From Squalus acanthias (taxonomy: Eukaryota): DNA of 64,000 nt. How positions within the stretch are numbered: position 1 is the first letter of the stretch; the number at the start of each line of letters is the position of its first letter. This document shows, in pieces, positions 1-64,000 of this stretch. Location: assembly GCA_030390025.1 (NCBI GenBank), contig JASTWF010000333.1, positions 62,001-126,000 on the forward strand. The letters are read 5' to 3'. The notes under the pieces are model-generated. The model worked only from the letters and a program-made list of their open reading frames with translations. It ran no database searches and had not been told where the DNA came from. Both the position numbers and the translations under genes were made by a program.

Positions 1-1790
1 GTCTTAGTTATGGCGCAGGCATGTGGTCGGAAGCTTATTTCAGGGTCAAATATGACACCAAGGTTGTGAACAGTCTGGTTCAGTCTCAGACAGTTGCCAG
101 GGAGAGGGATGGAGTCAGTGGCTAGGGAACGGAGTTTGTGGCAGGGACCGAAAACAATGGCTTCGGTCTTCCCAAAATTTGATTGGAGAAAATTTCTGCT
201 CAACTGGATGTCGGACAAGCAGTCTGACAATTTAGAGACTGTGGAAGGGTCGAGAGAAGTGGTGGTGAGGTAGAGCTGGGTGTCGTCAGCGTACATGTGG
301 AAACTGACGCTGTGTTTTCGGATGATGTCGCCAAGGGGCAGCATGTAGATGAGAAATAGGAGGGGGCCAAGGATAGAACCTTGGGGGACCCCAGAGGTAA
401 TGATGCGGGAGCGGGAAGGGAAGCTGTTGCAGGTGATTCTCAGGCTATGATTAGATAGATAAGAATGGAACCAGGCAAGTGCAGTCCCACCCAGCTGGAT
501 GACGGTGGAGAGGCGTTGGAGAAGGATGGAGTGGTCAATCGTGTCAAAGGCTGCAGACAAGTCAAGAAGGATGAGGAGGGATAGTTTACCTTTGTCACAG
601 TCACAAAGGATGTAATTTGTGACTTTGATGAGAGCCGTTTCAGTACTGTGGCAGGGGCAGAAACCTGATTGGAGGGATTCAAACATGGATTTGCGGGAAA
701 GATGGGCACGAATTTGGGAGGCGACAACACATTCATGGACTTTGGAGAGTAAATGGAGGTTGGAGATGAGGCAGTAGTTTGCAAGGACGGAGGGGTCAAG
801 GTTTGTTTTTTTTGAGGAAAGGGGTGATGATGGCAGATTTGAGGGCGAGGGGGACAGTACCTGAGGAGAGAGAACCATTAACAATGTCAGCTAACATGGG
901 AGCCAGAAAAGGAAGTTGCGTGGTCAGCAGTTTGGTGGGAATAAGGTCGAGGGAGCAGGAAGTGGGTCTCATGGACAAGGTGAGCGCGGAGAGGTCATGA
1001 GGGGAGATCGGAGAGAAACTGGAGAAAGATGTGAGTTCAGGGTTAAGGCAGGGGGAACCTTAGAGCCTGGCTATACCTTCCACTACTTACAGGGAGGGTT
1101 CATTTAAGGGTAAGGTGTCATCACCCCTCAGCCAAGTTTCCTTCAGGGCCATGATGTCGATGCAGTCATCCATGATAAGCTCATAGATGGCAAGGGCCTT
1201 GTTCGCAAGTGAACGGACATTCTAGAGGGAGATGCGGAGAGGGCCGGTGATGGCTGCCCCACTGCCAGCATCCACAGGGTCAGCGCTGGGGGGGATGAGT
1301 TGGACGGGGAGGAGAGTGGCAAGATTTGCCCCTAGTGGACGCGCTGGGTGGGAAGATCGGCAAGAGAGTAGGATGGGACAGTTGGGGTTGCTGCTCGTAA
1401 GGAGACAGTGATGAGTGCCTCGATGGGCCCTTCATAGGATGCCAAGAGAGGCACAGAGGGAAGCTGTAAGCTTATCTAAGAGGGAGGCAAGTCTGGCAGG
1501 AGCGTAGGAAGGTCGAAGATTAATGAAGGATTGGGGTAGGGATTTGGGAGGGCAGAGTATCTGAGAGTGGAGAGATGAAAGGAGGCATGACGACAGGAGG
1601 GAGCAGTTAGGGAGAAATAGCGAGAGAAGGAAAAGGGGGAGAAAAAGTGGAAAAGCAGAGCTGAAAAACCAATAGAACCAGTTCAGCAGAGACACAGCCA
1701 CGGTTTAAGTTACAAAACCTTTTAGTAGCAGAGATAGAGACACAGCAGGTAAATCTTACAGTGTAATCCAGTGTAGTGCAGTGCAGAAAC
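1..1790 (-). mobile_element. Degenerate L2-clade LINE (RT and APE fragments, internally deleted; runs off the window edge)
   Basis: Minus strand reads GVPQGSILGP (~362-391), YADDTQLY (~270-293), SLDLIPTKLL...SAIITPFLKK (796-978) and an APE start NVRSLANKALAIYELIMDDCIDIMALKETW (~1130-1220). Frameshifted; 5' limit approximate. Confidence 0.85.
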
Positions 1791-2742
1791 ATAGTCTAGA
1801 TGTCCAGAGACGTCCAGGAGATCGGAAACCAATTTGACAAAAGAATTCTGCATCATAAGACTTGAAGCGACTGAAGAGCAGAGCAGAGCCACAGCCGCTG
1901 AGTCAAACAGTGTAGTCGAGCAACGAAGTCCTGTTCATGAGGAATCCAGTGATGGAAGTCAAGTTCCGGCATTTGAAAGAGCTCAGTGAGAACAAAGACT
2001 TGCCAGGGGATGGGCAGTGGACTCTGCAGGGGTAGCATTAAACTTGTGGTTTGAACTTGTAGTTTGGGCTGAAATGCCTTCACTATCAGAGGCAGGGTAT
2101 CTTAAGCAATGGAAGAAAGGAGATTGGGGGAAGAAAGGGCAAAGTACGGCAATGGATGACCAAGGATAGTGTTGAAGAGAAGAGCAGCTCAGTAAGGAGC
2201 TGCCAGCCCAGGAGCCACCTTGAACAGCAGATGAAAACAGCAAGAAGTGTTGAAAGTGTTGAAAAGCAATATTACTGCTTCAGAAAGTCTGCAAAACCCA
2301 TTTGCAACAACTTTAAATTGTCTGTTTAATGATTTTGAAAGTGCTGCTCTATGCCAGAATGAATTTCCCATTCAACTTCAACAATGACCATGTTGGAACT
2401 CTCAGAACCAGGATCCTCCACAAAGCTAGGCTTAGTCATACTCAAGGCTGCGCCAATTATCTAGCTGGGCTGGCAATCAAAGCGACTTGAAGAATATTTA
2501 ACTGGCGAATCAGTCAATTATATAGAGGAAAGTAATAATGGAGAACAGCCGTTCCTGGTGAAACACAATTGTTGAGGGTTCACTTGGGATCTCTGACTAC
2601 AGCAGATCTCTGACCTGACAAATTAAGTTGTACATAAACACAGCATGTTATACAGAGGCTGATGTATTTTACTTTGCTTAAATCATTCTAGAATTGTAGG
2701 CATGTTGCTTCTGTTCATGTTTCAAACCCCAAGCTTTAGGAG

Positions 2743-3629
2743 AAAAATGAGAAGTCGCACAACACCAGGTTATAGTCCAACAGTTTTATTTAAAATTACG
2801 AGCTTTTGGAGCTCCGCTCCTTCTTCAGGTAAAGGTACAGTGAGGGAATCTATTACACAGTATATATACACAGAGAACAATTTGTCTGCAGAGATACAAT
2901 CTGTTAGGGAGGCATTACATCAAAGACACATCAGAGTACAGCTAAGACAATGAGGTGGGTCACAGGGGGTCCAACGTGTCAAATGCTGCCGTCTGCAGTT
3001 AAGCTTTTAACTTTTTTTTTGTGTTTTTATTTAAAAACTGGAAAGACAGACAACGATGTCGAGTCACATTCTGTAGCGTGACATGAACCCGAGATTCCTA
3101 TTGAGGCCGTCCTCATGGGTGCGGAACTTGGCTATCAGTTTCTGCTCGATGATTTTGCGTTGTCGTGTGTCTCGAAGGCCACCTTGGAGAACGCTAACCC
3201 GCAGATCCGAGGCTGAATGTCCTTGACTGCTGAAGTGTTCCCCGACTGGGAGGTAAAAATCCTGCCTGGCGATTGTTGCGCGGTGTCCGTTCATACGTTG
3301 TCTCAGTGTCTGCATGGTCTCGCCGATGTACCATGCCGCGGTGCATTCTTTCCTGCAACGTATGAGGGAGACAACGTTGGCCGAGTCACATGAGTATGTA
3401 CCATGTACCTGGTGGGTAGTGTCCTCACGTGTGATGATGGTATCTGTGTTGATGATCTGGCATGTCTTGCAGAGGTTGCCGTGGCAGGGTTGTGTGGTGT
3501 CGTGGTCGCTGTTCTCCTACAAAAGCTACGAAAGCTCGTAATTTTAAATAAAACTGTTGGAGACTATAACCTGGTGTTGTGCGACTTCTCATTTTTGTCC
3601 ACCCCAGTCCAACACCGGCATCTCCGCAT
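2743..3629 (-). mobile_element. 5'-truncated Penelope-like element (GIY-YIG endonuclease 3' part) with inverted pLTR pieces
   Basis: Minus ORF 3064-~3515: PCHGNLCKTCQ...SCDSANVV...WYIGETMQTLRQRMNGHR. Inverted repeat ~2743-2805 vs ~3531-3596. Flanking direct repeat CAAGCTTTAGGAG at 2730-2742 and 3630-3642. Confidence 0.9.
2797..2832 (-). ncRNA. Minimal hammerhead-ribozyme-like motif in the Penelope pLTR (probably mutated)
   Basis: Minus strand CTGAAGA-A-GGAGC-gga-GCTCC-AAAA-GCTC. Stem II pairs perfectly. GAAA reads AAAA here but CGAAAGCTC in the second copy (~3529-3537). Confidence 0.6.
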
Positions 3630-4121
3630 CAAGCTTTAGGAGGTGATCATTTAATAGAATAGCAGGTGGGGTAAATAGATATTGAGGGAGTAATTTGTTT
3701 GCAACGCCTGTTGAAACATTCTAAACAGGAACGTGTAATGACTCATCCGTGGGCTCATTTTGACGTTGTGATATCTTGTGTATTGTGCCTGATGAGCAGT
3801 CTAATAGGATAATGATTCCATTTTACTTCTAATGGATGACCATTTAATTTCACTTCTAATATGATAATCATTCTATTTCACTGGACTTGCTCAATGGTGC
3901 TAATTTTAAACTTGTCCTTTAAAAAGCTATTAAAAATATAATATTCAAAACAGTACAAACCATACAATGATCAGTTGCTGTGGATTATTTTTTTTAATAT
4001 GATTTGTCAATTGGATAGAAGATGAAGAACTTTTAAATGTTATGACATTGAGTGAAAAGTCCTTGACTGTTTCAGTGAGAGTATGCATATTTTGGTATGA
4101 CTTTAGCTTTTAAATTTATAA

Positions 4122-7100
4122 GGGCAAATTTTCAGAGACTCTAACCCCAACTTTAACACAAAAGCAAAATACTGCCGATGCTGGAATTTAACCCCGAGTT
4201 TAACCCTGGCCGCCCAACAGGAATGGAGCAAGTAGGTGGTTAAAATAGCAGGAGAGTACTTAGCGCTACGTTTCTGGCACGCTCCCACCTGTCGCCATTT
4301 TAACTGCACACTTTTTGAAAGCAGCTGAGATGAACAGCAGCAGCAACAGCAGCCTCCGCAACCTGCAGCAGTAGCTTGTCTTATCGGAAGTTAGCAGGTA
4401 AGGGATACAATATGCTCCATGGAGAGTCTGCTGTATTGCAGTGGTGGGCTGCATACTGCATAACGTTGCCATACAGAAAGGTCTGCATTTGGAGGAGGCA
4501 CAGCCGCAGCAGGGGCCCTCATCAGATGAGGAAGAGCAGGGGGAAGGCAAGGAAGCAGCAGAAGAAGGAGGGTCACCTCAACGCCTTGCAGCAAGAGGTG
4601 TGAGGGATCAGCTAATTGCTCAGCGATTCCATTGACCTACTCATTCCCCTGCCCTGAGAACTTACACAGAGCCCCTCGGCATTAACAGTCCTTGTTACAT
4701 CCTTCACCACTCCCTTCATCCTGCATTGAAGAACATTCAGACAAGCTCTATATCAATGACATACTGACAATGTAGACTCAGAAGCAGCTATTAAACCGCT
4801 CTGAAGACCAACATACCATCTATGATAAAGGTGATGAATTTAATGACAAACATAATAATTGCCTTCCATTCATTGCTCACCCAAGTGATCAACCCACAGT
4901 GCTATTTTTAAAAGTGGGTTTACTAACTCTGGTGCTCCTATGAGTTGCTCCCCTAGTGACCTCAGCAAAGCTTGTAGAGGGCTGCTGTTCTTCATGTTGA
5001 GACTCTCTTGAGATGTTCGTGGCCCATGACTTCTGGGTGCTCAAGCCTCTGAGAGGCCGTCTACAGACAGCTGCACCGTCGGGGCAATCTGGACCAGCTG
5101 GATTTCTGGCACCATGGTGGGTATTGGTTGAGGGGGTGGAAAAGGAGCAGATGTGTTGACATCCTGAGAGAGGGTAACATGTACCACTCTTATCTTGCCA
5201 TTGCCATATCCATGGCGCTGGTACTCATCACTTCCACTGATCTGTGGGAGAGCAGACTGTGTGAAAGCTCCTAATATTCGGTCCACCAATCTGTCCAAGG
5301 TGGACATCTGTCTCTCCAAGGTGGAGTCCAGAGCCTGTATGGCCACCATTTGAGCTTCCAACAAAGCTCCAAAGGCTGATAACATGCCTTTGCGAGGTGG
5401 CCATGCTCTGCAGGGTTGACTGCTGGGTGCAGATGCCATATGAGGTGGCATCACACAGACTGGAAGTGGACTCCTCCACACTCAGCCATAGAGCTGAAAC
5501 TCCTTGGCAGGCTTTCCAATAACTCATACAACTGCTTGTGTGAGGCCTGCAGTTTTCTTTTAATAGTTGGTTCCCTGCAGTCCTCACTTCTATCCCGCTC
5601 AGTAGAGCTGGGAGAGGACCTCGCACTCCAGTGAGCTCTCTCCTCGGCTGTCCCTGCCACCAAGATCTGCTGCTGCTCACTGGTGCTGAGTATTTCATCA
5701 CATGCACACCTCTCTGCCTCACTATCTAACCCACGTGGAGTACCAGTGTCTGAGCTGGTGCCTGGGAGGGATGAACTGGCTGACGATCTATCTTCATGAG
5801 GATTGTCCTCCTCTGAGGTGTCTTCTCCAAAAGCCTCCAGAAGGACTTAGAGAAAAAAGGATGGCACATGCAAGCTGGTCATTTGAAGGTGACAGTCTTG
5901 AGAATGTGGTTTAAAGTTGTGAAGATTGCTGAATATTTTCTGAGGTGAATGAAGGGTGGCAAGTAATAGGCAGACACCCTGCTCAGTTAAGCCACCAGTC
6001 TTGCCTTCCCTGATGCTTATGGCTCTGTCTGGGCCACAGATCGCCAGGATTTCTTGCTCTGGTTGTGTGAGGGCGATGATGTTGGATATTCCTTCCCGCG
6101 CCCCCCCCCACCACCCTTCTCATCTTGGTCTTCTCTCTTGCAATATGTGCTGTCTTGTCCTACAGAAAAGGTAAGTGGAGATGTGCGGGGCTTGTGCAGA
6201 TAGTGCATGTGGTGAGAGGTGGGGAAGAAGTAAGATGGAATGAGAATGGAGAGGTGATGGATGTAAAGCCAAGTGTGTGGAATGTGGTGAGGAAGGAATG
6301 CTGGGAGGAGTTGGTGGTTATGCAAGTGCTGAGATGTGGGAAGAGAATGTGATGTGAAGAGAGCAAAGGAAGAGGTGATTGTGCTTGGAATGAGAAAGAG
6401 AGGTGTTGTAGTGTGTCTCTGTAGTTGTATGAATGTGATGGAGAGGAGAGAATTGTTAAGAATGTTGGGGGAAGGAATGAAAGGAGTGTTGGCAGGTGCT
6501 GTTGAGAGAAGTGGAGAGGAAAGAGGTGTACTCACCATTGCTGCTCTTGTGAGGTCATTGACTCTCTTCCTACATTGAACCTATGTCCAGGGGGTGATGT
6601 TGGTCCACAGAGCCTACCCACCTGCTTCCTCTCTCACCACTCAGTCACTGCTACCATGTCTCTTCTCCCAGCAGCACACTTAGAGAATCTACACCTAGTA
6701 AGAAGACTAGGAGTGTGTCGGATAACACTCTCAAACTATACTGTAGAGAGCGTGAAAGGGAATGGCAGCAACTGCAGTCAGAGAAAGAGACAAGCAATGA
6801 GCACAAGGTATCTGAAGTAGACACATTGGAGCCCATATGCTGCCAGTGACAGTGAAAGTGACAGCAACCTTAATCTATTTTGCCTCAGCTTTTTCCAGGG
6901 TGCCTTTAGGAACATCAGCAAGTCTTTGGTGTACCGATGCCTAAAGTAGGTGATTGATACATTGTTTGCCAGAGCAAGCAATCACACAAATTTCTCGATG
7001 TCAACAAGAGGCAGCTTCCATTCATTTAGTGTTCTGCTTCTGAGTGACCATCTGCACTGGATAATTTATGTGAATGTGAACTTTCCCAACAGCAGACATG

Positions 7101-7720
7101 ACACTTTATGGTGGTCCACCCTGCACCCATTATTTGCTGAGAACCAGCAAGTCAAGGGTGGGACCCTGGCAGCTACCTGATCATTCATGAGAGATGTAAA
7201 AGACTGGCATTAGGGTCTCTGCCATGTGCAGCTGCACTGCAGATGTCCCTGTAGGTACCAAGCACTCCAAGGTGTGCATCAGAACCCCATTCGTGCACTA
7301 GCTGCCATTTGGGGGAAAATTAACTCCTGGGCACATCCCAATGACTCTCACAATCTGTCATGCTCTGTAAGCATCCTACTTTTAAAAGCTGGGCCTGGAG
7401 ATCAGAACCCTTGCTCTCATCACCTGTGGCTGGAAGCCAGATGACTCTCCAGCCAGCTGCTTCCTGCTCCTCCAGTGCCACCTCCACCTTCACCTGCTCA
7501 CACAATGCGCTGTCGTGAACTTCACCTGGGGTGGAGGTACTAGTGCTGATGCTTGCAAGAGTGACTGGGTGTCATGTGAGGTGCATGGTGGCTCCTGATC
7601 ACTGACCCCCACTCTGCTTCTTCTGCCATACCTACAGACACAGAAAGAAAAATAGTGTAACCAACTGATCCTCATTCTAACTTGGCGCCAACATCATTTG
7701 CCAAAGTAATGGCATGGAGC
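4122..7720. mobile_element. Old rearranged PIF/Harbinger remnants (transposase and Myb/SANT gene fragments)
   Basis: + strand transposase C-terminus GCILHNVAIQKG...RDQLIAQRFH (4441-4635). Minus-strand Myb exons VQCRKRVNDLTRAAM|gtgagt (ends 6536) and tag|DKTAHIAREK (starts 6159). + strand transposase N-terminal piece (VIDTLFARASNHTNF, ~6850-7000). Ends uncertain. Confidence 0.7.
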
Positions 7721-8190
7721 TGCTGTTCAATGAAGGCTTGGTGTCAGTGATAGCGTGACTGAATAGGCTGGAGAGTGAAGGGAGTACAAGTGTCATGCTT
7801 CATGTTTCCTCATCTCCTGCTTCCTCTTCCCAGTAAAGGCCCTCTATTTGGAGGGATTGCTCCTCAAAAGTGGGGGGAGGATGCAGCTTGGCCTGTTCTC
7901 CTCCCACAGTTTTCCTCAATCTTTTGTTATGTACTGCTTTATTCTACAAAAACAAAGGCATGCATTAGGAACAGGAGTCGGCCATTCAGCCCCTCGAGCC
8001 AGTTCTGCCATTCAATAAGATCATGGCTGATCTGTATCCGAACTCCATCCACCCGCCTTGCCTTCATATCCCTTAATACCTTTGTCTAGCAAAAAATGGA
8101 TCGATCTCAGATTTAAAATTATTAATTGAGCTAGCATCTACTGCTTTTTGTGGGAGCGTTCCACACTTCTACCCCACTTTGTGTAAAGAA

Positions 8191-10921
8191 GGCCGCAATT
8201 TTGCCGGCGCTCAGAGGGCGGGATTGGAGGCAGGTCAGAAATTAAATTCGCAATGATTGACGGCGGGTTCCGAACCCGCCATGATCCCACCTCCACGCAA
8301 ATTTCCCGAGTGTCGAGTCTCCGATTTGCAAACAGACCCGACACCAAGCAGCGGGAAATGGATTAAAGGCACTTAAATGCCTATTAAGTGGTAGTTTGGG
8401 ATTTTCCAGCTTCTGGGTCGGGTTTCACGACGTTCCGACAACATGCCAGGTAAGTGTGGCGTGAACACCAGCGAGCTGGAGACTTCACAGCTGCAACTGC
8501 AGTGTAAAAGCTGCACTCTCAAATCTTGTCATTTAGAAATCTGTGAGGTTGGTGATTGAATAATTTGGGGGCATAATCTGTATTTAGGCTGCAAGTATGT
8601 GTTGTGCACAATAGAGCCATTGTAACCTACATTGCTGGATTTTAAAGGCACACTTACCCTAAACTGTGCCACCTCAAATTGTCAGCACACAGCTGGCAAC
8701 GATGCCAAACCTTCGTTCTACATCAATTTATTACAATATTGTCAAAGAACAGAAACTTTACAAATAAAGCTATCATAACACCCAAGTGAGAACCCTTATG
8801 ATTATTAATGTGACATCTTCCTCTGACACGTGCTTCTACGTTGTGAGACCCTTGTGTCTTCAGCATATGTGAAGGCAGCCTGCTCACTTCCCTGCTGCTC
8901 CTGCTTAGACGCCTTTGGCGGCCGTCCTCTGGTTTTGCGAGCCTTGGAGGGCCCCGCCAAAGTCTGCTCCTCCTGCAGCTGTGCAGGGGCAGACTTGGCC
9001 ATCTCTGTTGGCTCAGGCAGATGTGGCTCTGACCGAGGGCTCGGCAGTGGCAAGGGAGTTTGAGCGCTTGGAGAGGAGACCCCACTTCCTTGTGCTCGAA
9101 CACCACCATCCCTCTCATGGGTCACCCGCACTTCACTGCTAGCAAGTTGCTGGAGAGCACCTTGCTGCACATTGGTGGGGCCATGTGGACCCGTCTCTGT
9201 ACTGACAGTCCTCATAACAGGGACGTCCATGTGCCTCTGGTTCCTCTCCACGATAGATGGCCTTCTATTCTCCATAGCTGACCATCTATCTAGAAGAGCC
9301 ACCATGTTGGCTTGTGTCTGGTGAGTTCGGTCCTCCATGGAGGTTGCCATCCTTTCCATGGCGGCACCTAGATTGCCCATAGCATTCACCACGGCATTGC
9401 TAATGTTTAAGATGGATTCCTCCATTCTCTGCACACCCACAGTGACTATGGAAGCAAACCCAGTCAGAGCCTCCTGCACTTATTCCTGACGCTCCAGCAC
9501 CGCTCTCTTTCTGGATGGCCCCAGGGGCACAGCGTCTACATGCAGCTGAGCAGAGCTAGGACAGCCCTGCGTCCTCCAACGAGGACTCTCCACTGCTGTC
9601 CCTGTCTCCAACATCTGCTCCTGCTCACTTGTGAGCTGTGATACACCAGGTAACAACACTACTCTATCTCGCAAAAAACCCAATGAGGTGTGCGTCTCTG
9701 CGCTGGTGCTGGGTGCGTTGAATGCTGGGGACGCTGCTCCCTCAGAGGCTGGTGGTTCCTCTGAGGAGTGCTACTGCTCTTCCTCCTGGACAGTGGAGAG
9801 CGGGGCTCTTGGTGGTCCTGTGGGGGAGTAAAGGCATGAGTTAGACAAGTGAAGTGTATGTTGCAGACATTGTGCAGATGCTTAGCACTCAAACTCTATG
9901 AGCATCATATCCCATATTAGTCACTCATGAATGCTTAATCAGAGGGTTGGAAATCAATTCTGTCACCAGCTTGCTCTTCTACACCCGTCTCTCCGTCCCC
10001 CACTTCCAGCTCCTCTGCACCTCCGATGATCTCCAGGGCTACCTCCTCAGTGCTTGTTAGGTGCGTCAGGGATGGTGGGCCTCCTCCTGTTCTCACCCTC
10101 TCCCTTTTATTGTGGGCTCTCTTCTCCTGTAATGAGGGACGCAAGTGGAGTTTGAGAGAGATTGATGGAGTGAGTGTAAAGAATGGATGACATAAATGTT
10201 TAGAGGGAGACTATGAAGGAGTGAGGTGCACAAACCAAGTTCCCTCCCTGTGCGTTGTTAGTTGTTGGAATTGCATAAGAGTGTGAGTGGTGCATAGTAA
10301 GATGGTGATGTGATTCTGTACAGAGAAAGAGAGGGATGGGTGAGGGTGCAAGGGATGTTAGAGTGAGTTGCGATGTGTAGGGGAAGGTTGCCAATGCAGA
10401 GCGATGGGGATGAGAAGAGATGGGAGACAGATGGAAGGCAAGTGTGATGTTATACTCACTTTTACTGATCGCAACAGATCATTAAACCTCTTGCGACACT
10501 GCACCCAGGTGCGTATGTAGACCAACCTCGAACTGACCTCCTCAGCAATTTGCAGCCAAGCTGGTATGCTGAGGAGGCCTTCTCCATCTGTCTTCAGGGA
10601 AGAGGACCTCCTTACATCCTCTTACTCCCTCCACAAGAACATGGAGAGAGTCCACATCGAAGCGGGGAGCAGCCTTAGGTTTTTGCGCTGTCATACCTTC
10701 AGGGAACAAAATGGAAATGAATCTGCAGAGGGGACATGGCCCCTTTAAATAATCAGTCCAAAATCGCTTCATCAGATGCGAGCAGCTGACCTGCACCCAG
10801 TAATTGCCTTGGAGAACCCGCAAGTCGGCCTTAACGAGGCCAATCAACGGAAAATTTCAACTGCAGGGCGGCGGGACAGCGAACCCGCCGCCATTCCACC
10901 TCCAGGTGCAAAATCGCAGCC
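8191..10921 (-). mobile_element. Non-autonomous Harbinger carrying only the Myb/SANT gene (2.73 kb)
   Basis: TIRs GGCCGCAATTTTGC / GCAAAATCGCAGCC; 3-bp TSD GAA (8188-8190, 10922-10924); no transposase motifs seen inside. Confidence 0.9.
8805..10694 (-). pseudogene. Three-exon Harbinger Myb/SANT-like DNA-binding protein pseudogene (exons 10694-10460, 10126-9967, 9817-8805)
   Basis: MTAQKPKAAPRF...AWLQIAEEV...TWVQCRKRFNDLLRSVK|gt...cag|EKRAHNKRERVRTGGGPP. Canonical GT-AG junctions in compatible phases; one frameshift in exon 1 and two in-frame stops in exon 3. Confidence 0.85.
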
Positions 10922-11002
10922 GAAGTGTTTCTTAAATGGCCTGGCTCTGATTTTAAGGTTGTGTCCCCTTGTCCTAAAATCCCCCACCAGCAGAAAAAGA
11001 TT

Positions 11003-11891
11003 GGGGGAAAACTTGGATAAGACTTGAAATTGGGTGTGGAGATTGCGGTGCCTGATTAACCCACGGTCGTTCATAGCATTGCAGACAGCAAGTTACATTG
11101 GTGCTGCCTGCTCTTTTAAATTATTTCTGCGTGCAGCCAGCGCTATCCGCGCTGGTCATTGGCTGCACGCATCAGCAAGGGTCCCGATACCACGTGTGTC
11201 TAGCACTATTTAAAGGCAGCCTGCACCTCTTAAAGGGGAGGTGCATTGTGGCTGCAAGAAGTGATGGGAGTTTTTTCAAAACTGAATCAGTGCTGTGATA
11301 CGTTGAGGAATGGCTAAACATGCGAGAGAGCGAGCACCAAGGTTTCCAGACACTGCACTGAAGGCTTTGGTGGAAGAGATGGAAAGGAGGAGGGACGTCC
11401 TGTATCCGCAGTGGGGTAGGAAGCCCTTCAGACAGATGCTCAGGAGGCAGTAGGAACAAGTTACGGCGGAAGTTAATGCCAGGAGTGCTGCTCAAAGAAC
11501 ATGGATGCAGTGCAGGAAGAAGTTTAATGATCTCCACACAAGTTGTCAAGGTGAGTGACTTCATCTTCAAATGGCATATCCTACCAGCTGCACCACTAGC
11601 CTCAGCCACTGCTCAATCCACTGCACCCCCATCACCCATCTACCAACAATCTCTATCAATCAGGACTCAACCCTAACATTCATATACTTCACCTCACACA
11701 CTTAGCACTGTTGCAAGCCTCACACCCACAACTCACAGCTCACACACACTGGCAACTATTCAACCATGACAGCCATATCACCCAAGCAGATTGCACCACA
11801 CTCACTGACATGCTTCCCTCTTTCTTGCAGGAGAGGGTGGTGCATAACAGCAGGCAGCAGCAAATAACTGGAGGAGGACAAGTGTGTCTGC
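11003..11891 (+). mobile_element. Harbinger A, left part (TIR, Myb exon 1 at 11310-11550, start of exon 2 at 11831-11891)
   Basis: TIR GGGGGAAAACTTGG at 11003; MAKHARERAPRFPDTALKALVEE...RTWMQCRKKFNDL|gtgagt; cag|ERVVHNSRQQQITGGGQVCL. Confidence 0.85.
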
Positions 11892-11911
11892 GGCCTAGAA
11901 ATTGGAAAGCG

Positions 11912-12292
11912 CAAAAATACAAGGGGGTAGAAGTTATGCTACAGCTATACAAAGCCTTGGTTGGACCACACCTGGAGTACTGTGTGCAGCTCTGGCCACC
12001 ACACCTCAGGAAGGATATATTGGCCTTGCAGGAAGTGCAGTGTAGGTTTACCAGAATGATATCCAGACTCCAGGGGTTAAATTACGAGGAGAGATTACAC
12101 AAATTAGGGTTGTATTCCCTGGAATTTAGGAGGATAAGTGGTGATTTGATCGAAGTTTTCAAGATATTAAGGGGAACAGGTATGGTAGAGAGAAACTATT
12201 TCTGCTGGTTGGGGATTGTGGATTAAGGGGCATAGTCTAAAAATTAGAGCCAGACCGTTCAGGTTTGAAATTAGGAAACACTTCTACAGGCA
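11912..12292 (+). mobile_element. CR1 LINE ORF2 3' fragment
   Basis: YKGVEVMLQLYKALVGPHLEYCVQLW...EERLHKLGLYSLEFRR; typical CR1 C-terminal region. Confidence 0.9.
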
Positions 12293-13953
12293 AACATAGG
12301 AACATAGGAACAGAAGTAGGCCATTGAGCCCCTCGAGCCTGTTCCACCATTCAATGAGATCATGGCTGATCTGTGAGCTAACTCCAGATACCCACTTTTG
12401 GCCCATATCCCTTAATACCTTTAGTTAACAAAAAGCTATCAATCTCAGATTTAAAATTAACAATTGATCTAGCATCAATTGCCGTTTGCGGAACAGAGTT
12501 CCAAACTTCTACCATCCTTTATGTGTAGAAGTGTATCCTAATTCCATGGTTTTGTATAACTGCAGCATAACTTCTACCCACTTGTATTCTAGTCCTCTAG
12601 TAGAAGGCCAGCATTCCATTAGCCTTTTTGATTATTTTCTGTACCTGTTCATGACATTTTAATGATCTATGTACCTGGACCCCCAAGTATCTTTGGACCT
12701 CCACTAGTTTTAGCTTTTCACCATTTAGAAAGTACCCTGTTCTATCCTTTTTAGATCCAAAGTGGATGACCTCACATTTGCCTACATTGAAATCTATTTG
12801 CCACAGTTTTGCTTAATCTATCAATACCTCTTTGTAACTTTATGCTTTCATCTACACTGCCTACTATGCCACCTATCTTTGTGTCATCAGCAAACTAGGA
12901 TATGTGACTTTCTATGCCATTATCTAAGTCATTAATAAATACTGTGAATAGTTGAGGCCCCAAAACAGATCTCTGTGGATTATCACAAGTCACATCCTGT
13001 CAATTTGAGTACCTGTCCATTATCCCCAGTCTCTGTTTCCTTCCGCTCAGCCAATTTCCTAACCAGGTCAATAATTTGTCTTCAATTCCTTAGTTAACAG
13101 TCTCTTATGAGGGACTTTATCAAATATCTTCTGGAAGTCCATATAAATAACATCCATAGACATTCCCCTGTCCACTACTTTAGTCACCTCTTTAGAAAAT
13201 TTAATCAGGTTTGTCAGGCATGACCTACCTTTCATAAATCAATGTTGGCTCTCTCTGATCGGCTGAAAATTTTCGAGGTGTTCAGTCACCCTATCCTTAA
13301 TTATAAACTCGAATAATTTCCCAACAACAGATGTTGGGCCAACTGGTCTATAATTGCAGGGTTTCCCACTCTCACCATTCTTAAATAGCGGGGTGACATG
13401 TGCAATTTTCCAATCCAAAGGAAAGGTTCCTGAATCGAGAGAACTCTGGAAAATGATAGTTAGGACATCTGCAATGTGTTCACCTATTTCCTTTAAAACC
13501 CTGAGATGGAAACCATCTGGTCCTGGGGATTTGTCACTCTTTAGTGCCATTATTTTCTTCATTACTGTTATTTTGCTTAAGTTAATTTTATTGAGTCCCT
13601 GTCCCTGATTCAATATTAGTTTCCTTAGGATTTCCAGCATGCTGACCGAGGAAAATAGAATATGAGAGTAAACTAGTGAGAGACATAATAACAGACTGTA
13701 AAAGCTTCTATAGGTATGTAAAAAGGAAAAGATTAGCAAAAGTAAATGATGTACGCCATCAGGTCCAGGGGATTTATTGGCTTTCAGTCCCATTAATTGC
13801 TCCAGTATTATTTTTTTTTACAAATACTCATTTCTTTCAATTCCTCATTCTCGCTAGACCCTTGGTTGTCCGCTATTTCCACTATTACAGGCTAAGACAG
13901 GAGAAATTATAATGGGGAATAAGGAACTGGCAGAGAAATTAAACAAATACTTT

Positions 13954-14842
13954 GGGGGAGAAATTCAGTATCGCCCCATTTGGGGCGCAATTATCGACCG
14001 GGCGCAAAGATTAGTGCCTGGTGCTAATTATCGCCACCGACTGCAAACTTGACTTTTATCGCCCCTGGAGGTGATTGGAGCGCTAAATCAGGCGCTTCAC
14101 ACCTGTCTTAAGGTGCAAAGGCCGAGGAGCGAGGCGCTACCTCAGAGCGCTGGCGAAGCTCATGTAATGTCAGTCAGCAATGGAACACACACACAATGGC
14201 ACGGGCCAGTTCTTAAAGGGGATAGTTAATCTTGCTTTCCATCCACATCCTGCTCATTGCAGCCTTGAATCTCGGCCTGGAGAGACCTGCACATCAAATC
14301 TGCTGGAAAGAACAATGGAGAGTACCAGGCAAAGAGCTCAGAGTGCAGCCCCCACAGTCTCTTCTAAATCGATACAAGGAATGGCAAATCAAAATGAACC
14401 TGCAAAGTGCTGCTCAGTACCCAAAACTCCTTCACACAACGTTGAATCTCTCCAGAAGTCTCTCTCTCTCTCAGAATGCGTAGTTCAAAAATGGCACCAA
14501 CAATAAAAGGCAGGAAGCGGTCACCTTTAAATAGCGCTCCCCCTTTCCCTTCATGACTGCAGAACGCTCCCCTCAACCTGTCGTTGCTAGCGTCAAGCAG
14601 TAAGGCAGGAGGCGCCACTCAATATCCGCTCCGGGGCGATACCGGGGCATTGCGCACTCGACTGACGTCACGATCTGCCAGCGCAGGAGATCGTGGCGGT
14701 AGTGTTTAGCGCCGCCGCAAAATGTCTAGTTAATTTCGCGAGCGGTGCAAACTTTGCCGTGCCTGGACGCTAGATGCTTTGTGCCCCATTAGCGCCCTCT
14801 TAAGACGCTAACGGGAGGCGCAACCAACTAAATTTTTCCCCC
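13954..14842. mobile_element. Harbinger-derived MITE, family M1 (889 bp)
   Basis: TIRs GGGGGAGAAATT / AATTTTTCCCCC, TSD TTT; homologous to 29220-30043 and 41418-~41975. Confidence 0.9.
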
Positions 14843-15218
14843 TTTGTGTCTGTCTTCACGCAAGAAGATGCAAAAAACTTCCCGGAAATAATGCACAACC
14901 AAGGGTCTAGCGAGAATGAGGAACTGAAAGAAATGAGTATTTGTAAAAAAATAATACTGGAGCAATTAATGGAACTGAAAGCCTTTAAATCCCCTGGACC
15001 TGATGGCCTACATCCTAGGGTTTTGAAAGAGGTGGCTATAGAGATAGTGGATGCATTGGTTGTCATTTTCCAAAATTCCATAGATTCTAGAACGGTTACC
15101 GAGGATTGGAAGGTAGTAAATGTAACCCCACTATTTAAGAAAGGAGGGAGAGAGAGAACAGGGAACTACAGACCAGTTAGCCTGACATCAGTAGTAGGGA
15201 AAATGCTAGAATCTATTA

Positions 15219-18200
15219 TTTTTTTTTCTTCGTTTATGGGATCAGGGCGTCGCTGGCAAGGCCAGCATTTATTGCCCATCCCTAGTTGCCCTTGAGAAGG
15301 TGATGGTGAGCCGCCTTCTTGAACCGCTGCAGTCCATGTGGTGAAGGTGCTCCCACAGTGCTATTAGGTAGGGAGTTCCAGGATTTTGACCCAGCGACGA
15401 TGAAGGATCGGCAATATACTTCTAAGTCAGGATGGTGTGTGACTTGGAGGGGAACTTGGAGGTGGTGGTGTTCCCATGCGCCTGCTGCCCTTGTCCTTCT
15501 AGGTGGAAGAGGTCGCGGGTTTGGGAGGTGCTGCCAAATAAGCCTTGGCGAGTTGCTGCAGTGCATCTTGTAGATGGTACACACTGCAGCCACTGTGAGC
15601 CGATGGTGGAGGGAGTGAATGTTTAAGGTGGTGGATGGGGAGCCAATCAAGCAGGCTGCTTTGTCCTGGATGGTGTCGAGCTTCTTGAGTGCTGTTGCAG
15701 CTGCACTCATCCAAGCAAGTGGAGAGTATTTCATCACACTCCTTACTTGTGCCTTGTAGATGGTGGAAAGGCTTTGGGGAGTCAGGAGGTGAGACACTCG
15801 CCACAGAATACCTAGCCTCTGACCTGCTCTTGTTGCCACGGTATTTATGTGGCTGGTCCAGTTAAGTTTCTGGTCAATGGTGACCCCCAGGATGTTGATG
15901 GTGGGGATATCACCGATGGTAATGCCGTTGAATGTCATGCGGAGGTGGTTAGACTTTCGCTTGTTGGAGATAATCATTGCCTGCCACTTCTGTGGCGCGA
16001 ATGTTACCTGCCACTTATCAGCCCAAGCCTGAATGTCGTCCAGGTCTTGTTGCATGCGGGCATGGACTGCTTCATTATCTGAGGAGCTGCGAATGGCACT
16101 GAACATTGTGCAGTCATCAGCGAACATCCCCACTTTTGACCTTATGTTGGAGGGAAGGTCGTTGATGAAGCAGCTGAAGATGGTTGGGCCTAGGACACTG
16201 CCCTGAGGAACTCCTGCAGCAATGTTCTGGGGCTGTGATGATTGACCTTCAACCACCACAACCATCTTCCTTTGTGCCAGGTATGACTCCAGCCAGTGGA
16301 ACGTTTTCCACCCGATTCCCATTTACTTCAGTTTTACTAGGGCTCCTTGATGCCACACTCGGTCAAATGCTGCTTTGATGTCAAGGGCTGTCACTCTCAC
16401 CTCACCTCTGGAATTCAGCTCCTTTGTCCATGTTTGGACCAAGGCTGTAATGAGGTTGGGAGCCGAGTGGTCTTGGCGGAACCCAAACTGGGCATCAGTG
16501 AGCAGGTTATTAGTGAGTAAGTGCCGCTTGATAGCACTGTTGATGACACCTTCCATCACTTTGCTGATGATTGAGAGTAGACTGATGGGGCGGTAATTGG
16601 CCGGATTGGATTTGTCCTGCTTTTTGTGGACAGGACATACCTGGACAGTTTTCCACATTGTCGGATAGATGCCAGTGTTGTAGCTGTACTGGAACAGCTT
16701 GGCTAGAGGCGCAGCTAGTTCTGGAGCACAAATCTTCAGCAAGATAGCCGGGATGTTGTCGGGGCCCATAGCCTTTGCTGTATCCAGTGCGCTCAGCCGT
16801 TTCTTGATATCACATGGAGTGAATCAAATTGGTTGAAGACTGGCTTCTGTGATAGTGGGGACCTCGGGAGTAGGCCAATATGGATCATCCACTTGGCACT
16901 TCTGACTGATTTTGGTTGCAAACGCTTTAGCCTTGTTTTTTGCACTCACGTGCTGGGCTCCACCATCATTGAGGATGGGGATATTCATGGAGACTCCTCC
17001 TCCCGTTAGTTGTTTAATGGTCCACCACCATTCAAGACTGGATGTAGCAGGACTACAGAGCCCTGTCTATAGCATGCTGCTTCCGTTTTTTAGCATGCAT
17101 GTAGTCCTGTGTTGCAGCTTCCCCAGGTTGGCACCTCATTTTTACATACGCCTGGTGCTGCTCCCGGCATGCTCCTCTACACTCCTTATTGAACCAGGGT
17201 TGGTCCCCTGGCTTGATGGTAATGGTAGAGTGAAGGATATGCTGGGCCATGAGGTTACAGATTGTGGTGGAATACAATTCTGCTGCTGCTGATGGCCCAC
17301 AGCGCCTCATGGATGCCCAGTTTTGAGCTGCTAGATCTGTTCTGAATCTATCCCATTGAGCACAGTGGTAGTGCCACCCAACACGATGGAGGGTGTCCTC
17401 AGTGTGAAGACGGGACTACGTCTCCACAATGGCTGTGCAGTGGTCACTGCTATCAATGCTGTCATGGACAGATGCATCTGCGACAGGTAGATTGATGAGG
17501 ATGAGGTCAAGTAGGTTTTTCCATCATGTTGGTTCTCTCACCACCTGTCGCAGGCCCAGACTGGCAGTTCTGTCCTTCAGGACTAGGCCAGTTCGGTCAG
17601 CAGTGGTGCTACCGAGCCACTCTTGGTGATGGACATTGAAGTCCCCCACCCAGAGTACATTCTGTGCCCTTGCTACTCTCAGTGCTTCTTCCAAGTGGTG
17701 TTCAACATGGTGGAGTACTGATTCATCAGCTGAGGGAGGGCGGTAGGTGCTAATCAGGAGGAGGTTTCCTTGCCCATGCTTGACCTGAAGCCATGAGAGT
17801 TCATGGGGTCCAGAGTCAATGTTGAGGACTCCCAGGGCCACTCCTTCCTGACTGTATAGCACTGTGCCACCACCCCTGGTGGGTCTGTCCTGCCAGTGGG
17901 ACAGGACATACCCAGGGATGGTGATGGAGGAGTCTGGGACATTGGCTGAAAGGTATGATTCTGTGAGTATGACTATCTCAGGCTGTTGCTTGACTAGTCT
18001 GTGGGACAGCTCTCCCAATTTTGGCACAAGTCCCCAGATGTTGGTGAGGAGGACTTTGCAGGGTCGACTGGGCTGGGTGTGCTGTTGCCGTGTCCATAGC
18101 CGGGGCCGAGGTCGATGCCAGGTGGTCCGTCCGCTTTCATTCTTATTATGTTTTGTAGCGGTTAGTTACAACTGAGATGACTTTGACTTGCTAGGCCATT

Positions 18201-18460
18201 TCAGAGGGCAGTTAAGAGTTAACCACATTGCTGTGGGTCTGGAGTCACATATAGTCCAGACCAGGTAAGGACGGCAGATTTCCTTCCCTATGACAATTCG
18301 ATAGTTTCTTGGTCACCATTACTGATACTAGCTTTTTATTCCAGATTTATTTAATTAACTGAATTTAAATTCCCCAGCTGCTGTGGTGGGATTTGAACTC
18401 ATGTCTCTGGATCATTAGTCTAGGTCTCTGAATTACTAACCCAGCAACATTACCACTACC
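15219..18460 (-). mobile_element. Near full-length single-ORF CR1/L2-group LINE (family B; APE + RT) with tRNA-like 5' head
   Basis: APE KVLLTNIWGLVPKLGEL...IVILTES...VGDFNVHH; RT NYRPISLLS, ALDIKAAFDRVWH, GVPQGSVLGP, FADD; 3' AATAAA and A-tail at ~15219-15227; a few stops. Confidence 0.92.
18388..18460 (-). promoter_or_regulatory. tRNA-derived internal Pol III promoter-like head (partial A box, B box)
   Basis: Minus strand GGTAGTGGTAATG (18460-18448) and GAGTTCAAATCCC (18400-18388), matching the B-box consensus GTTCRANNC. Confidence 0.75.
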
Positions 18461-20629
18461 ATAAGGACGTGGTAACAGGGCACTTATAAAATAATAAGAG
18501 GATTGGGCAGAGTCAACACGGATATATGAAAGGGAAATCTGTTAAAGTTTTTTGAGGTTGTAGCTAGCAGAATAGATAAGGGGGAACCAGGGGATGTGGT
18601 GTATTTGGATTTTCAGAAGGCATTCGATAAGGTGCCACACAAGAGGTTATTAAACAAAATTAGGACTCATGGGATTGGGGGTAATATACTAGCATGGATT
18701 GAGGATTGGTTAACACACAGAAAACAGAGTAGGAATAAACGGGTCATTTTCGAGTTGGCAGGCTGTAAATAGTGGGGTACCGCAAGGATCAGTGCTAGTG
18801 CCTCAGCTATTCACAATCTACACCAATGATTTGGATGAGGGGACCAAATGTAATATATCCAGGTTTACTGATGCAAGGAGGCTACAAGGGGATATAGACA
18901 GGCTAAGTGAGTGGGCAAGAACATGGCAAATGGAATATAATGGTAGGAAAAATAGAAAAGCAGAGTATTTTTTAAATGGTGAGAGATTGGGAAAAGTTGG
19001 TGTTCAGAGGTACCTGGATGTCCTTGTGCACGAATCACTAAAAGTTAACATGCAGGTACAGCAAGCAATTAGGAAAGCAAATGATATGTTGGCCTTTATT
19101 ACAAGAGGATTTGAGTAATGAGTAAAGACGTCTTACTGCAATAATATAGGGCCCTGGTGAGACCACGCCTGGAGTATTGTGTACAGTTTTGGTCTCCTTA
19201 ACTAAGGAAGGATATACTTGCCATAGAGGGAGTGCAACGAAGGTTCTCCAGACTGGTTCCTGGGATGGGGGGATTGTCCTATGAGGACGGATTGAGTTGA
19301 CTAGCCCTATATTCTCTAGAGTTTAGAAGAATGAGAGGTGATTGCATTGAAGCATACAAAATTCTTACAGGGCTTGACAGGGTAGATGCAGGGAGGATGT
19401 TTCCCCTGGCTGGGGAGTCTAGAACTAGGGGTCACAGTCTCAGAATAAGGGGTCGGCCATTTAGGACTGAGATGAGGAGAAATTTCTTCACTCAGAGGGT
19501 GGTGAATCTTTAGAATTCTCTACCCCAGAGGGCTGTGGAGGCTCAGTCGTTGAGTATATTCAAGACAGAGATCGATGGATTTTTGAATATTAAGGGATTT
19601 AAGGGATATGGGGATAGTGCAGGAAAGTGGAGCTGAAGTAGAAGATCAGCCTTGATCTTATTGAATGGCGGAACAGGCTTGAAGGACCAAATGGTCTACT
19701 CCTGCTCCTATTTCTTATGTTCTCTTCCTCTAATGTAAATACAGACGCAAAATAACTATTCAACATGTCCGCCATTTCCTTATTGTCATTGACAATATTA
19801 CCGTTATCAGTTTTCAAGGGGCCAACATTGCTCCTGACCACCCTCTTTTTCCTTATATAATTGTAAGAAATCTTTGTGTTGATTTTGAGATCCCTTGCAA
19901 GTTTCTTTTCATACTCCCTTTTTGTAGCTCTTACTGACTTTTTTGTGACCCTTTGCTGTTCTTTGTATCTTTCCCATTTGCCAAGATCATTGCTATTTTT
20001 TGCATTTTTGTATGCTTTTTCTTTTAGTTTTATGTTGTCTCTTACCTCTTTAGTCATCCATGACTGTTTTTTTGACAAGTAGAGCTCTTGCCCCTAAGGA
20101 TTATAATCTGGTGCTGTATCACATTAAATTCTTTTTAGAATATCTCCCACTGATCTTCTGTCATTTACCCATTAACAGATTTGCCCAGTTTACTGTGGAC
20201 AGTCTCTGTCTCATCGCATTGAAGTCAGCCTTACCTAAATCTAGAATCTTAGTAGCTGTTTCATGTTTCTCCCTTTCAAACACTACTTTGAACTCAATCA
20301 TGTTAAGATCGCTATTAGATCAATGTTCACGCACAGTTAGGCTGTTAACTAAATCTGGCTCATTATATGATGACACCAAGCATTGATGCTTTGCTTTTTT
20401 ATTCCCAGCTGTCAGCACACTTTTAGCTGTGTTTTCATTACTGATGGTGCATTCCTTTGCTAGTTATTTGCCATTTACCTCAATAAGTTCTGTAATATAA
20501 CTGAAAGGGCTGGATTTTCCTCCACTATCCCAACCCCAAATCAGGCAGAATAGTGTCAGAATTGACAGTAAAGTGGAGAGGTGAAGCCTACTAGCACCTC
20601 CACACCCTGATCTCGATTTTCCTCCTTTC

Positions 20630-20828
20630 TGCCCCCAGAAAGGATATATTGGCCTTAAAAGGAGTACAGCGCAGATTCACCAGAATGTTTTGAAGGCTCT
20701 AAGGGTTAACTTATGAGAAGAGATTACATAAACTAGGCTTGTATTCACTAGAATATAGAAGGTAAAGGGTTGATCTGATTGAGGGTTTTAGCATTTTGAA
20801 AGGAATTGTTAGGGTAGATAGAGAGAAA
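20630..20828 (+). mobile_element. CR1 fragment, inverted continuation of the CR1 ending at 11002
   Basis: Reverse complement tttctctctatctaccct... follows ...ccagcagaaaaagatt (11002), matching the contiguous sequence in the CR1 at ~24918-24950. Confidence 0.8.
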
Positions 20829-23800
20829 GGAGGAGAAATTGGGTTCTGTAGTGCCCGTTTTTAGGCGCTAATCAGCCTCCTAAAGGTCGAGAATTGGGTC
20901 CTACATTGGTGTGCACACTTTCGACGGGAAGTGCGCTGGACAGTAGTTTGCGTGTGCACACACCACTGGCAGCATGCAGAGCAGGTAGATTGTGACGTCA
21001 ATCAGTGCACAACGCTGATTTGACACCAGCAGTACCATTTTTGAACACCACGCTCCAGCCTACGCCCACTCTTAACCTCCCACAGCTAAACACGCATTCA
21101 ATGGCATGAAGGACCCCCCACCTGCACTGCTTAAAGGGATGATGAACTACTTACAGATTAGTTGCTGGTTTATTTCTCCTGGCTGCTGGTACAATTCTAC
21201 ATGTTTTTGGAGCTTTCTTATACTTGTCTGAAGTTTCAATACTCTACAGGGAGTGGTGTGGCTGGTGCTCAAGTACTTTTTTGGTGGTTTAAAAACTTGT
21301 GCTGAAACAAATTACTTCCAGACGTGGGTGGCCTGGTAGGCCTTCCTCTTGGAATTGAGCATGACTGGAAAAATGAAGAGAGGCCACGCAGAGCAGGACA
21401 AGGGAGGAGGAGGAGAAGGGCTCTCAGCAGGAGGCCATATCCGCCCAGGGTCTTCAGGAAGCAATTCTCTTAACTAAACTACAGTGAGGAACAGTGCATG
21501 AGGTGTTTTCGCTTCAATAACGAGGTTGTGGCTGAAATCTGCCAACTGCTGCAGCCACAACTGGAACCTCAAAGCAGGGCAAGGACCGCATTGCCTGTGG
21601 CTGTCAAGGGGACCATGTCTCTTAACGTTAATGCGTCTGGCTCCATCCAGGCTGCTGCTGAAGATATAAGCAACATCTTGCAGTTTGCAGTATACTGCTG
21701 CATAAGGGAGGTCACTGAGACTCTCTATACACAGCGAGACAGCTTCATCTCATTCCCTCTTGCCAGAGACAAGCAGGTGGAGCGAGCATGAGTGTTTGTT
21801 GGATTGCAGGCTTCCCCATGGTGCAGGGTGCCATTGACTGCATGTACATTGCTTTGCGTGTGCCTCATGTGAACTCGGCCATTTTCATGAACCAAAAGGG
21901 ATTCCACTCCCTCAATGTGCAGCTGGCATGCGACCACAGGCAGCACATCATGCAGGTGAATGCCCGTTATCTTGGCAGTAGTCATGATTCCTTCATTCTG
22001 CAGCAGTCTTCTATGCCACATGTATTAGACCCACCACGGCAAGTCAAAGGCTGGTACTGGGCAACAAGGTTTATCTACCATAACTCTGGTCTGGGACATT
22101 ATAGAGCACACCATCGGCATCCTCAAGCAACGCTTCTGCTGCCTGGACCACTCTGGAGGAGCCCTACAGTACTTAGCTGAGCAGGTATGCTGCATGCTAC
22201 ACAACTTGGTCATTATGAGGGAACAACCCTTGCCACCACTTATCAGGAGAGAAGCTGCAGAGCAGGAGCACGAGGAAGAGGAGGAGGAGGAAGTGGAGAA
22301 GGAGCAAGTGCAACAGGAAGTGGAGGAACATGAAGAGGAAGGGAGAATACAACGTAGACAGCCCCTTTCTGCCCAGGGTCTATGTGATTAAATATTTCAT
22401 GAGCGGTACTAGTAACCTCAAATACACCTCCCCATTCACCAACAGTCCCACACTCCACACCTTTCCTCTATGACTGACCATGACATCGTAGTCTTTCCAA
22501 CAACACAAAAATAAAAGCCACCAGAAAATGTACATTCCAATCCAAATTTATAAATTAAATCATGACATAATGCATACAAAAATAAACTAATCACCCTTGT
22601 GCATTTCCTTAGTGCCTCTTTCCTGTGCCTTTGCCTCTCCTAGTGCTCCTTCGAGGTGCTTCCCCAATGTCTGCAGCATGGCTGACCTTGAATTGAGAAG
22701 ACTGCAGATGGCCTTGGAGGGCAACCTCGAGCAACTCTGGACCTAAAAGGCCCGGCTTCAGACTGTATCATCTCAGCCTGGGGTGCAGCAGTCTGGGCTG
22801 GCTGGCTGACAGGCAATAGCAAAGGCACTGGTAGAGATGCAGGAGTGGGAGTACAAATGCAGTCATCCGGAGAGAGGACAGCAGGTTTGTGCTCCATAGT
22901 GCCACTGCCACACTCCCGGGGCGGTGCCTCAACAATACTAGTAACCTGTTGGAGAACAGATTGATGGACTGCTGTGATGCCCTGGAAAACCCCTTTGAAC
23001 ACTGGTATCCAGAGCCATGATGGCAGCAGTCTGAGCTTCCATGCAGCCCTCAGACCTTTGGTAGAAGCTGCTTGTGCTGCAGTGGACGCTGTGACATCGG
23101 CTTCAGATGCTGCATCATGCTGGGTTCCACAGGTGTGCTGATGGAGCTGACCACCTGTTCCATGTTGGAAAGGATGGGGTCCAAGCTCTGCACAAAGCCC
23201 TGTGCCAAGTTGGTGCTGGACTCCTCCATGCTCCTTGACATTGAGTGCAGGCTTTCTGGCAGGCTTTCCAGTGCACCAAGCATTTGGGTGTGTACACCCA
23301 TCAGCCTTCTTCTATAGCTTGGCCCATCGATGATGTCCTCATCTGACTCCTCTGCAGCAGAACTAGTGTGTGACCTCGCCCTCCGGTGAGCTGGCACCTG
23401 CGCTATCCTTTCCTCCTGCCCTGGCTCCTGCCATCTTGTGCCCAGTGTCTCACCATGTCCAGGGCACTCCTCTATCCTAGCCTTTAAAATACTGGCAGTT
23501 CAGTATCTGAGCTGGTAAGATTGAGTGAAGGTGTCTCTTCATCTTCACTGTCTTCTTCCTGTTCCTCCACTGACTGGGCAGGTTCCAGTTCTTGGATATC
23601 TGAAATGAAAAAGGGACAAGGATTGGGTTGTGGTGAGGGGAGAGGAGAAAGTAAGAAGTGTGTGCTTACACCATCGGAAGCTTCTAAGTCAGAAGAGATT
23701 GAGGAATGAGGGAGAAGTGGGATGAGAGGAGGAGGATTAGGTATGCGGATACTCTCATCATCAATTGCTTCAGCGCTGCCAGTGGCCATTCCCATGATGG

Positions 23801-23832
23801 CCAGTACTGTCTCCTCCATTGGTGTAAAACAT
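20829..23832. mobile_element. Harbinger A, right part (TIR, transposase on +, Myb exons 2b-3 on -), inverted relative to its left part
   Basis: TIR GGAGGAGAAATTGG at 20829; convergent genes; minus-strand MEETVLAIMG... and ...RRRLMGVHTQMLGALESLPESL. Confidence 0.85.
21324..22412 (+). pseudogene. Harbinger (HARBI1-like) DDE transposase pseudogene
   Basis: RPYPPRVFR, GFPMVQGAIDCMYI, NQKGFHSLNVQLACD, ARYLGSSHDSFIL, CCMLHNL and an acidic tail; stops and frameshifts present. Confidence 0.9.
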
Positions 23833-23835
23833 GCA

Positions 23836-24598
23836 GGCCGGGAAATTGAACCTGTTTGCGCCGGCCATTAAGGCCGGTTTGGAAGAAAAAATAGCGGCCG
23901 CCTCGCTTCCTCCCACTTCCGGCGCAGAATGCAGCGGCCGCCATTTTGGGCAGGCCGGCAGCGCTGCCGTTGCCTGCACTCGCTCCAGATATTTAGATGA
24001 GCCAGGTTGTGATGTCAATTGGTGTGCAACGCTGCATTGACGCACGACCTGGTATTTTGGACATCACCCCTCCTTTTAACGGCCTCTCCAAAGCACGCAT
24101 GGCAGAACGTGCATGCAGCAGTATGACAGACCCCCTACCAGCGCTTCTTAAAGGGACACAAGCAACTTTCAGGTAAGTTTAGATTTTTGTTTTTGGACTG
24201 GTTTCTTTACATTTTATTGGTGTAGTGGCTTGGTGCAATACAATTAAAAAGTTGTTAAATTGTGAAGGGAGTGCAGGGAGTGCTGCTGGATGTTTGCAAG
24301 GCTTTAGCTCTTAAAGGAAGGTCTCTGAGAACACCAATTGCTCCCAGTCCTGGGGGTTCTAGTTTCAGTCCAGCTTGGGCTGCAGCATGACAGGGAGATG
24401 GAGCAGAGGCAGCAAAGGGGACAAGCTGCTCGCAGAGGGAGGAGGAAGAGGAGGAGAAGGAAGAGGAAGAAGCAGAAGAGGAGAAAGCAGAAGAGGAGGA
24501 AGCGGAAGGAAGGATGCAACCCAAACAGCCCCTTTCTGGCCGGGATATCCGAGATCCAATCATTCACCTGCGGTACCAGTGAACACAACTCTAATTAG
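23836..24598 (+). mobile_element. Harbinger B (inserted into Harbinger A Myb exon 2); internally deleted transposase; other TIR at 11892
   Basis: TIR GGCCGGGAAATTG at 23836 vs GGCCTAGAAATTG at 11892; TSD TGC; transposase N-terminus (VQLGLQHDREME...RGRR) abuts the C-terminus (QPLSGRDIRDPIIHLRYQ*). Confidence 0.8.
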
Positions 24599-24599
24599 A

Positions 24600-26405
24600 A
24601 ACTTAGGAACAGAGGAACATAGGAACAGGAGTAGGCCATTCAGCCCCTCAAGCCTGTTCCGCCATTCAATGAGATCATGGCTGATCTGCAACCTAACTCC
24701 ATATACCCGCCTTTGGCCCATATCCTTTAATACCTTTGGTTAACAAAGAGCTATCAATCTCAGATTTAAAATTAACAATTGATCTAGCATCAATTGCCAT
24801 TTGCAGAAGAGAGTTCCAAATTTCTACCACCCTTTGTGCGTAGAAATGTTTCCTAATTTCCCTCCTGAAAGGTCTGGCTCTAATTTTTAGACTATGCCTC
24901 CAGTTCTAGAATCCCCAACCAGCGGAAATAGTTTCTCTCTATCTACCCTATCTGTTCCCCTTAATATCTTCAAAACTTCAATCAGATCATCCCTTAACCT
25001 TCTAAATTCGAGGGAATACAAACTTAATTTGTGTCATCTCTCCTTGTAACTTAACCCTTGAAGTCTAGGTATCATTCTGGTAAATCTATGCTGCACTCCC
25101 TCCAAGGCCAATATATCCTTCCTAAGGTGTGATGCCCAGAACTGCTCATTGTACTCCAGGTGTGATTTAACCAGGGCTTTGTATAGCTGCAGCATAACTT
25201 CTACCCCCTTGTACTCTTGTCACTCTAGATATAAAGGCCAGCATTCCATTAGCCTTTTTGATTATTTTCTGTACCTGTTCATGACATTTTAATGATCTAT
25301 GTACCCTCAAGTCTCTTTGGACCTCCACTGTTTTTAGCTTTTCACCATTTAGACCTTTGTAGGTCCAAAGTGGATGACCTCACATTTTCCTACATTGAAA
25401 TCCATCTGCCACAGTTTTACCCATTCACTTAATCTATCAATATCCCTTTGTAATTTTATGCTTTCATCTACATGCCTACAATGCCACCTATCTTTGTGTC
25501 GTCGTCAAATTTGGATATATGACTTTCTATGCTATCATCTAAGTCATTAATAAATACTGTGAATAGTTGAGGCCCCAACACAGATCCCTGCGGGACACCA
25601 CTAGCCACATCCTGCCAATTAGAGAACCTACCCATTATCCCTATTCTCTGTCTCCTGTCGTTCAGCCAATTTCCTAATCAGGTCCATAATTTGCCTTCAA
25701 TTCCATACCTTAGTTAACAGTCTCTTATGTGAGACTTTATCAAATGCCTTCTGGAAGTCCATATAAATAATATCCATAGACATTCCCCTATCCACTACTT
25801 TAGTCACCTCCTCAAAAAATTCAAGCAGGTTTGTCAGGCATGACCTACCCTTCACAAATCCATGCTGGCTCTCTCTGATCAACTGGAAATTTTAAGGTGT
25901 TCAGTCACCCTATCCTTAATTATACACTCTAATAATTTCCCGACAACAGATGTTAGGTTAACTGGTCTATAATTCCCTTGTATCCCTCTTTCACCATTCT
26001 TAAATAGTGGAGTGACATGCGCAATTTTCCAATTTAAAGGAATTGTACCCTGAATGGGGAGAACTTTGGAAGATTATAATTAGGGCATCTGCAATGTACT
26101 CACCTACTTCGTTTAAAACCCAGGGATGGAAACCATCTGGTCCTGGCGATTTGTCACTCTTTAGAGCCATTATTAGGGTGGTAGATGCTTGGAACTCCCT
26201 TCCGCAAATGGCAATTGATGCTAGATCAATTGTTAATTTTAAATTCGAGATTGATAGATTTTTGTTAACTAAAGGTATTAAAGGATATGGGGCAAAGGCG
26301 GGTATATGGAGTTAGGTCGGAGATCAGCCATGATCTCATTGAATGGCGGAACAGGCTTGAGGGGCTAAATGGCCTACTCCTGTTACTATGTTCCTATGTA
26401 CCTAT
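24600..26405. mobile_element. CR1 LINE pieces: 24600-26174 (-) and 26175-~26405 (+)
   Basis: Minus QHGFVKGRSCLTNLLEFFEEV...DFQKAFDKV with tail at 24600; plus RVVDAWNSLP...GIKGYG with tail ttcctatg. Confidence 0.9.
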
Positions 26406-27195
26406 TTTCAAATTTCAGCGCTGGAGCAATTGTGATTAATAATTCTGGATATGAATACACATCTGCACAGATACGATCAGAAGAGGTCATGGTAATTTCA
26501 CCGACATGAGATGCATTTAATGTGAATGATTTATGTCTTCACACTGTGCATTTGCAAACAAATGAAAAGAGGTTTTACCAAACATTTTTTGGTGATGACT
26601 GCACCCCTTTTAACACCTTCTAGTCCAACCTACAGGAAAAAATATGACGAGATGAAAAGCTGTAAATAACCTTTACTGAACCAATTTTTACTCACTTTAT
26701 AGTCTGGCAGTATATGCTGGGCAGTCCCCATCAATCTCTCTCCTGTGCTTTAATACAGCCAGAGGTCATTGAATTTATGGTTTTATTCAGCTTATAAGAC
26801 ATTTATTGGCTTGTACAGTCCAGACAACCAAACATGAGATACCTAATTTAACTCACTCCCTTCAATTTGCTTAGCCATTTACTGTAACATTGCAGACACA
26901 CAAGAGAAAAACTGAAACAGTAAATAAATGGTGAGTTGGGTTGAGCAGTTGCTCCCGGTACTCTGAATTTTGTACTTACTTGACATACATTTAAGCAAAA
27001 GGAAAACAAATTTGAGCAAAATTGTTCAAAAAGTAAGAAATATTCCCAAATATTTCTAACGAAGGAGCTTCGCCTGCCAAGAGAGCATGTTGGGAATTCT
27101 GGCGTGCGCCTGATCTGTGCTCCTGGCCGTGAAGTTGTGCATTAGATGTGAGATTTTGTAAAGTTGCCCCTTTAGTACCACCATAAAGCCACTAC

Positions 27196-27299
27196 GGGGA
27201 AGACTTCCGCTGCTCGCAGTTTATGGTGAATTTGTAAATTTGTTCTTTATGCATGCACAAGACTTTGCTATAAACCGTGAACAGTGCAAATCTTCCACC
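27196..27299. mobile_element. Very short MITE-like inverted repeat (~104 bp)
   Basis: ~35-bp imperfect IR ggggaagacttccgctgctcgcagtttatgg / ctataaaccgtgaacagtgcaaatcttccacc; TAC on both flanks. Confidence 0.6.
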
Positions 27300-27957
27300 T
27301 ACAGGCTTGGGATATTTGTGATAGAGGGGAAAATGGGCAAAAAGAAGCCTGAAGACCAACGTATATATTGAAAACTGCTTCTATCCTAAATTCCCATTAG
27401 GGTTAAAAGACCAGAAATTGCACAAATCCCAGGAGACAGTTCTAGCTTAAAACCTGGGAGCAGGGCGTCTGATTTAGGGCAGAACATGGATCCACAGTGC
27501 CCTCAGTGGGATGTATGTTTCCTGAGAGCAGGCATAGGTCCTGTTCTGGTCCAAATGAAGGCCCCAGCAAAGAAAAGCAATGACAATGGATCCCAGCGGA
27601 ATCCATCACCGTTATTATGTTACCTCTCTGTTCCCAGAGGAGAATCACAAAACAAATTACAGTATGACTGTTTCTACAGGCTATACACTTTGACAACCGC
27701 TGCCTCCATGGATTGGGTGCACGAGTTACACCAGTACGGACGTGGGTACACTTCCCCATTATTTAAATAACCTTGTCCCTGGGATTTAGGGCGGAGTCAG
27801 CAGCAAGCCAATGAGGAAAGTGGAATTTCCGTCCCACTGCACTTCTGCGGGTGCAATAGTGTCACATGAAATGGAGACCGACCATCCTAGATCCAAATTT
27901 ACCTGCAAAGTGGCCACAATGAGCTGCTCACTGCAGCCCGGCAGCATGTTTCCAGGT

Positions 27958-29200
27958 TTACATAGAATCTATAGCACAGAAACAGGCCATTTGGCCAAAC
28001 TGGTCTATGCCGGGGTTAATGGCCCACACAAGTGTCCTCCCACCCCTCTTCATATAACCCTATCAGCATATCCTTCAAATCCTTTCTGCCACTTGTGTTT
28101 ATCTAGCTTCCCCTTAAATGCAGCTATGCTATTCGCCTCAACTATCCCTTGTGGTAGCACGTTCCACATTCTTACCACTCTTTTGCTAAAGAAGTTTCTC
28201 CTGAATTTCCTATTGGATTTATTAGTAACTATCTTATATTTATGACCTCTAGTTTTGGTCTCCCCACAAGTGGAAACATTTTCTCTACATCTACCCTATC
28301 AAAACCTTTCATAATCTTAAAGACCTCTATCAGGCCAACCTCAACCTTCTCTTTTCGAGAGAAAAAGCCTCAGCCTGTTCAGTTTTTCCTGATAAGTATA
28401 TCCTCTCAGTTCTGGTATCATCCTTGTGAATCCTTTTTGCACCTTCTTCAGTGCCTCTACATCCTTTTAATAATCGAGAGACCAGAACTGTGCACAGTAT
28501 TTCAAGTGTGGTCTAACCAAGGTTTGATACACGTTTAACAGAGCTTCTCTGCTTTTCAATTCTATCCCTGTAGAAATGAACCCCAGTGCATGGTTTGCTT
28601 CATCATGGCCTTATTAACCTATGTTGCTACTTTTAGTGATTTGTGTATCTGTACCCCTAAATCCCTTTGCTCCTCTGCCTCATTTAAACTCTTATTATGT
28701 AAGTAGTATGCGGCCTCCTTATTCTTCCTACCAAAATGCGCCACCTCACACTTATCTATATTGAAATTCATTTGTCAATTACATGCCCATTATGCAAGTT
28801 TATTAATGTCTTCTTGTCGTTTGTCACATTCTTCCTCTGTGTTAAACGACACCCCCCAATTTGGTGTCATCTGCAAATTTTTAAATTATACTTCTGATTC
28901 CCAAGTCCAAATCATTTTTGAAAATTGTGAACAACAGTGGTCCTAGCGCCGACCCTGTGGAATGCCATTGTTCACCTTTTGTCAGTCTGGGCAGCTACCC
29001 ATAACCCCCACTCTCTGTTTTCTGTAGCCAGTTTTCTATCCGTTCTGCAACTTGTCCCCTGACTCCACATGCTCTGATCTTAGTTATGAGTCTACTATGC
29101 AGTACCTTTTTGAAGGCCTTTTGAAAATCCAAATATATTACATCTACTACGTTACCCTTGTCTACTCTTTCTGTTACTTCTTGAAAGAATTCAATAAGGT
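27958..29200 (-). mobile_element. Degenerate CR1 LINE 3' part (second subfamily)
   Basis: Minus YLDFQKAF and FADDTKLG motifs; tail tttacatagaat shared with ~59255-59555. Confidence 0.85.
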
Positions 29201-29219
29201 TTAAGTGTTAAAATATTTA

Positions 29220-30043
29220 GGGGGAAAAATTGGGTATCGCCCATTTTGGGGCGCTGATATCGGCCGGGCGGCAAGTTTAGCACTAATTATCCCCTCCGAC
29301 TGCAAAATTCACCTCTATCGCCCCTGGAGGTGATTTGAGCGCTAAATCAGACGCTACACACCTCTCTTAAGGCGCAAACGTCGGGGAGCGAGGCACTACC
29401 TCAGAACGTTACCGAAGCTCAGGTGATGTCAGTTACCATGGAAGTCAGACAGACTGGCGCCGTCCAATTCTTAAAGGGGGAGGGGCCATCTTGCTGGCCA
29501 GCCACACCCTACTCATTGCAGCCTTGAATCTCAGCCTGGAGAGACCTCTAAAGCAATTTGTTGGAAGCTCTAACGGATAGGCCCAGGGAAAGCGCTCGGC
29601 GCTTAGGAACCTCAAAAGTGGTGCTGAGGGCCAAAACTCCTTAGGACAGCATTAAATCTCTCCAGACGTCTCTCTCCCTCTCAACTTGTGTGTACCAAAC
29701 GTTTTGCTGACAAGAAAAGGCAGGAAGCGCCCGCCTTTAAATAGCGCTCCCCCTGCCCCTTCCCGACTTGAAAACGTTCCCCTCTACCTGTCGTTCCTAG
29801 TGGCAGTCGCTAAGGAAGGGGGCGCGACTCAATATCCGGTCCGGGGCGCTACCGGGGACGTTGCACGCTTGACTGACGTCACAATCTGCAGGTGCAGGAG
29901 ACAGTGGCGGTAGTGTTTAGCGCCGCCGCAAAATGACTGGCCAATTTCGCGAGCGGTGCTAAAATCACCGCGCTCGGGCACGAAGTTCCTAGCACCCCCT
30001 GGAGGCGCTAATGGGAGGCGCTAACCAACCGAATTTTTCCCCC
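29220..30043. mobile_element. Harbinger-derived MITE, family M1 (824 bp)
   Basis: TIRs GGGGGAAAAATT / AATTTTTCCCCC; TSD TTA. Confidence 0.92.
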
Positions 30044-31427
30044 TTAATGTGCTTTCGTGTGATGAAAGTGAAGCGAATGAAAGCATAATAAACATTAAAG
30101 TTTCTCTTGTGGTAGAATAAAGCAACGCTTTGTCAGGCCTTGTGCCTACAGCCCCAGTTTGAGAACTGCGAAGCAATTGTGGGTGGGTGGGTTTACATTC
30201 CTCTGTTCAGCTGTAAGAAAATGTAGTTGTGTGTATAGACTGGTGTAATGGAAAGAGAAAGTTCAACAGATTCATCGACTGCTCAAAAACAGGTGTGTAA
30301 AATGTTTGAAAAAGGGCTAATTGTAAACTTGTTCAGGACTTATTAAAGATCATGTATAAGCAACTCGTGAAACATTCCACCACTACTGAGGGCTATTGTG
30401 GAGCTTTGTGATCATCCGTATAGGTGTAGTAGCAATCGGAGGCTCCTCCTCTATATATTGGTTTACCAGTGAGGACTTTGTATATAACTCGAAATAATTT
30501 CAAAGGCTATGAGGCCACTGTTTTCATTTTCTTCAGTTTAATTTACGTGCTGAGATCTATTTCTTGGAGTCTTGATTCTGGAGCAAGGCACTTGGCATAG
30601 TTGTCTTTGAAGCCATTATTCTGAAACCGAACTTTGGAAAAGACTAAATAAATTGTCCACGTGCTTCTAGTCTATAGTCTCATACTTGATTCTCTCTCTC
30701 TATAAAAGATAGGAATCAGAGCCAGAACCTTTTGGAAAAGCATGAAATTGAGGCCTCTCCTAAACTTACCAGCAAATGGGTAGCAATAAGCAGCCCATAC
30801 ATACAGCAGGGCAACAAAACTACTTACCCCCTCCCTCCTCCCCCCCCCACCCCAGTGGTTGCACAAACAATTGTCCAACCATTCACATTGTTGATTGAAA
30901 TCTAGAGATTGGAAGAAAAGACTCTGGCCTTGCTATTAACCCCACATGATGAGCGGGAGAGTGTTGGGGGGAGTAACTGATGCTTTCCTGCTGCTTTTCT
31001 GTCCCAGCACACAGATTAAGAGCCAAAAAAGACATTTGCTTGTTCTTCCGCATCATTCAGAACCATGTTCATGCCCATGATTTTTTTTACAATGCTGTCG
31101 TACCTTGGTGACAGCGCTACAATCCCAGAAGTAACCTCCGCACCAGATGTGATGGTTTCTGACAGTGACTTCTCCCCTAGTCCCAGATGATTTCAAGCTA
31201 GATATTTTCTGCCCTTGGAATTGTCATTTTCAGCCTCACTGTCGCTTGATTGAGGATCACTGTCCAAGTCAGTACACATTAAATCAATTCCTCTGTAGCA
31301 TGCTGCCATGTACCAATGTGGCAATACCTCCACGGTTGGTAAAAGAAGAAAATGATAGAATAAAATAACCAGAAAATACTAAAGAGCAATACCATACCAG
31401 TCTTTATATTAAAACAGCAGAAATAGA

Positions 31428-32182
31428 GGCCTTGGTATTTACGGGGAGATGGGGAAGGTGTGAGGGAGCGTGTTAAAGCGGGGAAAATCCAGCATGGCCG
31501 GGACGCGGAGGTCCTGCCAAATTTAACAGCAGGACCTCATTTTAACTTTTTTTTTCCGTTTTCAACCCAGTAGCCGGCCAAATTGACCGGCTGGCCAGCT
31601 GCCGGGTGGCAAAACAAGTGGCAGGAGGCCCCAGCAGCGGACCCTTGGGGACGGTCCCCGGCTAGCGGGAAGGGGGAGGGATCAAGAGGTCAGGGCTTGT
31701 GGGTGGGTGGGGGGGAAGAGAGGCCATCGCGGGAGGGAGGGAGCGAGAGATCATGGCTGGCGGGAGGGTCTGCGATCGTGGCTGGGGGAGAGAGTGGGCT
31801 CCAATTGGCAGAGGTGAGGCCGAAGGCTTCCTTGAAAGGCTGGGGAAGCACACCTGCTCCTCCTGGCCCACAAAGAGTGCTGTAAAAGCCACTTACCGTC
31901 TTGAGTTGGCAGCTCCCGCCTCCCTTTTACTGCCGGGTTTCCCGATCCCTGGGAAACCTGCGCGGCAACTGTTAAATTTAAATCAGGCTCCCAATTGCAC
32001 TGTGGGAGCCTGATTTAAATATGTTAATGAAGGGAAGGACACTCGTATGACATGAACCCCACCGGCGTAAAAATAGCAATGGGTGCGTAAGGAGCAGGTT
32101 GGGGTCACGTTCCTCGTTTTAAAATTTTTAAATCCTTTCCCCATCCTCTTCTGGCCGTCATGGGGGGATTAACATCAAGGCC
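31428..32182. mobile_element. Non-autonomous TIR element with G-rich core (family C)
   Basis: TIRs GGCCTTGGTATTTA / TTAACATCAAGGCC; flanks AGA/AGT; shares gtgggccaggaggagcagg (rc) with ~40655-40675. Confidence 0.7.
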
Positions 32183-32240
32183 AGTGTCTTGCTTACAATT
32201 GACTAAGCTCTTAAAGGGGGTATTTGATTCCTGGCATAAA

Positions 32241-33980
32241 GGCCGAGATTTTGCTCACCTCGGCGGGTCTGGTGCGGCCGATGTCGGTGGCGGGTCACGG
32301 CCCCACTGTTGGCTCCATCCCGCTGCCGAAAATGAACTTACCTCAATGGGGCTTGTTAAGCCCACCCAGCACTTTTCCCTGCCCAATTAGATGAAGCAGG
32401 TCTGGTGACATCATTCATGACACATCTTGAGCCTGTTTCCTTAAAGGGACCATGGCCACCTTACTTTTGATGTTTGTGCTGTCAGTGTTCAACAGCATTG
32501 AAGTGCGGCAAACACTGACAATCACTACACAGAGGTGCAGGGCTGCACCTAGGTTCTTCCATGACTCCCTCTATATAAATATGGAGGGAGTCAGAGCACA
32601 CAGGGAGGTCCTCTTCCCTTCCGATGAGTGGAAGAGACCTCCCCAGGAGACCAAGACAGCCTGGTTGCACATTGCAGAGGAGGTTACAAGCAGGGATGTC
32701 GTCAGGAGGACCTGGGTGCAGTACCACAAACGTTTCAATGATCTCATCTTCATCCTGCTGTGCCTCTCATCACAGCCCCATCACTCTGCCTTCCCTACCC
32801 TACTCCTGCACATCCTTACTCACACCAACTTACCTTGCACCTCCATCCATCCCTCTCTCTCTCTATCTACATTATCACATCCACATCTCACTAGACACCC
32901 CTCACACTCACCCTTATCCTACTGCAATCATACCAACTAACAACACACAAGGGTAGCCACTTGGGTATTTTATCCAATGTTCATGTAAAGTTTCTGTTAA
33001 TGTGCTGTCAAACATTGAAACCTTTATTTTCAACACTTTGCGTTCTTGGACAGATTTGTGTGCACCTTTAGAAGTGGCTTAGTGAGTTGCAGTGAATGGT
33101 GAGACATAACGTTACCCCCTGCAATGGTGATGAGTATGAAAGGAATGGCTTGGACATTGTAGGGATGCTTTGTGATGGTGGTGTGGGGTGGTGCCAACCT
33201 GGCACATCATGTGGCAGCCAGGGTGTACAGTGTCAAGTGAAGTAAATCTGGCCATGGTGAGGTCATCCCTGTGCTCAGGTGCTGATGCCCTCTATCCTGT
33301 GCAGCATCAGGTGATTGTGGAAAAGGTTGGTGTTGTTGTTGGTGCTGCTGCTGTGCCTGGTATTGCTGGTGTTGGGGCTAATCGTGGTCAGATTCTGTGG
33401 ACCAAGGTGAAACAGTATAAACGGTACCCATGCTGATGGAATAGATGGCAGGTGAAGTTGAGATGACAGAAGCGATCTGTCAATGGTGAGAGAGGCTGTT
33501 CCAATGAGGTGACACTGGAAGGAGAGTTTGCTCCAAACACTTGCAACCTGCATAAAGATCAATCTGTGTTCCAAATGGAGTCAGCAACAGCTTTTGCGCT
33601 TGGAAAGTGAACAGCTGTGAGGTGGGAGCTTTTATAATACATTTCAAGCTGTCAACTAATCAACTGATTCAATGGCTATTCAACTCCCGCCTCAGGTTAA
33701 CAAACATGGTCCATGCGCAGCGTGGACCCCATGGGCGAGCAGTTAAAGTGAAAAGGTAAGGTTAAAACCATTATTAAGTGTCTGTCAACAAGCCAATAAT
33801 TGCTTTAATTGGGTCACCCGCCTCTGCGCGTCGGTTCCGATCCGAGATCACAGACACGCCATTGGGAAAGGCGTGTTGGAGCGAGATGACAGCAGGTTCT
33901 CGACCCACTGTCAAAAAAATCAAATTTCCCACCCAACCCGCCACCGATCCTGCCCGCTGAACCCCCGGAAAATTCCGGCC
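32241..33980 (+). mobile_element. Non-autonomous Harbinger, family D (1.74 kb) with Myb exon 1 relic
   Basis: TIRs GGCCGAGATTTT / AAAATTCCGGCC, TSD AAA; RAAPRF...AWLHIAEEVTSRDVVRRTWVQYHKRFNDL. Confidence 0.9.
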
Positions 33981-34948
33981 AAAGAGTTTGTCCACACACT
34001 AATTGTAGTAAAGATGTAAATGCATTCTTTATAAACAGGTTGATAATTTTGGCCATAGCTGTGTACAAAGGAACTCTCTTCAATGTCCCCCGACCAGGCA
34101 ACTTTCCATCTATTGGTAACTCACAGTAACATACCCCCATGCAGCAAATGAGATTCTAAATGTAAAGCCATATCTTGTCAGTGTTGAAGCTGGTTCTCAT
34201 TTTCTGGCACAGAGTTACAGTGGTGGTAATGCTCTCGGTCAATGAATCAGAAATAGTAATTAATGCAATTAGTGGTTTGGCGGATCCGATTAACTAAAGC
34301 CCCAGTGCATCTTCTGAATAATTATGTGATATGTATGGAGCTTCAGAGTGCAAGTTTAGCATCACTGTAATGTGTTATCTGCTTTGCACCAAAGTTGCAG
34401 TTTGCAGCAGCGGTGGATTTAGACATTGATGAAGGGAAATGTGAGTCCCAAAGGTGTAAGATTTATTGCCTTGGGGCATGGCTCAGCCAGAGATAATTTT
34501 GATTTTTGACACTTTATTTGGTACGTTTTCTGTCATTTTGGAGCCTACTGGAATTTATCCTAGATAGGTGACAGATACTTTATATATGAAAAGCAAGGTA
34601 GTTGCAGGCATTTAAGTCTAACTTTATAAGATCCAGTTCCCTTTCATTGGGACTGTAACCCTAAATATATCAAATGAATTTGTGAACTGAAATCTTTTGC
34701 CATAAACACTGACAATAATCCTGACTTCCAGTGGATTCTACACTCACAAGACAAAGTCGGCTGACTAACAGCGTGCGTACCACAGTGAAACAGTTCTCTC
34801 ACAAGCCTCATGGTTAGAAATGGTGGAATCAATGAAAAATTGTGGCAAAAAAAGTAGTGTGGCAATGAATAAATAATGCCTGAATGTGGAAAAAAGTACT
34901 GAATTTTCAGCAACAGAAGAATCCTCCCCCTCACCCACAAAAAAATCT

Positions 34949-36491
34949 TTTTTTTAATCGTTTATGGGATGTGGGCGTCGCTGGCAAGGCCAGCATTTAT
35001 TGTCCATCCCTAATTGCCCTTGAGAAGGTGGTGGTGAGCTGCCTTCTTGAACCGCTGCAGTCCGTGTGGTGAAGGTACTCCCACAGTGCTGTTAGGTAGG
35101 GAGTTCCAGGATTTTGACCCAGCAACAATGAAGGATCAGCGATATATTTCCAAGTCAGGATGGTGTGTGACTTGGAGGGGAACTTGGAGGTGGTGGTGTT
35201 CCCATGCGCCTGCTGCCCTTGTCCTTCTAGGTGGAAGAGATCGCGGGTTTGGGAGGTGCTGCCGAAGAAGCCTTGGCGAGTTGCTGCAGTGCATCTTGTA
35301 GATGGTACACACTGCAGCCAAGATACGCCGGTGGTGGAGGGAGTGAATGTTTAAGATGGTGGATGGGGTGCCAATCAAGTGGGCTACTTTGTCCTGGATG
35401 GTGTCAAGCTTCTTGAGTGTTGTTGGAGCTGCACTCATCCAGGCAAGTGGAGAGTATTTCATCACACTCCTTACTTGTGCCTTGTAGATGGTGGAAAGGC
35501 TTTGGGGAGTCAGGAGGTGAGACACTCGGCGCAGAATACCTAACCTCTGACCTGTTCTTGTTGCCACAGTATTTATGTGGTTGGTCCAGTTTCTGGTCAA
35601 TGGTGACCCCCAGGACGTTGATGATGGGGGATTCGGCAATGGTAATGCCGTTGAATGTCAAGGGGTGGTGGTTAGACTCTCGCTTGTTGGAGATAGTCAT
35701 TGCCTGGCACTTCTGTGGCACGAATGTTACCTGCCACTTATCAGCCCAAGCCTGAACGTCATCCAGGTCTTGTTGCATGGGGGCATGGACTGCTTCATTA
35801 TCTGAGAAGTTGTGAATGGCGCTGAACACTGTGCAGTCATCAGTGAACATCCCCACTTCTGACCTTATGTTGGAGGGAAGGTCATTGATGAAGCAGCTGT
35901 AGATGGTTGGGCCTAGGACACTGCCCTGAGGAACTCCTGCAGCGATGTCCTGGGGCTGTGATGATTGACCTTCAACCACCACAACCATCTTCCTTTGTGC
36001 TGGGTATGAGTCCAGCCAGTGAGAGTTTTCCCCCCGATTCCCATTGACTTCAGTTTTACTAGGGCTCCTTGGTGCCACACCCGGTCAATGCTGCCTTGAT
36101 GTCAAGGACAGTCACTCTCACCTCACCTCTGGAATTCAGCTCATTTATCCATGTTTGGACCAAGGCTGTAATGAGGTTGGGAGCCAAGTGGTCTTGGCGG
36201 AACCCAAACTGGGCATCAGCGAGCAGGTTATTGGTGAGTAAGTGCCGCTTGATAGCACTGTTGATGACACTTTCCATCACTTTGCTGATGATTGAGAGTA
36301 GACTGATGGGGCGGTAATTGGCCAGATTGAATTTGTCCTGCTTTTTGTGGACAGGACATACCTGGGCAGTTTTCCACATTGTCGGATAGATGTCAGTGTT
36401 GTAGCTGTACTGGAACAGCTTGGCTAGAGGCACGGTTAGTTCTGGAGCAGAAGTTTTCAGTACGATAGCCGGGATCTTGTCGGGGCCCGTA
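34949..36491 (-). mobile_element. 5'-truncated family B LINE
   Basis: Near-identical to ~15220-16770; 12-bp TSD ACAAAAAAATCT (34937-34948, 36492-36503). Confidence 0.92.
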
Positions 36492-36879
36492 ACAAAAAAA
36501 TCTGAACCCTAACTAACCCCTGGGAGAAATTCTGACCTCAACCCCCTCCCACTGAGGATGAATCCCACCTCCCAGAGGGGAAAATCTTATCTCTAAACCC
36601 TCTAACCCCACTGATAATATATGTGACTTGGTCCTACGTCCACTGAGAATAAAACCTTACACGGCACCCTCCACCTCACTGAGAAGAAGCTCACTCCTGA
36701 CAACAATATGCCCCTCGCCACTGACGAGGCGATCAGGCCTGATCCCCCACACTGAGAATGAGATTGGGCCTGTACCAGTGCCCTCTCCCATGTGCATAAT
36801 AATCGTTTCCACATCTTCCCCATCCAAGTTAGAAAATTGTTCCTATGGGAAGGAAGTGCAGTTCTCCCCCACTGCGAGA

Positions 36880-37930
36880 GATTCCCTGCCTTTGCTCCCC
36901 GCTCCTCATCACCATCCTCATTCTCCCCTTCTTTCAGCCCCCCTGCTGCCCATTCTTCCTCCTCTTCCCCTCTCCTTTCTCCCCTACCCTACCCCACCCC
37001 ATCCACTTTCCCATCTCCCATCATTCATCCTCCACCTCTCTGTATCCTGCTCCTTCTCTTCCTGGTCCCTTTCTTCTTCCCCCTCCCACTCCCCCTCCTC
37101 ATTCATCTTCTCGTTCCCTCCCCTCCACTCCCCTGTTCCACTCCTCCTCACCTACCATGCTCCGCCCTCTCCCAAGCCCCTCCTCTCCTCTTCCCCTCCC
37201 CATCTTCTTCTCTCACCCTCTCCACCTCTCTCTCTCTCATCTGCCTCCTTCCCATCCCTTACCTCCTCCGCTGCCAGGGTCCAATTATACACCACCCTCT
37301 AACCCTGCTTACCCTGCATACTGCACTTGGGCTTGACTTCCTGTTTGCAATGCCACAGGAGAGTAGCTATATTTAATTTTTTTAAACCCTCACAATACTT
37401 CAATCTGTTTTAGTTTCTTAATAATACAGTAAAGGATTTGATTTAAAAACACAACTCTGTTCTTTTTTGTGGGATAACCATCTTTGCCTCTCTTTCCTTC
37501 ATCCCCTTCTCCTCACTCTCCCACAATTTCTACTCTTCTCCCCTACCTCTCTACCCACTCCCTTCTCCATTCCCGCCCTTTCCCCATCCCCCTCTCTTTC
37601 CTCCTCCAGTTCCAGTCTGCCCAGACTTACCATACTGATGTTAGGGCAGTCATTTCCTCTGAGCTGCAGCCCCACTCCAATATAATCTGGTGGCCTTGGT
37701 TCTCTTCTACCCCTCTCAGGGCCATTAAGTCTCCTCTAGTCTGCTCTATTCACCCCTTGCCTCTTACCCTACTGTGCCTTTCACCTTACTCCCACAGCCT
37801 GTAATCCTGCTGTACTTTCTCTGACCTACCTTCCCTTTTGCCTCCACCCTCTCCTCACTCTACCTTCCTCACATTGCTCTCGTTTCCCCCATTACCTTGT
37901 CTAGCCTCCAGTGTCACTGTCCTCCCCTAG
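36880..37930. repeat. Polypyrimidine (C/T) low-complexity tracts (~36880-37270 and ~37480-37930)
   Basis: + strand is nearly devoid of G (cctcttcccctctcctttctcccc...). Confidence 0.85.
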
Positions 37931-38437
37931 CGCTGATTCAATTTACTTCCAGCCTTCTAATTCTGCTTGGCCTGAGGAGTCCACTTAGCTTTGATTCCCC
38001 ATGTGTAACACCAAAGGAGATCGACTAGTCCTTTAACAATACTTCCCGTTGCCCCTACTGAGCACCATTATTTTGGAGGCTTGCATCACATCTTTTAAAA
38101 TCTGTATCTGACTGGCTCAAAAAACACTTCAAAGGCCAAATTTTCAACCAATCAACAATGGATATTTTGCTGTTTGACCTGATTAAATTATTTTAACTGA
38201 CCCCACCTGGCAAAAATCGGGTGGGGTCAGTTAAAATACGGGCAGGGACTTACCCACTGTGACCCCGCTGTCTTCATGCCATGTACAATATTAACCTGCT
38301 CTTTTGAGCAGGCGAGCAGGACACCCACAGGAAGGCTGCGGAGTCCTTCTTTAAATATGCAGATTGGGACCTGACTGCAATTTTAGTCGGCGGCCTGAGT
38401 GGGGGAGAAATGACAGCTTTCCCGTCAGGATAAACCT

Positions 38438-40585
38438 AGAAACATAGAAACATAGAAGATAGGAGCAGGAGTAGGCCATTCGGCCCCTCGAGCCTGCTCC
38501 GCCATTCGATGAGATCATGGCTGATCATCCAAACTCAGTACCCTGTACCTGCCTTCTCCCCATATCCCTTGATACCTTTAGCTTTAAGAAATATATCTAA
38601 CTCATTCTTGAATGTATTTAATGACTTGGCCTCAACTACCTTCTGTGGTAGAGAATTCCACAGGTTCACCACTCTCTGGGTGAAGAAATTCTTCCTCATT
38701 TCTGTCCTAAATGGCTTACCCGTTATCCTTAGATTATGACCCCTGGTTCTGGACTCTCCGACCATCGGGAACATTCTTCCTGCATGTAGTTTGTCCAGAC
38801 CTGTCAGAATTTTATATGTTTCGATGAGATCCCCTCTCATTCTTCTATACTCCAGCGAGTATAAGCCCAATCGACCCAATCTCTCCTGATATGTCATTCC
38901 TGCCATCCCAGGTATCAGCCTTGTGAATCTTCGCTGAACTCCTTCCATGGCAAGAACATCCTTCCTCAGATAAGGCGACCAAAACTGCACACAGTACTCA
39001 AGGTGTGGTCTCACCAAGGCCCTGTACAACTGCAGCAGGACATCCCTGTTCCTATACTCAAACCCTTTCGCTATGAAGGCCAACATACCATTTGCCTTCT
39101 TCACCGCCTGCTGCACCTGCATGCTTACTTTCAGCGACTGGTGCACAAGGACACCCAGGTCTCGTTGCACTTCCCTTATCTAGATCATTAATGTATATTG
39201 TGAATAGCTGCGGTCCAAGGACCTATCCCTGCAGTACCCCACTAGTCACTGCTTGCCACTCGGAAAAAGACCCATTAATTCCTACTCTCTGCTTTCTGTC
39301 CGCCAACCAGTTCTCTATCCAAGTCAATACCTTGCCCCCAATCCCATGTGCCTTAACTTTACACGCTAATCTCTTATGCGGGACCTTATGAAAAGCCTTT
39401 TGAAAGTCCAAATACACCACATCTACTGGTTCTCCCTTATCTATTCTCCCAGTTACATCCTCAAAAAATTCCAGTAGATTAGTCAAGCACGATTTACCTT
39501 TTGTAAATCCATGTTGACTTTGTCTGATCCTGTCACTGTTTTTCAAGTGCTCAGCTATTACATCCTTTATAATGGACTCTAGCATTTTCCCCACTACCGA
39601 TGTCAGGCTTACCGGTCTGTAATTCCCCGCTTTCTCTCTACCACCCTTTTTGAATAGTGGGGTAACATTAGCTACCCTCCAATCCATGGGTACAGTTCCA
39701 GATTCCATCGAATGTTGGAAGATGATCAGCAATGCATCTACTATTTCCAGGGCCACTTCCTTAAGTACCCTAGGATGTAGATTATCAGGCCCTGGGGATT
39801 TATCGGCCTTCAATCCCATCAATTTCCCTAACACTATTTCCCTGCAAATACTGATTTTTTTCAGTTCCTCCCTTTCATCAGACCGTATGTTCTCCAACAT
39901 CTCTGGGAGGTTATTTGTGTCCTCCTTTGTGAAGACAGAACCAAAATATGCATTTATTTGGTCTGCCATTTCTTTGTTCCCCATTATAACTTCCCCCGCT
40001 TCTGACTGCAAGGGACCTACACTTGATTTCACTAATCTTTTTCTCTTCACATATCTATAAAAGATCTTACAGTCAGTTTTTATGTTCCCAGCAAGCTTAC
40101 TTTCATATTCTATTTTCCCCTTCTTAATTAATCCCTTTGTCCTCCTTTGTTGAATCCTAAACTGCTCCCAATCCTCAGGGTTACCGCTTTTTCTGGCCAA
40201 TTTATATGCCCTCGCCTTGGATCTTATGCTATCCCTAATTTCCCTTGTTAGCCACGGTTGAGTCACCCTTTTTGTTTTATTCTTATGCCACACTGGGATG
40301 AACAAATTCTGTAGTTCATCCATGCAGTCTTTGAATGTTTGCCATTGCCTATCCACCGTCAACCCTTTGAGTGACATTCCCCAATCAATCCTACCCAATT
40401 TGCGCCTCATACCATCGTAGTTTCCTTTATTTAAATTCAGGACCCTAGTCTCTGATTCAACTACTTCACTCTCCATCCTAATGAAGAATTCTATCATATT
40501 ATGATCACTCTGACCCAAGGGGCCTCGTACAACAAGATTGCTAATTAATCCTTTCTCGTTACATAATACCCAGTCTAAGATGACC
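38438..40585 (-). mobile_element. Young CR1 LINE, 5'-truncated, with internal RT deletion; nested in a family C-like element (~38190-38437, 40586-~40810)
   Basis: Open ORFs 39223-40585 and 38535-39170; the FADD region is missing at ~39175; tail (agaaacat)n. Confidence 0.92.
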
Positions 40586-40834
40586 TGTCGGGAGGGGGAT
40601 CGTGAAGAAGTTAAGTTGAGCGTTAAGCTTTTAATTTTTATTGTAGTTTTCCTTGTGGGCCAGGAGGAACAGGAGTGCTGTTCCGGACCCCACAAAGGAA
40701 GCCTTGGGCCTCTCTTAACACGGGCTTCCCCCAATCGCATCCACCCCCCTTCCCCCTCTTACCACTTAACTGACTGCTGGGGACCGATCTCACGGGTCCC
40801 CGGCTACGGCCTCCTGTCTGCAATCTTCCTTAAC

Positions 40835-41417
40835 CAATCTGTGGTTAAGTCTGAAACTAGGGTCTTAAATTTAACAAAGCCAATTCCGGAGCTATGAGAG
40901 GTGAGTTGGCTGAGGTAGATTGGGAAATTAGATTAAAAGATATGGCAGTAGATAAGCATTGGCAAACATTTAAAGAAATAATTCATAATTCTCAACGAAT
41001 ATACATTCTCTTGAGGAAAAAAAATTTAATTGGAAAAGTGGTCCAACTGTGGCTCACTAGAGAAGTTAAGGATAGTTTTAGATTAAAAGAAGAGGCTTAT
41101 AATGTTGTCAAAAAGAGTAGTAAGCCTGAGGATAGGGAGGGTTTTAAAAACCAGCAAAGGATGACTAAGAAAGTGATAAAGAGGGAGAAAATAGAATATG
41201 AGAGTAAACTACCAAGAATTATAAAAACAGATTGTAAGAGCTTTTACAAGTATGTAAAAAGGAAGAGATTAGCGAAAGTAAACATGGGTCCATTAGAGGC
41301 AGAGACAGGAGAAATTATAATGGGGAATAAGGAAATGGTGGAGACGTTAAACAAATATTTTATGTCTGTCTTTACAGTAGAAGACACAAACAACATACCA
41401 GAAATTGTGGGAACCAA
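40835..41417 (+). mobile_element. CR1 ORF2 middle fragment
   Basis: ORF 40894-41417: DCKSFYKYVKRKR...LNKYFMSVFT. Confidence 0.88.
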
Positions 41418-42697
41418 GGGGGAGAAATTCGGTATGTCCCCGTTTGGGGCGCAATTATTGGCCAGGCGCAAAGTTTAGCGCCGGGCGCAAAGTTTAGCGC
41501 CTGGCGCTAATTATCACCTCCGACTTCAAACTTGGCTTCTATCACCCCTGGAGGTGATTGGAGCGCTAAATCAGGCGCTACACACCTCTCTTAAGGCGCT
41601 AACGCCGAGGAGCGAGGCGCTACCTCAGAGCGCTGGCGAAACTCATGTGATGTCAGTCATCAATGGAACACAGACACACTGGCGCCAGCCAGTTCTTAAA
41701 GGGGAGGGTCAATCTTGCTCTCCATCCACACCCTGCTCATTGCAGCCTTGAATCTCGGCCTGGAGAGACCTGTACATCAAATCTGCTGGAAAGAATAATG
41801 GAGAGGCCCAGGGAAAGAGCTCAGAGTGCAGTCCCCATAGTCTCTTCTAAATCGATGCAAGGAAGGTCAAATCAAAATGAACCTGCAAAGTGCTGCTCAG
41901 TACCCAAAACTCCTTCACACAGCGTTGAATCTCTCCAGAAGTCTCTCTCTCTCTCTCAGAATGCGTGATGCAAAAATGTCGCTGTGTACCCACCCGTAGG
42001 GACATTGGAAATGCCAGTTTCAGGCATGCACAGCGCATGCGCTGAAAACCGGCATTTCTGATCTGTCAAGAATGCTCTTGACAGATCCTCCGGCTGCCCT
42101 GGAGAAGGGCCTCTGCGGGCAGATAGCTTTGCTTTTTGGAGACCCTCCGCCCGCAGAAAACCCTTACAATTCTTACGCCTGGTAAAAGCAGGCATAAGGC
42201 CTGCTTTTACCAGGATAAGAGTTGAAAAAAGTAAAAAAAAATGTTTTCACTGATTTATCATTTAAAAATACCTTAAAAAAGGTAAGTTTATTTTTAGCCC
42301 CGTAAAAAACTAATTATTTTTTCAAAAAATTAAATTTTTGCTTAAAATACTTAATTTATTGTAATTTCAAGTCATTTTAAAAATGTGATGTTTTTTTAAA
42401 TTTATTTAAAGTTTTACTCTGTTTTTTCATTGATCTCCATTCATATATTTGACAGGTCTTCCTGTCAAGTGTATGAAGGGGGATTCCCTTATTTGATTGG
42501 CTCCCCATGGCCCACGTGATCCCAGGGACGCTGCGAACTACCTGCGCCCCTGGGATACGTGGGTCCTGCGCACTTGCAGTTTGGAGAGGCCCAGGAGCGG
42601 AAGCGTGTGCGTCCCGGGAGCCCTCAGGTAAGGGCGCAGATTTTTCCAGATCGCAGACCTCCGCCCGCGGGAGGCCTGCGATCGGAAAATATGGGCC
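41418..42697. mobile_element. Chimera: left part of an M1 MITE fused at ~41975 to the right part of a different TIR element
   Basis: Left TIR GGGGGAGAAATT; right end GGAAAATATGGGCC; TIRs and flanks (CAA/ATT) do not match. Confidence 0.7.
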
Positions 42698-43059
42698 ATT
42701 GTCGGTGCTGAAATGTTAGTGGAATTCTTACATGGCTGGGTAAAGTGCACCTGTAACAGAGTTAACATTTTATTAGGTAACAGGCAAGTAACACATTAGG
42801 ATGAGCCAGCAGCTGTATGATTTATTGAAGCAAAAATTAATTTACCACTTTATTCTCAGCTTCTGTGCTGGAATGGGTGACACGTTCTGAGGCTTCACTA
42901 TATGGTCGTGGTTTGCTAGCAGCTGATGGATGGGGCAGACTGCAGGGCACAAGATACACTCACCTTTTACACCATGCAGTTGATTAAAACAAAGGTTTAT
43001 ACATGGGTCCACTTGTCTTTAGCAAGTATAAGGGAAAAAAAAAATCAGAAAACATAAAA

Positions 43060-43165
43060 GACTGAGTTCTGATTAAGGGTCGACATGGGAAATGTTAACT
43101 CATCCGCTCTCTCTGCAGATACTGACTGACCTGCTGAGTGTTTCCAGCATGTTCTGTTTTTGTTC
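43060..43165 (+). mobile_element. Degenerate solo Penelope-type pLTR relic (similar at ~61975-62080)
   Basis: ctgattaagggtcgacatgggaaatgtt (decayed hammerhead-like core) followed by gacctgctgagtgtttccagcat, shared with ~62015-62040. Confidence 0.5.
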
Positions 43166-43444
43166 AGGCATCTACTTTTTTGCTTTTTGTTAAAACTTCT
43201 CAAATGCATTTCACAAGGAATCTTTATAACAGCACAAAGAGGACACAGCTGTCTATCACCCTGCAAACCCAGGTTTCAGAGGAAGAATGTCAAAGTGTAA
43301 TCCATTGCACCCTCACTCCCACACTAACTGGTTTCTATATCTAGATTCACAGTTCAATTTCATTCAGTATTAATAACTCGGGAAAAATTATTAATGGAGA
43401 GCTGCAAATTGTGACCATGATTAAACTGAACATCAACAAGAATC

Positions 43445-43700
43445 AGGTGGCACAGTGTATTTATAAAACTGCCTTTCCAGCTGTGAGAATTGGGTATGAA
43501 TCCAGCCAGACTGACTGATGAAAGTCTCCCTCTTCCTGACAGCTGTAAGGATCACAAGTGAAATGAATTTGGGCAGTCTCATCGCAGTTTATAGTGAGAC
43601 TTGGCTAGAGCCAACCCACAGCACAAACGTGCCCACAATTAAGAGCAGAGTAGTCTTGCTCAGAGAGGCCACAAGAGCAGCTGTTATGGTAAATAGAAAA
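43445..43700 (+). mobile_element. LF-SINE-like tRNA-derived SINE relic
   Basis: Ordered blocks gaatccagcc, gaaagtc, ctgacagctgt, gtgaaatga, cagtctca, cacaatt, cagagaggcca resemble the LF-SINE consensus as recalled; not aligned. Confidence 0.6.
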
Positions 43701-43764
43701 TAATCAAATTGGCGCAATAGAAGGTGCTTTTTTGAGGTTGGGTTTATGCACAAACTTGAAGTAA

Positions 43765-44270
43765 CTACAACAACTTGAATTTATTTAGCACCTTTAACAT
43801 AGTAAAACATCCCAAGATGCATCACAGGAGCGTAAGCAGGCAAAAATTGACACCGAACCAAAGAAGGAGATATTACGATGGGTGACCAAAAGCTTGGTAA
43901 AAGGTTGGTTTGAAGCAGAGTCTTAAAGCAGAAGAGAGAGGTGGAAAGGCAAAGTGGTTTGGGGAGGAAATTCCAGAGCATAGGGCCGAGACGGATGAAG
44001 GCAGAACCGCCAATAGTGGGGCAACACAAGTGGGTAAAAAAAAAACCACAAATTCTCCTCCTTAACTCTGTCACTGGAAATATCCGATCCACACAGTGCT
44101 GGTTCCCTTTCAAAACTGCCATCATCACCCTCTCCTCAAAAACCCCACCATCAATCTATCCACACTCTTCAGCTACCACTCCATCCCTAACCTCTCTTCC
44201 TCTTTAAAGTCCACGAATATGTCATCAACCCACAGATCTGCACCCCCCTCTCTCTCAACGTTTCCTGCCT
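43765..44270. mobile_element. L2 LINE fragments (3' end on - at ~43765-44030; middle piece on + at ~44045-44270)
   Basis: Minus IGGSAFIRLGPMLWNFLPKPL...FKTLLQTNL with (ttg)n tail; plus PFKTAIIT. Confidence 0.7.
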
Positions 44271-44939
44271 GAAGCCCTCCTGTCCGGCTGCCGCCCTGCT
44301 CAGAGCACCGAAACTGCCCAGGCCAAAATCATAAATGCTCTTTATATTAGTATCCGAACTGTGCATTATAATATCCAGTTCAACATTTCTAACATTTTTA
44401 TCTCCACTGTCCTGCCCAGAAGGTTAATCAAAACATTTCTCACTCTTTGAGTAAAGAAGCTTTTCCAGAGATTTTTTAATTTAAATTTTCACTCACTTAA
44501 GTTCTGCCAAATATCTTCGTTAACAAACAAAAATAAATAAATAAATATTGTGGGATGACAAGAGTGTTACGGTACATAGTAAATGAAGGCAAATCTATGC
44601 GCCTAAATAATCAATTGGAATCCAATAAACCAATACTCAAACAAATCTACCTCAATTTCGTGCATCTGTTATTTCTGTTAGTTTCCCCTGACATTATACA
44701 ATGTCTCCTATTTTCCTATTTGCTGATGTTTTTGCTTGCCACATTGAAAAACTGATTTATTTTGAGTGTGCATATATTTTAAACACAACTATTTTCAGTA
44801 CAGATCTAAAACCAACTTTTTGCCTTACATTTTTGATTTGAAGCCATATGTGGATAGGATTTGAACCTTATATATCACTGAGACACAATTAGGACAATTA
44901 GTTAGCCAACAAATGTTTAATGGTCTACAGGGGAACAAT

Positions 44940-47623
44940 GGACTGAATTTTGCTGGCGCTCAGAGTGTGGGTTTGGAGGCGGGTCCGCTGTCAAAATTGA
45001 AATGATTGACAGCGGGTTGGGAACCCGCTGCCGAACCTGCCTCCATGTAAGTTTCCAAAATGTCGGGTCTGCGACTTCAGAACAGACCCGACACCAAGTG
45101 GTGGGGTAGGAATTTAAGATAGTTAAATGCTTGTTAAATGCTCATTAACAACTATTTTGCCAGCCTATTTCTATTTTACCACTTTTTTTTAACGAGGTTC
45201 CTGTCGCTCGGGGATCACGTCAGGTAATTAGGTCGGGTTCTCTAGTCTCCCCATTGCTGTGAATAGGTGACAGCTGCAAAAGTGGTATGAAAGCTACCAT
45301 TTCCAATGTCAGAAGCTTGAGCATGAGCTTTCAGGACTTAGAAGACACTTTTGAGCTGTATGCAGTTTGGAAGTGTTTGGAGTAAACTCTCTATCCACTG
45401 TCACCTCCTTGGAGCAAGCTCCCTCACCATTGACAGATCGCTTCTCTCATCTCAACTTCAGCTGCCATCTAATCCAGCAACATTGGTGCCCTTGAAAAAA
45501 TCTCACCTTGGTCCTCTGAATCCCTCCACGATCAGCCCCAACACCAACATCACCAGGCACACCAACCTCACCAACAACAACACCAACAACAACACCAAAA
45601 ACAACAACAACACCAACCTTCTCCGCAATCACACAGGGCATCAGCACCCGACAACATTGCTGCCCGGGAGGCCAGTGATGGCATCACCATGGCCAGATTT
45701 ACTTCATTTGATGCTGTACACCCTGGCTGCCACATGATGCGCCAGGTTGACACCACCCCACACCAGCACCATAAAGCATCCCTATAATGTCCAAGCCATT
45801 CCTTTCACACTCATCACAATTGGAGCGGTGGGGGGGGGGGGGGGGGGGGGGCGGGGAGTTTTGTCTCAACATTCACTGGAACTCACTAAGGCACTTCTAA
45901 AGGTGAGCACAGATCTGTCCAATAAGGTAAAGTGTTGATAATATAGATTTCAATGTTTGACAACACATTAACAGAATTGTCACATGAACATTGGCTAAAC
46001 CATTCAAGTGCCTACCCTTGTGTGTTGTTAGTTGGTATGCTTGCAGTAGGATGAGGGTGAGTGGTGGAGTGGTAAATAGCGAGGAGGGAAGCCTCAGGCT
46101 GCAGGACGATATAGACGGGTTGGTCAGATGGGCAGAACAGTGGCAAATGGAATTTAACCCTGAAAAGTGTGAGGTGATGCATTTTGGGAGGACTAACAAG
46201 GCAAGGGAATACACAATGAATGGTAGGACCCTAGGAAGGACAGAGGATCAGAGGGACCTTGGTGTGCATGTACATAGATCCCTGAAGGCAGCAGGACAGG
46301 TAGATAAGGTGGTTAAAAAAGCATATGAGATACTTGCCTTCATTAGCCGAGGCATAGAATATAAGAGCAGGGAGGTTATGATGGAGCTGTACAAAATGCT
46401 AGTTAGGCCACAGCTGGAATACTGTGTGTAGTTCTGGTCGCCACACTATAGGAAGGATGTGATTGCATTGGAGAGGGTGCAGAGGAGATTCACCGAGGAT
46501 GTTACCTGGGCTGGAGAACTTCAGCTCTGAAGAGAGGCTGGACAGGCTGGGGTTGTTTTCCTTCGAGCAGAGAAGGCTGAGGGGGGACCTGATTGAGGTG
46601 TACAAAATTATGAGGGGCATAGATAGGGTAGATAGAAAGGAACTTTTCCCCCTAGTAGAGGGGCCAATAACCAGGGGGCATAGTTTCAAGGTAAGGGGCA
46701 GGAGGTTTAGAGGGGATTTGAGGAAAAACTTTTTCACCCAGAGGGTGGTTGGAATCTAGAACTCACTGCCTGAAAGGGTGGTAGAGGCAGGAACCCTCAC
46801 AACATTCAAGAAGCATTTAGATGAGCACTCGAAACGCCAGAGCATACAAGGCTACGGACCAAGTGCTGGAAAATGGGATTAGAATAGACAGGGCTTGATG
46901 GCTGGCGCGGACACGATGGGCTGAAGGGCCTCTTTCTGTGCTGTATAACTCTATGAGTGTGAGGGGTGGCTAGTGAGATGGGGAAGTGATAATGTAGATA
47001 GAGAGGGATGGGTGGAGGTGCAAGGTAAGTTGGTGTGAGTAAAGATGTGCAGGAGTAGGGTAGGGAAGGCAGAGTGATGTGGATGTGATGAGTGGCACAG
47101 CAGGATGAGGTTGAATGTGGCTTGGCAGTAACGTTTCGTGATCTGCTCAGATCATTGAAAGGCTTGCGCCACTGCAGCCTGGTCCTCCTGATGACGTCTC
47201 TGCTTGTGTCCTCCTGTGCAATGTGCAACAAGGCTACGTTGGTGTCCTGGAGAGGTCTCTTCCGCCCATGGGAAGGGAAGAGAACCTCCCTGAGTGCTGT
47301 GGCTCCCTCCATAAGCATATGGAGGGAGTCATGCCAGAGCCTGTGCAGTGCTTGTCAGTGTTTGCATCACCTCAATGCTGCAGAACACTGACAGAACAAC
47401 TGTCAAAATGAATGTGGACATGGCCCCTTTAAGGAAATCAGCTGATGATGCGTCATCAAATGACGTCATCAGACCCGCTTCCTTTTAATTGGCTGGGAAA
47501 TGCGCAGGGCGGGCTTAACACGCCCAATCTACGTAAAATCACGTGGGGAGAGCGGGCTGGAGCCGGGAGAGAGACCGGGACCCGCCACCCACCTCTCCCG
47601 CCTCTGCTGGCAAAATCGCGGCC
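44940..47623 (-). mobile_element. Non-autonomous Harbinger, family D, with nested CR1
   Basis: TIRs GGACTGAATTTTGC / GCAAAATCGCGGCC; flanks AAT/ATT; Myb relic ORF 46806-47318; homologous to 32241-33980 and 52544-54298. Confidence 0.88.
46064..46953 (+). mobile_element. CR1 LINE 3' fragment nested in Harbinger D
   Basis: LQDDIDGLVRWAEQWQMEFNPEKCEVMHFG...; TGAGTG duplicated at 46058-46063 and 46954-46959. Confidence 0.9.
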
Positions 47624-48502
47624 ATTTAGTTCTATAACAACAACATAGAGATTGAGGGACTTACAGATAATTGCAGATGTTACATATTTTACCAAATTAG
47701 GTAAGAAATTTCAGAGGTTGGATTTGGAAATATAAACACTTTCACAAGATGGATCCTGACAGTCTGCCTGAATATTATTTTTAAAAGTTGAACATTTTAC
47801 CCCTGTACCAGTTAAATAATAATCATAAAATACCAAAAGGTATCTGCGTTGTCCTCGCAAAGGCTTTATTACTTTCAAAAAAATTCTCTTGTTATAGCCC
47901 CAAATATTGGTGATCCTGCTTTGCCACCATAACTGTGGTGAAGCTGGAAAAGCAATGTGCCAGCGGACTCAGAGACTGCCTACGCTGGAGATTCTGGGGT
48001 CAGGCAGGCATTGTAAATAATTCTGGCTGGCACCCACGCCAGTATCAACACAGCTTGAGCCCCCAAGATAGGGTGAAGAGGAGTAAAAATGTGGTGCTGG
48101 ACAGCTGCATGGAGGAGAAGCCAACAGGACTAGCAAATAAATTGATGGGTCAGTGCAATCGGCCGTCCTTAGCAGAGGTCCGATTTAAATATCGAAGGAT
48201 TCCATTTTCTGGGGTGGTCCAGACCATAAGCATGCTTGGTAAACCCTGTGGGTCTCACTTCCACTGATGCCTAGTACTGGACTCCAGTATCATGTTGATG
48301 TTCAGTATGATCAGGGTTCAGGAATTGGGAGCAGCAGGCATTTTTGGCAAGTGTCACCATCCCACTGGCACTGACTCTTTTTTGATTTCCAGGTCTCCAG
48401 TGAGTGGACAGAACTTCTGCCTACCCTTTGCCCTCTCAGGAACCTTTGCTACCACATCTTCAGGACAAAGCACTCCTGGATCCCGCCTCATTTTCCACCT
48501 CT

Positions 48503-48610
48503 GCTGTGCCTGGACCACTGGACTTGCACCCTAGGTGCGCTGTGCCTGGACCACTGGACTTGCACCCTAGGTGCGCTGTACCTGGACCACTAGACTTGCA
48601 CCCTAGATGC
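48503..48610. repeat. 36-bp tandem repeat x3
   Basis: GCTGTGCCTGGACCACTGGACTTGCACCCTAGGTGC three times with few mismatches. Confidence 0.95.
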
Positions 48611-48759
48611 ACCGTGGGCCTCAAGGAAATTCAGGGCTGATATTTTTACAATGTTTCTTTTATCAAGTCGTAAACCGTCGTTGGAAAAATTACAAATCAA
48701 GTATATTCCAAAAGGAAGTCTATTGAAGGCTGGGGTTCCATGCACAAATAGAGTTTAGC

Positions 48760-50460
48760 TTAAATTTGGAACTTAAAAAGAAGCATTTAACATTTAATGG
48801 GCAGATAATAAAATAAAAGTCACAACAAATATAAAGAACATGTAGGAAAGATACAAAAAGGTTAGATTATAAAGGTATGAGAAAATTATCAAAAATATAA
48901 AGGGCTTTCCATATGCATATTAATAGAAAGAATTAAGTTAGTTAGGGGGCACGGCTGCTACAAGGTGAAGGGGGTGTGCCTGTAGTGGAGAGTGAAGGAA
49001 TGGCAGAGACACTAATTCATTACTTTGCCTCAGTTTTCACAGAGGAGGTGGATATTGGAATCATACAACCACCAAAAGTGCTGGAGGTTATTAAAGCAGA
49101 TACTCGAACATAAAGGGGGTGATTTTGCCAGCCCTGGGGAGGCGGGACTGCCGGGAAAATGGCAGAATTTGGGGGCGGGTGCTTAACAGGTAGTTAACAG
49201 GCAGAAAACTTGGATTATCCACTTTTTGCCCTCCGAAGTGCTCCGAAACCCGCCAGCTCAGCGAGTAATTGGTCTGCGGGGGTCGGGGGGGGGGTGGGGG
49301 GGTGCAAAAGTGTGCCGTGAAGGTAAGTGATGGGTGCAAGAGTGTAGAAGTGAGTATCTGAGGTAAGTGCAAAGTGTTATTAAAAGTGTACTTACCTTAC
49401 TTGTGTTTCTTCCTGCAGGCTTCAGTCGGTGTGTATGCGGAGAGTCTCGCACTTCCGCGTTGGAAATGACAGGTGGCCGTTGCATTCTCAGATGCAACAA
49501 CCATCTCGTTTCTGTAAAAGAAAGAAGTTTGATGAGGTCTTGAATTCAAGACCTCATCAAACTACAGAGAATGTCACTGTTTGACAGCTTCACAGAACTG
49601 TCAAATGATGACAATTCATCTGTCAAAAATTTTTGACAGATGAAACGTCATACGTTGACATTCTCTGCAACCGGTTTTCCCTTAATTGGCCTGCTAAGCC
49701 CACTGGGCGGGCTTAACAAGGTCAATCAAGGGAAAATAGCATGGGTTGGCCAGAAGTTGTTGGAGGCGGGACTAAAACCCGACAAGTGGGAGTCCCGCCT
49801 CCAAAAGCTTCCCATTGGCAAAATCGCCCCAAAGTAGACAAATCGCTGGAACCAAATGGTTTACCTGCAAGGATCTTGAGAGAAGCTCAGGAAGAAATAA
49901 CAGAGGTTGTGTTTCTAACTGTCCAAAATTCTGTGGAAGGGAAAGTGCTGTTAGAGGACCGGAGGGTGGCAAATGTGACACCCTTCTTCAAAAACAAGAA
50001 TGGGATAAGTCAGGAAATTATAAGTGAGTTCGTTGTACTTCAGTTGCTGGTAAACTTCTAGAATCTATAATACTGGATGAAATTATTAGTTACTTAGGGA
50101 AAACCGAGTTCATCTGAGTGCAGAAATGTTGGAGTCCAGCGGCCATTTTAGACCTTTCCCAGCCTTATCTTTATACTTATGCAGAGCACAATGTATTAAA
50201 TAATATTTATATACAAAGTCAGTTCTGTCTCTATTTAATATTATATAGTGGCAATACCATGGAATTTGCCACATAAGGAAAATAGTGATAGATTGTTTCC
50301 ATTAGTCAGTGAGACAATAACAAGAACACAAATTTAAGATGATCACAAAAAGAATGAAATGGGTGGTTAGAAAAAAAAATTTGTGAAGAGAATGTGGAAT
50401 TGTCTCCACAGCTTGGTAGGCCAAATGGCCTGATTCTGTGCTGCAGCATTCTATGATTCT
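48760..50460 (+). mobile_element. Old, heavily decayed CR1 fragments split by a MITE
   Basis: HYFASVFTEE, KVDKSLEPNGLPARILRE, RVANVTPFFK; tail ctatgattct at ~50451-50460. Confidence 0.7.
49115..49830. mobile_element. Harbinger-derived MITE, family M2 (716 bp)
   Basis: TIRs GGGGGTGATTTTGCCA / TGGCAAAATCGCCCC; TSD AAA; homologous to 62274-63093. Confidence 0.9.
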
Positions 50461-51414
50461 AGAGCATGAATTTTCCAATGAGTATTATTTTAAAGCTGGC
50501 AGAAATCCATTTACATGCCTCACCGCCAGTACTAAAATAATGGGAATTAGAAAATCCAGGCTTCGGTTTCTATGTAGGCCTCTTGACATAAGTTGCTGTA
50601 GTTTTTTGTCTTGCACACATTAATTCTGTTCAATTGCTATTTTACTGTTCCAAAAACTATTAACTTGCTGCCAGGCGTAGGATTAACCATGCAATTATAG
50701 AATATTAGCATTCTGATAAATAACCATAACAAGCTGGAAATAAAGCTCTTTATTCCAATAAGTCACCATCTAAAAATTCTTCCATGCCTTACACATATCC
50801 CATAGGCCATTGGGTAAATGACTTTGCTTATAGGATAAATGTAACACGTGGAGGAATTTCCAGTTATGCGGTAATATTAACAGCAGAGCCAATTGGAATA
50901 TACCAATTGTAACTGAACAAAGCAGGAAACCCAGATACATAGAGGCAGAGTGGGCCTCATGCTGGGAAGAGAGGCAATATCAAGGAGCACCTCTATTTTC
51001 CCCTTTTTTTTGGAACAAAAGTACATTTTTGCTTACAAAGAGAGACGTGGGAGGAGGTTGTTCAAAGACTGAAAATAATCTTCTGTAGCAAAAGCAACTG
51101 GCATGATTTCCAGAATCTGTTGTCTTTTACTATAAAAACAAAGCATCAATCAGAGGAAGAGCCCAAGCCGATAAGAACCAACATAAGACGTCAGTCGAGG
51201 CACGAGTGCACCAACTATTTAGCCTAGAAACGTCTGTTAAATGGGAAGATCCTTTCACCATAATTTTGCAAAAAGACATTTTTCATTTCATTTTTGTATT
51301 CATGAAAAGCTGTCTCACAATGTGAAGAATGAAATTAGATATTTTATGTTGGTCCCAAGTCATTTTGGTCAATCCTTCATTGTACTTATGGTGATATGAT
51401 TATATTCTCAATTT

Positions 51415-51613
51415 TTTTTAAATTCATTTATGGGATGTGAGCGTCGCTGGCAAGGCCAGCATTTATTGCCCATCCCTAATTGCCCTCGAGAAGGTGGTGG
51501 TGAGCCACCTTCTTGAACCGTTGCAGTCCGTGTAGTGAAGGTACTCCCACAGTGCTGTTATGGAGGGAGTTCCAGGATTTTGACCCAGCGACGATGAAGG
51601 ATCGGTGATATAC
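51415..51613 (-). mobile_element. Short 3' fragment of family B LINE
   Basis: Same 3' end as 15219; CAATTT on both flanks. Confidence 0.88.
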
Positions 51614-51789
51614 ACAATTTATGATCAAAGTTACTCCGTGCAAAATGTCTAATAGAGAAACAATTAGAAAATGTGGTTAACTAAAATAAATGGTAACATG
51701 GATTCTGTCAGTTGAAGTGCTGTTCAGTGAGGTTGAACCTGTGCAGGCTGTAAGAGCCCTTCCTTATCAAAATGATGTGGACAGAACCT

Positions 51790-52298
51790 TTCTTAATGCT
51801 GCCAAGGCAGGTGTCCTGTTGAATAGCTAGGCAGCCTGCAGCATACCTTACAGGAGTGGATGCTCATCCTGCAGGCACGGCCAACATAATAAGGCAAAAC
51901 ATACCTTCAGCACGAGGCCTCCGATCCCCCCACGAGGCCTCCGATCCCCACCATGAGGCCCCGATAGCCTTCTCGGACTCCCCCCTCCAGCCCCGTGCTC
52001 CTCCAGCTGGCCCCGATCCACCATGCCCTCACTCGATGCTCCTCCAGCCCCGATCCTTCGGCCCCAATCCTCTCCCCCGCAATGCTCCTCCAGCAGGCCC
52101 CGATACTCTCACCCCCTCCCCGAAGCTCCTCCGGCCCCGATCCTCGGGCCCTCTGCAGGTGGGAAACAGAGCTTTGAAATGCTAATCAGGCCCTGCTGTT
52201 AAATTCAGCAGGGCCTGCGGGAAACCCATTCTCCCAGGTTTCCTGACCGCTTTCTAGCCCCCCGCCTCCCGACCCGCCACCAGATTAAAATTCTGGCC
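51790..52298. mobile_element. Family C-like TIR element with C-rich CCGATC core (left end unclear)
   Basis: Right end TTAAAATTCTGGCC; subterminal block shared with ~55370-55489. Confidence 0.6.
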
Positions 52299-52543
52299 AT
52301 AGTCTTACAATAGCCACATCATAGTCAGTTATTCCACTCAAATAAACACTTCCCTGTAAGAATGAAGGAACCATGTGTTGACTCTCAGAATATTTCAGTC
52401 AACTGAATAGGTATTTTATGGGGCTCGCTATCTATCTGCAGGTTTAACAGCAGGTTGCACTTCTCTATTTCATTCTGTTGTCCACAATGATATGAAGGGC
52501 CTTACCATCAATTTAAGCCTTTTGACTCACTGATAATGTTTAT

Positions 52544-54298
52544 GGCCGTGATTTTGCCTACCGAGGCGGGTCCGGGGCGGCCGGGGTCGGTGGCGGTGTG
52601 CGACCCCGCTGCTGGCTCCAGCCCGCTCTGGGAAATGATTTTATGCTGATTGGGCTTGTTAAGCCCACCCAGCACGTTTCCTGGCCAATTGAAGGAAGCG
52701 GGTCTGATGATGTCACTTGATGACATGTCATCAGCCAGTTTCCTTAAAGGGACCATGCGCAAATTGATTTTGACAGTTGTGCTGTCAGTGTTCTACAGCA
52801 TTGAGGTGCTGCAAACACTGACAAGCACTGCACAGAGGTGCACGGCTGCACTCAGGCTCTCCCATGACTCCCTCCATATGCTTAGGGAGGTCCTCTTCTT
52901 TTCCAATGGGCAGAAGAGACCTCCCCAGGAGAACAACACAGCCTTGTTGCACATTGCACGGGAGGACACAAGCAGGGATGTTGTCAGGAGGACCAGGCTG
53001 CAGTGGCGCAAACCTTTCAATGATCTCAGTAGATCACAAAACTTTACTGCAAAGCCCCACTCAACCTCATCCTGCTGTGCCACTCATCACATCCCCATCA
53101 CTCTGTCTTCCCTACCCTACTCCTGTACATCTTTACTCACACCAACTTACCTTGCTCCTCTACCCATCCCTCTCTATCTACATTATCACATCCACATCTC
53201 ACTAACCACCCCTCACAGTCACCCTCACCCTCGTCCAATCATACCAAGTAACAACACACAAGGGTAGGCACTTGGGTGTTTTAGCCAATGTTCATGTGAA
53301 GTTTCTGTTAATGTGCTGTCAAACATTGAAATCTTTATTTTCAACACTTTGCGTTCTTGGCCAGATTTGTGTGCACCTTTGGAAGTGGCTTAGTGAGTTG
53401 CAGTGACTGGTGAGACATAAGGGTACCCACACCCCCCCCCACCCCACCCCCACCCCCGCAATTGTGATGAGTGTGAAAGGAATGGCTTGGACATTATAGG
53501 GATGTTTTATGGTGTTGGTGTGGGGTGGTGCCAACCTGGTGCATCATGTGGCTGCCAGGGTGTGCAGTGTCAAGTGAAGTAAATCTGGCTATGGTGGGGC
53601 CATCCCTGGCATCCCGGGCAGCAATGTGGTCAAGTGCTGATGCCCTGTGTCCTGTGCAGCATCAGGTGATTGTGGAGAAGGTTGGTGTTGATGTTGGTGC
53701 TGCTGGTGTGCCTGGTGCTGCTGGTGTTGGAGCTGATTGTGGTGGGATTCTGAGGACCAAGGTGAGATAGTTTTAAGGGCACCGATGCTGATGGAATAGA
53801 TGGCAGATGAGGTTGAGATAACAGAAGCGATCTGTCAGTGGTGAGAGAGGTTGTTTAAATGAGGTGACACTGGATAGAGAGTTTGCTCCAAACACTTGCT
53901 AGCTGCATAAAGCTCAATCTGTCTTCCAAATGCAGTAAGCAACAGCATCTAACATTGGAAAGTGACCTATGAAATGGGAGCTTTTATACACCATTTGCAG
54001 CTGTCAAGTTAAGAAATCATCCCATGCAGACGCAACACCCGACCTCCTTACCTGACGTGATCCCCGAGCAGCAGGGAAGCCGTAGGCGAACTCTTAAAAT
54101 AGTTTAACAAGCTCTTAATAATCTAAATTGCCTCCCCTGCTGCTTGGTGTCGGGTCTGTTCAGCGACGAAAGACCCGATATCTGGGAGACTAGTGTGGAG
54201 GTGGGTTGACAGTGGGTTCCCAACCTGCTGTCAACATTTTTTTTTCCCCAGCCAGCCCACCACCAAACGCACCTGCTGACCCCTGAAAAAATCCCCCC
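52544..54298 (+). mobile_element. Non-autonomous Harbinger, family D (1.75 kb)
   Basis: Left TIR GGCCGTGATTTTGC, degenerate right end AAAAAATCCCCCC, TSD TAT; Myb relic ORF 52650-53267. Confidence 0.88.
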
Positions 54299-54384
54299 TA
54301 TGATTCTGCTTGGGTACAATCCACCACAACAGCACTCTAGGAAAACCTGAAGTGCCATCAAACTTTTGTTGTTTGGCTACCAAT

Positions 54385-55489
54385 GGGTGGAATTTTAACC
54401 TAAAAAATCGTGTGGGTTTAGAGCGTGGGGTTAGTTAAATTATTAAAAATGTGAATCCTGACCTGAACCCATCTCCAACACGCCCACTTCCGGTTTTAAC
54501 GGAGGCGGGACGGGGGCGGGCCGGGTCAGGCAACCAACCCACTCCCAGGAGGTGGATCTTCAATTTAAATATTACAATGAGGTTGGAAAGCTCTTTTTTA
54601 ACCACCATTCTGTTTTTAACTGCATGTGGACGGGTTTCACACAATTTGTGAAACCGGGCAGTTACAGCAAGACGGGGACTGTTGGATCGAGGAGGTAAGT
54701 GGCTTTATACCTACCTTCTGGATCCAGGGTCCCTACTTAACCCACTCGCCGAGATCGGAGACCCCCTCATGAGACCTTCGATCGCCTTCCTGGACCCCCT
54801 CCCACGATCATCTTCAGGCCGGCCCCGATCTTCCATTCCCCCCCTCCCCCCCAGCCAATCAGCATCAGGCCGGCCATGATCCTCCGGTGGCCGCCCCCGA
54901 AGTTTTCTTCCCTCCCTCCACCCCCCACACTGATGATCTTGAGGCCAGCCACAATCCTCCGCTGGCCGGCCCCGATGTGATGTTTTCTTCCCTCACCCCC
55001 CACCAATGAACTTGAGGCCAGCCACGATCCTCCGGTGGCCGGCCTCAGTCTTCCTCCCCCCGCCACCGCCCCTCCCCAGGTCCCTAGATGGCCGCGATCT
55101 TCTTCCCTCTCCACCACCCCCCCAGTCCCTCGATAGCCATGATCTTTTCTTCTCCCCCGCCGCCCCCCCCCCCACCCCCCGCACCCCTGTCCCTTGATGG
55201 CTTTGATCTTCTTCCCTCCTCCCACCCCCCTGCCTCCCAGAGGCCGGCTCCAACCTCCATGCGATCCCTCCCTCCCTCCTCTGTGCGGCCTAGTGTCACA
55301 GGCCTACCCGCCCGCAGCCAGCCAGCCTTTGAGACTGGCTAGCTGCAGGCGGGAAACCGAGGCTTCAGATGCAAATCAGGCCCTACCGTTAAACTCGGCA
55401 GAGTCTGTGGGAATCCCGTTCTCCTGGGTTTCCCGACCGCATCGGAGACTCCCCGCTCCCAACCCGCCTCCCCCATTAAAATCCAGCCC
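54385..55489. mobile_element. Family C TIR element with C-rich core
   Basis: TIRs GGGTGGAATTTTAA / TTAAAATCCAGCCC; flanks AAT/TAT. Confidence 0.75.
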
Positions 55490-55799
55490 TATAGCTCTAC
55501 AATTTTTGAGAAATGGATGAGCTTGTCAGCACTCAGGGACAGTGCATCTGTGAGCTCTTGAGGGCAGATGGACAAGGTGCCTTGACCAATATCACTGTAA
55601 TCTCTCCGTGCCTTTCCTTGTAGCAAAAGGAAAAGGAAAAAATGATTGCTATGACTGACAACACTACAGGAAGAGCAGTGGAAATTATGGAGATACCTTC
55701 TGAATCTAGGGCCAGCAATTGCATTAATGCAAAATAATATATCATTGGTTATAAAAACTTCTGCGTGGAAATGATTTTCTAAATACATTCCTCTGTCGT

Positions 55800-56730
55800 T
55801 GTAATGAGGCTGGAAGCCTCTATTTTCCCCTCCATTTTGTTTTTAACTGCCTATGGACGGGTTTCACACAATTTGTGAAACCCGCCAGTTAAACTGAGGT
55901 GGGGACTGCAGCATCCAGGAGGGCCCCTGCCTAACCCACCCCTCGCGATCGGAAACCCCACCACAAGGCCTCCGATCGCCTTCCCAGGCCTCCCACCCAC
56001 CCCCAGGCCTCCCCCCAACGGTGATGATGAGGCCGGCCACAATCCTCCAATGGGCGGCCCGATCCTCCGGCCCTCCTGCCGATCCTCCGACCCCACCCTC
56101 CGGCGATCTCCGATCCCCGATCCCCCTCCACGATCCCCGCTTGCCTGCCAATCCCCGACCACCCCACCATCGCTTGCCGATCCCCTCCTGATCCTGCAAC
56201 CCACCCCAATCCTCTCTTCCCCCCTCCCGATCGCTGACCCCCCCCCCCTCCCGATACCAACTCCAATCCCTGGCTGTCCCCACCACCCCAATCGCCGAAA
56301 CAGCCCCAATCCCCAGATCGCTGACCCACCGCCTCCCGATACCAACCCCGATCCCTGGCCGAACCCCCCTCCCGCCAATCCCAACCCTCCTCCCGATCCC
56401 GACACCCTCCCGCCGAACCCCGCCCCCCCCACCCCGCCCCCCGCGATCCCTCCCCCGGACCAACCCCTCGCAACTGAGGCCTACCCGTCCACAGCCAGCC
56501 AGCTGGCTGCGGGCGGGAATCTAAGGCCTCGCATTCAAATTAGGCCTTGCCGGTAAAATTGGCAGGGCCTGTGGGAAACCCGGTCTGAAAACACATATGC
56601 CTGTTCTGCACCCCGCCTGATTTTCCTTTCCATTGAAGTCAACGGAAAGAAAAATGGGGCGGGGAGTAGAACGGTCGGCCGATCCGATACCGGCAGTTTT
56701 ATGCACACGCCGAAGTTGCAAGTTTTGCCC
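55800..56730. mobile_element. Family C element lacking its left end, with expanded CCGATC/C-run core
   Basis: ~55804-55890 is homologous to ~54577-54665 (ggacgggtttcacacaatttgtgaaac); right end AAGTTTTGCCC. Confidence 0.65.
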
Positions 56731-57514
56731 TTGCACTTTGTTTCTCTCTGCATACTTTCTTAACAGATAAAAACGCCTTTCAAAACCGTTACGTGCTGTG
56801 AGCAGGCAGTTATAGATGTCATGTGCTGACAGGCCCTGTCTGTCCTGGGAACACTGAAGTTTGTGATGATAATGTTCCCAGTTTGTGCAAAAGTAATCCC
56901 ATACTTTCATTGTGCGAACGATTTTCATTTTCATCAGGTGATGTTAGTGCCCTGCCGCAAATCATAACCATAAGGCCACGATCCCACATTCCTGGCAGGG
57001 ATGTGGCACTCAGTGGAAGTGCAGATCAGGGATCAGGCTCCAACACGAGAGCTTGTGACTGCAGCATCGAGACGTTACTCCAGCATGTTTTGACATTGAA
57101 ACAACAATATGCACAACAGTGCCCATGTGCTCTTCATGTGCCGCCTTCTTTTCATAGAAAGACCAAGTAAAAATGGGTAAATCATCAGGTATCTTTGTTT
57201 CCACAATCATACCTTTGAGTAAATAACAGTAAGTGCTGGAAATGCACAGCAAGTCAGTTCGATTGTGAAAGAACAAAGGCAGGTTGCTGATTTGGGTTGG
57301 AACTGTGGTTCACATTTCCAGCATTCAGTTTTTCTTTTTATCGCTAAATAACTTTGCAGAAACATGCCATGCTGCTGCACTTGGAGAACTGAAAGCCTCC
57401 AGAATTCTGAAGCCCTCCAGAATTCTGAAACATGACAGGGGCCTGTACAGAGCTCGCATCAGTATCAATTTTTGCAAGCTTTTCTTTTCTACTAGCTGTA
57501 AGGCAATAAATGAC

Positions 57515-59176
57515 TTTTTAAAAATTCGTTTATGGGATCAGGGCATCGCTGGCAATGCCAGCATTTATTGCCCATCCCTAGTTGCCCTTGAGAAGGTGGT
57601 GGTGAGCCGCCTTCTTGAACCGCTGCAGTCCGTGTGGTGAAGGTACTCCCACAGTGCTGTTAAGTAGGGAGTTGCAGGATTTTGACCCAGCGACGATGAA
57701 GGATCGGCGATATACTTCTAAGTCAGGATAGTGTGTGACTTGGAGGGGAACTTGCAGGTGGTGGTGTTCCCCTGTGCCTGCTGCCCTTGTCCTTCTAGGT
57801 AGAAGAGGTCGCGGGTTTGGGAGGTGCTGCCAAAGAAGCCTTGGCAAGTTGCTGCAGTGCATCTTGTAGATGGTACACACTGCAGCCACGGTACGCCGGT
57901 GGTGGAGGGAGTGAATGTTTAAGGTGGTGGATGGGGTGCCAATCAAGCGGGCTGCTTTGTCCTGGATGGTGTTGCGCTTCTTCAGTGTTGTTGGAGCTGC
58001 ATTCATCCAGGCAAGTGGAGAGTATTTCATCACACTCCTTACTTGTGCCTTGTAGATGGTGAAAAGGCTTTGGGGAGTCAGGAGGTGAGACACTCACCGC
58101 AGAATACCTAGCCTCTGACCTGCTTTTGTTGCCACGGTATTTATGTGGCTGGTCCAGTTAAGTTTCTGGTCAATGGTGACCCCCAGGATGTTGATGGTGG
58201 GAGATTCAGCGATGGTAATGCCGTTGAATGTCAAGGGGAGGTGGTTAGACTCTTGCTTGTTGGAGATAGTCATTGCCTGGCACATCTGTGGCGCGAATGT
58301 TACCTGCCACTTATCAGCCCAAGCCTGAATGTCGTCCTGGTCTTGTTGCATGCGGGCATGGACTGCTTCATTATCTGAGGAGTTGCGAATGGCACTGAAC
58401 ATTGTGCAGTCATCAGCGAACATCCCCACTTCTGACCTTATGTTGGAAGGAAGGTCATTGATGAAGCAGCTGAAGATGGTTGGGCCTAGGACACTGCCCT
58501 GAGGAACTCCTGCAGCGATGTCCTGGGGCTGTGATGATTGACCTCCAACAACCACAACCATCTTCCTTTCTGCTAGGTATGACTCCAGCCAGTGCAGCGT
58601 TTTCTCCCTGATTCCCATTGACTTCAGTTTTACTAGGGTTCCTTGATGCCACACTCTGTCAAATGCTGCCTTGATGTCAAGGGCAGTCTCTCTCACCTCA
58701 CCTCTGGAATTCAGCTCCTTTGTCCATGTTTGGACCAAGGCTGTAATGAGGTTGGGAGCCAAGTGGTCTTGGCGGAATCCAAACTGGGCATCCGTGAGCA
58801 GGTTATTGGTGAGTAAGTGCCGCTTGATAGCACTGTCGATGACACCTTCCATCACTTTGCTGATGATTGAGAGTAGACTGATGGGGCGGTAATTGGCCGG
58901 GTTGGATTTGTCCTGCTATTTGTGGACAGGACATATATGGGCAGTTTTCCACATTGTCGGATAGATGCCAGTGTTGTAGCTGTACTGGAACAGCTTGGCT
59001 AGAGGCACGGCTAGTTCTGGAACACAAGTCTTTAGCACGATAGCCGGGATGTTGTCGGGGCCCGTAGCCTTTGCTGTATCCAGTGCGCTCAGCCGTTTCT
59101 TGATATCACATGGAGTGAATCGAATTGGCTGAAGACTGGCTTCTGTGATGGTGGGGACCTCGGGAGTAGGCCGATA
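57515..59176 (-). mobile_element. 5'-truncated family B LINE
   Basis: RT ORFs 58094-58855 and 57578-58093 are near-identical to 15282-16769. Confidence 0.92.
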
Positions 59177-59254
59177 TGCTGCTGGAAATATTACCGGTTC
59201 GACATTCAGCCTATTTATATGATATTACTCTCCCCACTATTTTAGTCGAGGTGT

Positions 59255-59555
59255 TACATAAAATTACATAGAATTTACAGCACAGCAACAGGCCATTCGG
59301 CCCAACTGGTCTGTGCTGGTGTTTATGCTGCACATGAGCCTCCCCTCACCCTACTTCATCTAACCCGATCAGCATGTCCTTCTATTCCTTTTCCCTCATG
59401 TACTTATCTAGCTTCCCCTTAAAGGCATCTATGCTACTCGCCTCAACCACTCCATGTGGTAGCAAGTGCCATATTCTAACCATCCTCTGGGTAAAGACAT
59501 TTCTCCTGAATTCTTTATTGGATTTATTAGTGACTATCATATATTCATGGCCCCC
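59255..59555 (-). mobile_element. CR1 3' end fragment
   Basis: Homologous to ~27958-28250. Confidence 0.8.
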
Positions 59556-59897
59556 AATGTTAACCTGTTTATTTTAACGGTGTACTGCCTGAGCTAAAAT
59601 AGCAGACAGAGGATTGCTTACACATGCGTTAGGAGTGTGTCAGCTAATATCAGAAGCAGTAATTTCTAGTCTGTAGTTCAAACAATATTTTTCTTCCTAA
59701 GTTAGCTTTTGGCGATGATGCATGCGACAGAGGGCACACGAGCCTTGCTTCTCTGTAACTTACCTATCCGAACTGTGACTTGCTTAGTTCTAGTTCTAGA
59801 TATTAGTCTGTGAAAAGTATGTAACCTATTTCTGTAATGTACCAGTGGTATTTAAGAAAACAATTGAAGTTGAAGATTTGTTTTAATTCTTTTTCAG

Positions 59898-59999
59898 GGC
59901 TTGACCATTGAACGACTCGGCCGACGGTCCCTTCTCATCAGTGGATTTAGTTTCATGTCACTGTTCTTTGGGCTACTCACAATTTCGCTTAATCTACAG
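59898..59999 (+). CDS. SLC2A9: Internal exon (102 bp, phase 0/0) of class II facilitated glucose/urate transporter GLUT9
   Basis: ttttcag|[34 protein letters not shown]|gtaaat; contains the sugar-porter GRR motif and resembles GLUT9 [34 protein letters not shown] (recalled). A paralogue is not excluded. Confidence 0.88.
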
Positions 60000-60597
60000 G
60001 TAAATAAATTCAAATATCACCTTTATCAAACCCTGGCTGTCTCCACAACTTTCCTATTGGATCTTCTCATTCGTATTCCATTGCTCTCTCTTGTACTTTG
60101 AAGGTGTTTATTTCACCTTTGTCTTCCTGATCCCCTTTTCATCTTCCTGATTAAGATGACCTTTGAATGGTATACAGCTCGTTACACCTCTTTCCTGCTT
60201 TACAGGCTATTAACGCCCATTAGGTGACTATGTCAATGTTAGCATATTTGTACTCTTGATTTCCAGCCCTTGTCTAAAACTGCCAAGGTTTTGTGTCAGT
60301 CCAAAAAAGGCGTCTCCTCCTGCCCTTTCTAGTTGAATGAAGGGTCTCATCTGAAAATGAGCTGGTAACTGACCTGATGTGAATTTTAGCATTTTTAAAA
60401 AAGAAATAAATTTCAGATTATCAGCATTCACATTTTTTAAATCTTGCCTTGATCACTGCTATTGGATAATATACTGTGTATAATGTATAATCCAACACAT
60501 AAGATGGCAGCAACTATAATCTAGTGTTTTTCATAACTGACTTAGGTATGTCAGAAAATGTAGGAAAGGTGTGTACAGAGTTGTATACCATGCAAAG

Positions 60598-61575
60598 GAG
60601 GTCGAACTCCAAACCATCGTTAACACCTTCACCGAAGCGTAAGAGAACATGGGCCTTACTCTAAACATCTGTAAGACAAAGGTCCTCTACCAACCTGCCC
60701 GCCCCCGCACCACACAGTACTGCCCCCCAATTATCAAAATCCACGACAAGGCCTTGGACAACATGGACCACTTTCCATACCTCGGGAGTCTACTGTCAAC
60801 AAGGGCAGACGTCGATGACGAAATCCAACACTGCCTTCAGTGTGCCAGTGCAGCCTTCGTTCGCCTGAGGAAGAGAGTGTTTGAAGACCAGGACCTCAAA
60901 CCCGGCACCAAGTTCATGGTCTACAGAGCAGCAGTGATACCCGCCCTCCTGTATGCCTCAGGGACATGGACCATGTACAGCAGGCACCTCAAAGCACTGG
61001 AGAGGTACCACCAATGCTGCCTCCGCAAGATACTGCAAATCCATTGGCAGGATAGGCGCACCAACATCAGAGTTCTCGCTCAGGCCAACATCCCCAGCAT
61101 CGAAGCTTTGACCACGCTCGATCAGCTCCGATGGACGGGTCACATTGTCCGCATGCCCGATACGAGACTCCCAAAACAAGCGCTCTACTTGGAGCTCCGA
61201 CACGGCAAGAGAGCCCCAGGTGGGCAGAGGAAATGCTTCAAGGACACCCGCAAAGCTTCCTTGAAAAAGTGCTACATCCCCACCGACACCTGGGAATCCC
61301 TGACCCAAGACCGCACAAAGTGGAAGAGAAGCATCCGGGAAGGCGCCGAATACCTTGAGTCTCTTCGCCGGGAGCAAGCGGAAGCTAAGCGCAAACAGCG
61401 GAAGGAGCGCACGTCAACCCAAGCACCCCACCCACCCGCCCCTTCAACCACTGTCTGCCCCACCTGTGACAGAGACTGTAGGTCCCGCATTGGACTCATC
61501 GGTCACCTGAGAACTCATTTTTAATGTGGAAGCAAGTCATCCTCGGTTCCGAGGGACTGCCTAAGAAGATAAGAA
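60598..61575 (+). mobile_element. RTE-clade LINE 3' fragment
   Basis: ORF 60649-61524: GLTLNICKTKV, FPYLGS, QLRWTGHIVRM..RLPKQ, terminal CxxC-H motif; short 3' UTR and (aag)n-type tail. Confidence 0.9.
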
Positions 61576-62273
61576 GGATATTAGTCAAGCATGTGAAAAG
61601 GAATCAAACAGACAAAATATTATGCCTGAAAAACTCGAGCAAAGCTAAACAATATTTCTTATACTGCAATGATTTTAAGTTTATTGTGCAGACCTTCCAC
61701 ATTCGTTACATTATATTGTTATGTAGCAGTGCTTTCATGCTTGATCTATATAGCAGTTTTATCAAAATATGTCAAAGAACCATTGCTTCAGAATCATTAG
61801 GGCCAAGCCCCTTTCGCCGGACAACCTTACATATTTATGATAATTGGAGAATCTGAAAATAATTCCTAGATTTTTTTGATAGTAATGATGAATATTCCAA
61901 ATCTACAGTTCAGACTAATTTCATGCTCTATGTCGCTAGGAATTGTGGGCAGGTGCACATCACTAAGCATTCACTGAAAATGCTGACTCTGTTTCTCTCT
62001 CCACGGATGCTGCCTGGCCTGCTGAGTGTTTCCAGCATTTTCTGTTTTTGTTTCGGATTCCAGCATCCGCAGTATTTTGCTATTGTACTGAGCATTCACT
62101 GTTACTGTGAGAATTTGACACATGACATTCTTCTTGCATATACTGGTTGCTTTAAAAAATATATATCTTCGTTAAATGGTAAAATGTTATGATATCATCA
62201 GGAGAACTTTCTTGTACATTTTACTGAGTTTAACAATGTTGCCCCATTGAACCATTCCAGAAACTGCAACTTT

Positions 62274-63093
62274 GGGGGTGATTTTGCCAGCCCTGGGGAG
62301 GCGGGTATGGAGGTGGGACTGCCGGGAAAATGGCAGAATTTGGGGGCGGGTGCCCAACCCGCCCCCAACCCACCTCCATGCCATCTTACCAGGAGGTGGG
62401 TAGCCGGCCCGCGCTGGGTCCCGTCTCCTTGGAGGCGGGAAGCGATTAAAGCCACTTAACTGCCTGTTAACAGGTAGTTATCAGGCAGAAAATAGGATCA
62501 TCCCCTTTTTGCCCACACAAATGCAGGCTTCCCGAAGGCTCCGAAACCCGCCAGGTCAGCGAGACGAGAAGTGGGTCTGCGGGGGTCGGAGGGGTCCAAA
62601 AGTGTGCTGTGGAGGTGAGTGATGGGTGCAAGTGTGGAGAGGTGAGTATCTGAGGTAAGTGCAAAGTGTTAGAAAAAGTGTACTTACCTTTGTTTCTTCC
62701 TGCAGGCTTCAATCATTGGGTATGCAGAGAGTCTCGCACTTCCGCGGTAGAGATGACAGATGGCTGTTGTATTCTCCAATGCAACAACCATCTCACTTCT
62801 GCAAAAGAAAGATGTTTGATGAGGTCTTGAATTCAAGACCTCATCAAACTACAGAGAATGTCACTCTTTGACAGCTTCACAGAGTCAAAGATTTTTGACA
62901 GATGAAACGTCATACATTGACGTTCTCTGCAACCGGCTTTCCTTTAATTGGCCTGCTAAGCCTGCTGGGCGGGCTTAACAAGGTCAATCAAGGGAAAATA
63001 GCGTGGGTTGGCCAGAAGTTGATGGAGGCGGGACTGAAACCTGACAAGTGGGAGTCCCGCCTCCAAAAGCTCCCCATTGGCAAAATCACCCCC
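62274..63093. mobile_element. Harbinger-derived MITE, family M2 (820 bp)
   Basis: Perfect 16-bp TIR GGGGGTGATTTTGCCA / TGGCAAAATCACCCCC; flanks TTT/TAT. Confidence 0.92.
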
Positions 63094-63918
63094 TATAAAG
63101 TACTAGAAGGTTAAATATGGCGAACATAAAATTCAGTACATGAATTGCTGCTTCTTGCAAGTTAGGACCATGATTCATACATCAACGTAATGAAGACATT
63201 TCAATGATTCAGGGCATATAATTGTTGCTGTTACTTTTACACTGACAGTAGATTTCAAAATGCAATTGAAATAACTGTCTATTAATCAATTCATAAATTT
63301 CCATGGCAATTCAGGAGACTTGAGGAAATACATAAGGAGTAGTCTAGTAAGAGGAATAAATAGAGGGAAAAGGTGAAGAATTATTCTTAAAGTTGTCAGA
63401 ACAAAAGTTAACAATGCAATGACAGCCACTGCACTACCCCAGAGACCTTGTGTGTTTATGAACTATCTCCATTGCTAGAAAGTACAAAAAGGGCTCTGGA
63501 CTCTGAAAGTTTAATATATTGAGAACTTCTTTGCCAATTATTTTTTTTCAAACATAACTCAAAAGAAATGACTCCTTTACGCGCTGTAACCTTTCCTCCA
63601 AGATGCTCTCTACAATAGGGCTGCTTGACTGATGCACAGCTGCTTTTTTCAATGACGCAAACCCCAGTAAGTCTTGCTCCGACTTTTCTCAAAGTGATAA
63701 ATATCATCCAGACTTTCCTGAACAATGTATGCTTATAATAGGCATTAGACCTGTTGTAATACCAGTGTTTAACAGTACTGAGTGTCAGTGTTCTTGATTT
63801 GAAGGTATGTTGCACTGTAATCATTTTCTGAAGATTTTAGAAAATTTGTACCATAATATGTGACTGGGATCCTTGACATTGTGATTATATAACTTGGACC
63901 TGTATATTTATTCTACAG

Positions 63919-63994
63919 AACAAAGTTTCCTGGATGTCTTATGTGAGCGTGTTCTCCATTCTTGGTGTAATAGCATCATTCTGCATTGGTCCAG
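63919..63994 (+). CDS. SLC2A9: Next GLUT9 exon (76 bp, phase 0/1)
   Basis: ttctacag|NKVSWMSYVSVFSILGVIASFCIGP-G|gtaaag; in frame with the previous exon; resembles GLUT9 [26 protein letters not shown] (recalled). Confidence 0.88.
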
Positions 63995-64000
63995 GTAAAG

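What the first reader, a model, noticed from the sequence alone, without database searches (positions are those of the whole stretch)
11912..25213. ~13 kb intronic inversion between inverted CR1 copies, shown by split elements
Seen: (1) Myb exon 2 breaks at ...GGGQVCL (+, 11891) and resumes as HVL...MEETVLAI on the minus strand at 23832, with TSD TGC and the two Harbinger B TIRs now in direct orientation (11892, 23836). (2) Harbinger A TIRs (11003, 20829) are also in direct orientation, and the CR1 they interrupted continues on the opposite strand at 20828. (3) + CR1 11912-12292 is homologous to - CR1 ~24835-25213. Inference: ectopic recombination between those two segments flipped the interval. 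Undoing it restores a ~3.9 kb two-gene Harbinger.
Basis: partly seen in the sequence, partly recalled or inferred. Interest (0 to 1): 0.7.

Follow-up and report, generated by a model that had tools for sequence, protein, structure and literature searches.

The report
Repeat-driven inversion in a shark intron
A 12-14 kb stretch of dead jumping genes inside a shark urate-transporter intron was flipped long ago by exchanges between copies of one retrotransposon; the flip is real and probably harmless, of a known kind, but its junctions leave a small chance that two simultaneous insertions caused it.

Summary
The inversion is real. A Myb-like exon, two Harbinger transposons and their host CR1 are each cut, with the halves on opposite strands; undoing one flip restores a 3,893-bp two-gene Harbinger. 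The stretch lies upstream of two exons of shark SLC2A9, so it is intronic by inference. A single crossover between 11912-12292 and 24835-25213 cannot produce that from plain copies. Rivals: a twin-primed CR1 plus one crossover (0.2); two synchronous CR1 insertions joined in trans (0.12), whose layout matches a published tumour L1 inversion; an insertion intermediate recombining with an existing copy (0.1); misassembly (0.04). Sequence-age tests and public contigs did not separate these. A known kind of event, with no evident effect on the gene.

The parts
7945..8190 (-). 3' end of the old host CR1 (hA), beyond Harbinger C
   Evidence: CR1 positions 1330-1567, 84% to the reference copy; TTC duplicated around Harbinger C
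8191..10921 (-). Harbinger C (Myb-like exons), outside the inversion; uncut control element
   Evidence: inverted termini and GAA/GAA duplication; Myb-like hits
10922..11002 (-). middle piece of host CR1 hA
   Evidence: CR1 positions 1240-1310
11003..11891 (+). Harbinger A, 5' half: left terminus, Myb-like exon 1 (11310-11550, one stop codon), start of exon 2 (11831-11891)
   Evidence: PF13873 Myb_DNA-bind_5, E 4.3e-08 with X at the stop; splice signals; P0014 residues 10-33
11889..11891 (+). TGC target duplication of Harbinger B, left copy
11892..11911 (+). Harbinger B left terminus plus 6 bases
   Evidence: matches 23836 in direct orientation
11912..12294 (+). X': tail-less CR1 fragment, CR1 positions 956 to 1336-1342 (left bridge)
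   Evidence: 325 of 376 to 25219-24840; base-by-base register at its end
12293..13640 (-). M: same-subfamily CR1, tail at 12293 abutting X' (2 shared bases), internal loss of CR1 positions 1005-1316 at 12543|12544
13650..19722 (+). CR1 of another subfamily inserted backwards into M/N, itself holding a short Harbinger-type element (13954-14842) and a second LINE (15220-18462); passenger, and a local precedent for antisense nesting
   Evidence: family contigs join 15219 to 18462
19723..20371 (-). N: 5' continuation of M
   Evidence: ends at position 841 and M starts at 860 of a common reference
20633..20828 (+). 5' piece of host CR1 hA, now on the opposite strand to its continuation
   Evidence: CR1 positions 1051-1243
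20829..23832 (.). Harbinger A, 3' half, flipped: right terminus at 20829, transposase remnant (+, about 21300-22420), Myb-like 3' exons (-, 23832-22594)
   Evidence: PF13359 DDE_Tnp_4, E 1.2e-10; P0014 and P0015 hits
23833..23835 (-). TGC target duplication of Harbinger B, right copy
23836..24592 (-). rest of Harbinger B: a deleted derivative with both ends of a transposase gene and no Myb-like gene
   Evidence: aligns to Harbinger A at 22421-22245 and 21384-20978
24593..26174 (-). A-X-B: 5'-truncated CR1, positions 1-1567 plus tail, seamless throughout (right bridge, first arm)
26175..26414 (+). B'': CR1 3' fragment starting at position 1342, with tail, joined head to head to A-X-B without shared bases (right bridge, second arm)
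   Evidence: 221 of 240 to 24833-24593; junction
59898..59999 (+). host gene SLC2A9 (GLUT9) coding exon
   Evidence: PDB hits only to SLC2A9, E 1.1e-07; shark SLC2A9 proteins; AG/GT ends
63919..63994 (+). next SLC2A9 coding exon
   Evidence: tblastn E about 1e-09; AG/GT ends

Best explanation
An old, probably neutral inversion of 12-14 kb in a long intron of shark SLC2A9, made by homologous (ectopic) exchange among copies of one CR1 subfamily. Shown: the flip of the core (13640-24592) and the layout of both bridges. Inferred: (1) a 1,567-bp CR1 inserted backwards into a sister copy at CR1 position 1342, which explains why X' ends where B'' begins and why a CR1 tail abuts X'; (2) this made a close inverted repeat; (3) one crossover joined an arm of it to a third copy about 13 kb away and flipped the interval, and a second crossover between the two arms flipped the short loop. 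The later loss of 312 bp from M removed most of the arm that faced X'.
For: Four split elements restored by one flip. Undoing two homologous flips by path J or K leaves only plain and nested CR1 copies. X' end and B'' start agree within 0-6 nt; chance about 13 in 1567. The tail at 12293 is then simply the invader's own 3' junction, with 2 shared bases. The same locus shows a CR1 nested backwards in M/N with a loss of about 11-19 nt. Path K fits the rough age pattern: X' more changed than X (29:18), M more than A (56:33, p 0.019), private changes M 11, B'' 8, B 5 of 204 columns. M's deletion (1005-1316) lies inside the span of X' (956-1342). Close inverted repeats are depleted by deletions in the human genome (PMC3215922, abstract); repeat-to-repeat inversions of this size are documented (PMC2603318, passages). 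5' inversion was seen almost only with L1 in cell assays, not with ZfL2-1 (PMC4245944, passages).
Against: It needs two crossovers at one locus, neither of which is located: a search for a switch point in X/X' gave permutation p 0.215. No target duplication longer than 1 nt at the proposed nest site, whereas 3-5 bp is the cited peak for CR1/L2. Path J predicts B'' older than M's 3' end; the counts are 8 and 11 (heterogeneity p 0.12). The weight given to nesting over twin priming rests on my estimate of how rarely a CR1 lands exactly on another's tail, not on a count. No ancestral allele was seen.
Confidence: 0.5

Rival explanations
1. Twin priming plus one crossover. A CR1 inserted at the tail of M with its 5' 1,342 bp inverted; a 612-bp CR1 sat in Harbinger B; one later crossover between X' and X flipped 13.3 kb.
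For: Only one recombination is needed. The X' end/B'' start register is the twin-priming signature (10.1101/2024.08.27.596794 section 4). Best fit to the age counts (heterogeneity p 0.80), with a weak hint of a switch at CR1 1043/1051.
Against: Needs a twin-primed CR1 that also landed exactly on a sister copy's tail. The inverted arm would be six times the tail-primed arm (1,342 vs 225), whereas in L1 the tail-primed arm averages 2.6 times longer. The switch point is not significant (p 0.215). 5' inversions were nearly confined to L1 in assays.
Confidence: 0.2
2. Synchronous insertion. Two CR1 insertions ran at the same time 13 kb apart, one ordinary (A-X-B, primed in Harbinger B) and one twin-primed (B'' and X', at M's tail); their new DNA ends were joined in trans, which inverted 11912-26174 in one step with no later recombination.
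For: The layout is the one described for the tumour inversion PD0307a: one bridge of two 5'-truncated LINEs head to head with two tails, the other a tail-less fragment whose 3' end matches the 5' end of one of them (section 9). One event; the junction-level undo restores all elements. Arm lengths 387 and 225 are nearer to L1 twin-priming proportions. Joining of two L1 intermediates has been shown in reporter cells (10.1101/2025.09.17.676864 section 8). Harbinger B lacks everything between base 20 and the transposase end, which could be a loss at the target.
Against: Both copies must be of one age, yet X'+B'' carry 39 derived changes against 22 in X+B (6 sites unresolved; p 0.040), though the three-way count in the 3' end alone is 8 vs 5 (p 0.58) and the outgroups are distant (60-84%). 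Needs twin priming by a CR1 and a landing on a tail. No matching target duplications could be read at either site. The same end state follows from recombination of standing copies.
Confidence: 0.12
3. Mixed route: the new DNA of an ongoing CR1 insertion invaded a standing sister copy 13 kb away and the crossover flipped the interval, followed by a flip or deletion in the resulting palindrome.
For: Homology-dependent recombination of L1 insertion intermediates is shown in cells (abstract). It could tie the missing left part of Harbinger B and the deletion in M to one unstable palindrome (inference).
Against: Worked through on paper, it does not give the present left bridge without a further flip and a deletion; no simpler than the best explanation. 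Not simulated.
Confidence: 0.1
4. Misassembly: the genome has the ancestral orientation and the assembler crossed over between inverted CR1 copies.
For: No read or contig among those listed spans either bridge; short repeats of a high-copy family flank the segment.
Against: The window has no N; X and X' differ at 51 of 376 sites with a longest shared run of 28 bases; X' end, M tail and B'' start form junctions that a single false join would not create from plain copies.
Confidence: 0.04

Closest known systems
Retrotransposon recombination-mediated inversions (Alu-Alu and L1-L1) between human and chimpanzee (PMC2603318; passages read)
   Same: Inversion bounded by oppositely oriented copies of one retrotransposon family; size within the reported range (166 bp to 81 kb; more than half of the L1 cases above 10 kb); flanks swapped between the copies.
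   Different: CR1 in a shark; three or four copies take part, not two; the chimeric crossover point could not be shown here; the ancestral state is read from split Harbingers, not from an outgroup genome.
Reciprocal inversion by synchronous L1 insertions, tumour PD0307a (Zumalave et al., 10.1101/2024.08.27.596794; sections 4 part 1, 8 part 1 and 9 read)
   Same: Same bridge layout: two 5'-truncated LINEs head to head with two tails; a tail-less fragment at the other end whose 3' end matches the 5' end of one of them.
   Different: Germline, old, 14 kb instead of 2.67 Mb, CR1 instead of L1; no readable target heteroduplications; a standing sister copy's tail lies at the second junction, which opens the nested-insertion route that does not exist in the tumour case.
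Twin-primed (5'-inverted) L1 insertions (Ostertag and Kazazian 2001, seen only as cited)
   Same: After undoing one flip, an inverted 5' arm and a sense 3' arm meet in register within 0-6 nt.
   Different: CR1 clade; no target duplication seen; arm proportions reversed; an antisense nest plus one flip gives the same picture.
PIF/Harbinger transposons (PMC9179366; passages read)
   Same: Terminal inverted repeats, 3-bp duplication, DDE transposase and Myb-like gene.
   Different: Dead copy with stops and frameshifts; termini about 13-14 bp rather than the 25-50 bp cited; duplications here vary (TGC, GAA, AAA, TTA, TTT).

Membership tests
Retrotransposon recombination-mediated inversion (NAHR) | Oppositely oriented homologous copies at both ends of the flipped segment | tested here: met
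   X'/X 325 of 376; M 3' end/B'' about 90%
Retrotransposon recombination-mediated inversion (NAHR) | Flanks exchanged between the two ends; undoing the flip restores them | tested here: met
   Harbinger A and B termini, TGC duplication, Myb exon and host CR1 restored
Retrotransposon recombination-mediated inversion (NAHR) | Breakpoint copies are chimeras with a crossover point | tested here: inconclusive
   best switch at CR1 1043/1051, permutation p 0.215; no subfamily copies could be fetched
Retrotransposon recombination-mediated inversion (NAHR) | Ancestral allele with both copies in place before the flip | tested here: inconclusive
   contigs of four runs were swamped by repeats; no listed piece spans a bridge
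Synchronous LINE insertion-mediated inversion | One bridge of two 5'-truncated LINEs head to head with two tails | tested here: met
   24593-26174 (-) and 26175-26414 (+)
Synchronous LINE insertion-mediated inversion | Other bridge a tail-less fragment whose 3' end matches the 5' end of one LINE of the first bridge | tested here: met
   X' ends at 1336-1342, B'' starts at 1342
Synchronous LINE insertion-mediated inversion | Target duplications split between the two bridges | tested here: inconclusive
   none readable in Harbinger B; at the other site any duplication would lie within tail repeats
Synchronous LINE insertion-mediated inversion | Both insertions of the same age | tested here: inconclusive
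   39:22 derived changes, p 0.040, but 8:5, p 0.58, in the three-way count
Synchronous LINE insertion-mediated inversion | No intermediate state with the insertions but without the inversion | not testable with these tools
   needs orthologous long sequences of relatives
Twin-primed LINE insertion | Inverted and sense arms meet in register | tested here: met
Twin-primed LINE insertion | One target duplication around the whole insert; microhomology at the inner junction | tested here: inconclusive
   no shared base at 26174|26175, 2 shared bases at 12293-12294, duplication not separable from tail repeats
PIF/Harbinger (element A) | DDE transposase gene | tested here: met
   PF13359, E 1.2e-10
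PIF/Harbinger (element A) | Myb-like second gene | tested here: met
   PF13873, E 4.3e-08
PIF/Harbinger (element A) | Terminal inverted repeats and 3-bp target duplication | tested here: met
   termini 11 of 14 alike; duplication 2 of 3 for A, 3 of 3 for B and for uncut neighbours
CR1 clade LINE | Reverse transcriptase that groups with canonical CR1 in a tree | not tested

The most novel reading that the evidence does not exclude
A fossil germline inversion made in one step by two synchronous CR1 insertions, one of them twin-primed, joined in trans: the mechanism described in 2024-2026 for somatic L1 in tumours and cultured cells, here by a non-L1 LINE in a shark lineage and kept over evolutionary time. 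If such bridges are common, part of what is filed as repeat-to-repeat recombination in vertebrate genomes would be insertion-time rearrangement, and a genome-wide search for this two-bridge signature would test it.
Probability: 0.12. Interest if true: 0.72.

Novelty: new member of a known kind. Interest (0 to 1): 0.36.

Why it matters
As it stands, little: a well-documented but ordinary repeat-mediated inversion of dead elements in an intron, with both visible SLC2A9 exons intact and more than 33 kb away. Its use is as a worked case: one end state (two-tail bridge plus tail-less fragment in register) can be reached by nested insertion with two flips, by twin priming with one flip, or by synchronous insertion, so the signature alone does not prove the tumour-type mechanism, and breakpoints read from the best-matching pair of repeats can be wrong. 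If relatives show only empty or fully inverted alleles, it would be a first germline, non-L1 case of insertion-time inversion among the papers my searches returned.

Tried and rejected
No whole genome is held for this window, so subfamily copies could not be gathered. Exact scans for two conserved CR1 words found nothing in metagenome contigs or viral contigs. A protein search with the X' translation gave 47 hits of 101 candidates, none above 70% identity, too distant to type subfamilies. Laying contigs of 4 of the 24 listed runs (X1, X19, X22, X6) was swamped by repeat copies (over 600,000 records a run, 32 pieces listed): none of the listed pieces crosses 11911|11912, 12292|12293, 24592|24593 or 26174|26175, which says nothing for or against the orientation; parts without listed cover are no evidence. 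The contig of organism I that starts at 26328 shows a CR1 3' end before the unique flank but cannot tell B'' from M's own end. A switch-point test in X/X' was not significant; codon-position counts (13 silent, 26 replacement in X/X') showed mostly neutral decay and gave no subfamily signal. Considered on paper and dropped: two separate Harbinger copies in opposite orientation (the halves do not overlap, share one TGC duplication and are contiguous in P0014); X'+B'' as one plain insert moved by two non-homologous inversions (needs breakpoints to fall exactly on old junctions twice); the 13.9-kb segment 12293-26174 as one retrotransposed read-through copy (needs loss of the source and re-entry at the same place; the Myb intron is retained); X' as M's own excised piece (does not explain the register with B''). 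Earlier findings of the scan held nothing for this place or for these words together.


Full report
1. Observation. The Myb-like exon 2 of Harbinger A stops at 11891 on the + strand after GGGQVCL and goes on at 23832 on the - strand; TGC stands at both cut ends, and the two Harbinger B termini (11892, 23836) point the same way. HVL and TPMEETVLAI are one base out of frame. P0014, an unnamed-function protein of another shark, matches 11819-11890 (+) with residues 10-33 and 23499-22730 (-) with residues 103-365, and its residues 34-43 read HIHIPLEETV where the window reads HVL.PMEETV: the halves are one gene. The Harbinger A termini (11003, 20829) are also direct, and the CR1 that A had entered runs to position 1243 at 20828 (+) and continues from 1240 at 11002 (-). 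A carries a DDE_Tnp_4 transposase remnant and a Myb_DNA-bind_5 domain; restored, it is 3,893 bp. Uncut neighbours show the expected inverted termini and 3-bp duplications, so the direct orientation of A and B is the exception. X' (11912-12287, +) matches 25219-24840 (-) at 325 of 376 bases.

2. Setting. The exon at 59898-59999 matches only SLC2A9 among solved structures and shark SLC2A9 proteins in the protein collection (13 hits of 33 candidates). Six of these 13 proteins were run against the window: two exons were found (59898-59999, 63919-63994) and no other hit better than E 0.45. The first 346 or so residues are absent from the window, so the inversion lies in an intron longer than 59 kb if the upstream exons lie left of the window; this is inferred, not seen. 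The organism is a shark; I did not pursue the species.

3. CR1 positions below count from 26174 (= 1) down the - strand. The right end holds two CR1 copies head to head, each with a tail: A-X-B (26174-24593, -, positions 1-1567) and B'' (26175-26414, +, from position 1342). The left end holds X' (positions 956 to 1336-1342, no tail), joined directly to the tail of a third copy, M (12293-13640, -), which has lost positions 1005-1316 and continues as N (19723-20371) beyond a CR1 of another subfamily nested backwards in it. X' thus ends where B'' begins, within 0-6 bases; by chance about 13 in 1567. Any account must explain this register and the tail at 12293.

4. Histories. I reversed segments in silico and listed the CR1 pieces. 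All of the following restore both Harbingers. (b) Undoing one more flip between M and A (path J) gives a host CR1 with a sister copy inserted backwards at 1342. (c) Undoing M 3' end x B'' and then a flip between the two 3' ends (path K) gives the same nest inside Harbinger B and a plain M at the right end; here X' and X never recombined with each other. (d) Reversing 11912-26174 at the junctions gives A-X-B in Harbinger B and a twin-primed X'+B'' behind M: the product expected if both insertions ran together and were joined in trans. The breakpoints are therefore not unique: the core 13640-24592 is flipped in every history; the left end lies between 11912 and 13554 and the right end between 24840 and 26414.

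5. Weighing them. [quoted passage not shown] Related work shows such joins in cells (10.1101/2024.12.14.628481, passages; 10.1101/2025.09.17.676864, abstract and section 8). That was my leading reading (55%). Histories (a) and (d) both need twin priming by a CR1, which cell assays found almost only for L1 and not for ZfL2-1 (PMC4245944, passages), and both need the insert to land exactly on a sister copy's tail; none of the other seven tails that the motif scan listed is followed by the inverted end of a sister copy in this way, as far as the 75 bases printed show. Histories (b) and (c) need neither: the tail at 12293 is the invader's own junction, and backwards nesting is seen in M/N itself. 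Their cost is a second crossover, between close inverted arms; close inverted Alu pairs are depleted in the human genome, in verified cases by deletion (PMC3215922, abstract), and M's deletion falls inside the span of X'. The size of these priors is my estimate.

6. Age tests. With distant copies of the window as outgroups (60-84% alike, plus M where it overlaps), X' has 29 derived changes against 18 in X (4 unresolved), B'' 10 against 4 in B (2 unresolved), and M 56 against 33 in A (18 unresolved). The pooled 39:22 departs from equal age at p 0.040 (a test chosen after seeing the counts), which counts mildly against (d); the three-way count over 204 columns is 11 (M), 8 (B''), 5 (B), 1 unresolved, and 8:5 is not significant. 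Path J fits less well (p 0.12) than twin priming (p 0.80); path K fits the order of all counts, which I judged by eye and did not test. None of this decides.

7. Public reads. Twenty-four runs hold parts of 20300-27900; four were laid on 10000-27900. In the unique flank right of 26415 the contigs differ from the window by 6 of about 1,527 bases (X1, possibly the source sample), 66 of 1,525 (X19, organism G) and 110 of 1,560 (X22, organism I). Low-depth contigs of organism I cross 11002|11003, 20828|20829 and 23835|23836, so Harbinger A and B were in place before that lineage parted. No listed piece crosses a bridge, so the orientation in reads and in relatives is untested. Misassembly is unlikely: the longest run shared by X and X' is 28 bases, and the junctions are of a kind that one false join would not make.

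8. Comparison with what is known. Inversions by recombination between oppositely oriented retrotransposon copies are established: 49 cases between human and chimpanzee, 166 bp to 81 kb (PMC2603318, passages). This locus works like them and meets two of four defining features, with two inconclusive. It also meets both layout features of synchronous-insertion inversions, but the features that would set it apart were inconclusive or out of reach. My searches (mostly seen as listings, with passages of PMC5389967, PMC4245944, PMC13320814 and PMC12350158) returned no report of twin priming by CR1 or of a germline inversion by synchronous LINE insertion; the library lacks most subscription papers, and I did not see the supplements of the preprints, which hold further inversion cases. 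The label CR1 was not tested by a tree (PMC13343379, passages, notes several CR1-group lineages in sharks).

9. Verdict. Real inversion (about 0.95), old, intronic by inference, no sign of effect on SLC2A9. A new member of a known kind; interest 0.36, rising to about 0.7 if relatives show only empty or fully inverted alleles.

Noticed in passing
window 8191-10921, 11003-23832, 13954-14842, 29220-30043, 32241-33980: Several distinct Harbinger-type families, with varied 3-bp duplications (GAA, TGC, TTT, TTA, AAA), in one shark intron. PMC9179366 reports Harbingers absent from elephant shark and asks for other cartilaginous fish to be checked; one search (listing only) did not settle whether this has since been described.
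   Followed up: partly
window 13748-13884: A 137-bp inverted copy (92%) of 14884-15014 inside the + strand CR1 at 13650-19722; family contigs skip it, so it is private to this copy: a templated insertion or a small nested piece.
   Followed up: no
window 12543|12544: M has lost CR1 positions 1005-1316, almost exactly the part that would pair with the adjacent inverted X' (956-1342); 1-2 shared bases at the join. Looks like removal of one arm of a close inverted repeat.
   Followed up: partly
window 11892-11911 and 23836-24592: Harbinger B keeps only 20 bases at its left end before the transposase stop region; the Myb-like gene and left arm are missing. Family trait or loss at this site is open.
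   Followed up: partly
window 7945-8190, 10922-11002, 12543, 12294, 26175: CR1 positions 1316-1342 collect several unrelated breaks: the Harbinger C insertion (about 1330), the end of M's deletion (1316), the end of X' and the start of B'' (1342). If this is a favoured site, the chance figure for the X'/B'' register is too low.
   Followed up: no
window 40758-40841: Another head-to-head pair of CR1 pieces (38437-40758 - and 40841-41414 +).
   Followed up: no
window 2739-3600: A reading frame that I recall as GIY-YIG-like (3064-3516, -; no Pfam hit) between 77-bp inverted ends; possibly a Penelope-type piece.
   Followed up: no
window 15220-18462, 34948-36491, 51413-51613, 57515-59178: Four young copies (90-95% alike) of one LINE family, all on the - strand, antisense to SLC2A9.
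   Followed up: no
window 49526-49562 and 62814-62850: A 37-bp perfect inverted match between two related non-autonomous elements; the copy at 62814-62850 is itself a short palindrome-like stretch.
   Followed up: no

What the first reader, a model, noticed from the sequence alone, without database searches (positions are those of the whole stretch)
15219..18460. Candidate RNA polymerase III-transcribed autonomous LINE: tRNA-like head joined directly to a single APE-RT ORF
Seen: the whole 3.24 kb unit sits in one breakpoint of a host CR1 (MLESII|KDVVTGHL), so head and ORF arrived together. The 5' end has A/B-box-like motifs (GGTAGTGGTAATG; GAGTTCAAATCCC at 18400-18388). About 300 nt of SINE-like body follows, then the endonuclease, with no ORF1 and no intervening A-tail. 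Known: tRNA-derived SINEs use internal Pol III promoters, while LINEs are normally Pol II transcripts. Inference: this family may be a protein-coding retrotransposon run from a SINE-type promoter, and internal deletions of it would be ready-made SINEs. Only one copy here keeps the 5' end.
Basis: partly seen in the sequence, partly recalled or inferred. Interest (0 to 1): 0.9.

Follow-up and report, generated by a model that had tools for sequence, protein, structure and literature searches.

The report
Jumping gene with a tRNA-type start
A shark-type genome carries a family of protein-coding jumping genes (LINEs) whose full-length copies all begin with the tRNA-like promoter head normally found only on short non-coding SINEs, which suggests, without proving, that RNA polymerase III makes this long coding RNA.

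Summary
Window 15219-18460 (minus strand) is one inserted unit: tRNA-derived head, about 240 nt of leader, then an endonuclease-reverse-transcriptase reading frame and an A-tailed end.

In the 3.7-Gb genome, 48 separate loci carry head, leader and reading frame without a break. Of 27 copies chosen by the reading frame alone, 9 reach one shared 5' end (GGGAACGGTAGC...), 18 are cut short at scattered points, and none runs into another leader or a large ORF1.

The window copy lacks the first 11 nt, including half of box A, and its reading frame is broken. "No ORF1" needs correcting: a 48-codon mini-frame overlaps the long frame.

Short forms made of head, body and tail exist here and in four other sequencing runs.

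Polymerase III use is not shown. Three sequence features favour it:
- Boxes A and B sit at the 5' end.
- No shared run of four or more T occurs in 3.2 kb of sense strand, while 14 related LINEs and 13 neighbouring LINE segments have about 3 per kb.
- A T-run lies at the very 3' end in 16 of 34 copies.

My eight literature searches found no description of such an element. Repbase and Dfam could not be searched.

The parts
15219..18460 (-). One copy of the headed LINE: 3242 nt, 5'-truncated by about 11 nt, reading frame broken.
   Evidence: It differs from the family majority at 4.0% of aligned columns.
18378..18460 (-). tRNA-derived head. The family form is 11 nt longer at its 5' end.
   Evidence: Rfam tRNA scores 16.1 bits here and 21.5-26.5 bits on 6 of 6 complete heads elsewhere.
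18448..18460 (-). Remnant of box A (GGTAGTGGTAATG). The family box A is TAGC(G/A)TAGTGG, starting at +9 of the full element.
18388..18400 (-). Box B (GAGTTCAAATCCC; fits GWTCRANNC).
   Evidence: Intact in 25 of 27, 8 of 11 and 28 of 28 headed copies of the three sets.
18407..18444 (-). Two tandem anticodon-arm-like hairpins. The family form is CTGGGCTAGTAATCCAG and CTGGACTAATGATCCAG. The duplication widens the spacing between box A and box B.
   Evidence: Read from the alignments.
18141..18377 (-). Leader, which is also the SINE 'body'. It is shared with the short head-body-tail forms up to about 18165.
17994..18140 (-). Mini-ORF1: ATG plus 48 codons and a stop, overlapping the long frame.
   Evidence: 23 of 61 copies have exactly 48 codons. 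The commonest state is ATG, 48 codons and the long frame in register +2 (13 of 61).
15282..18165 (-). Long endonuclease-reverse-transcriptase frame. It would be about 960 codons if unbroken and is in five pieces here. No ATG occurs in its register before the endonuclease domain.
15228..15321 (-). 3' tail shared by long and short forms. It contains AATAAA at 15268-15273.
15219..15227 (-). Terminal A-run. Other copies have T(n) then A(m) here. This copy has no T.
34948..36491 (-). 5'-truncated copy of the same family (element positions 1691-3241).
57525..59178 (-). 5'-truncated copy (element positions 1579-3232). Its tail reads GAATTTTTAAAAA.
51413..51613 (-). Tail-only fragment (element positions 3042-3242).
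14804..15218 (+). Left half of the host LINE frame that the insertion splits.
18461..19118 (+). Right half of the host LINE, which is reverse-transcriptase-like.

Best explanation
This is one decayed copy of an abundant family of about 3.3-kb single-long-ORF LINEs, RTE-like in layout, in a cartilaginous-fish genome. The retrotransposing unit of the family begins with a tRNA-derived, SINE-type head.

Shown:
- Head, leader, endonuclease-RT frame and tail move as one unit.
- Full-length copies end at one defined 5' nucleotide, 8 nt upstream of a canonical box A.
- Internal deletions of the unit give SINE-like short forms.

Inferred as the most likely mechanism:
1. RNA polymerase III starts at the first nucleotide, directed by the internal A and B boxes.
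2. It reads through the whole 3.2 kb, because the sense strand carries no run of four or more T.
3. It stops at a T-run at the very 3' end.
4. The RNA is then A-tailed, as in mammalian T+ SINEs.
5. The uncapped RNA is translated by a cap-independent route, as proposed for ribozyme-processed RTE and R2 elements, and is copied back into DNA by its own protein.

The confidence given is for the whole statement including the Pol III steps. The structural part alone I put at about 0.9.
For: Family unit:
- Three genome searches gave 22 of 28, 10 of 27 and 16 of 28 non-self loci with head and reading frame contiguous. That is 48 distinct loci. Duplicates were removed.
- In the set chosen by reading-frame sequence only, 9 of 27 start at family position 1-3 (L055 counted as full). 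Two start inside the head. Sixteen are scattered between positions 87 and 431.
- Upstream flanks are unrelated to each other.

Promoter:
- Box A, TAGC(G/A)TAGTGG, is at +9. Box B, GAGTTCAAATCC, is at about +72.
- The tRNA model finds all 6 of 6 complete heads, below threshold.

No internal terminator:
- 98 copy segments totalling 140.7 kb of sense strand hold only 16 runs of four or more T (0.11 per kb), against 205.8 expected from base composition. None is shared by 3 or more copies. Runs of four or more A number 768.
- 13 other LINE coding segments of the same genome have 31 in 10.7 kb, against 27.3 expected.
- 14 related LINE frames from metagenome contigs have 121 in 33.8 kb, against 126.1 expected. 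Each has at least 2, including two with the same T content of 0.20.
- Those relatives show no tRNA-like head. ARAGORN finds none in 22 loci. Rfam at E<=1 finds none in 12 loci. No locus has a box A and box B pair upstream.

3' end:
- 16 of 34 copies, chosen by a query that ends before the tail, carry a T-run of 4-11 in the 27-nt tail zone, followed by A's.
- AATAAA lies 47 nt upstream.
- This mirrors the T+ SINE tail. It also fits the shortening of the terminator at each cycle described in PMC8466645 (introduction read).

Translation of uncapped RNA has precedent in this group. PMC5786205 (discussion read) lists self-cleaving ribozymes at the 5' ends of RTE, R2 and other clades. PMC8501958 (passages) reports a 5' ribozyme of an RTE element that raised expression of a downstream reporter.
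Against: - No RNA evidence. No listed run is on record as RNA, and the runs laid are contigs, which cannot show starts or strand.
- The absence of T-runs is only weakly significant under stricter nulls. A dinucleotide shuffle expects 1.8 (P=0.15). A synonymous-codon shuffle expects 1.6 (P=0.16). T-run lengths fall off smoothly: 480, 81, 9 and 0 runs of length 1, 2, 3 and 4 or more.
- The terminal T(n)A(m) could instead be a slipping microsatellite-type tail. The nearest relative, L125, ends in (AAT)n. Also, 18 of 34 copies have fewer than four T.
- AATAAA is 47 nt from the end. PMC10572872 (passage) reports that about 25 extra nt already lowers polyadenylation 2.6-fold.
- Experts regard Pol III as too poorly processive for long elements (PMC10886601, passages), and its transcripts are uncapped.
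- Linkage between head variants and reading-frame variants is weak (z=1.9). The positive control within the reading frame is also weak (z=2.3), so the test has little power.
- No intact long frame was seen among 115 scored copies. The longest open stretch is 874 codons.
Confidence: 0.5

Rival explanations
1. The family is headed, but the long coding RNA is made by RNA polymerase II. It would come from a promoter in the head or leader, or use the head as a Pol II element. In this reading the tRNA-like head is an inherited relic that serves Pol III only in the short deletion forms.
For: LINEs are held to be Pol II transcripts (PMC5786205; PMC10886601). The element has AATAAA and an A-tail. It is long and coding. 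T-run depletion is not significant under dinucleotide or codon-preserving nulls.
Against: The 5' end lies exactly where a Pol III start is expected, 8 nt before box A. T-runs are absent here, but present at the expected rate in all 14 related frames and in 13 neighbouring LINE segments. T-runs sit at the 3' terminus. Two AATAAA and one ATTAAA lie within the first 125 nt of the sense strand, which would be awkward for a Pol II transcript.
Confidence: 0.3
2. The element has no promoter of its own. It is read through from host genes, and the tRNA-like head is a processing signal (an RNase P or RNase Z type cut) that releases a defined 5' end. This would be the role self-cleaving ribozymes play in other RTE and R2 elements.
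For: Ribozyme-defined 5' ends are described for RTE, R2 and others (PMC5786205; PMC8501958). Four of 27 copies start at positions 87-95, just after the head.
Against: The head does not fold as a cloverleaf. The minimum-energy fold is rod-like with z=-1.72. The tRNA model aligns from position 17 or later, not from position 1, and its acceptor pairs are poor. No ribozyme family matched in the window at gathering score. This reading does not explain the lack of T-runs.
Confidence: 0.1
3. The head is acquired again and again. Reverse transcriptase copying a head-less LINE RNA switches onto abundant SINE RNA within the shared leader, so headed copies are recurrent chimeras and not a lineage.
For: Template switching is the accepted way heads are added (PMC5786205). 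Short forms appear about six times as common as LINE 5' parts: 6188 against 1056 first-look candidates. Head-to-frame linkage is weak. A head variant group of 4 copies does not cluster in the reading frame.
Against: No head-less full-length class exists. Among 27 frame-selected copies, the only recurrent 5' end is that of the head. The linkage test has little power, because the control is equally weak.
Confidence: 0.06
4. Chance or nesting artefact. Either a LINE landed inside a SINE at a preferred site, or a SINE landed beside a truncated LINE in this one copy.
For: The layout of SINE 5' part, reading frame, then SINE 3' part is what nesting would give. An earlier scan case in another genome turned out to be nesting (e1-7513394).
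Against: The whole unit sits in one host breakpoint. 48 loci repeat it. 5'-truncated copies carry the same tail but have unrelated DNA upstream, not SINE body.
Confidence: 0.02

Closest known systems
RTE-clade LINEs and their 'bipartite' derivatives that feed SINE bodies (Kojima 2018, PMC5786205; abstract and discussion read)
   Same: A single long endonuclease-RT frame without a large ORF1. Length about 3.2-3.3 kb. Internal-deletion derivatives that keep only the 5' and 3' parts. SINEs built as head, then LINE 5' part, then LINE 3' part.
   Different: In that model the head sits only on the short non-coding derivative, and the LINE is assumed to be a Pol II transcript. Here the complete coding element carries the head. 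Clade membership by RT phylogeny was not tested. The tail is T(n)A(m), not a trinucleotide repeat.
tRNA-derived SINEs (SINE2)
   Same: Head with box A at +9 and box B. A defined 5' end. A tail shared with a LINE. The short forms of this family qualify as SINEs.
   Different: SINEs are defined as short and non-coding. PMC8466645 gives 'usually 150-300 bp', PMC10572872 'shorter than 600 bp', and PMC5786205 says 'SINEs cannot encode a protein'. This unit is 3.3 kb and encodes its own endonuclease-RT.
Mammalian T+ SINEs such as B2, Dip and Ves (PMC8466645; introduction read)
   Same: AATAAA, then a T-run, then oligo(A) at the 3' end. The number of T varies between copies, as expected if each cycle shortens the terminator.
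   Different: T+ SINEs are reported only from mammals and are mobilised by L1. Their AATAAA lies close to the terminator, whereas here it is 47 nt away. Only 16 of 34 copies have four or more T.
R2 and other LINEs not driven by their own Pol II promoter (recalled; touched on in PMC5786205 discussion and PMC8501958 passages)
   Same: A LINE whose RNA would be uncapped and whose 5' end is set by something other than a Pol II start.
   Different: Those elements ride on host transcription (R2 on ribosomal RNA genes) and free themselves with a ribozyme. This family would carry its own internal Pol III promoter and inserts at varied sites.
TRIMp3: Cassandra, Helenus and Ajax (PMC10886601; passages read)
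   Same: Retrotransposons of a class normally read by Pol II that have taken up a small-RNA-derived Pol III promoter.
   Different: Those are short non-coding LTR elements of 311-1263 bp. Their author argues that the autonomous partners must use Pol II.

Membership tests
APE-type LINE (non-LTR retrotransposon) | Apurinic-type endonuclease domain followed by a reverse transcriptase domain in one frame. | tested here: met
   Exo_endo_phos and Exo_endo_phos_2 (E 1e-8) and RVT_1 (E 3e-14 and 4e-17).
APE-type LINE (non-LTR retrotransposon) | Copies share the 3' end and are variably truncated at the 5' end. | tested here: met
   Three truncated copies in the window. 18 of 27 copies are truncated at scattered points.
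APE-type LINE (non-LTR retrotransposon) | Target-site duplications. | tested here: inconclusive
   At most 1-2 nt at the window copy. Possibly about 9 nt at L076, read. No systematic test was made.
Autonomous element (currently able to encode its own protein) | At least one copy with an uninterrupted long frame of about 960 codons. | tested here: not met
   Among 115 non-self matches scored, the longest open stretch is 874 codons. Only the best candidates were scored, so an intact copy is not excluded.
RTE clade | A single long ORF and no L1- or CR1-type ORF1. | tested here: met
   Only a 48-codon overlapping mini-frame lies upstream. [quoted passage not shown] A short overlapping first ORF in RTE-1 is recalled, not checked.
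RTE clade | Placement within RTE in a reverse-transcriptase phylogeny. | not testable with these tools
   No named reference LINE proteins were available. The nearest full-length relatives, P0121 and P0123 (937 and 934 aa, 40-41% identity in the endonuclease), are unnamed.
RTE clade | Gives internal-deletion ('bipartite') non-autonomous forms. | tested here: met
   L073, L076, L078, L083 and L022, plus other deletion forms. Joints skipping about 2.87-2.90 kb occur in all four runs laid.
RTE clade | Microsatellite-like (often trinucleotide) 3' end. | tested here: not met
   The tail is GAA plus T(n)A(m). The relative L125 ends in (AAT)n.
tRNA-derived SINE (SINE2) | tRNA-derived head with boxes A and B at the 5' end. 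| tested here: met
   In the window copy itself box A is half missing.
tRNA-derived SINE (SINE2) | Short and non-coding. | tested here: not met
   The unit is 3.24 kb with endonuclease and RT domains. Only the deletion forms meet this feature.
tRNA-derived SINE (SINE2) | Transcribed by RNA polymerase III. | not testable with these tools
   No run is on record as RNA. Contigs cannot show starts.
T+ type tail | AATAAA, then TCTTT or TTTT, then oligo(A) at the 3' end. | tested here: inconclusive
   AATAAA is present but 47 nt upstream. Four or more T occur in 16 of 34 tails. Oligo(A) is present.
tRNA gene | Passes tRNA detectors. | tested here: not met
   ARAGORN finds none. Rfam tRNA scores 16.1-26.5 bits, below the gathering score of 29.

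The most novel reading that the evidence does not exclude
This is the first autonomous-type retrotransposon built as a complete RNA polymerase III transcription unit. It has an internal A/B-box promoter at its first nucleotides, a 3.2-kb protein-coding body kept free of T-run terminators, and a terminator T-run plus A-tailing at its end. In effect it would be a natural messenger RNA made by Pol III. It would also be the parent from which a major shark SINE arises simply by internal deletion.
Probability: 0.45. Interest if true: 0.92.

Novelty: new variant of a known kind. Interest (0 to 1): 0.8.

Why it matters
The field's working rule is that LINEs are Pol II transcripts and SINEs are Pol III transcripts that cannot code. 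The rule is stated in PMC5786205, PMC10886601 and PMC8466645.

A coding LINE that carries the SINE head as part of its own unit blurs that line. It offers a direct route from LINE to SINE: delete the middle and the promoter and tail are already in place. Current models run the other way and add a head to a deleted LINE.

If Pol III really makes the 3.2-kb RNA, three things would follow:
- Pol III can produce a long translatable RNA in vivo.
- The T-run-free coding sequence would be a visible evolutionary footprint of that constraint.
- It would be a third case, beside Pol I for R2 and Pol II for most others, of the polymerase a LINE can use.

The family is abundant, with thousands of candidates. 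It is present in several elasmobranch runs, so it can be tested at the bench.

Tried and rejected
- RNA evidence. The look-up of sequencing runs listed no holder on record as RNA. The four runs laid are contigs of only guessed kind, so they say nothing about expression, starts or strand.
- Linkage of head variants to reading-frame variants, to show co-inheritance. The signal was weak (z=1.9), and so was the within-frame control (z=2.3). The sampled copies have too little subfamily structure. A head-variant group of 4 copies did not cluster in the reading frame.
- Dating short against long forms. Five SINE-type copies averaged 10.6% divergence and 47 LINE-type copies 7.0%. The sample is too small and the reference is LINE-dominated. 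Which form came first stays open.
- A first census of 5' ends used the window copy as reference. It was misleading at positions 171-187, because this copy has a private deletion there. I redid it with L084.
- Looking for the head in distant relatives. None was found in metagenome contigs. These are single contigs whose true 5' ends are unknown, so absence is weak evidence.
- A cloverleaf fold of the head was not obtained.
- Clade naming from database names. The only names were automatic, such as 'jockey-like' or 'uncharacterized'.
- Literature. Eight full-text searches found no tRNA-headed coding LINE. Repbase, Dfam and subscription journals were not searchable.
Full report
**What is in the window.**

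On the minus strand, 18460 to 15219 is a 3242-nt unit. It contains, in order:
- a tRNA-like stretch with GGTAGTGGTAATG at its start and GAGTTCAAATCCC at 18400-18388;
- about 240 nt of leader;
- an endonuclease domain and a reverse transcriptase domain (Pfam Exo_endo_phos, Exo_endo_phos_2 and RVT_1);
- a tail with AATAAA and nine A.

The host frame on the plus strand reads MLESII up to the A-run and KDVVTGHL from 18463. The whole unit therefore sits in a single breakpoint with at most 1-2 nt duplicated. The host is reverse-transcriptase-like, with sub-threshold RVT_1 matches. I did not verify that it is a CR1.

The long frame of this copy is in five pieces. Three other copies in the window are all 5'-truncated.

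The head is not a tRNA gene by ARAGORN or by Rfam at gathering score. The tRNA model gives 16.1 bits here.

**The head belongs to the family.**

The window lies in a 3.71-Gb assembly of 3882 contigs. The nearest named protein fragments come from sharks: Heterodontus, Heptranchias and Cetorhinus, at about 80% identity. I ran three searches of this genome, each returning 30 loci with 1.5 kb of flank:
- With head plus leader as query, 22 of 28 non-self loci run from the head into the reading frame without a break.
- With the first 110 nt only, 16 of 28 do so. Four are short head-body-tail forms, four have other internal deletions and four are short or unclear.
- With a 361-nt piece of the reading frame only, which is blind to the head, there are 27 non-redundant loci. 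Nine reach the same 5' end, two stop inside the head and sixteen are truncated at scattered positions from 87 to 431. None continues into a different leader or a large first ORF.

I dropped the window itself, a 99.8% twin of it on contig C2, and one duplicate pair. In total, 48 distinct loci show head, leader and frame contiguous.

**The true 5' end.**

Full-length copies begin GGGAACGGTAGC(G/A)TAGTGGTAATG. Upstream of this their flanks are unrelated. Box A (TAGCGTAGTGG, which fits TRGCNNAGTGG) therefore starts at +9. Box B starts at about +72.

The window copy lacks the first 11 nt and half of box A. On six complete heads the Rfam tRNA model scores 21.5-26.5 bits, still below the gathering score of 29.

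The head contains two tandem anticodon-arm-like hairpins, which explains the wide box spacing. It does not fold as a cloverleaf.

**The coding layout.**

In 61 copies covering the start region, the commonest state is an ATG followed by a 48-codon frame (MKPDGPPGIDLG...) that overlaps the long endonuclease-RT frame in another register. 23 of 61 have exactly 48 codons, and 13 of 61 show the full modal state. The long frame has no ATG of its own before the endonuclease.

So 'no ORF1' means no large ORF1. This layout, the 3.3-kb size and the deletion derivatives resemble the RTE clade. PMC13295347 has a passage on the single ORF, and PMC5786205 discusses bipartite derivatives. A short overlapping first ORF in RTE-1 is my recollection only. 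I could not place the reverse transcriptase in a phylogeny.

No intact long frame was seen among 115 scored copies. The longest open stretch is 874 codons.

**Short forms.**

L073, L083, L078, L076 and L022 join the head and leader directly to the tail, each at a different breakpoint. Contigs of four other runs, from four organisms and four studies, show joints that skip about 2.87-2.90 kb between the leader and the tail. First-look candidate counts are 6188 for head plus leader and 1056 for the frame start, so short forms are several times commoner. Which form came first is not settled.

**Does polymerase III make the long RNA?** It is not shown. Three features point that way.

1. The 5' terminus and boxes are placed as in SINEs.
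2. The sense strand lacks terminators.
   - In 98 copy segments (140.7 kb) there are 16 runs of four or more T, against 205.8 expected from composition. None is shared by three or more copies. Runs of A number 768.
   - Thirteen other LINE coding segments from the same genome have 31 in 10.7 kb, against 27.3 expected.
   - Fourteen related LINE frames fetched from metagenome contigs have 121 in 33.8 kb, against 126.1 expected. Each has at least two, and none shows a tRNA-like head.
   - For the ancestral 3.2 kb, zero against about 4.6 expected gives P of about 0.01. That figure assumes composition predicts the count, as it does in the relatives. Under a dinucleotide shuffle P is 0.15, and under a synonymous-codon shuffle 0.16. 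T-runs thin out smoothly with length: 480, 81, 9 and 0 runs of length 1, 2, 3 and 4 or more.
3. The one place where T-runs do occur is the very 3' end.
   - In 34 copies picked by a query that stops before the tail, 16 carry 4-11 T followed by A's.
   - This is the tail type of mammalian T+ SINEs. There Pol III stops in the T-run, the RNA is A-tailed, and the terminator shortens with each cycle (PMC8466645, introduction).

Against this reading:
- The relative L125 ends in (AAT)n, so a slipping tail repeat is possible.
- AATAAA is 47 nt from the end.
- Pol III is thought to be poorly processive.

**Rivals.**

- Recurrent template switching onto SINE RNA is unlikely, because no head-less full-length class exists.
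- Nesting is excluded, because truncated copies carry the tail but have unrelated DNA upstream.
- Pol II use with a relic head remains the main rival.
- An RNase P-like processing role is a minor rival.

**Prior knowledge.**

Eight full-text searches found no coding LINE with a tRNA-type head. The specialist papers read state the opposite expectation. Repbase and Dfam could not be consulted, so a database entry may exist.

**Verdict.**

- The structural claim, a headed coding LINE family with SINE-like deletion offspring, is strong.
- The Pol III mechanism is plausible at about even odds, and it can be tested directly.

Noticed in passing
L002, L032 and L062 (G000 contig C2, about 148.34 Mb) against window 15219-18460 and flanks: A second copy of the same locus, 99.8% identical including the host flanks, lies on a large contig. 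The window's small contig is probably an alternative haplotype or a duplicated assembly of that region.
   Followed up: partly
L039, L043, L044 and L053 (family positions 87-95): Four of 27 frame-selected copies begin within 9 nt of each other, just after the tRNA-like head. This could be reverse-transcriptase stalling at the structured head or cleavage of the RNA there. L053 also repeats CACGGCAGCTG just upstream.
   Followed up: partly
L095, L097, L101, L105, L113, L123; also L014 and L029: A subset of tails has 7-12 T followed by only AAAT, instead of a longer A-run. This may be a distinct tail variant or an expansion of the T-run.
   Followed up: no
window 18290/18291 and about 18181-18187: Relative to the family, this copy has a private 31-nt deletion (AAAACCCATCTGGTTCACTAATGTCCTTTA missing) and a 7-nt insertion in the leader. 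Many contigs of other runs have loose ends at exactly these points.
   Followed up: yes
window 38538-40758 (-), 3-890 (-); L010:2395-3240; L076:437-1099: Other LINE families lie nearby. These include RT-bearing frames and GDSL-lipase or OSK-type ORF1 frames typical of CR1- or L2-like elements. They were used only as controls for T-run density.
   Followed up: partly
window 21719-22177 (+) and 32431-32937 (+): Frames with a DDE_Tnp_4 transposase domain and a Myb/SANT-like DNA-binding domain, probably remnants of DNA transposons.
   Followed up: no
L125 (metagenome contig, 5550 nt), 541-3552: An apparently intact 1004-codon single endonuclease-RT frame with an (AAT)n tail. It is the closest full-length relative that could be read. 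It has no tRNA-like head in the 540 nt upstream and an ordinary T-run density.
   Followed up: partly

Follow-up and report, generated by a model that had tools for sequence, protein, structure and literature searches.

A coding LINE of Squalus acanthias with a tRNA-like head and a sense strand depleted of T runs suggests copying by RNA polymerase III

Family B is a ~3.27 kb non-LTR retrotransposon with a single ORF (endonuclease and reverse transcriptase), the first ~95 nt of which form a tRNA-derived, SINE-type head. Over 3.2 kb, the sense strand of its master carries no run of four T (T4) and none of the T3-containing sub-optimal terminators of RNA polymerase III (Pol III). The depletion of T runs in the family is real and graded by run length. 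Together with the tRNA-like promoter, this purge suggests a coding LINE that is copied by Pol III. No other single reading accounts for the purge as well as selection for Pol III read-through, which we give about an even chance of being correct. The family-B parts of the window, the 64,000-nt stretch of DNA analysed here, are listed in Table 1.

Table 1 Family-B copies and element parts in the window
Feature	Position	Strand	Details
Family-B LINE copy, decayed	15219..18460	-	Two in-frame stops, at least one frameshift; ~12 nt of the true 5' end missing; sense T4 = 0
tRNA-derived head with Pol III type-2 promoter-like A and B boxes	18378..18460	-	Rfam tRNA model, weak
5' UTR 'body', common to short SINE-like deletion derivatives	18140..18377	-	
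Apurinic-type endonuclease, part of the single ORF	17524..18165	-	Pfam Exo_endo_phos_2 1.3e-08, Exo_endo_phos 2.8e-08
Reverse transcriptase and C-terminal part of the ORF	15282..17066	-	Pfam RVT_1 2.1e-37; two in-frame stops = X
3' UTR and tail	15219..15281	-	AATAAA 15268-15273, then ...CGAA and an A-run; terminal T-run absent in this copy
Family-B copy, 5'-truncated	34948..36491	-	Internal T4 = 0; tail T2A8; flanking T7 2 nt downstream (34939-34945)
Family-B copy, 5'-truncated	57515..59176	-	Private internal T4 58062-58065; terminal T5 57520-57524, then A5 57515-57519

Within 15230-18460 (3231 nt; sense T content 0.207) the plus strand holds no run of four or more A, nine of three or more A and 15 of four or more T, against a window background of 5.27 A4+ runs per kb on the same strand. 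The three longest AAAA-free plus-strand stretches of the whole window (3288, 1555 and 1198 nt) are the three family-B copies. A preliminary description had reported that sense T4 is absent here and from the copy at 34949-36491, with several T4 in the neighbouring CR1 (38438-40585) and L2 (1-1790) elements, and our recounts agree, at 0, 0, 6 and 9, respectively. For the third copy it had given a single run, the private one that yields SLFTI where the two other copies read SLSTI. That run is present, but the count is two, the second being the terminal sense T5 at the extreme 3' end of the element.

A full-length element encodes ~950 aa, with ORF remnants over element positions ~310-3170, and shows the traits of an APE-type LINE: both domains in one sense ORF, 5'-truncated copies (two in the window, many elsewhere in the genome) and a conserved 3' end. 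Intact members of the family begin with the tRNA-like head, which is thus its real 5' terminus. Eighteen of 39 fetched genomic loci align end to end with the window copy, head to tail in one piece, and all seven further copies also align from head to tail; 25 of 30 loci found with the head continue from it into at least 1 kb of LINE. Every full-length copy examined bears the head on a full-length coding LINE. The start, GG(G)AAC, lies 12 nt upstream of that of the window copy and is seen in at least 21 of 29 copies; the A box begins 9 nt downstream of it. The protein is 25-32% identical to those of the CR1 and L2 copies in the window. Its closest near-full-length protein relatives, at 36-37% identity, are unnamed, and naming a clade from protein names was set aside.

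The T4-free sense strand was the ancestral state of family B. Nineteen of 30 full-length genomic copies have no internal T4; the remainder carry 14 runs at 14 places, all private (two, at 2651 and 2653, are perhaps one site), and any T4 column is common to at most 2 of the 30. The tree is star-like, with 1.034 substitutions per site on terminal branches against 0.044 on internal ones. Every copy from this single burst is thus a sample of the same ancestor, so that P-values from different copies lack independence. On such a tree, a test of shared against private T4-creating changes is powerless. One apparent counterexample with a head and shared T4 (L073/L074) was rejected: it is a single family-B copy (element 3-2614) adjoining a CR1 piece, inside a 27-bp satellite and duplicated at 96.6% identity, and its T4 runs are located in the CR1 part.

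How far zero T4 exceeds chance depends on the null chosen. For the window copy, mononucleotide shuffles gave a mean of 4.66 T4 runs (P(0) = 0.008), dinucleotide shuffles 1.81 (P(0) = 0.14) and synonymous-codon shuffles 1.54 (P(0) = 0.17). The synonymous-codon P(0) ranged from 0.13 to 0.17, and from 0.07 to 0.37 in the T4-free copies of a further set. The preliminary description had built its case on T4; zero T4 in 13-17% of synonymous shuffles is a borderline frequency, which does not overturn the case outright, but T4 alone is weak evidence, too weak to support the claim unaided. For an element with these amino acids and codons zero T4 is unremarkable, which counts against Pol III read-through. 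Composition and chance are one rival account: a T-poor, Phe-poor protein with C-ending codons (Phe 2.3% and TTT:TTC = 4:13 in the intact 755-codon stretch of L073) would make zero T4 about a 1-in-7 event, and a deficit of T3 motifs could then come from codon-pair or peptide context unmodelled by the shuffles, combined with a motif set chosen post hoc. The single effective sample favours this account too. A control in favour of read-through is the family-B protein recoded to the codon preferences of CR1 or L2, where 3.6-4.0 T4 are expected in 2265 nt (P(0) = 0.01).

The longer spectrum of T runs speaks against composition and chance. The window copy has nine T3+ runs, where mononucleotide shuffles give 22.7 (0/5000 reach nine) and codon shuffles 14.3 (P = 0.028). 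The L073 stretch has 5 against 10.0 in codon shuffles (P = 0.006), and 12 further copies have 6-12 against 10.9-15.6 (P from <0.0005 to 0.09). Pooled over 30 copies and set against the geometric expectation, T1 stands at 1.12x, T2 at 0.96x, T3 at 0.51x and T4+ at 0.10x, whereas runs of A, C and G are at expectation; the depletion is confined to T and to the sense strand. The dinucleotide shuffle was set aside as the main null because the low TT count itself comes from the missing long runs, as T2 at 0.96x indicates.

Sub-optimal Pol III terminators have been defined experimentally as T3VT, TVT3 and T2AT2 in PMC3141230, where a T3 standing alone hardly stops the polymerase in vitro. We counted these three motifs and T4+ together as terminator-class sites, a combined set fixed after the separate counts had been seen. 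No such site occurs in 11 of the 30 full-length copies. In four near-master copies (L079, L076, L035 and L033) there are zero sites, where codon shuffles give 4.3-5.3 (P = 0.0002-0.006) and mononucleotide shuffles ~10.5-11 (0/2000 reach zero). The corresponding counts for A, C and G match expectation. The P-values thus stay low even given family B's own codons, which argues further against a compositional origin.

The other LINEs compared lack this pattern. None of 40 other LINE ORFs is free of T4; three represent families of the dogfish genome itself, and 37 are relatives on metagenome contigs, without a detected tRNA-like head. The 37 relatives carry 2-45 T4 and 7-93 terminator-class sites, none having zero, and so are not depleted to the same degree as the headed family. 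These controls are not close kin, the best being 46% identical over a partial match (residues 446-755). In the genome itself, observed against expected sites are 18 and 14.5 in a Tx1/L1-like ORF, 9 and 10.7 in CR1, and 9 and 7.2 in L2. The caveat raised at the outset, that LINE sense strands are often T-poor, is met by the run-length spectrum and by the nine T4 of a control LINE with equal T content (0.208). Two relatives whose T content (0.188 and 0.191) is as low as that of family B keep 3 and 7 T4, and 7-10 sites in 2.1-2.5 kb. Four of the 37 relatives also reach P < 0.05 in the same shuffle test, a point in favour of composition and chance, yet each of them still has 29-50 sites. The sole relative with an upstream A/B-box-like pair (L122) was rejected as head-bearing, with no Rfam tRNA at E <= 10 and T-runs between the pair and the ORF. 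Overall, we regard composition and chance as distinctly improbable.

Strand specificity implies that the depletion acts at the level of RNA or transcription, and this is compatible with avoidance of U tracts for reasons unrelated to Pol III. U runs may bind U-tract proteins, destabilise the RNA or aid premature cleavage or cryptic processing, whether the RNA came from a Pol II unit or from read-through. Such avoidance would account for two observations that fit Pol III less well: isolated T3, which barely terminates in vitro (PMC3141230), is also about halved, which selection for read-through does not strictly require; and T2CT2 (15% termination in vitro), which we left out of the terminator set, is not depleted, at 1-2 per copy. 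Avoidance of splice sites or poly(A) sites is contradicted by pyrimidine tracts of >=6, >=8 and >=10, which are not depleted (for >=8, 7-9 observed against 5.0-5.6), and by AATAAA, which is not depleted either (3-4 against ~1.2 expected). Moreover, the purge is seen in 0 of the 40 other LINE ORFs, so a family-B-specific cause is needed, and the specific feature found is the Pol III-type head. We consider U-tract avoidance unrelated to Pol III rather unlikely.

Recurrent T4+ runs are restricted to the extreme 3' end of the element. There, the tail reads ...CGAA-T(n)-A(m), with n = 0-7 and n+m mostly 9-12 (range 6-14) in the 33 tails in which both were scored; in these, the A-run tended to be shorter where the T-run was longer. 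AATAAA lies ~45 nt from the end. T4-T7 directly after ...CGAA, followed by a short A-run, occurs in 16 of 70 copies of this 3.3-kb coding LINE of a non-mammal and 0-3 T in the other 54, and a 3' end without T4 in 54/70 copies counts against Pol III read-through. In the flank at +13..+45, T>=4 is present in 22/70 copies against a 14.8% background, and long T-runs are enriched directly downstream of insertions (T>=6 in 7/70 against 1.6%). Target-site duplications, sought in order to assign T(n)A(m) to element or target, were short or unclear. This tail and the flanking T-runs would fit a rule that the element keeps sequences resembling its own 3' start site out of its interior, where T-runs would mimic the point at which reverse transcriptase or endonuclease engages and so yield inactive copies that are 3'-truncated or self-targeted. 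A-runs would make up the second half of a start site, yet internally they are at expectation, and 29 of 30 copies retain a T3A3 motif in the 5' UTR. We know of no documented mechanism of T(n)A(m) mimicry, and this explanation seems highly improbable.

We return, then, to Pol III, and to the head as its candidate promoter. The A box has no mismatch and the B box two, relative to the consensus, with tRNA-like spacing. An A and B box pair is found in two of three family-B heads scanned, against one chance-like match in 309 kb of control DNA. The Rfam tRNA model matches the head at 18378-18446 with 16.1 bits (E = 1.4), which is weak against a gathering score of 29; neither ARAGORN nor Rfam at its gathering score returned a tRNA match. 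An RNase P-type processing role for the head was set aside, since minimum-energy folds of four heads show neither cloverleaf nor acceptor stem, itself weak evidence. Pol III units are usually shorter than ~0.5 kb, and their RNA is uncapped, which makes translation a problem; at ~3.27 kb, family B lies outside the usual short size of type-2 units. Among the sequencing runs on record, none recorded as RNA contained the element. In contigs of four runs of guessed kind, depth was high at the head and 5' UTR and at the 3' end, resembling DNA copy number, and is therefore uninformative on expression.

The preliminary description had held that the coding sequence is selected to stay readable by Pol III. 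This is partly supported, in that the depletion of terminator-class sites goes beyond the shuffles and is absent from the 40 other LINE ORFs; that Pol III is the cause is our interpretation of the sequence pattern. Under this interpretation, Pol III would initiate at the head, as it necessarily would for the SINE-like derivatives that bear the identical promoter sequence, and would continue through the ORF. Master copies whose RNA was truncated at an internal T-run would leave no full-length progeny, and T-runs would thereby be purged at the levels of amino acids, of codons and of the context in which codons stand. Full-length RNA made by Pol III would serve at least as the template for reverse transcription, with protein made from that same RNA or from rare Pol II or read-through transcripts.

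Short derivatives of ~400-540 nt accompany the full-length element, their joints connecting element ~269-307 to ~3171-3231, and of the 40 best matches at least 13 have one and the same deletion junction. Internal-deletion derivatives of family B have thus been amplified as SINE-like elements. A SINE2 is by definition a short, non-coding element that joins a small-RNA head to a LINE tail; this description does not fit the full-length element and fits only these derivatives. A fuller scenario, which we hold more tentatively than the read-through reading itself, is that family B is a LINE that propagates autonomously, its genomic RNA being transcribed by Pol III from an internal promoter of tRNA origin. 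Its 3.2-kb coding body would be kept free of stop signals, and SINEs would arise from it by internal deletion, a SINE head having been, or having become, the promoter of the LINE.

The division between Pol II LINEs and Pol III SINEs underlies models of SINE origin and of the host silencing of each class. A coding LINE readable by Pol III would, if confirmed, break this division, provide a natural kilobase-long Pol III transcript, let SINEs arise from LINEs simply by deletion, and pose sharply the question of how a Pol III-made LINE RNA is translated. Because terminators can be counted in this way in any collection of LINEs, the idea lends itself to direct tests, both comparatively and at the bench. 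In the openly accessible literature searched we found no tRNA-headed LINE, no Pol III-made LINE and no natural 3 kb Pol III transcript; the last two count against the Pol III reading.

Among known systems, SINE2 elements, exemplified by the elasmobranch HE1 SINE and its partner LINE HER1 (a table row in PMC3747384), share with family B a 5'-terminal head with A and B boxes and a 3' tail common to the short and the long element. HER1 is set beside family B here by description only, as given in that row. The short derivatives of family B have exactly the SINE2 build. Unlike in SINE2 systems, however, the family-B head sits on a full-length protein-coding LINE, and the short elements look like internal deletions of that LINE. 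The tail of family B may resemble L2 tails and its body those of CORE-SINEs. Stringent-type LINEs of the L2/CR1 clade with partner SINEs, such as UnaL2 with UnaSINE1 (PMC3747384), are likewise compact, at ~3.3 kb, with endonuclease and reverse transcriptase in a single ORF, a 3' tail that is conserved and copies that are truncated at the 5' end. They differ from family B in being taken as Pol II units without a small-RNA head; LINEs are stated to be Pol II units in two recent papers (PMC5786205 and PMC10886601), which counts against the Pol III reading. A further comparison is with the Cassandra TRIMs, LTR retrotransposons with a 5S-type Pol III promoter and terminator (PMC10886601). With family B they have in common a captured small-RNA promoter from which Pol III presumably transcribes the retroelement. 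Cassandra, however, is short, non-coding and of the LTR type, whereas family B is a coding non-LTR element of ten times the usual length of a Pol III unit.

The family-B copy at 15219-18460 encodes its endonuclease and reverse transcriptase in a single sense-strand frame, which two stops and one or more frameshifts interrupt. The preliminary description had found no TTTT (T4) on this sense strand, that is, no AAAA on the + strand, and had proposed selection to keep the element readable by Pol III. On recount its T4 and A4 counts were all borne out, with one addition: the copy at 57515-59176 has one more T-run on its sense strand, a T5 (57520-57524) at its extreme 3′ end before an A5. The three longest AAAA-free + strand stretches of the whole window (3288, 1555 and 1198 nt; background 5.27 runs per kb) are the three family-B copies. 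Positions 15200-18480 recur on a large contig, C2, of the 3.7-Gb assembly (G000:C2:148343521-148348600; loci L002 and L031) at 99.85% identity, flanks included; this was taken as the window locus (G000:C2595:62001-126000) assembled twice and left out of the counts. The small contig of the window may be an alternative haplotype of the C2 region.

Family-B features and control LINE reading frames, with counts of T4 and of pooled terminator-class sites
Feature	Window positions	Strand	T content	T4	Sites (codon-shuffle mean)
Family-B copy, decayed non-LTR retrotransposon	15219-18460	minus			
Apurinic-type endonuclease of this copy	17524-18165	minus			
Reverse transcriptase of this copy	15282-17066	minus			
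5′-truncated family-B copy	34948-36491				
5′-truncated family-B copy	57515-59176				
CR1 ORF	39226-40758	minus	0.233	5	9 (10.7)
L2 ORF	3-890		0.276	3	9 (7.2)
Tx1/L1-like ORF, 1306 codons, same genome			0.208 (same as family B)	9	18 (14.5)

A tRNA-type head sits at the 5′ terminus of this coding LINE. With the first 321 nt as query, the genome yielded 4579 candidates, 40 of which were scored as matches, and the head was continuous with at least 1 kb of LINE in 25 of the 30 loci returned. Thirty-nine of the 40 matched places were fetched in full: 18 aligned head to tail with the window copy in one piece, 22 were kept as full-length, and 17 were dropped (the locus on C2 that duplicates the window copy, and 16 that were truncated, rearranged or had lost large internal parts). 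Seven further full-length copies came from a query with a copy in better condition. At least 21 of 29 copies start at GG(G)AAC, 12 nt upstream of the start of the window copy. The A box lies 9 nt from the family-B 5′ end and the B box ~60 nt beyond it; the Rfam tRNA model matches the head weakly (16.1 bits, E = 1.4), and ARAGORN finds no tRNA in it. The head of the window copy is damaged at 18447-18460 (minus strand), and its A box is incomplete because the first ~12 nt of intact copies are missing.

Amplified deletion derivatives, in which the first ~270-430 nt are joined to the last ~60-155 nt of the element, carry the same head as the LINE. They include SINE-like forms of 480-540 nt (L056, L043 and 12 further places), and similar joints are numerous in contigs from four public runs. 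Of the 40 best matches, 13 or more have one and the same junction type, at 82-89% identity, so that amplification came after the deletion. Elsewhere, at L073 (G000:C3445) and L074 (G000:C53), a family-B copy that covers element positions 3-2614 and keeps 755 codons open in one stretch adjoins a CR1 fragment, and the unit is embedded in a 27-bp satellite array at two places 96.6% identical. Family-B pieces of 70-86% identity also lie within gene models of two shark species; the annotated proteins concerned (P0003, P0030, P0031 and P0039; aldo-keto reductase-like, anoctamin-7-like and others) probably reflect LINE fragments engulfed by the models.

The copies form a star tree, with branches summing to 1.034 (terminal) vs 0.044 (internal) substitutions per site. 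The family is therefore a single burst from one master, and all copies sample one ancestral sequence. This ancestor lacks T4 altogether and contains seven T3 runs, of which two lie in the 5′ UTR. Internal T4 is absent from 19 of the 30 full-length copies, which together hold 14 such runs at 14 places (2651 and 2653 are possibly one site); at most two of 30 copies have a T4 at any alignment column, and the T runs of four or more are all post-insertion. Sense-strand runs of four or more A number 13-21 per copy.

Judged by the first refuting condition of the preliminary description, that zero T4 be common in the shuffles, the absence of T4 is insufficient by itself for the claim. Synonymous-codon shuffles reach zero at a frequency of 0.17 for the window copy (mean 1.54 T4) and 0.126 for the open stretch of L073 (mean 1.8), and in 12 further copies the probability of at most the observed count is 0.07-0.49. 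For the window copy, mononucleotide shuffles average 4.66 (P(0) = 0.008) and dinucleotide shuffles 1.81 (P(0) = 0.14). The latter condition away part of the signal, since the missing long runs themselves depress TT (rho 0.715), rather than any general dislike of TT. Composition plus chance would be compatible with the codon-shuffle zeros; given the graded run-length spectrum, confined to T, and the terminator-class counts below, we consider it unlikely.

The depletion is specific to T, to strand and to longer runs. When the 30 copies are taken together, T runs of length 1, 2, 3, and 4 or more occur at 1.12, 0.96, 0.51 and 0.10 times the geometric expectation, and runs of A, C and G match theirs. 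As A:T tracts are symmetric in DNA, normal A-runs and missing T-runs on one strand point to transcription or RNA. T runs of at least three number 9 vs 14.3 in synonymous shuffles for the window copy (P = 0.028), 5 vs 10.0 for the L073 stretch (P = 0.006) and 6-12 vs 10.9-15.6 for 12 further copies of the 30 (P <0.0005 to 0.09). Amino-acid choice, codon choice and codon context all act in the same direction: family-B codon usage yields 1.45-1.93 T4 per kb on other LINE proteins and 0.78 on its own, and the family-B protein yields 3.6-4.0 T4 in 2265 nt with CR1 or L2 codon usage (P(0) = 0.01) and 1.66 with GC-rich Tx1/L1-like usage (P(0) = 0.157). Some other avoidance of U-tracts at the RNA level, through protein binding or RNA stability, would also account for the halved isolated T3, and is possible, though we consider it rather unlikely. 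Family B shows no deficit of pyrimidine tracts of length at least 6, 8 or 10, and AATAAA occurs 3-4 times vs ~1.2 expected, so the pattern is not explained by selection against poly(A) signals or splice-acceptor tracts.

As described in PMC3141230, T4 is enough for termination in mammals; T3VT2/T2VT3, T3VT/TVT3 and some T2VT2 are sub-optimal terminators (T2AT2 32%, T2CT2 15%), and T2GT2 and isolated T3 are nearly inactive. In seven family-B copies, T3VT/TVT3 number 0, 0, 1, 3, 0, 0 and 2 vs 3.3-4.2 in codon shuffles; six of the seven lack T3VT2/T2VT3 and T2AT2, with low expectations (0.5-0.8), and T2CT2 (0-2 per copy) is not depleted. Pooling T4+, T3VT, TVT3 and T2AT2 and counting them in all 31 sequences, we found zero sites in 11 of 30 full-length copies. 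Four clean copies have 0 sites vs 4.3-5.3 in codon shuffles (P = 0.0002-0.006, somewhat flattering because the set was fixed after the separate counts, with T2CT2 left out) and ~10.5-11 in mononucleotide shuffles, where zero was reached in 0 of 2000. The pattern X4, X3NX, XNX3 gives 0 vs 4.0-4.7 for T (P = 0.003-0.005), and its counts for A, C and G match those expected. Neither canonical Pol III terminators nor the weak ones that contain T3 were present on the ancestral sense strand.

This terminator-purge pattern is missing from 40 other LINE ORFs, the three same-genome controls of the table and 37 relatives; none of the 37 was found to have a tRNA-like head, within the limited power of head detection. 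These relatives come from 80 loci in metagenome contigs, retrieved with a profile built from family B plus its 11 best protein relatives. We analysed the 37 loci whose frame stays open for 600 or more codons and is free of N, the sole ground on which the other 43 were left out. The 37, which are 24-46% identical to family B and hence not close sisters, have 2-45 T4 and 7-93 terminator-class sites, zero in none. Depletion reaches P < 0.05 in four, still with 29-50 sites, and the two whose T content (0.188, 0.191) is as low as that of family B carry 3 and 7 T4, with 7 and 10 sites, over 2.1-2.5 kb. None of the 37 has a tRNA called by ARAGORN (which misses family B's own head too), and only 28 have at least 150 nt upstream, which limits the head search. 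An A/B-box scan gave one weak pair, in L122; it was rejected as a tRNA-like head, lacking Rfam support and being followed by T-runs. In the window's CR1 copy, T runs of at least three are mildly low against codon shuffles (13 vs 18, P = 0.035) and T4 is as expected (5 vs 5.1).

The element ends in ...CGAA-T(n)-A(m), with AATAAA ~45 nt upstream. Tails of this form lie at window 57515-57524 and 34939-34957 and at the 3′ ends of loci L083-L121 and L032-L082. Among 70 copies, n = 0 to 7 occurs in 7, 31, 9, 7, 8, 2, 5 and 1, independently of tail sequence variants. Sixteen of the 70 thus have a terminal run of T4 or more; nowhere else in the element do T-runs of this length recur. Avoidance of tail mimics within the body is a further candidate cause of the depletion, which we hold very improbable. 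In the 33 of 39 tails with both runs scorable, longer T-runs tend to go with shorter A-runs, and n+m is mostly 9-12 (range 6-14; none between 14 and 20). The T(n) tail fits a U-ended RNA from a terminator, and equally a target preference or slippage as reverse transcription begins; the target-site duplications are short or indistinct. The flank from +13 to +45 is rich in long T-runs (T≥6 in 7 of 70 vs 1.6% background). Three copies (L041, L082, L043) have a T7 and then the same five letters after the tail; a single source locus transduced at its 3′ end could account for this, as could a target motif.

Pol III would initiate at the head and read through the element, and selection on the master would have kept the body clean. 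The proposed selection for Pol III readability thus stands on the T-, strand- and run-length-specific depletion and no longer on the T4 absence alone; judged from sequence, we put read-through as the cause of the depletion at evenly balanced chances.

In the literature searched, we found no LINE with a tRNA head or made by Pol III. PMC5786205 and PMC10886601 treat LINEs as Pol II units, and the only LINE regions to which they trace SINE bodies are the 5′ parts of RTE and Vingi elements. Family B may be the LINE of the HER1/HE1 pair described from elasmobranchs in 1999 and listed in PMC3747384.
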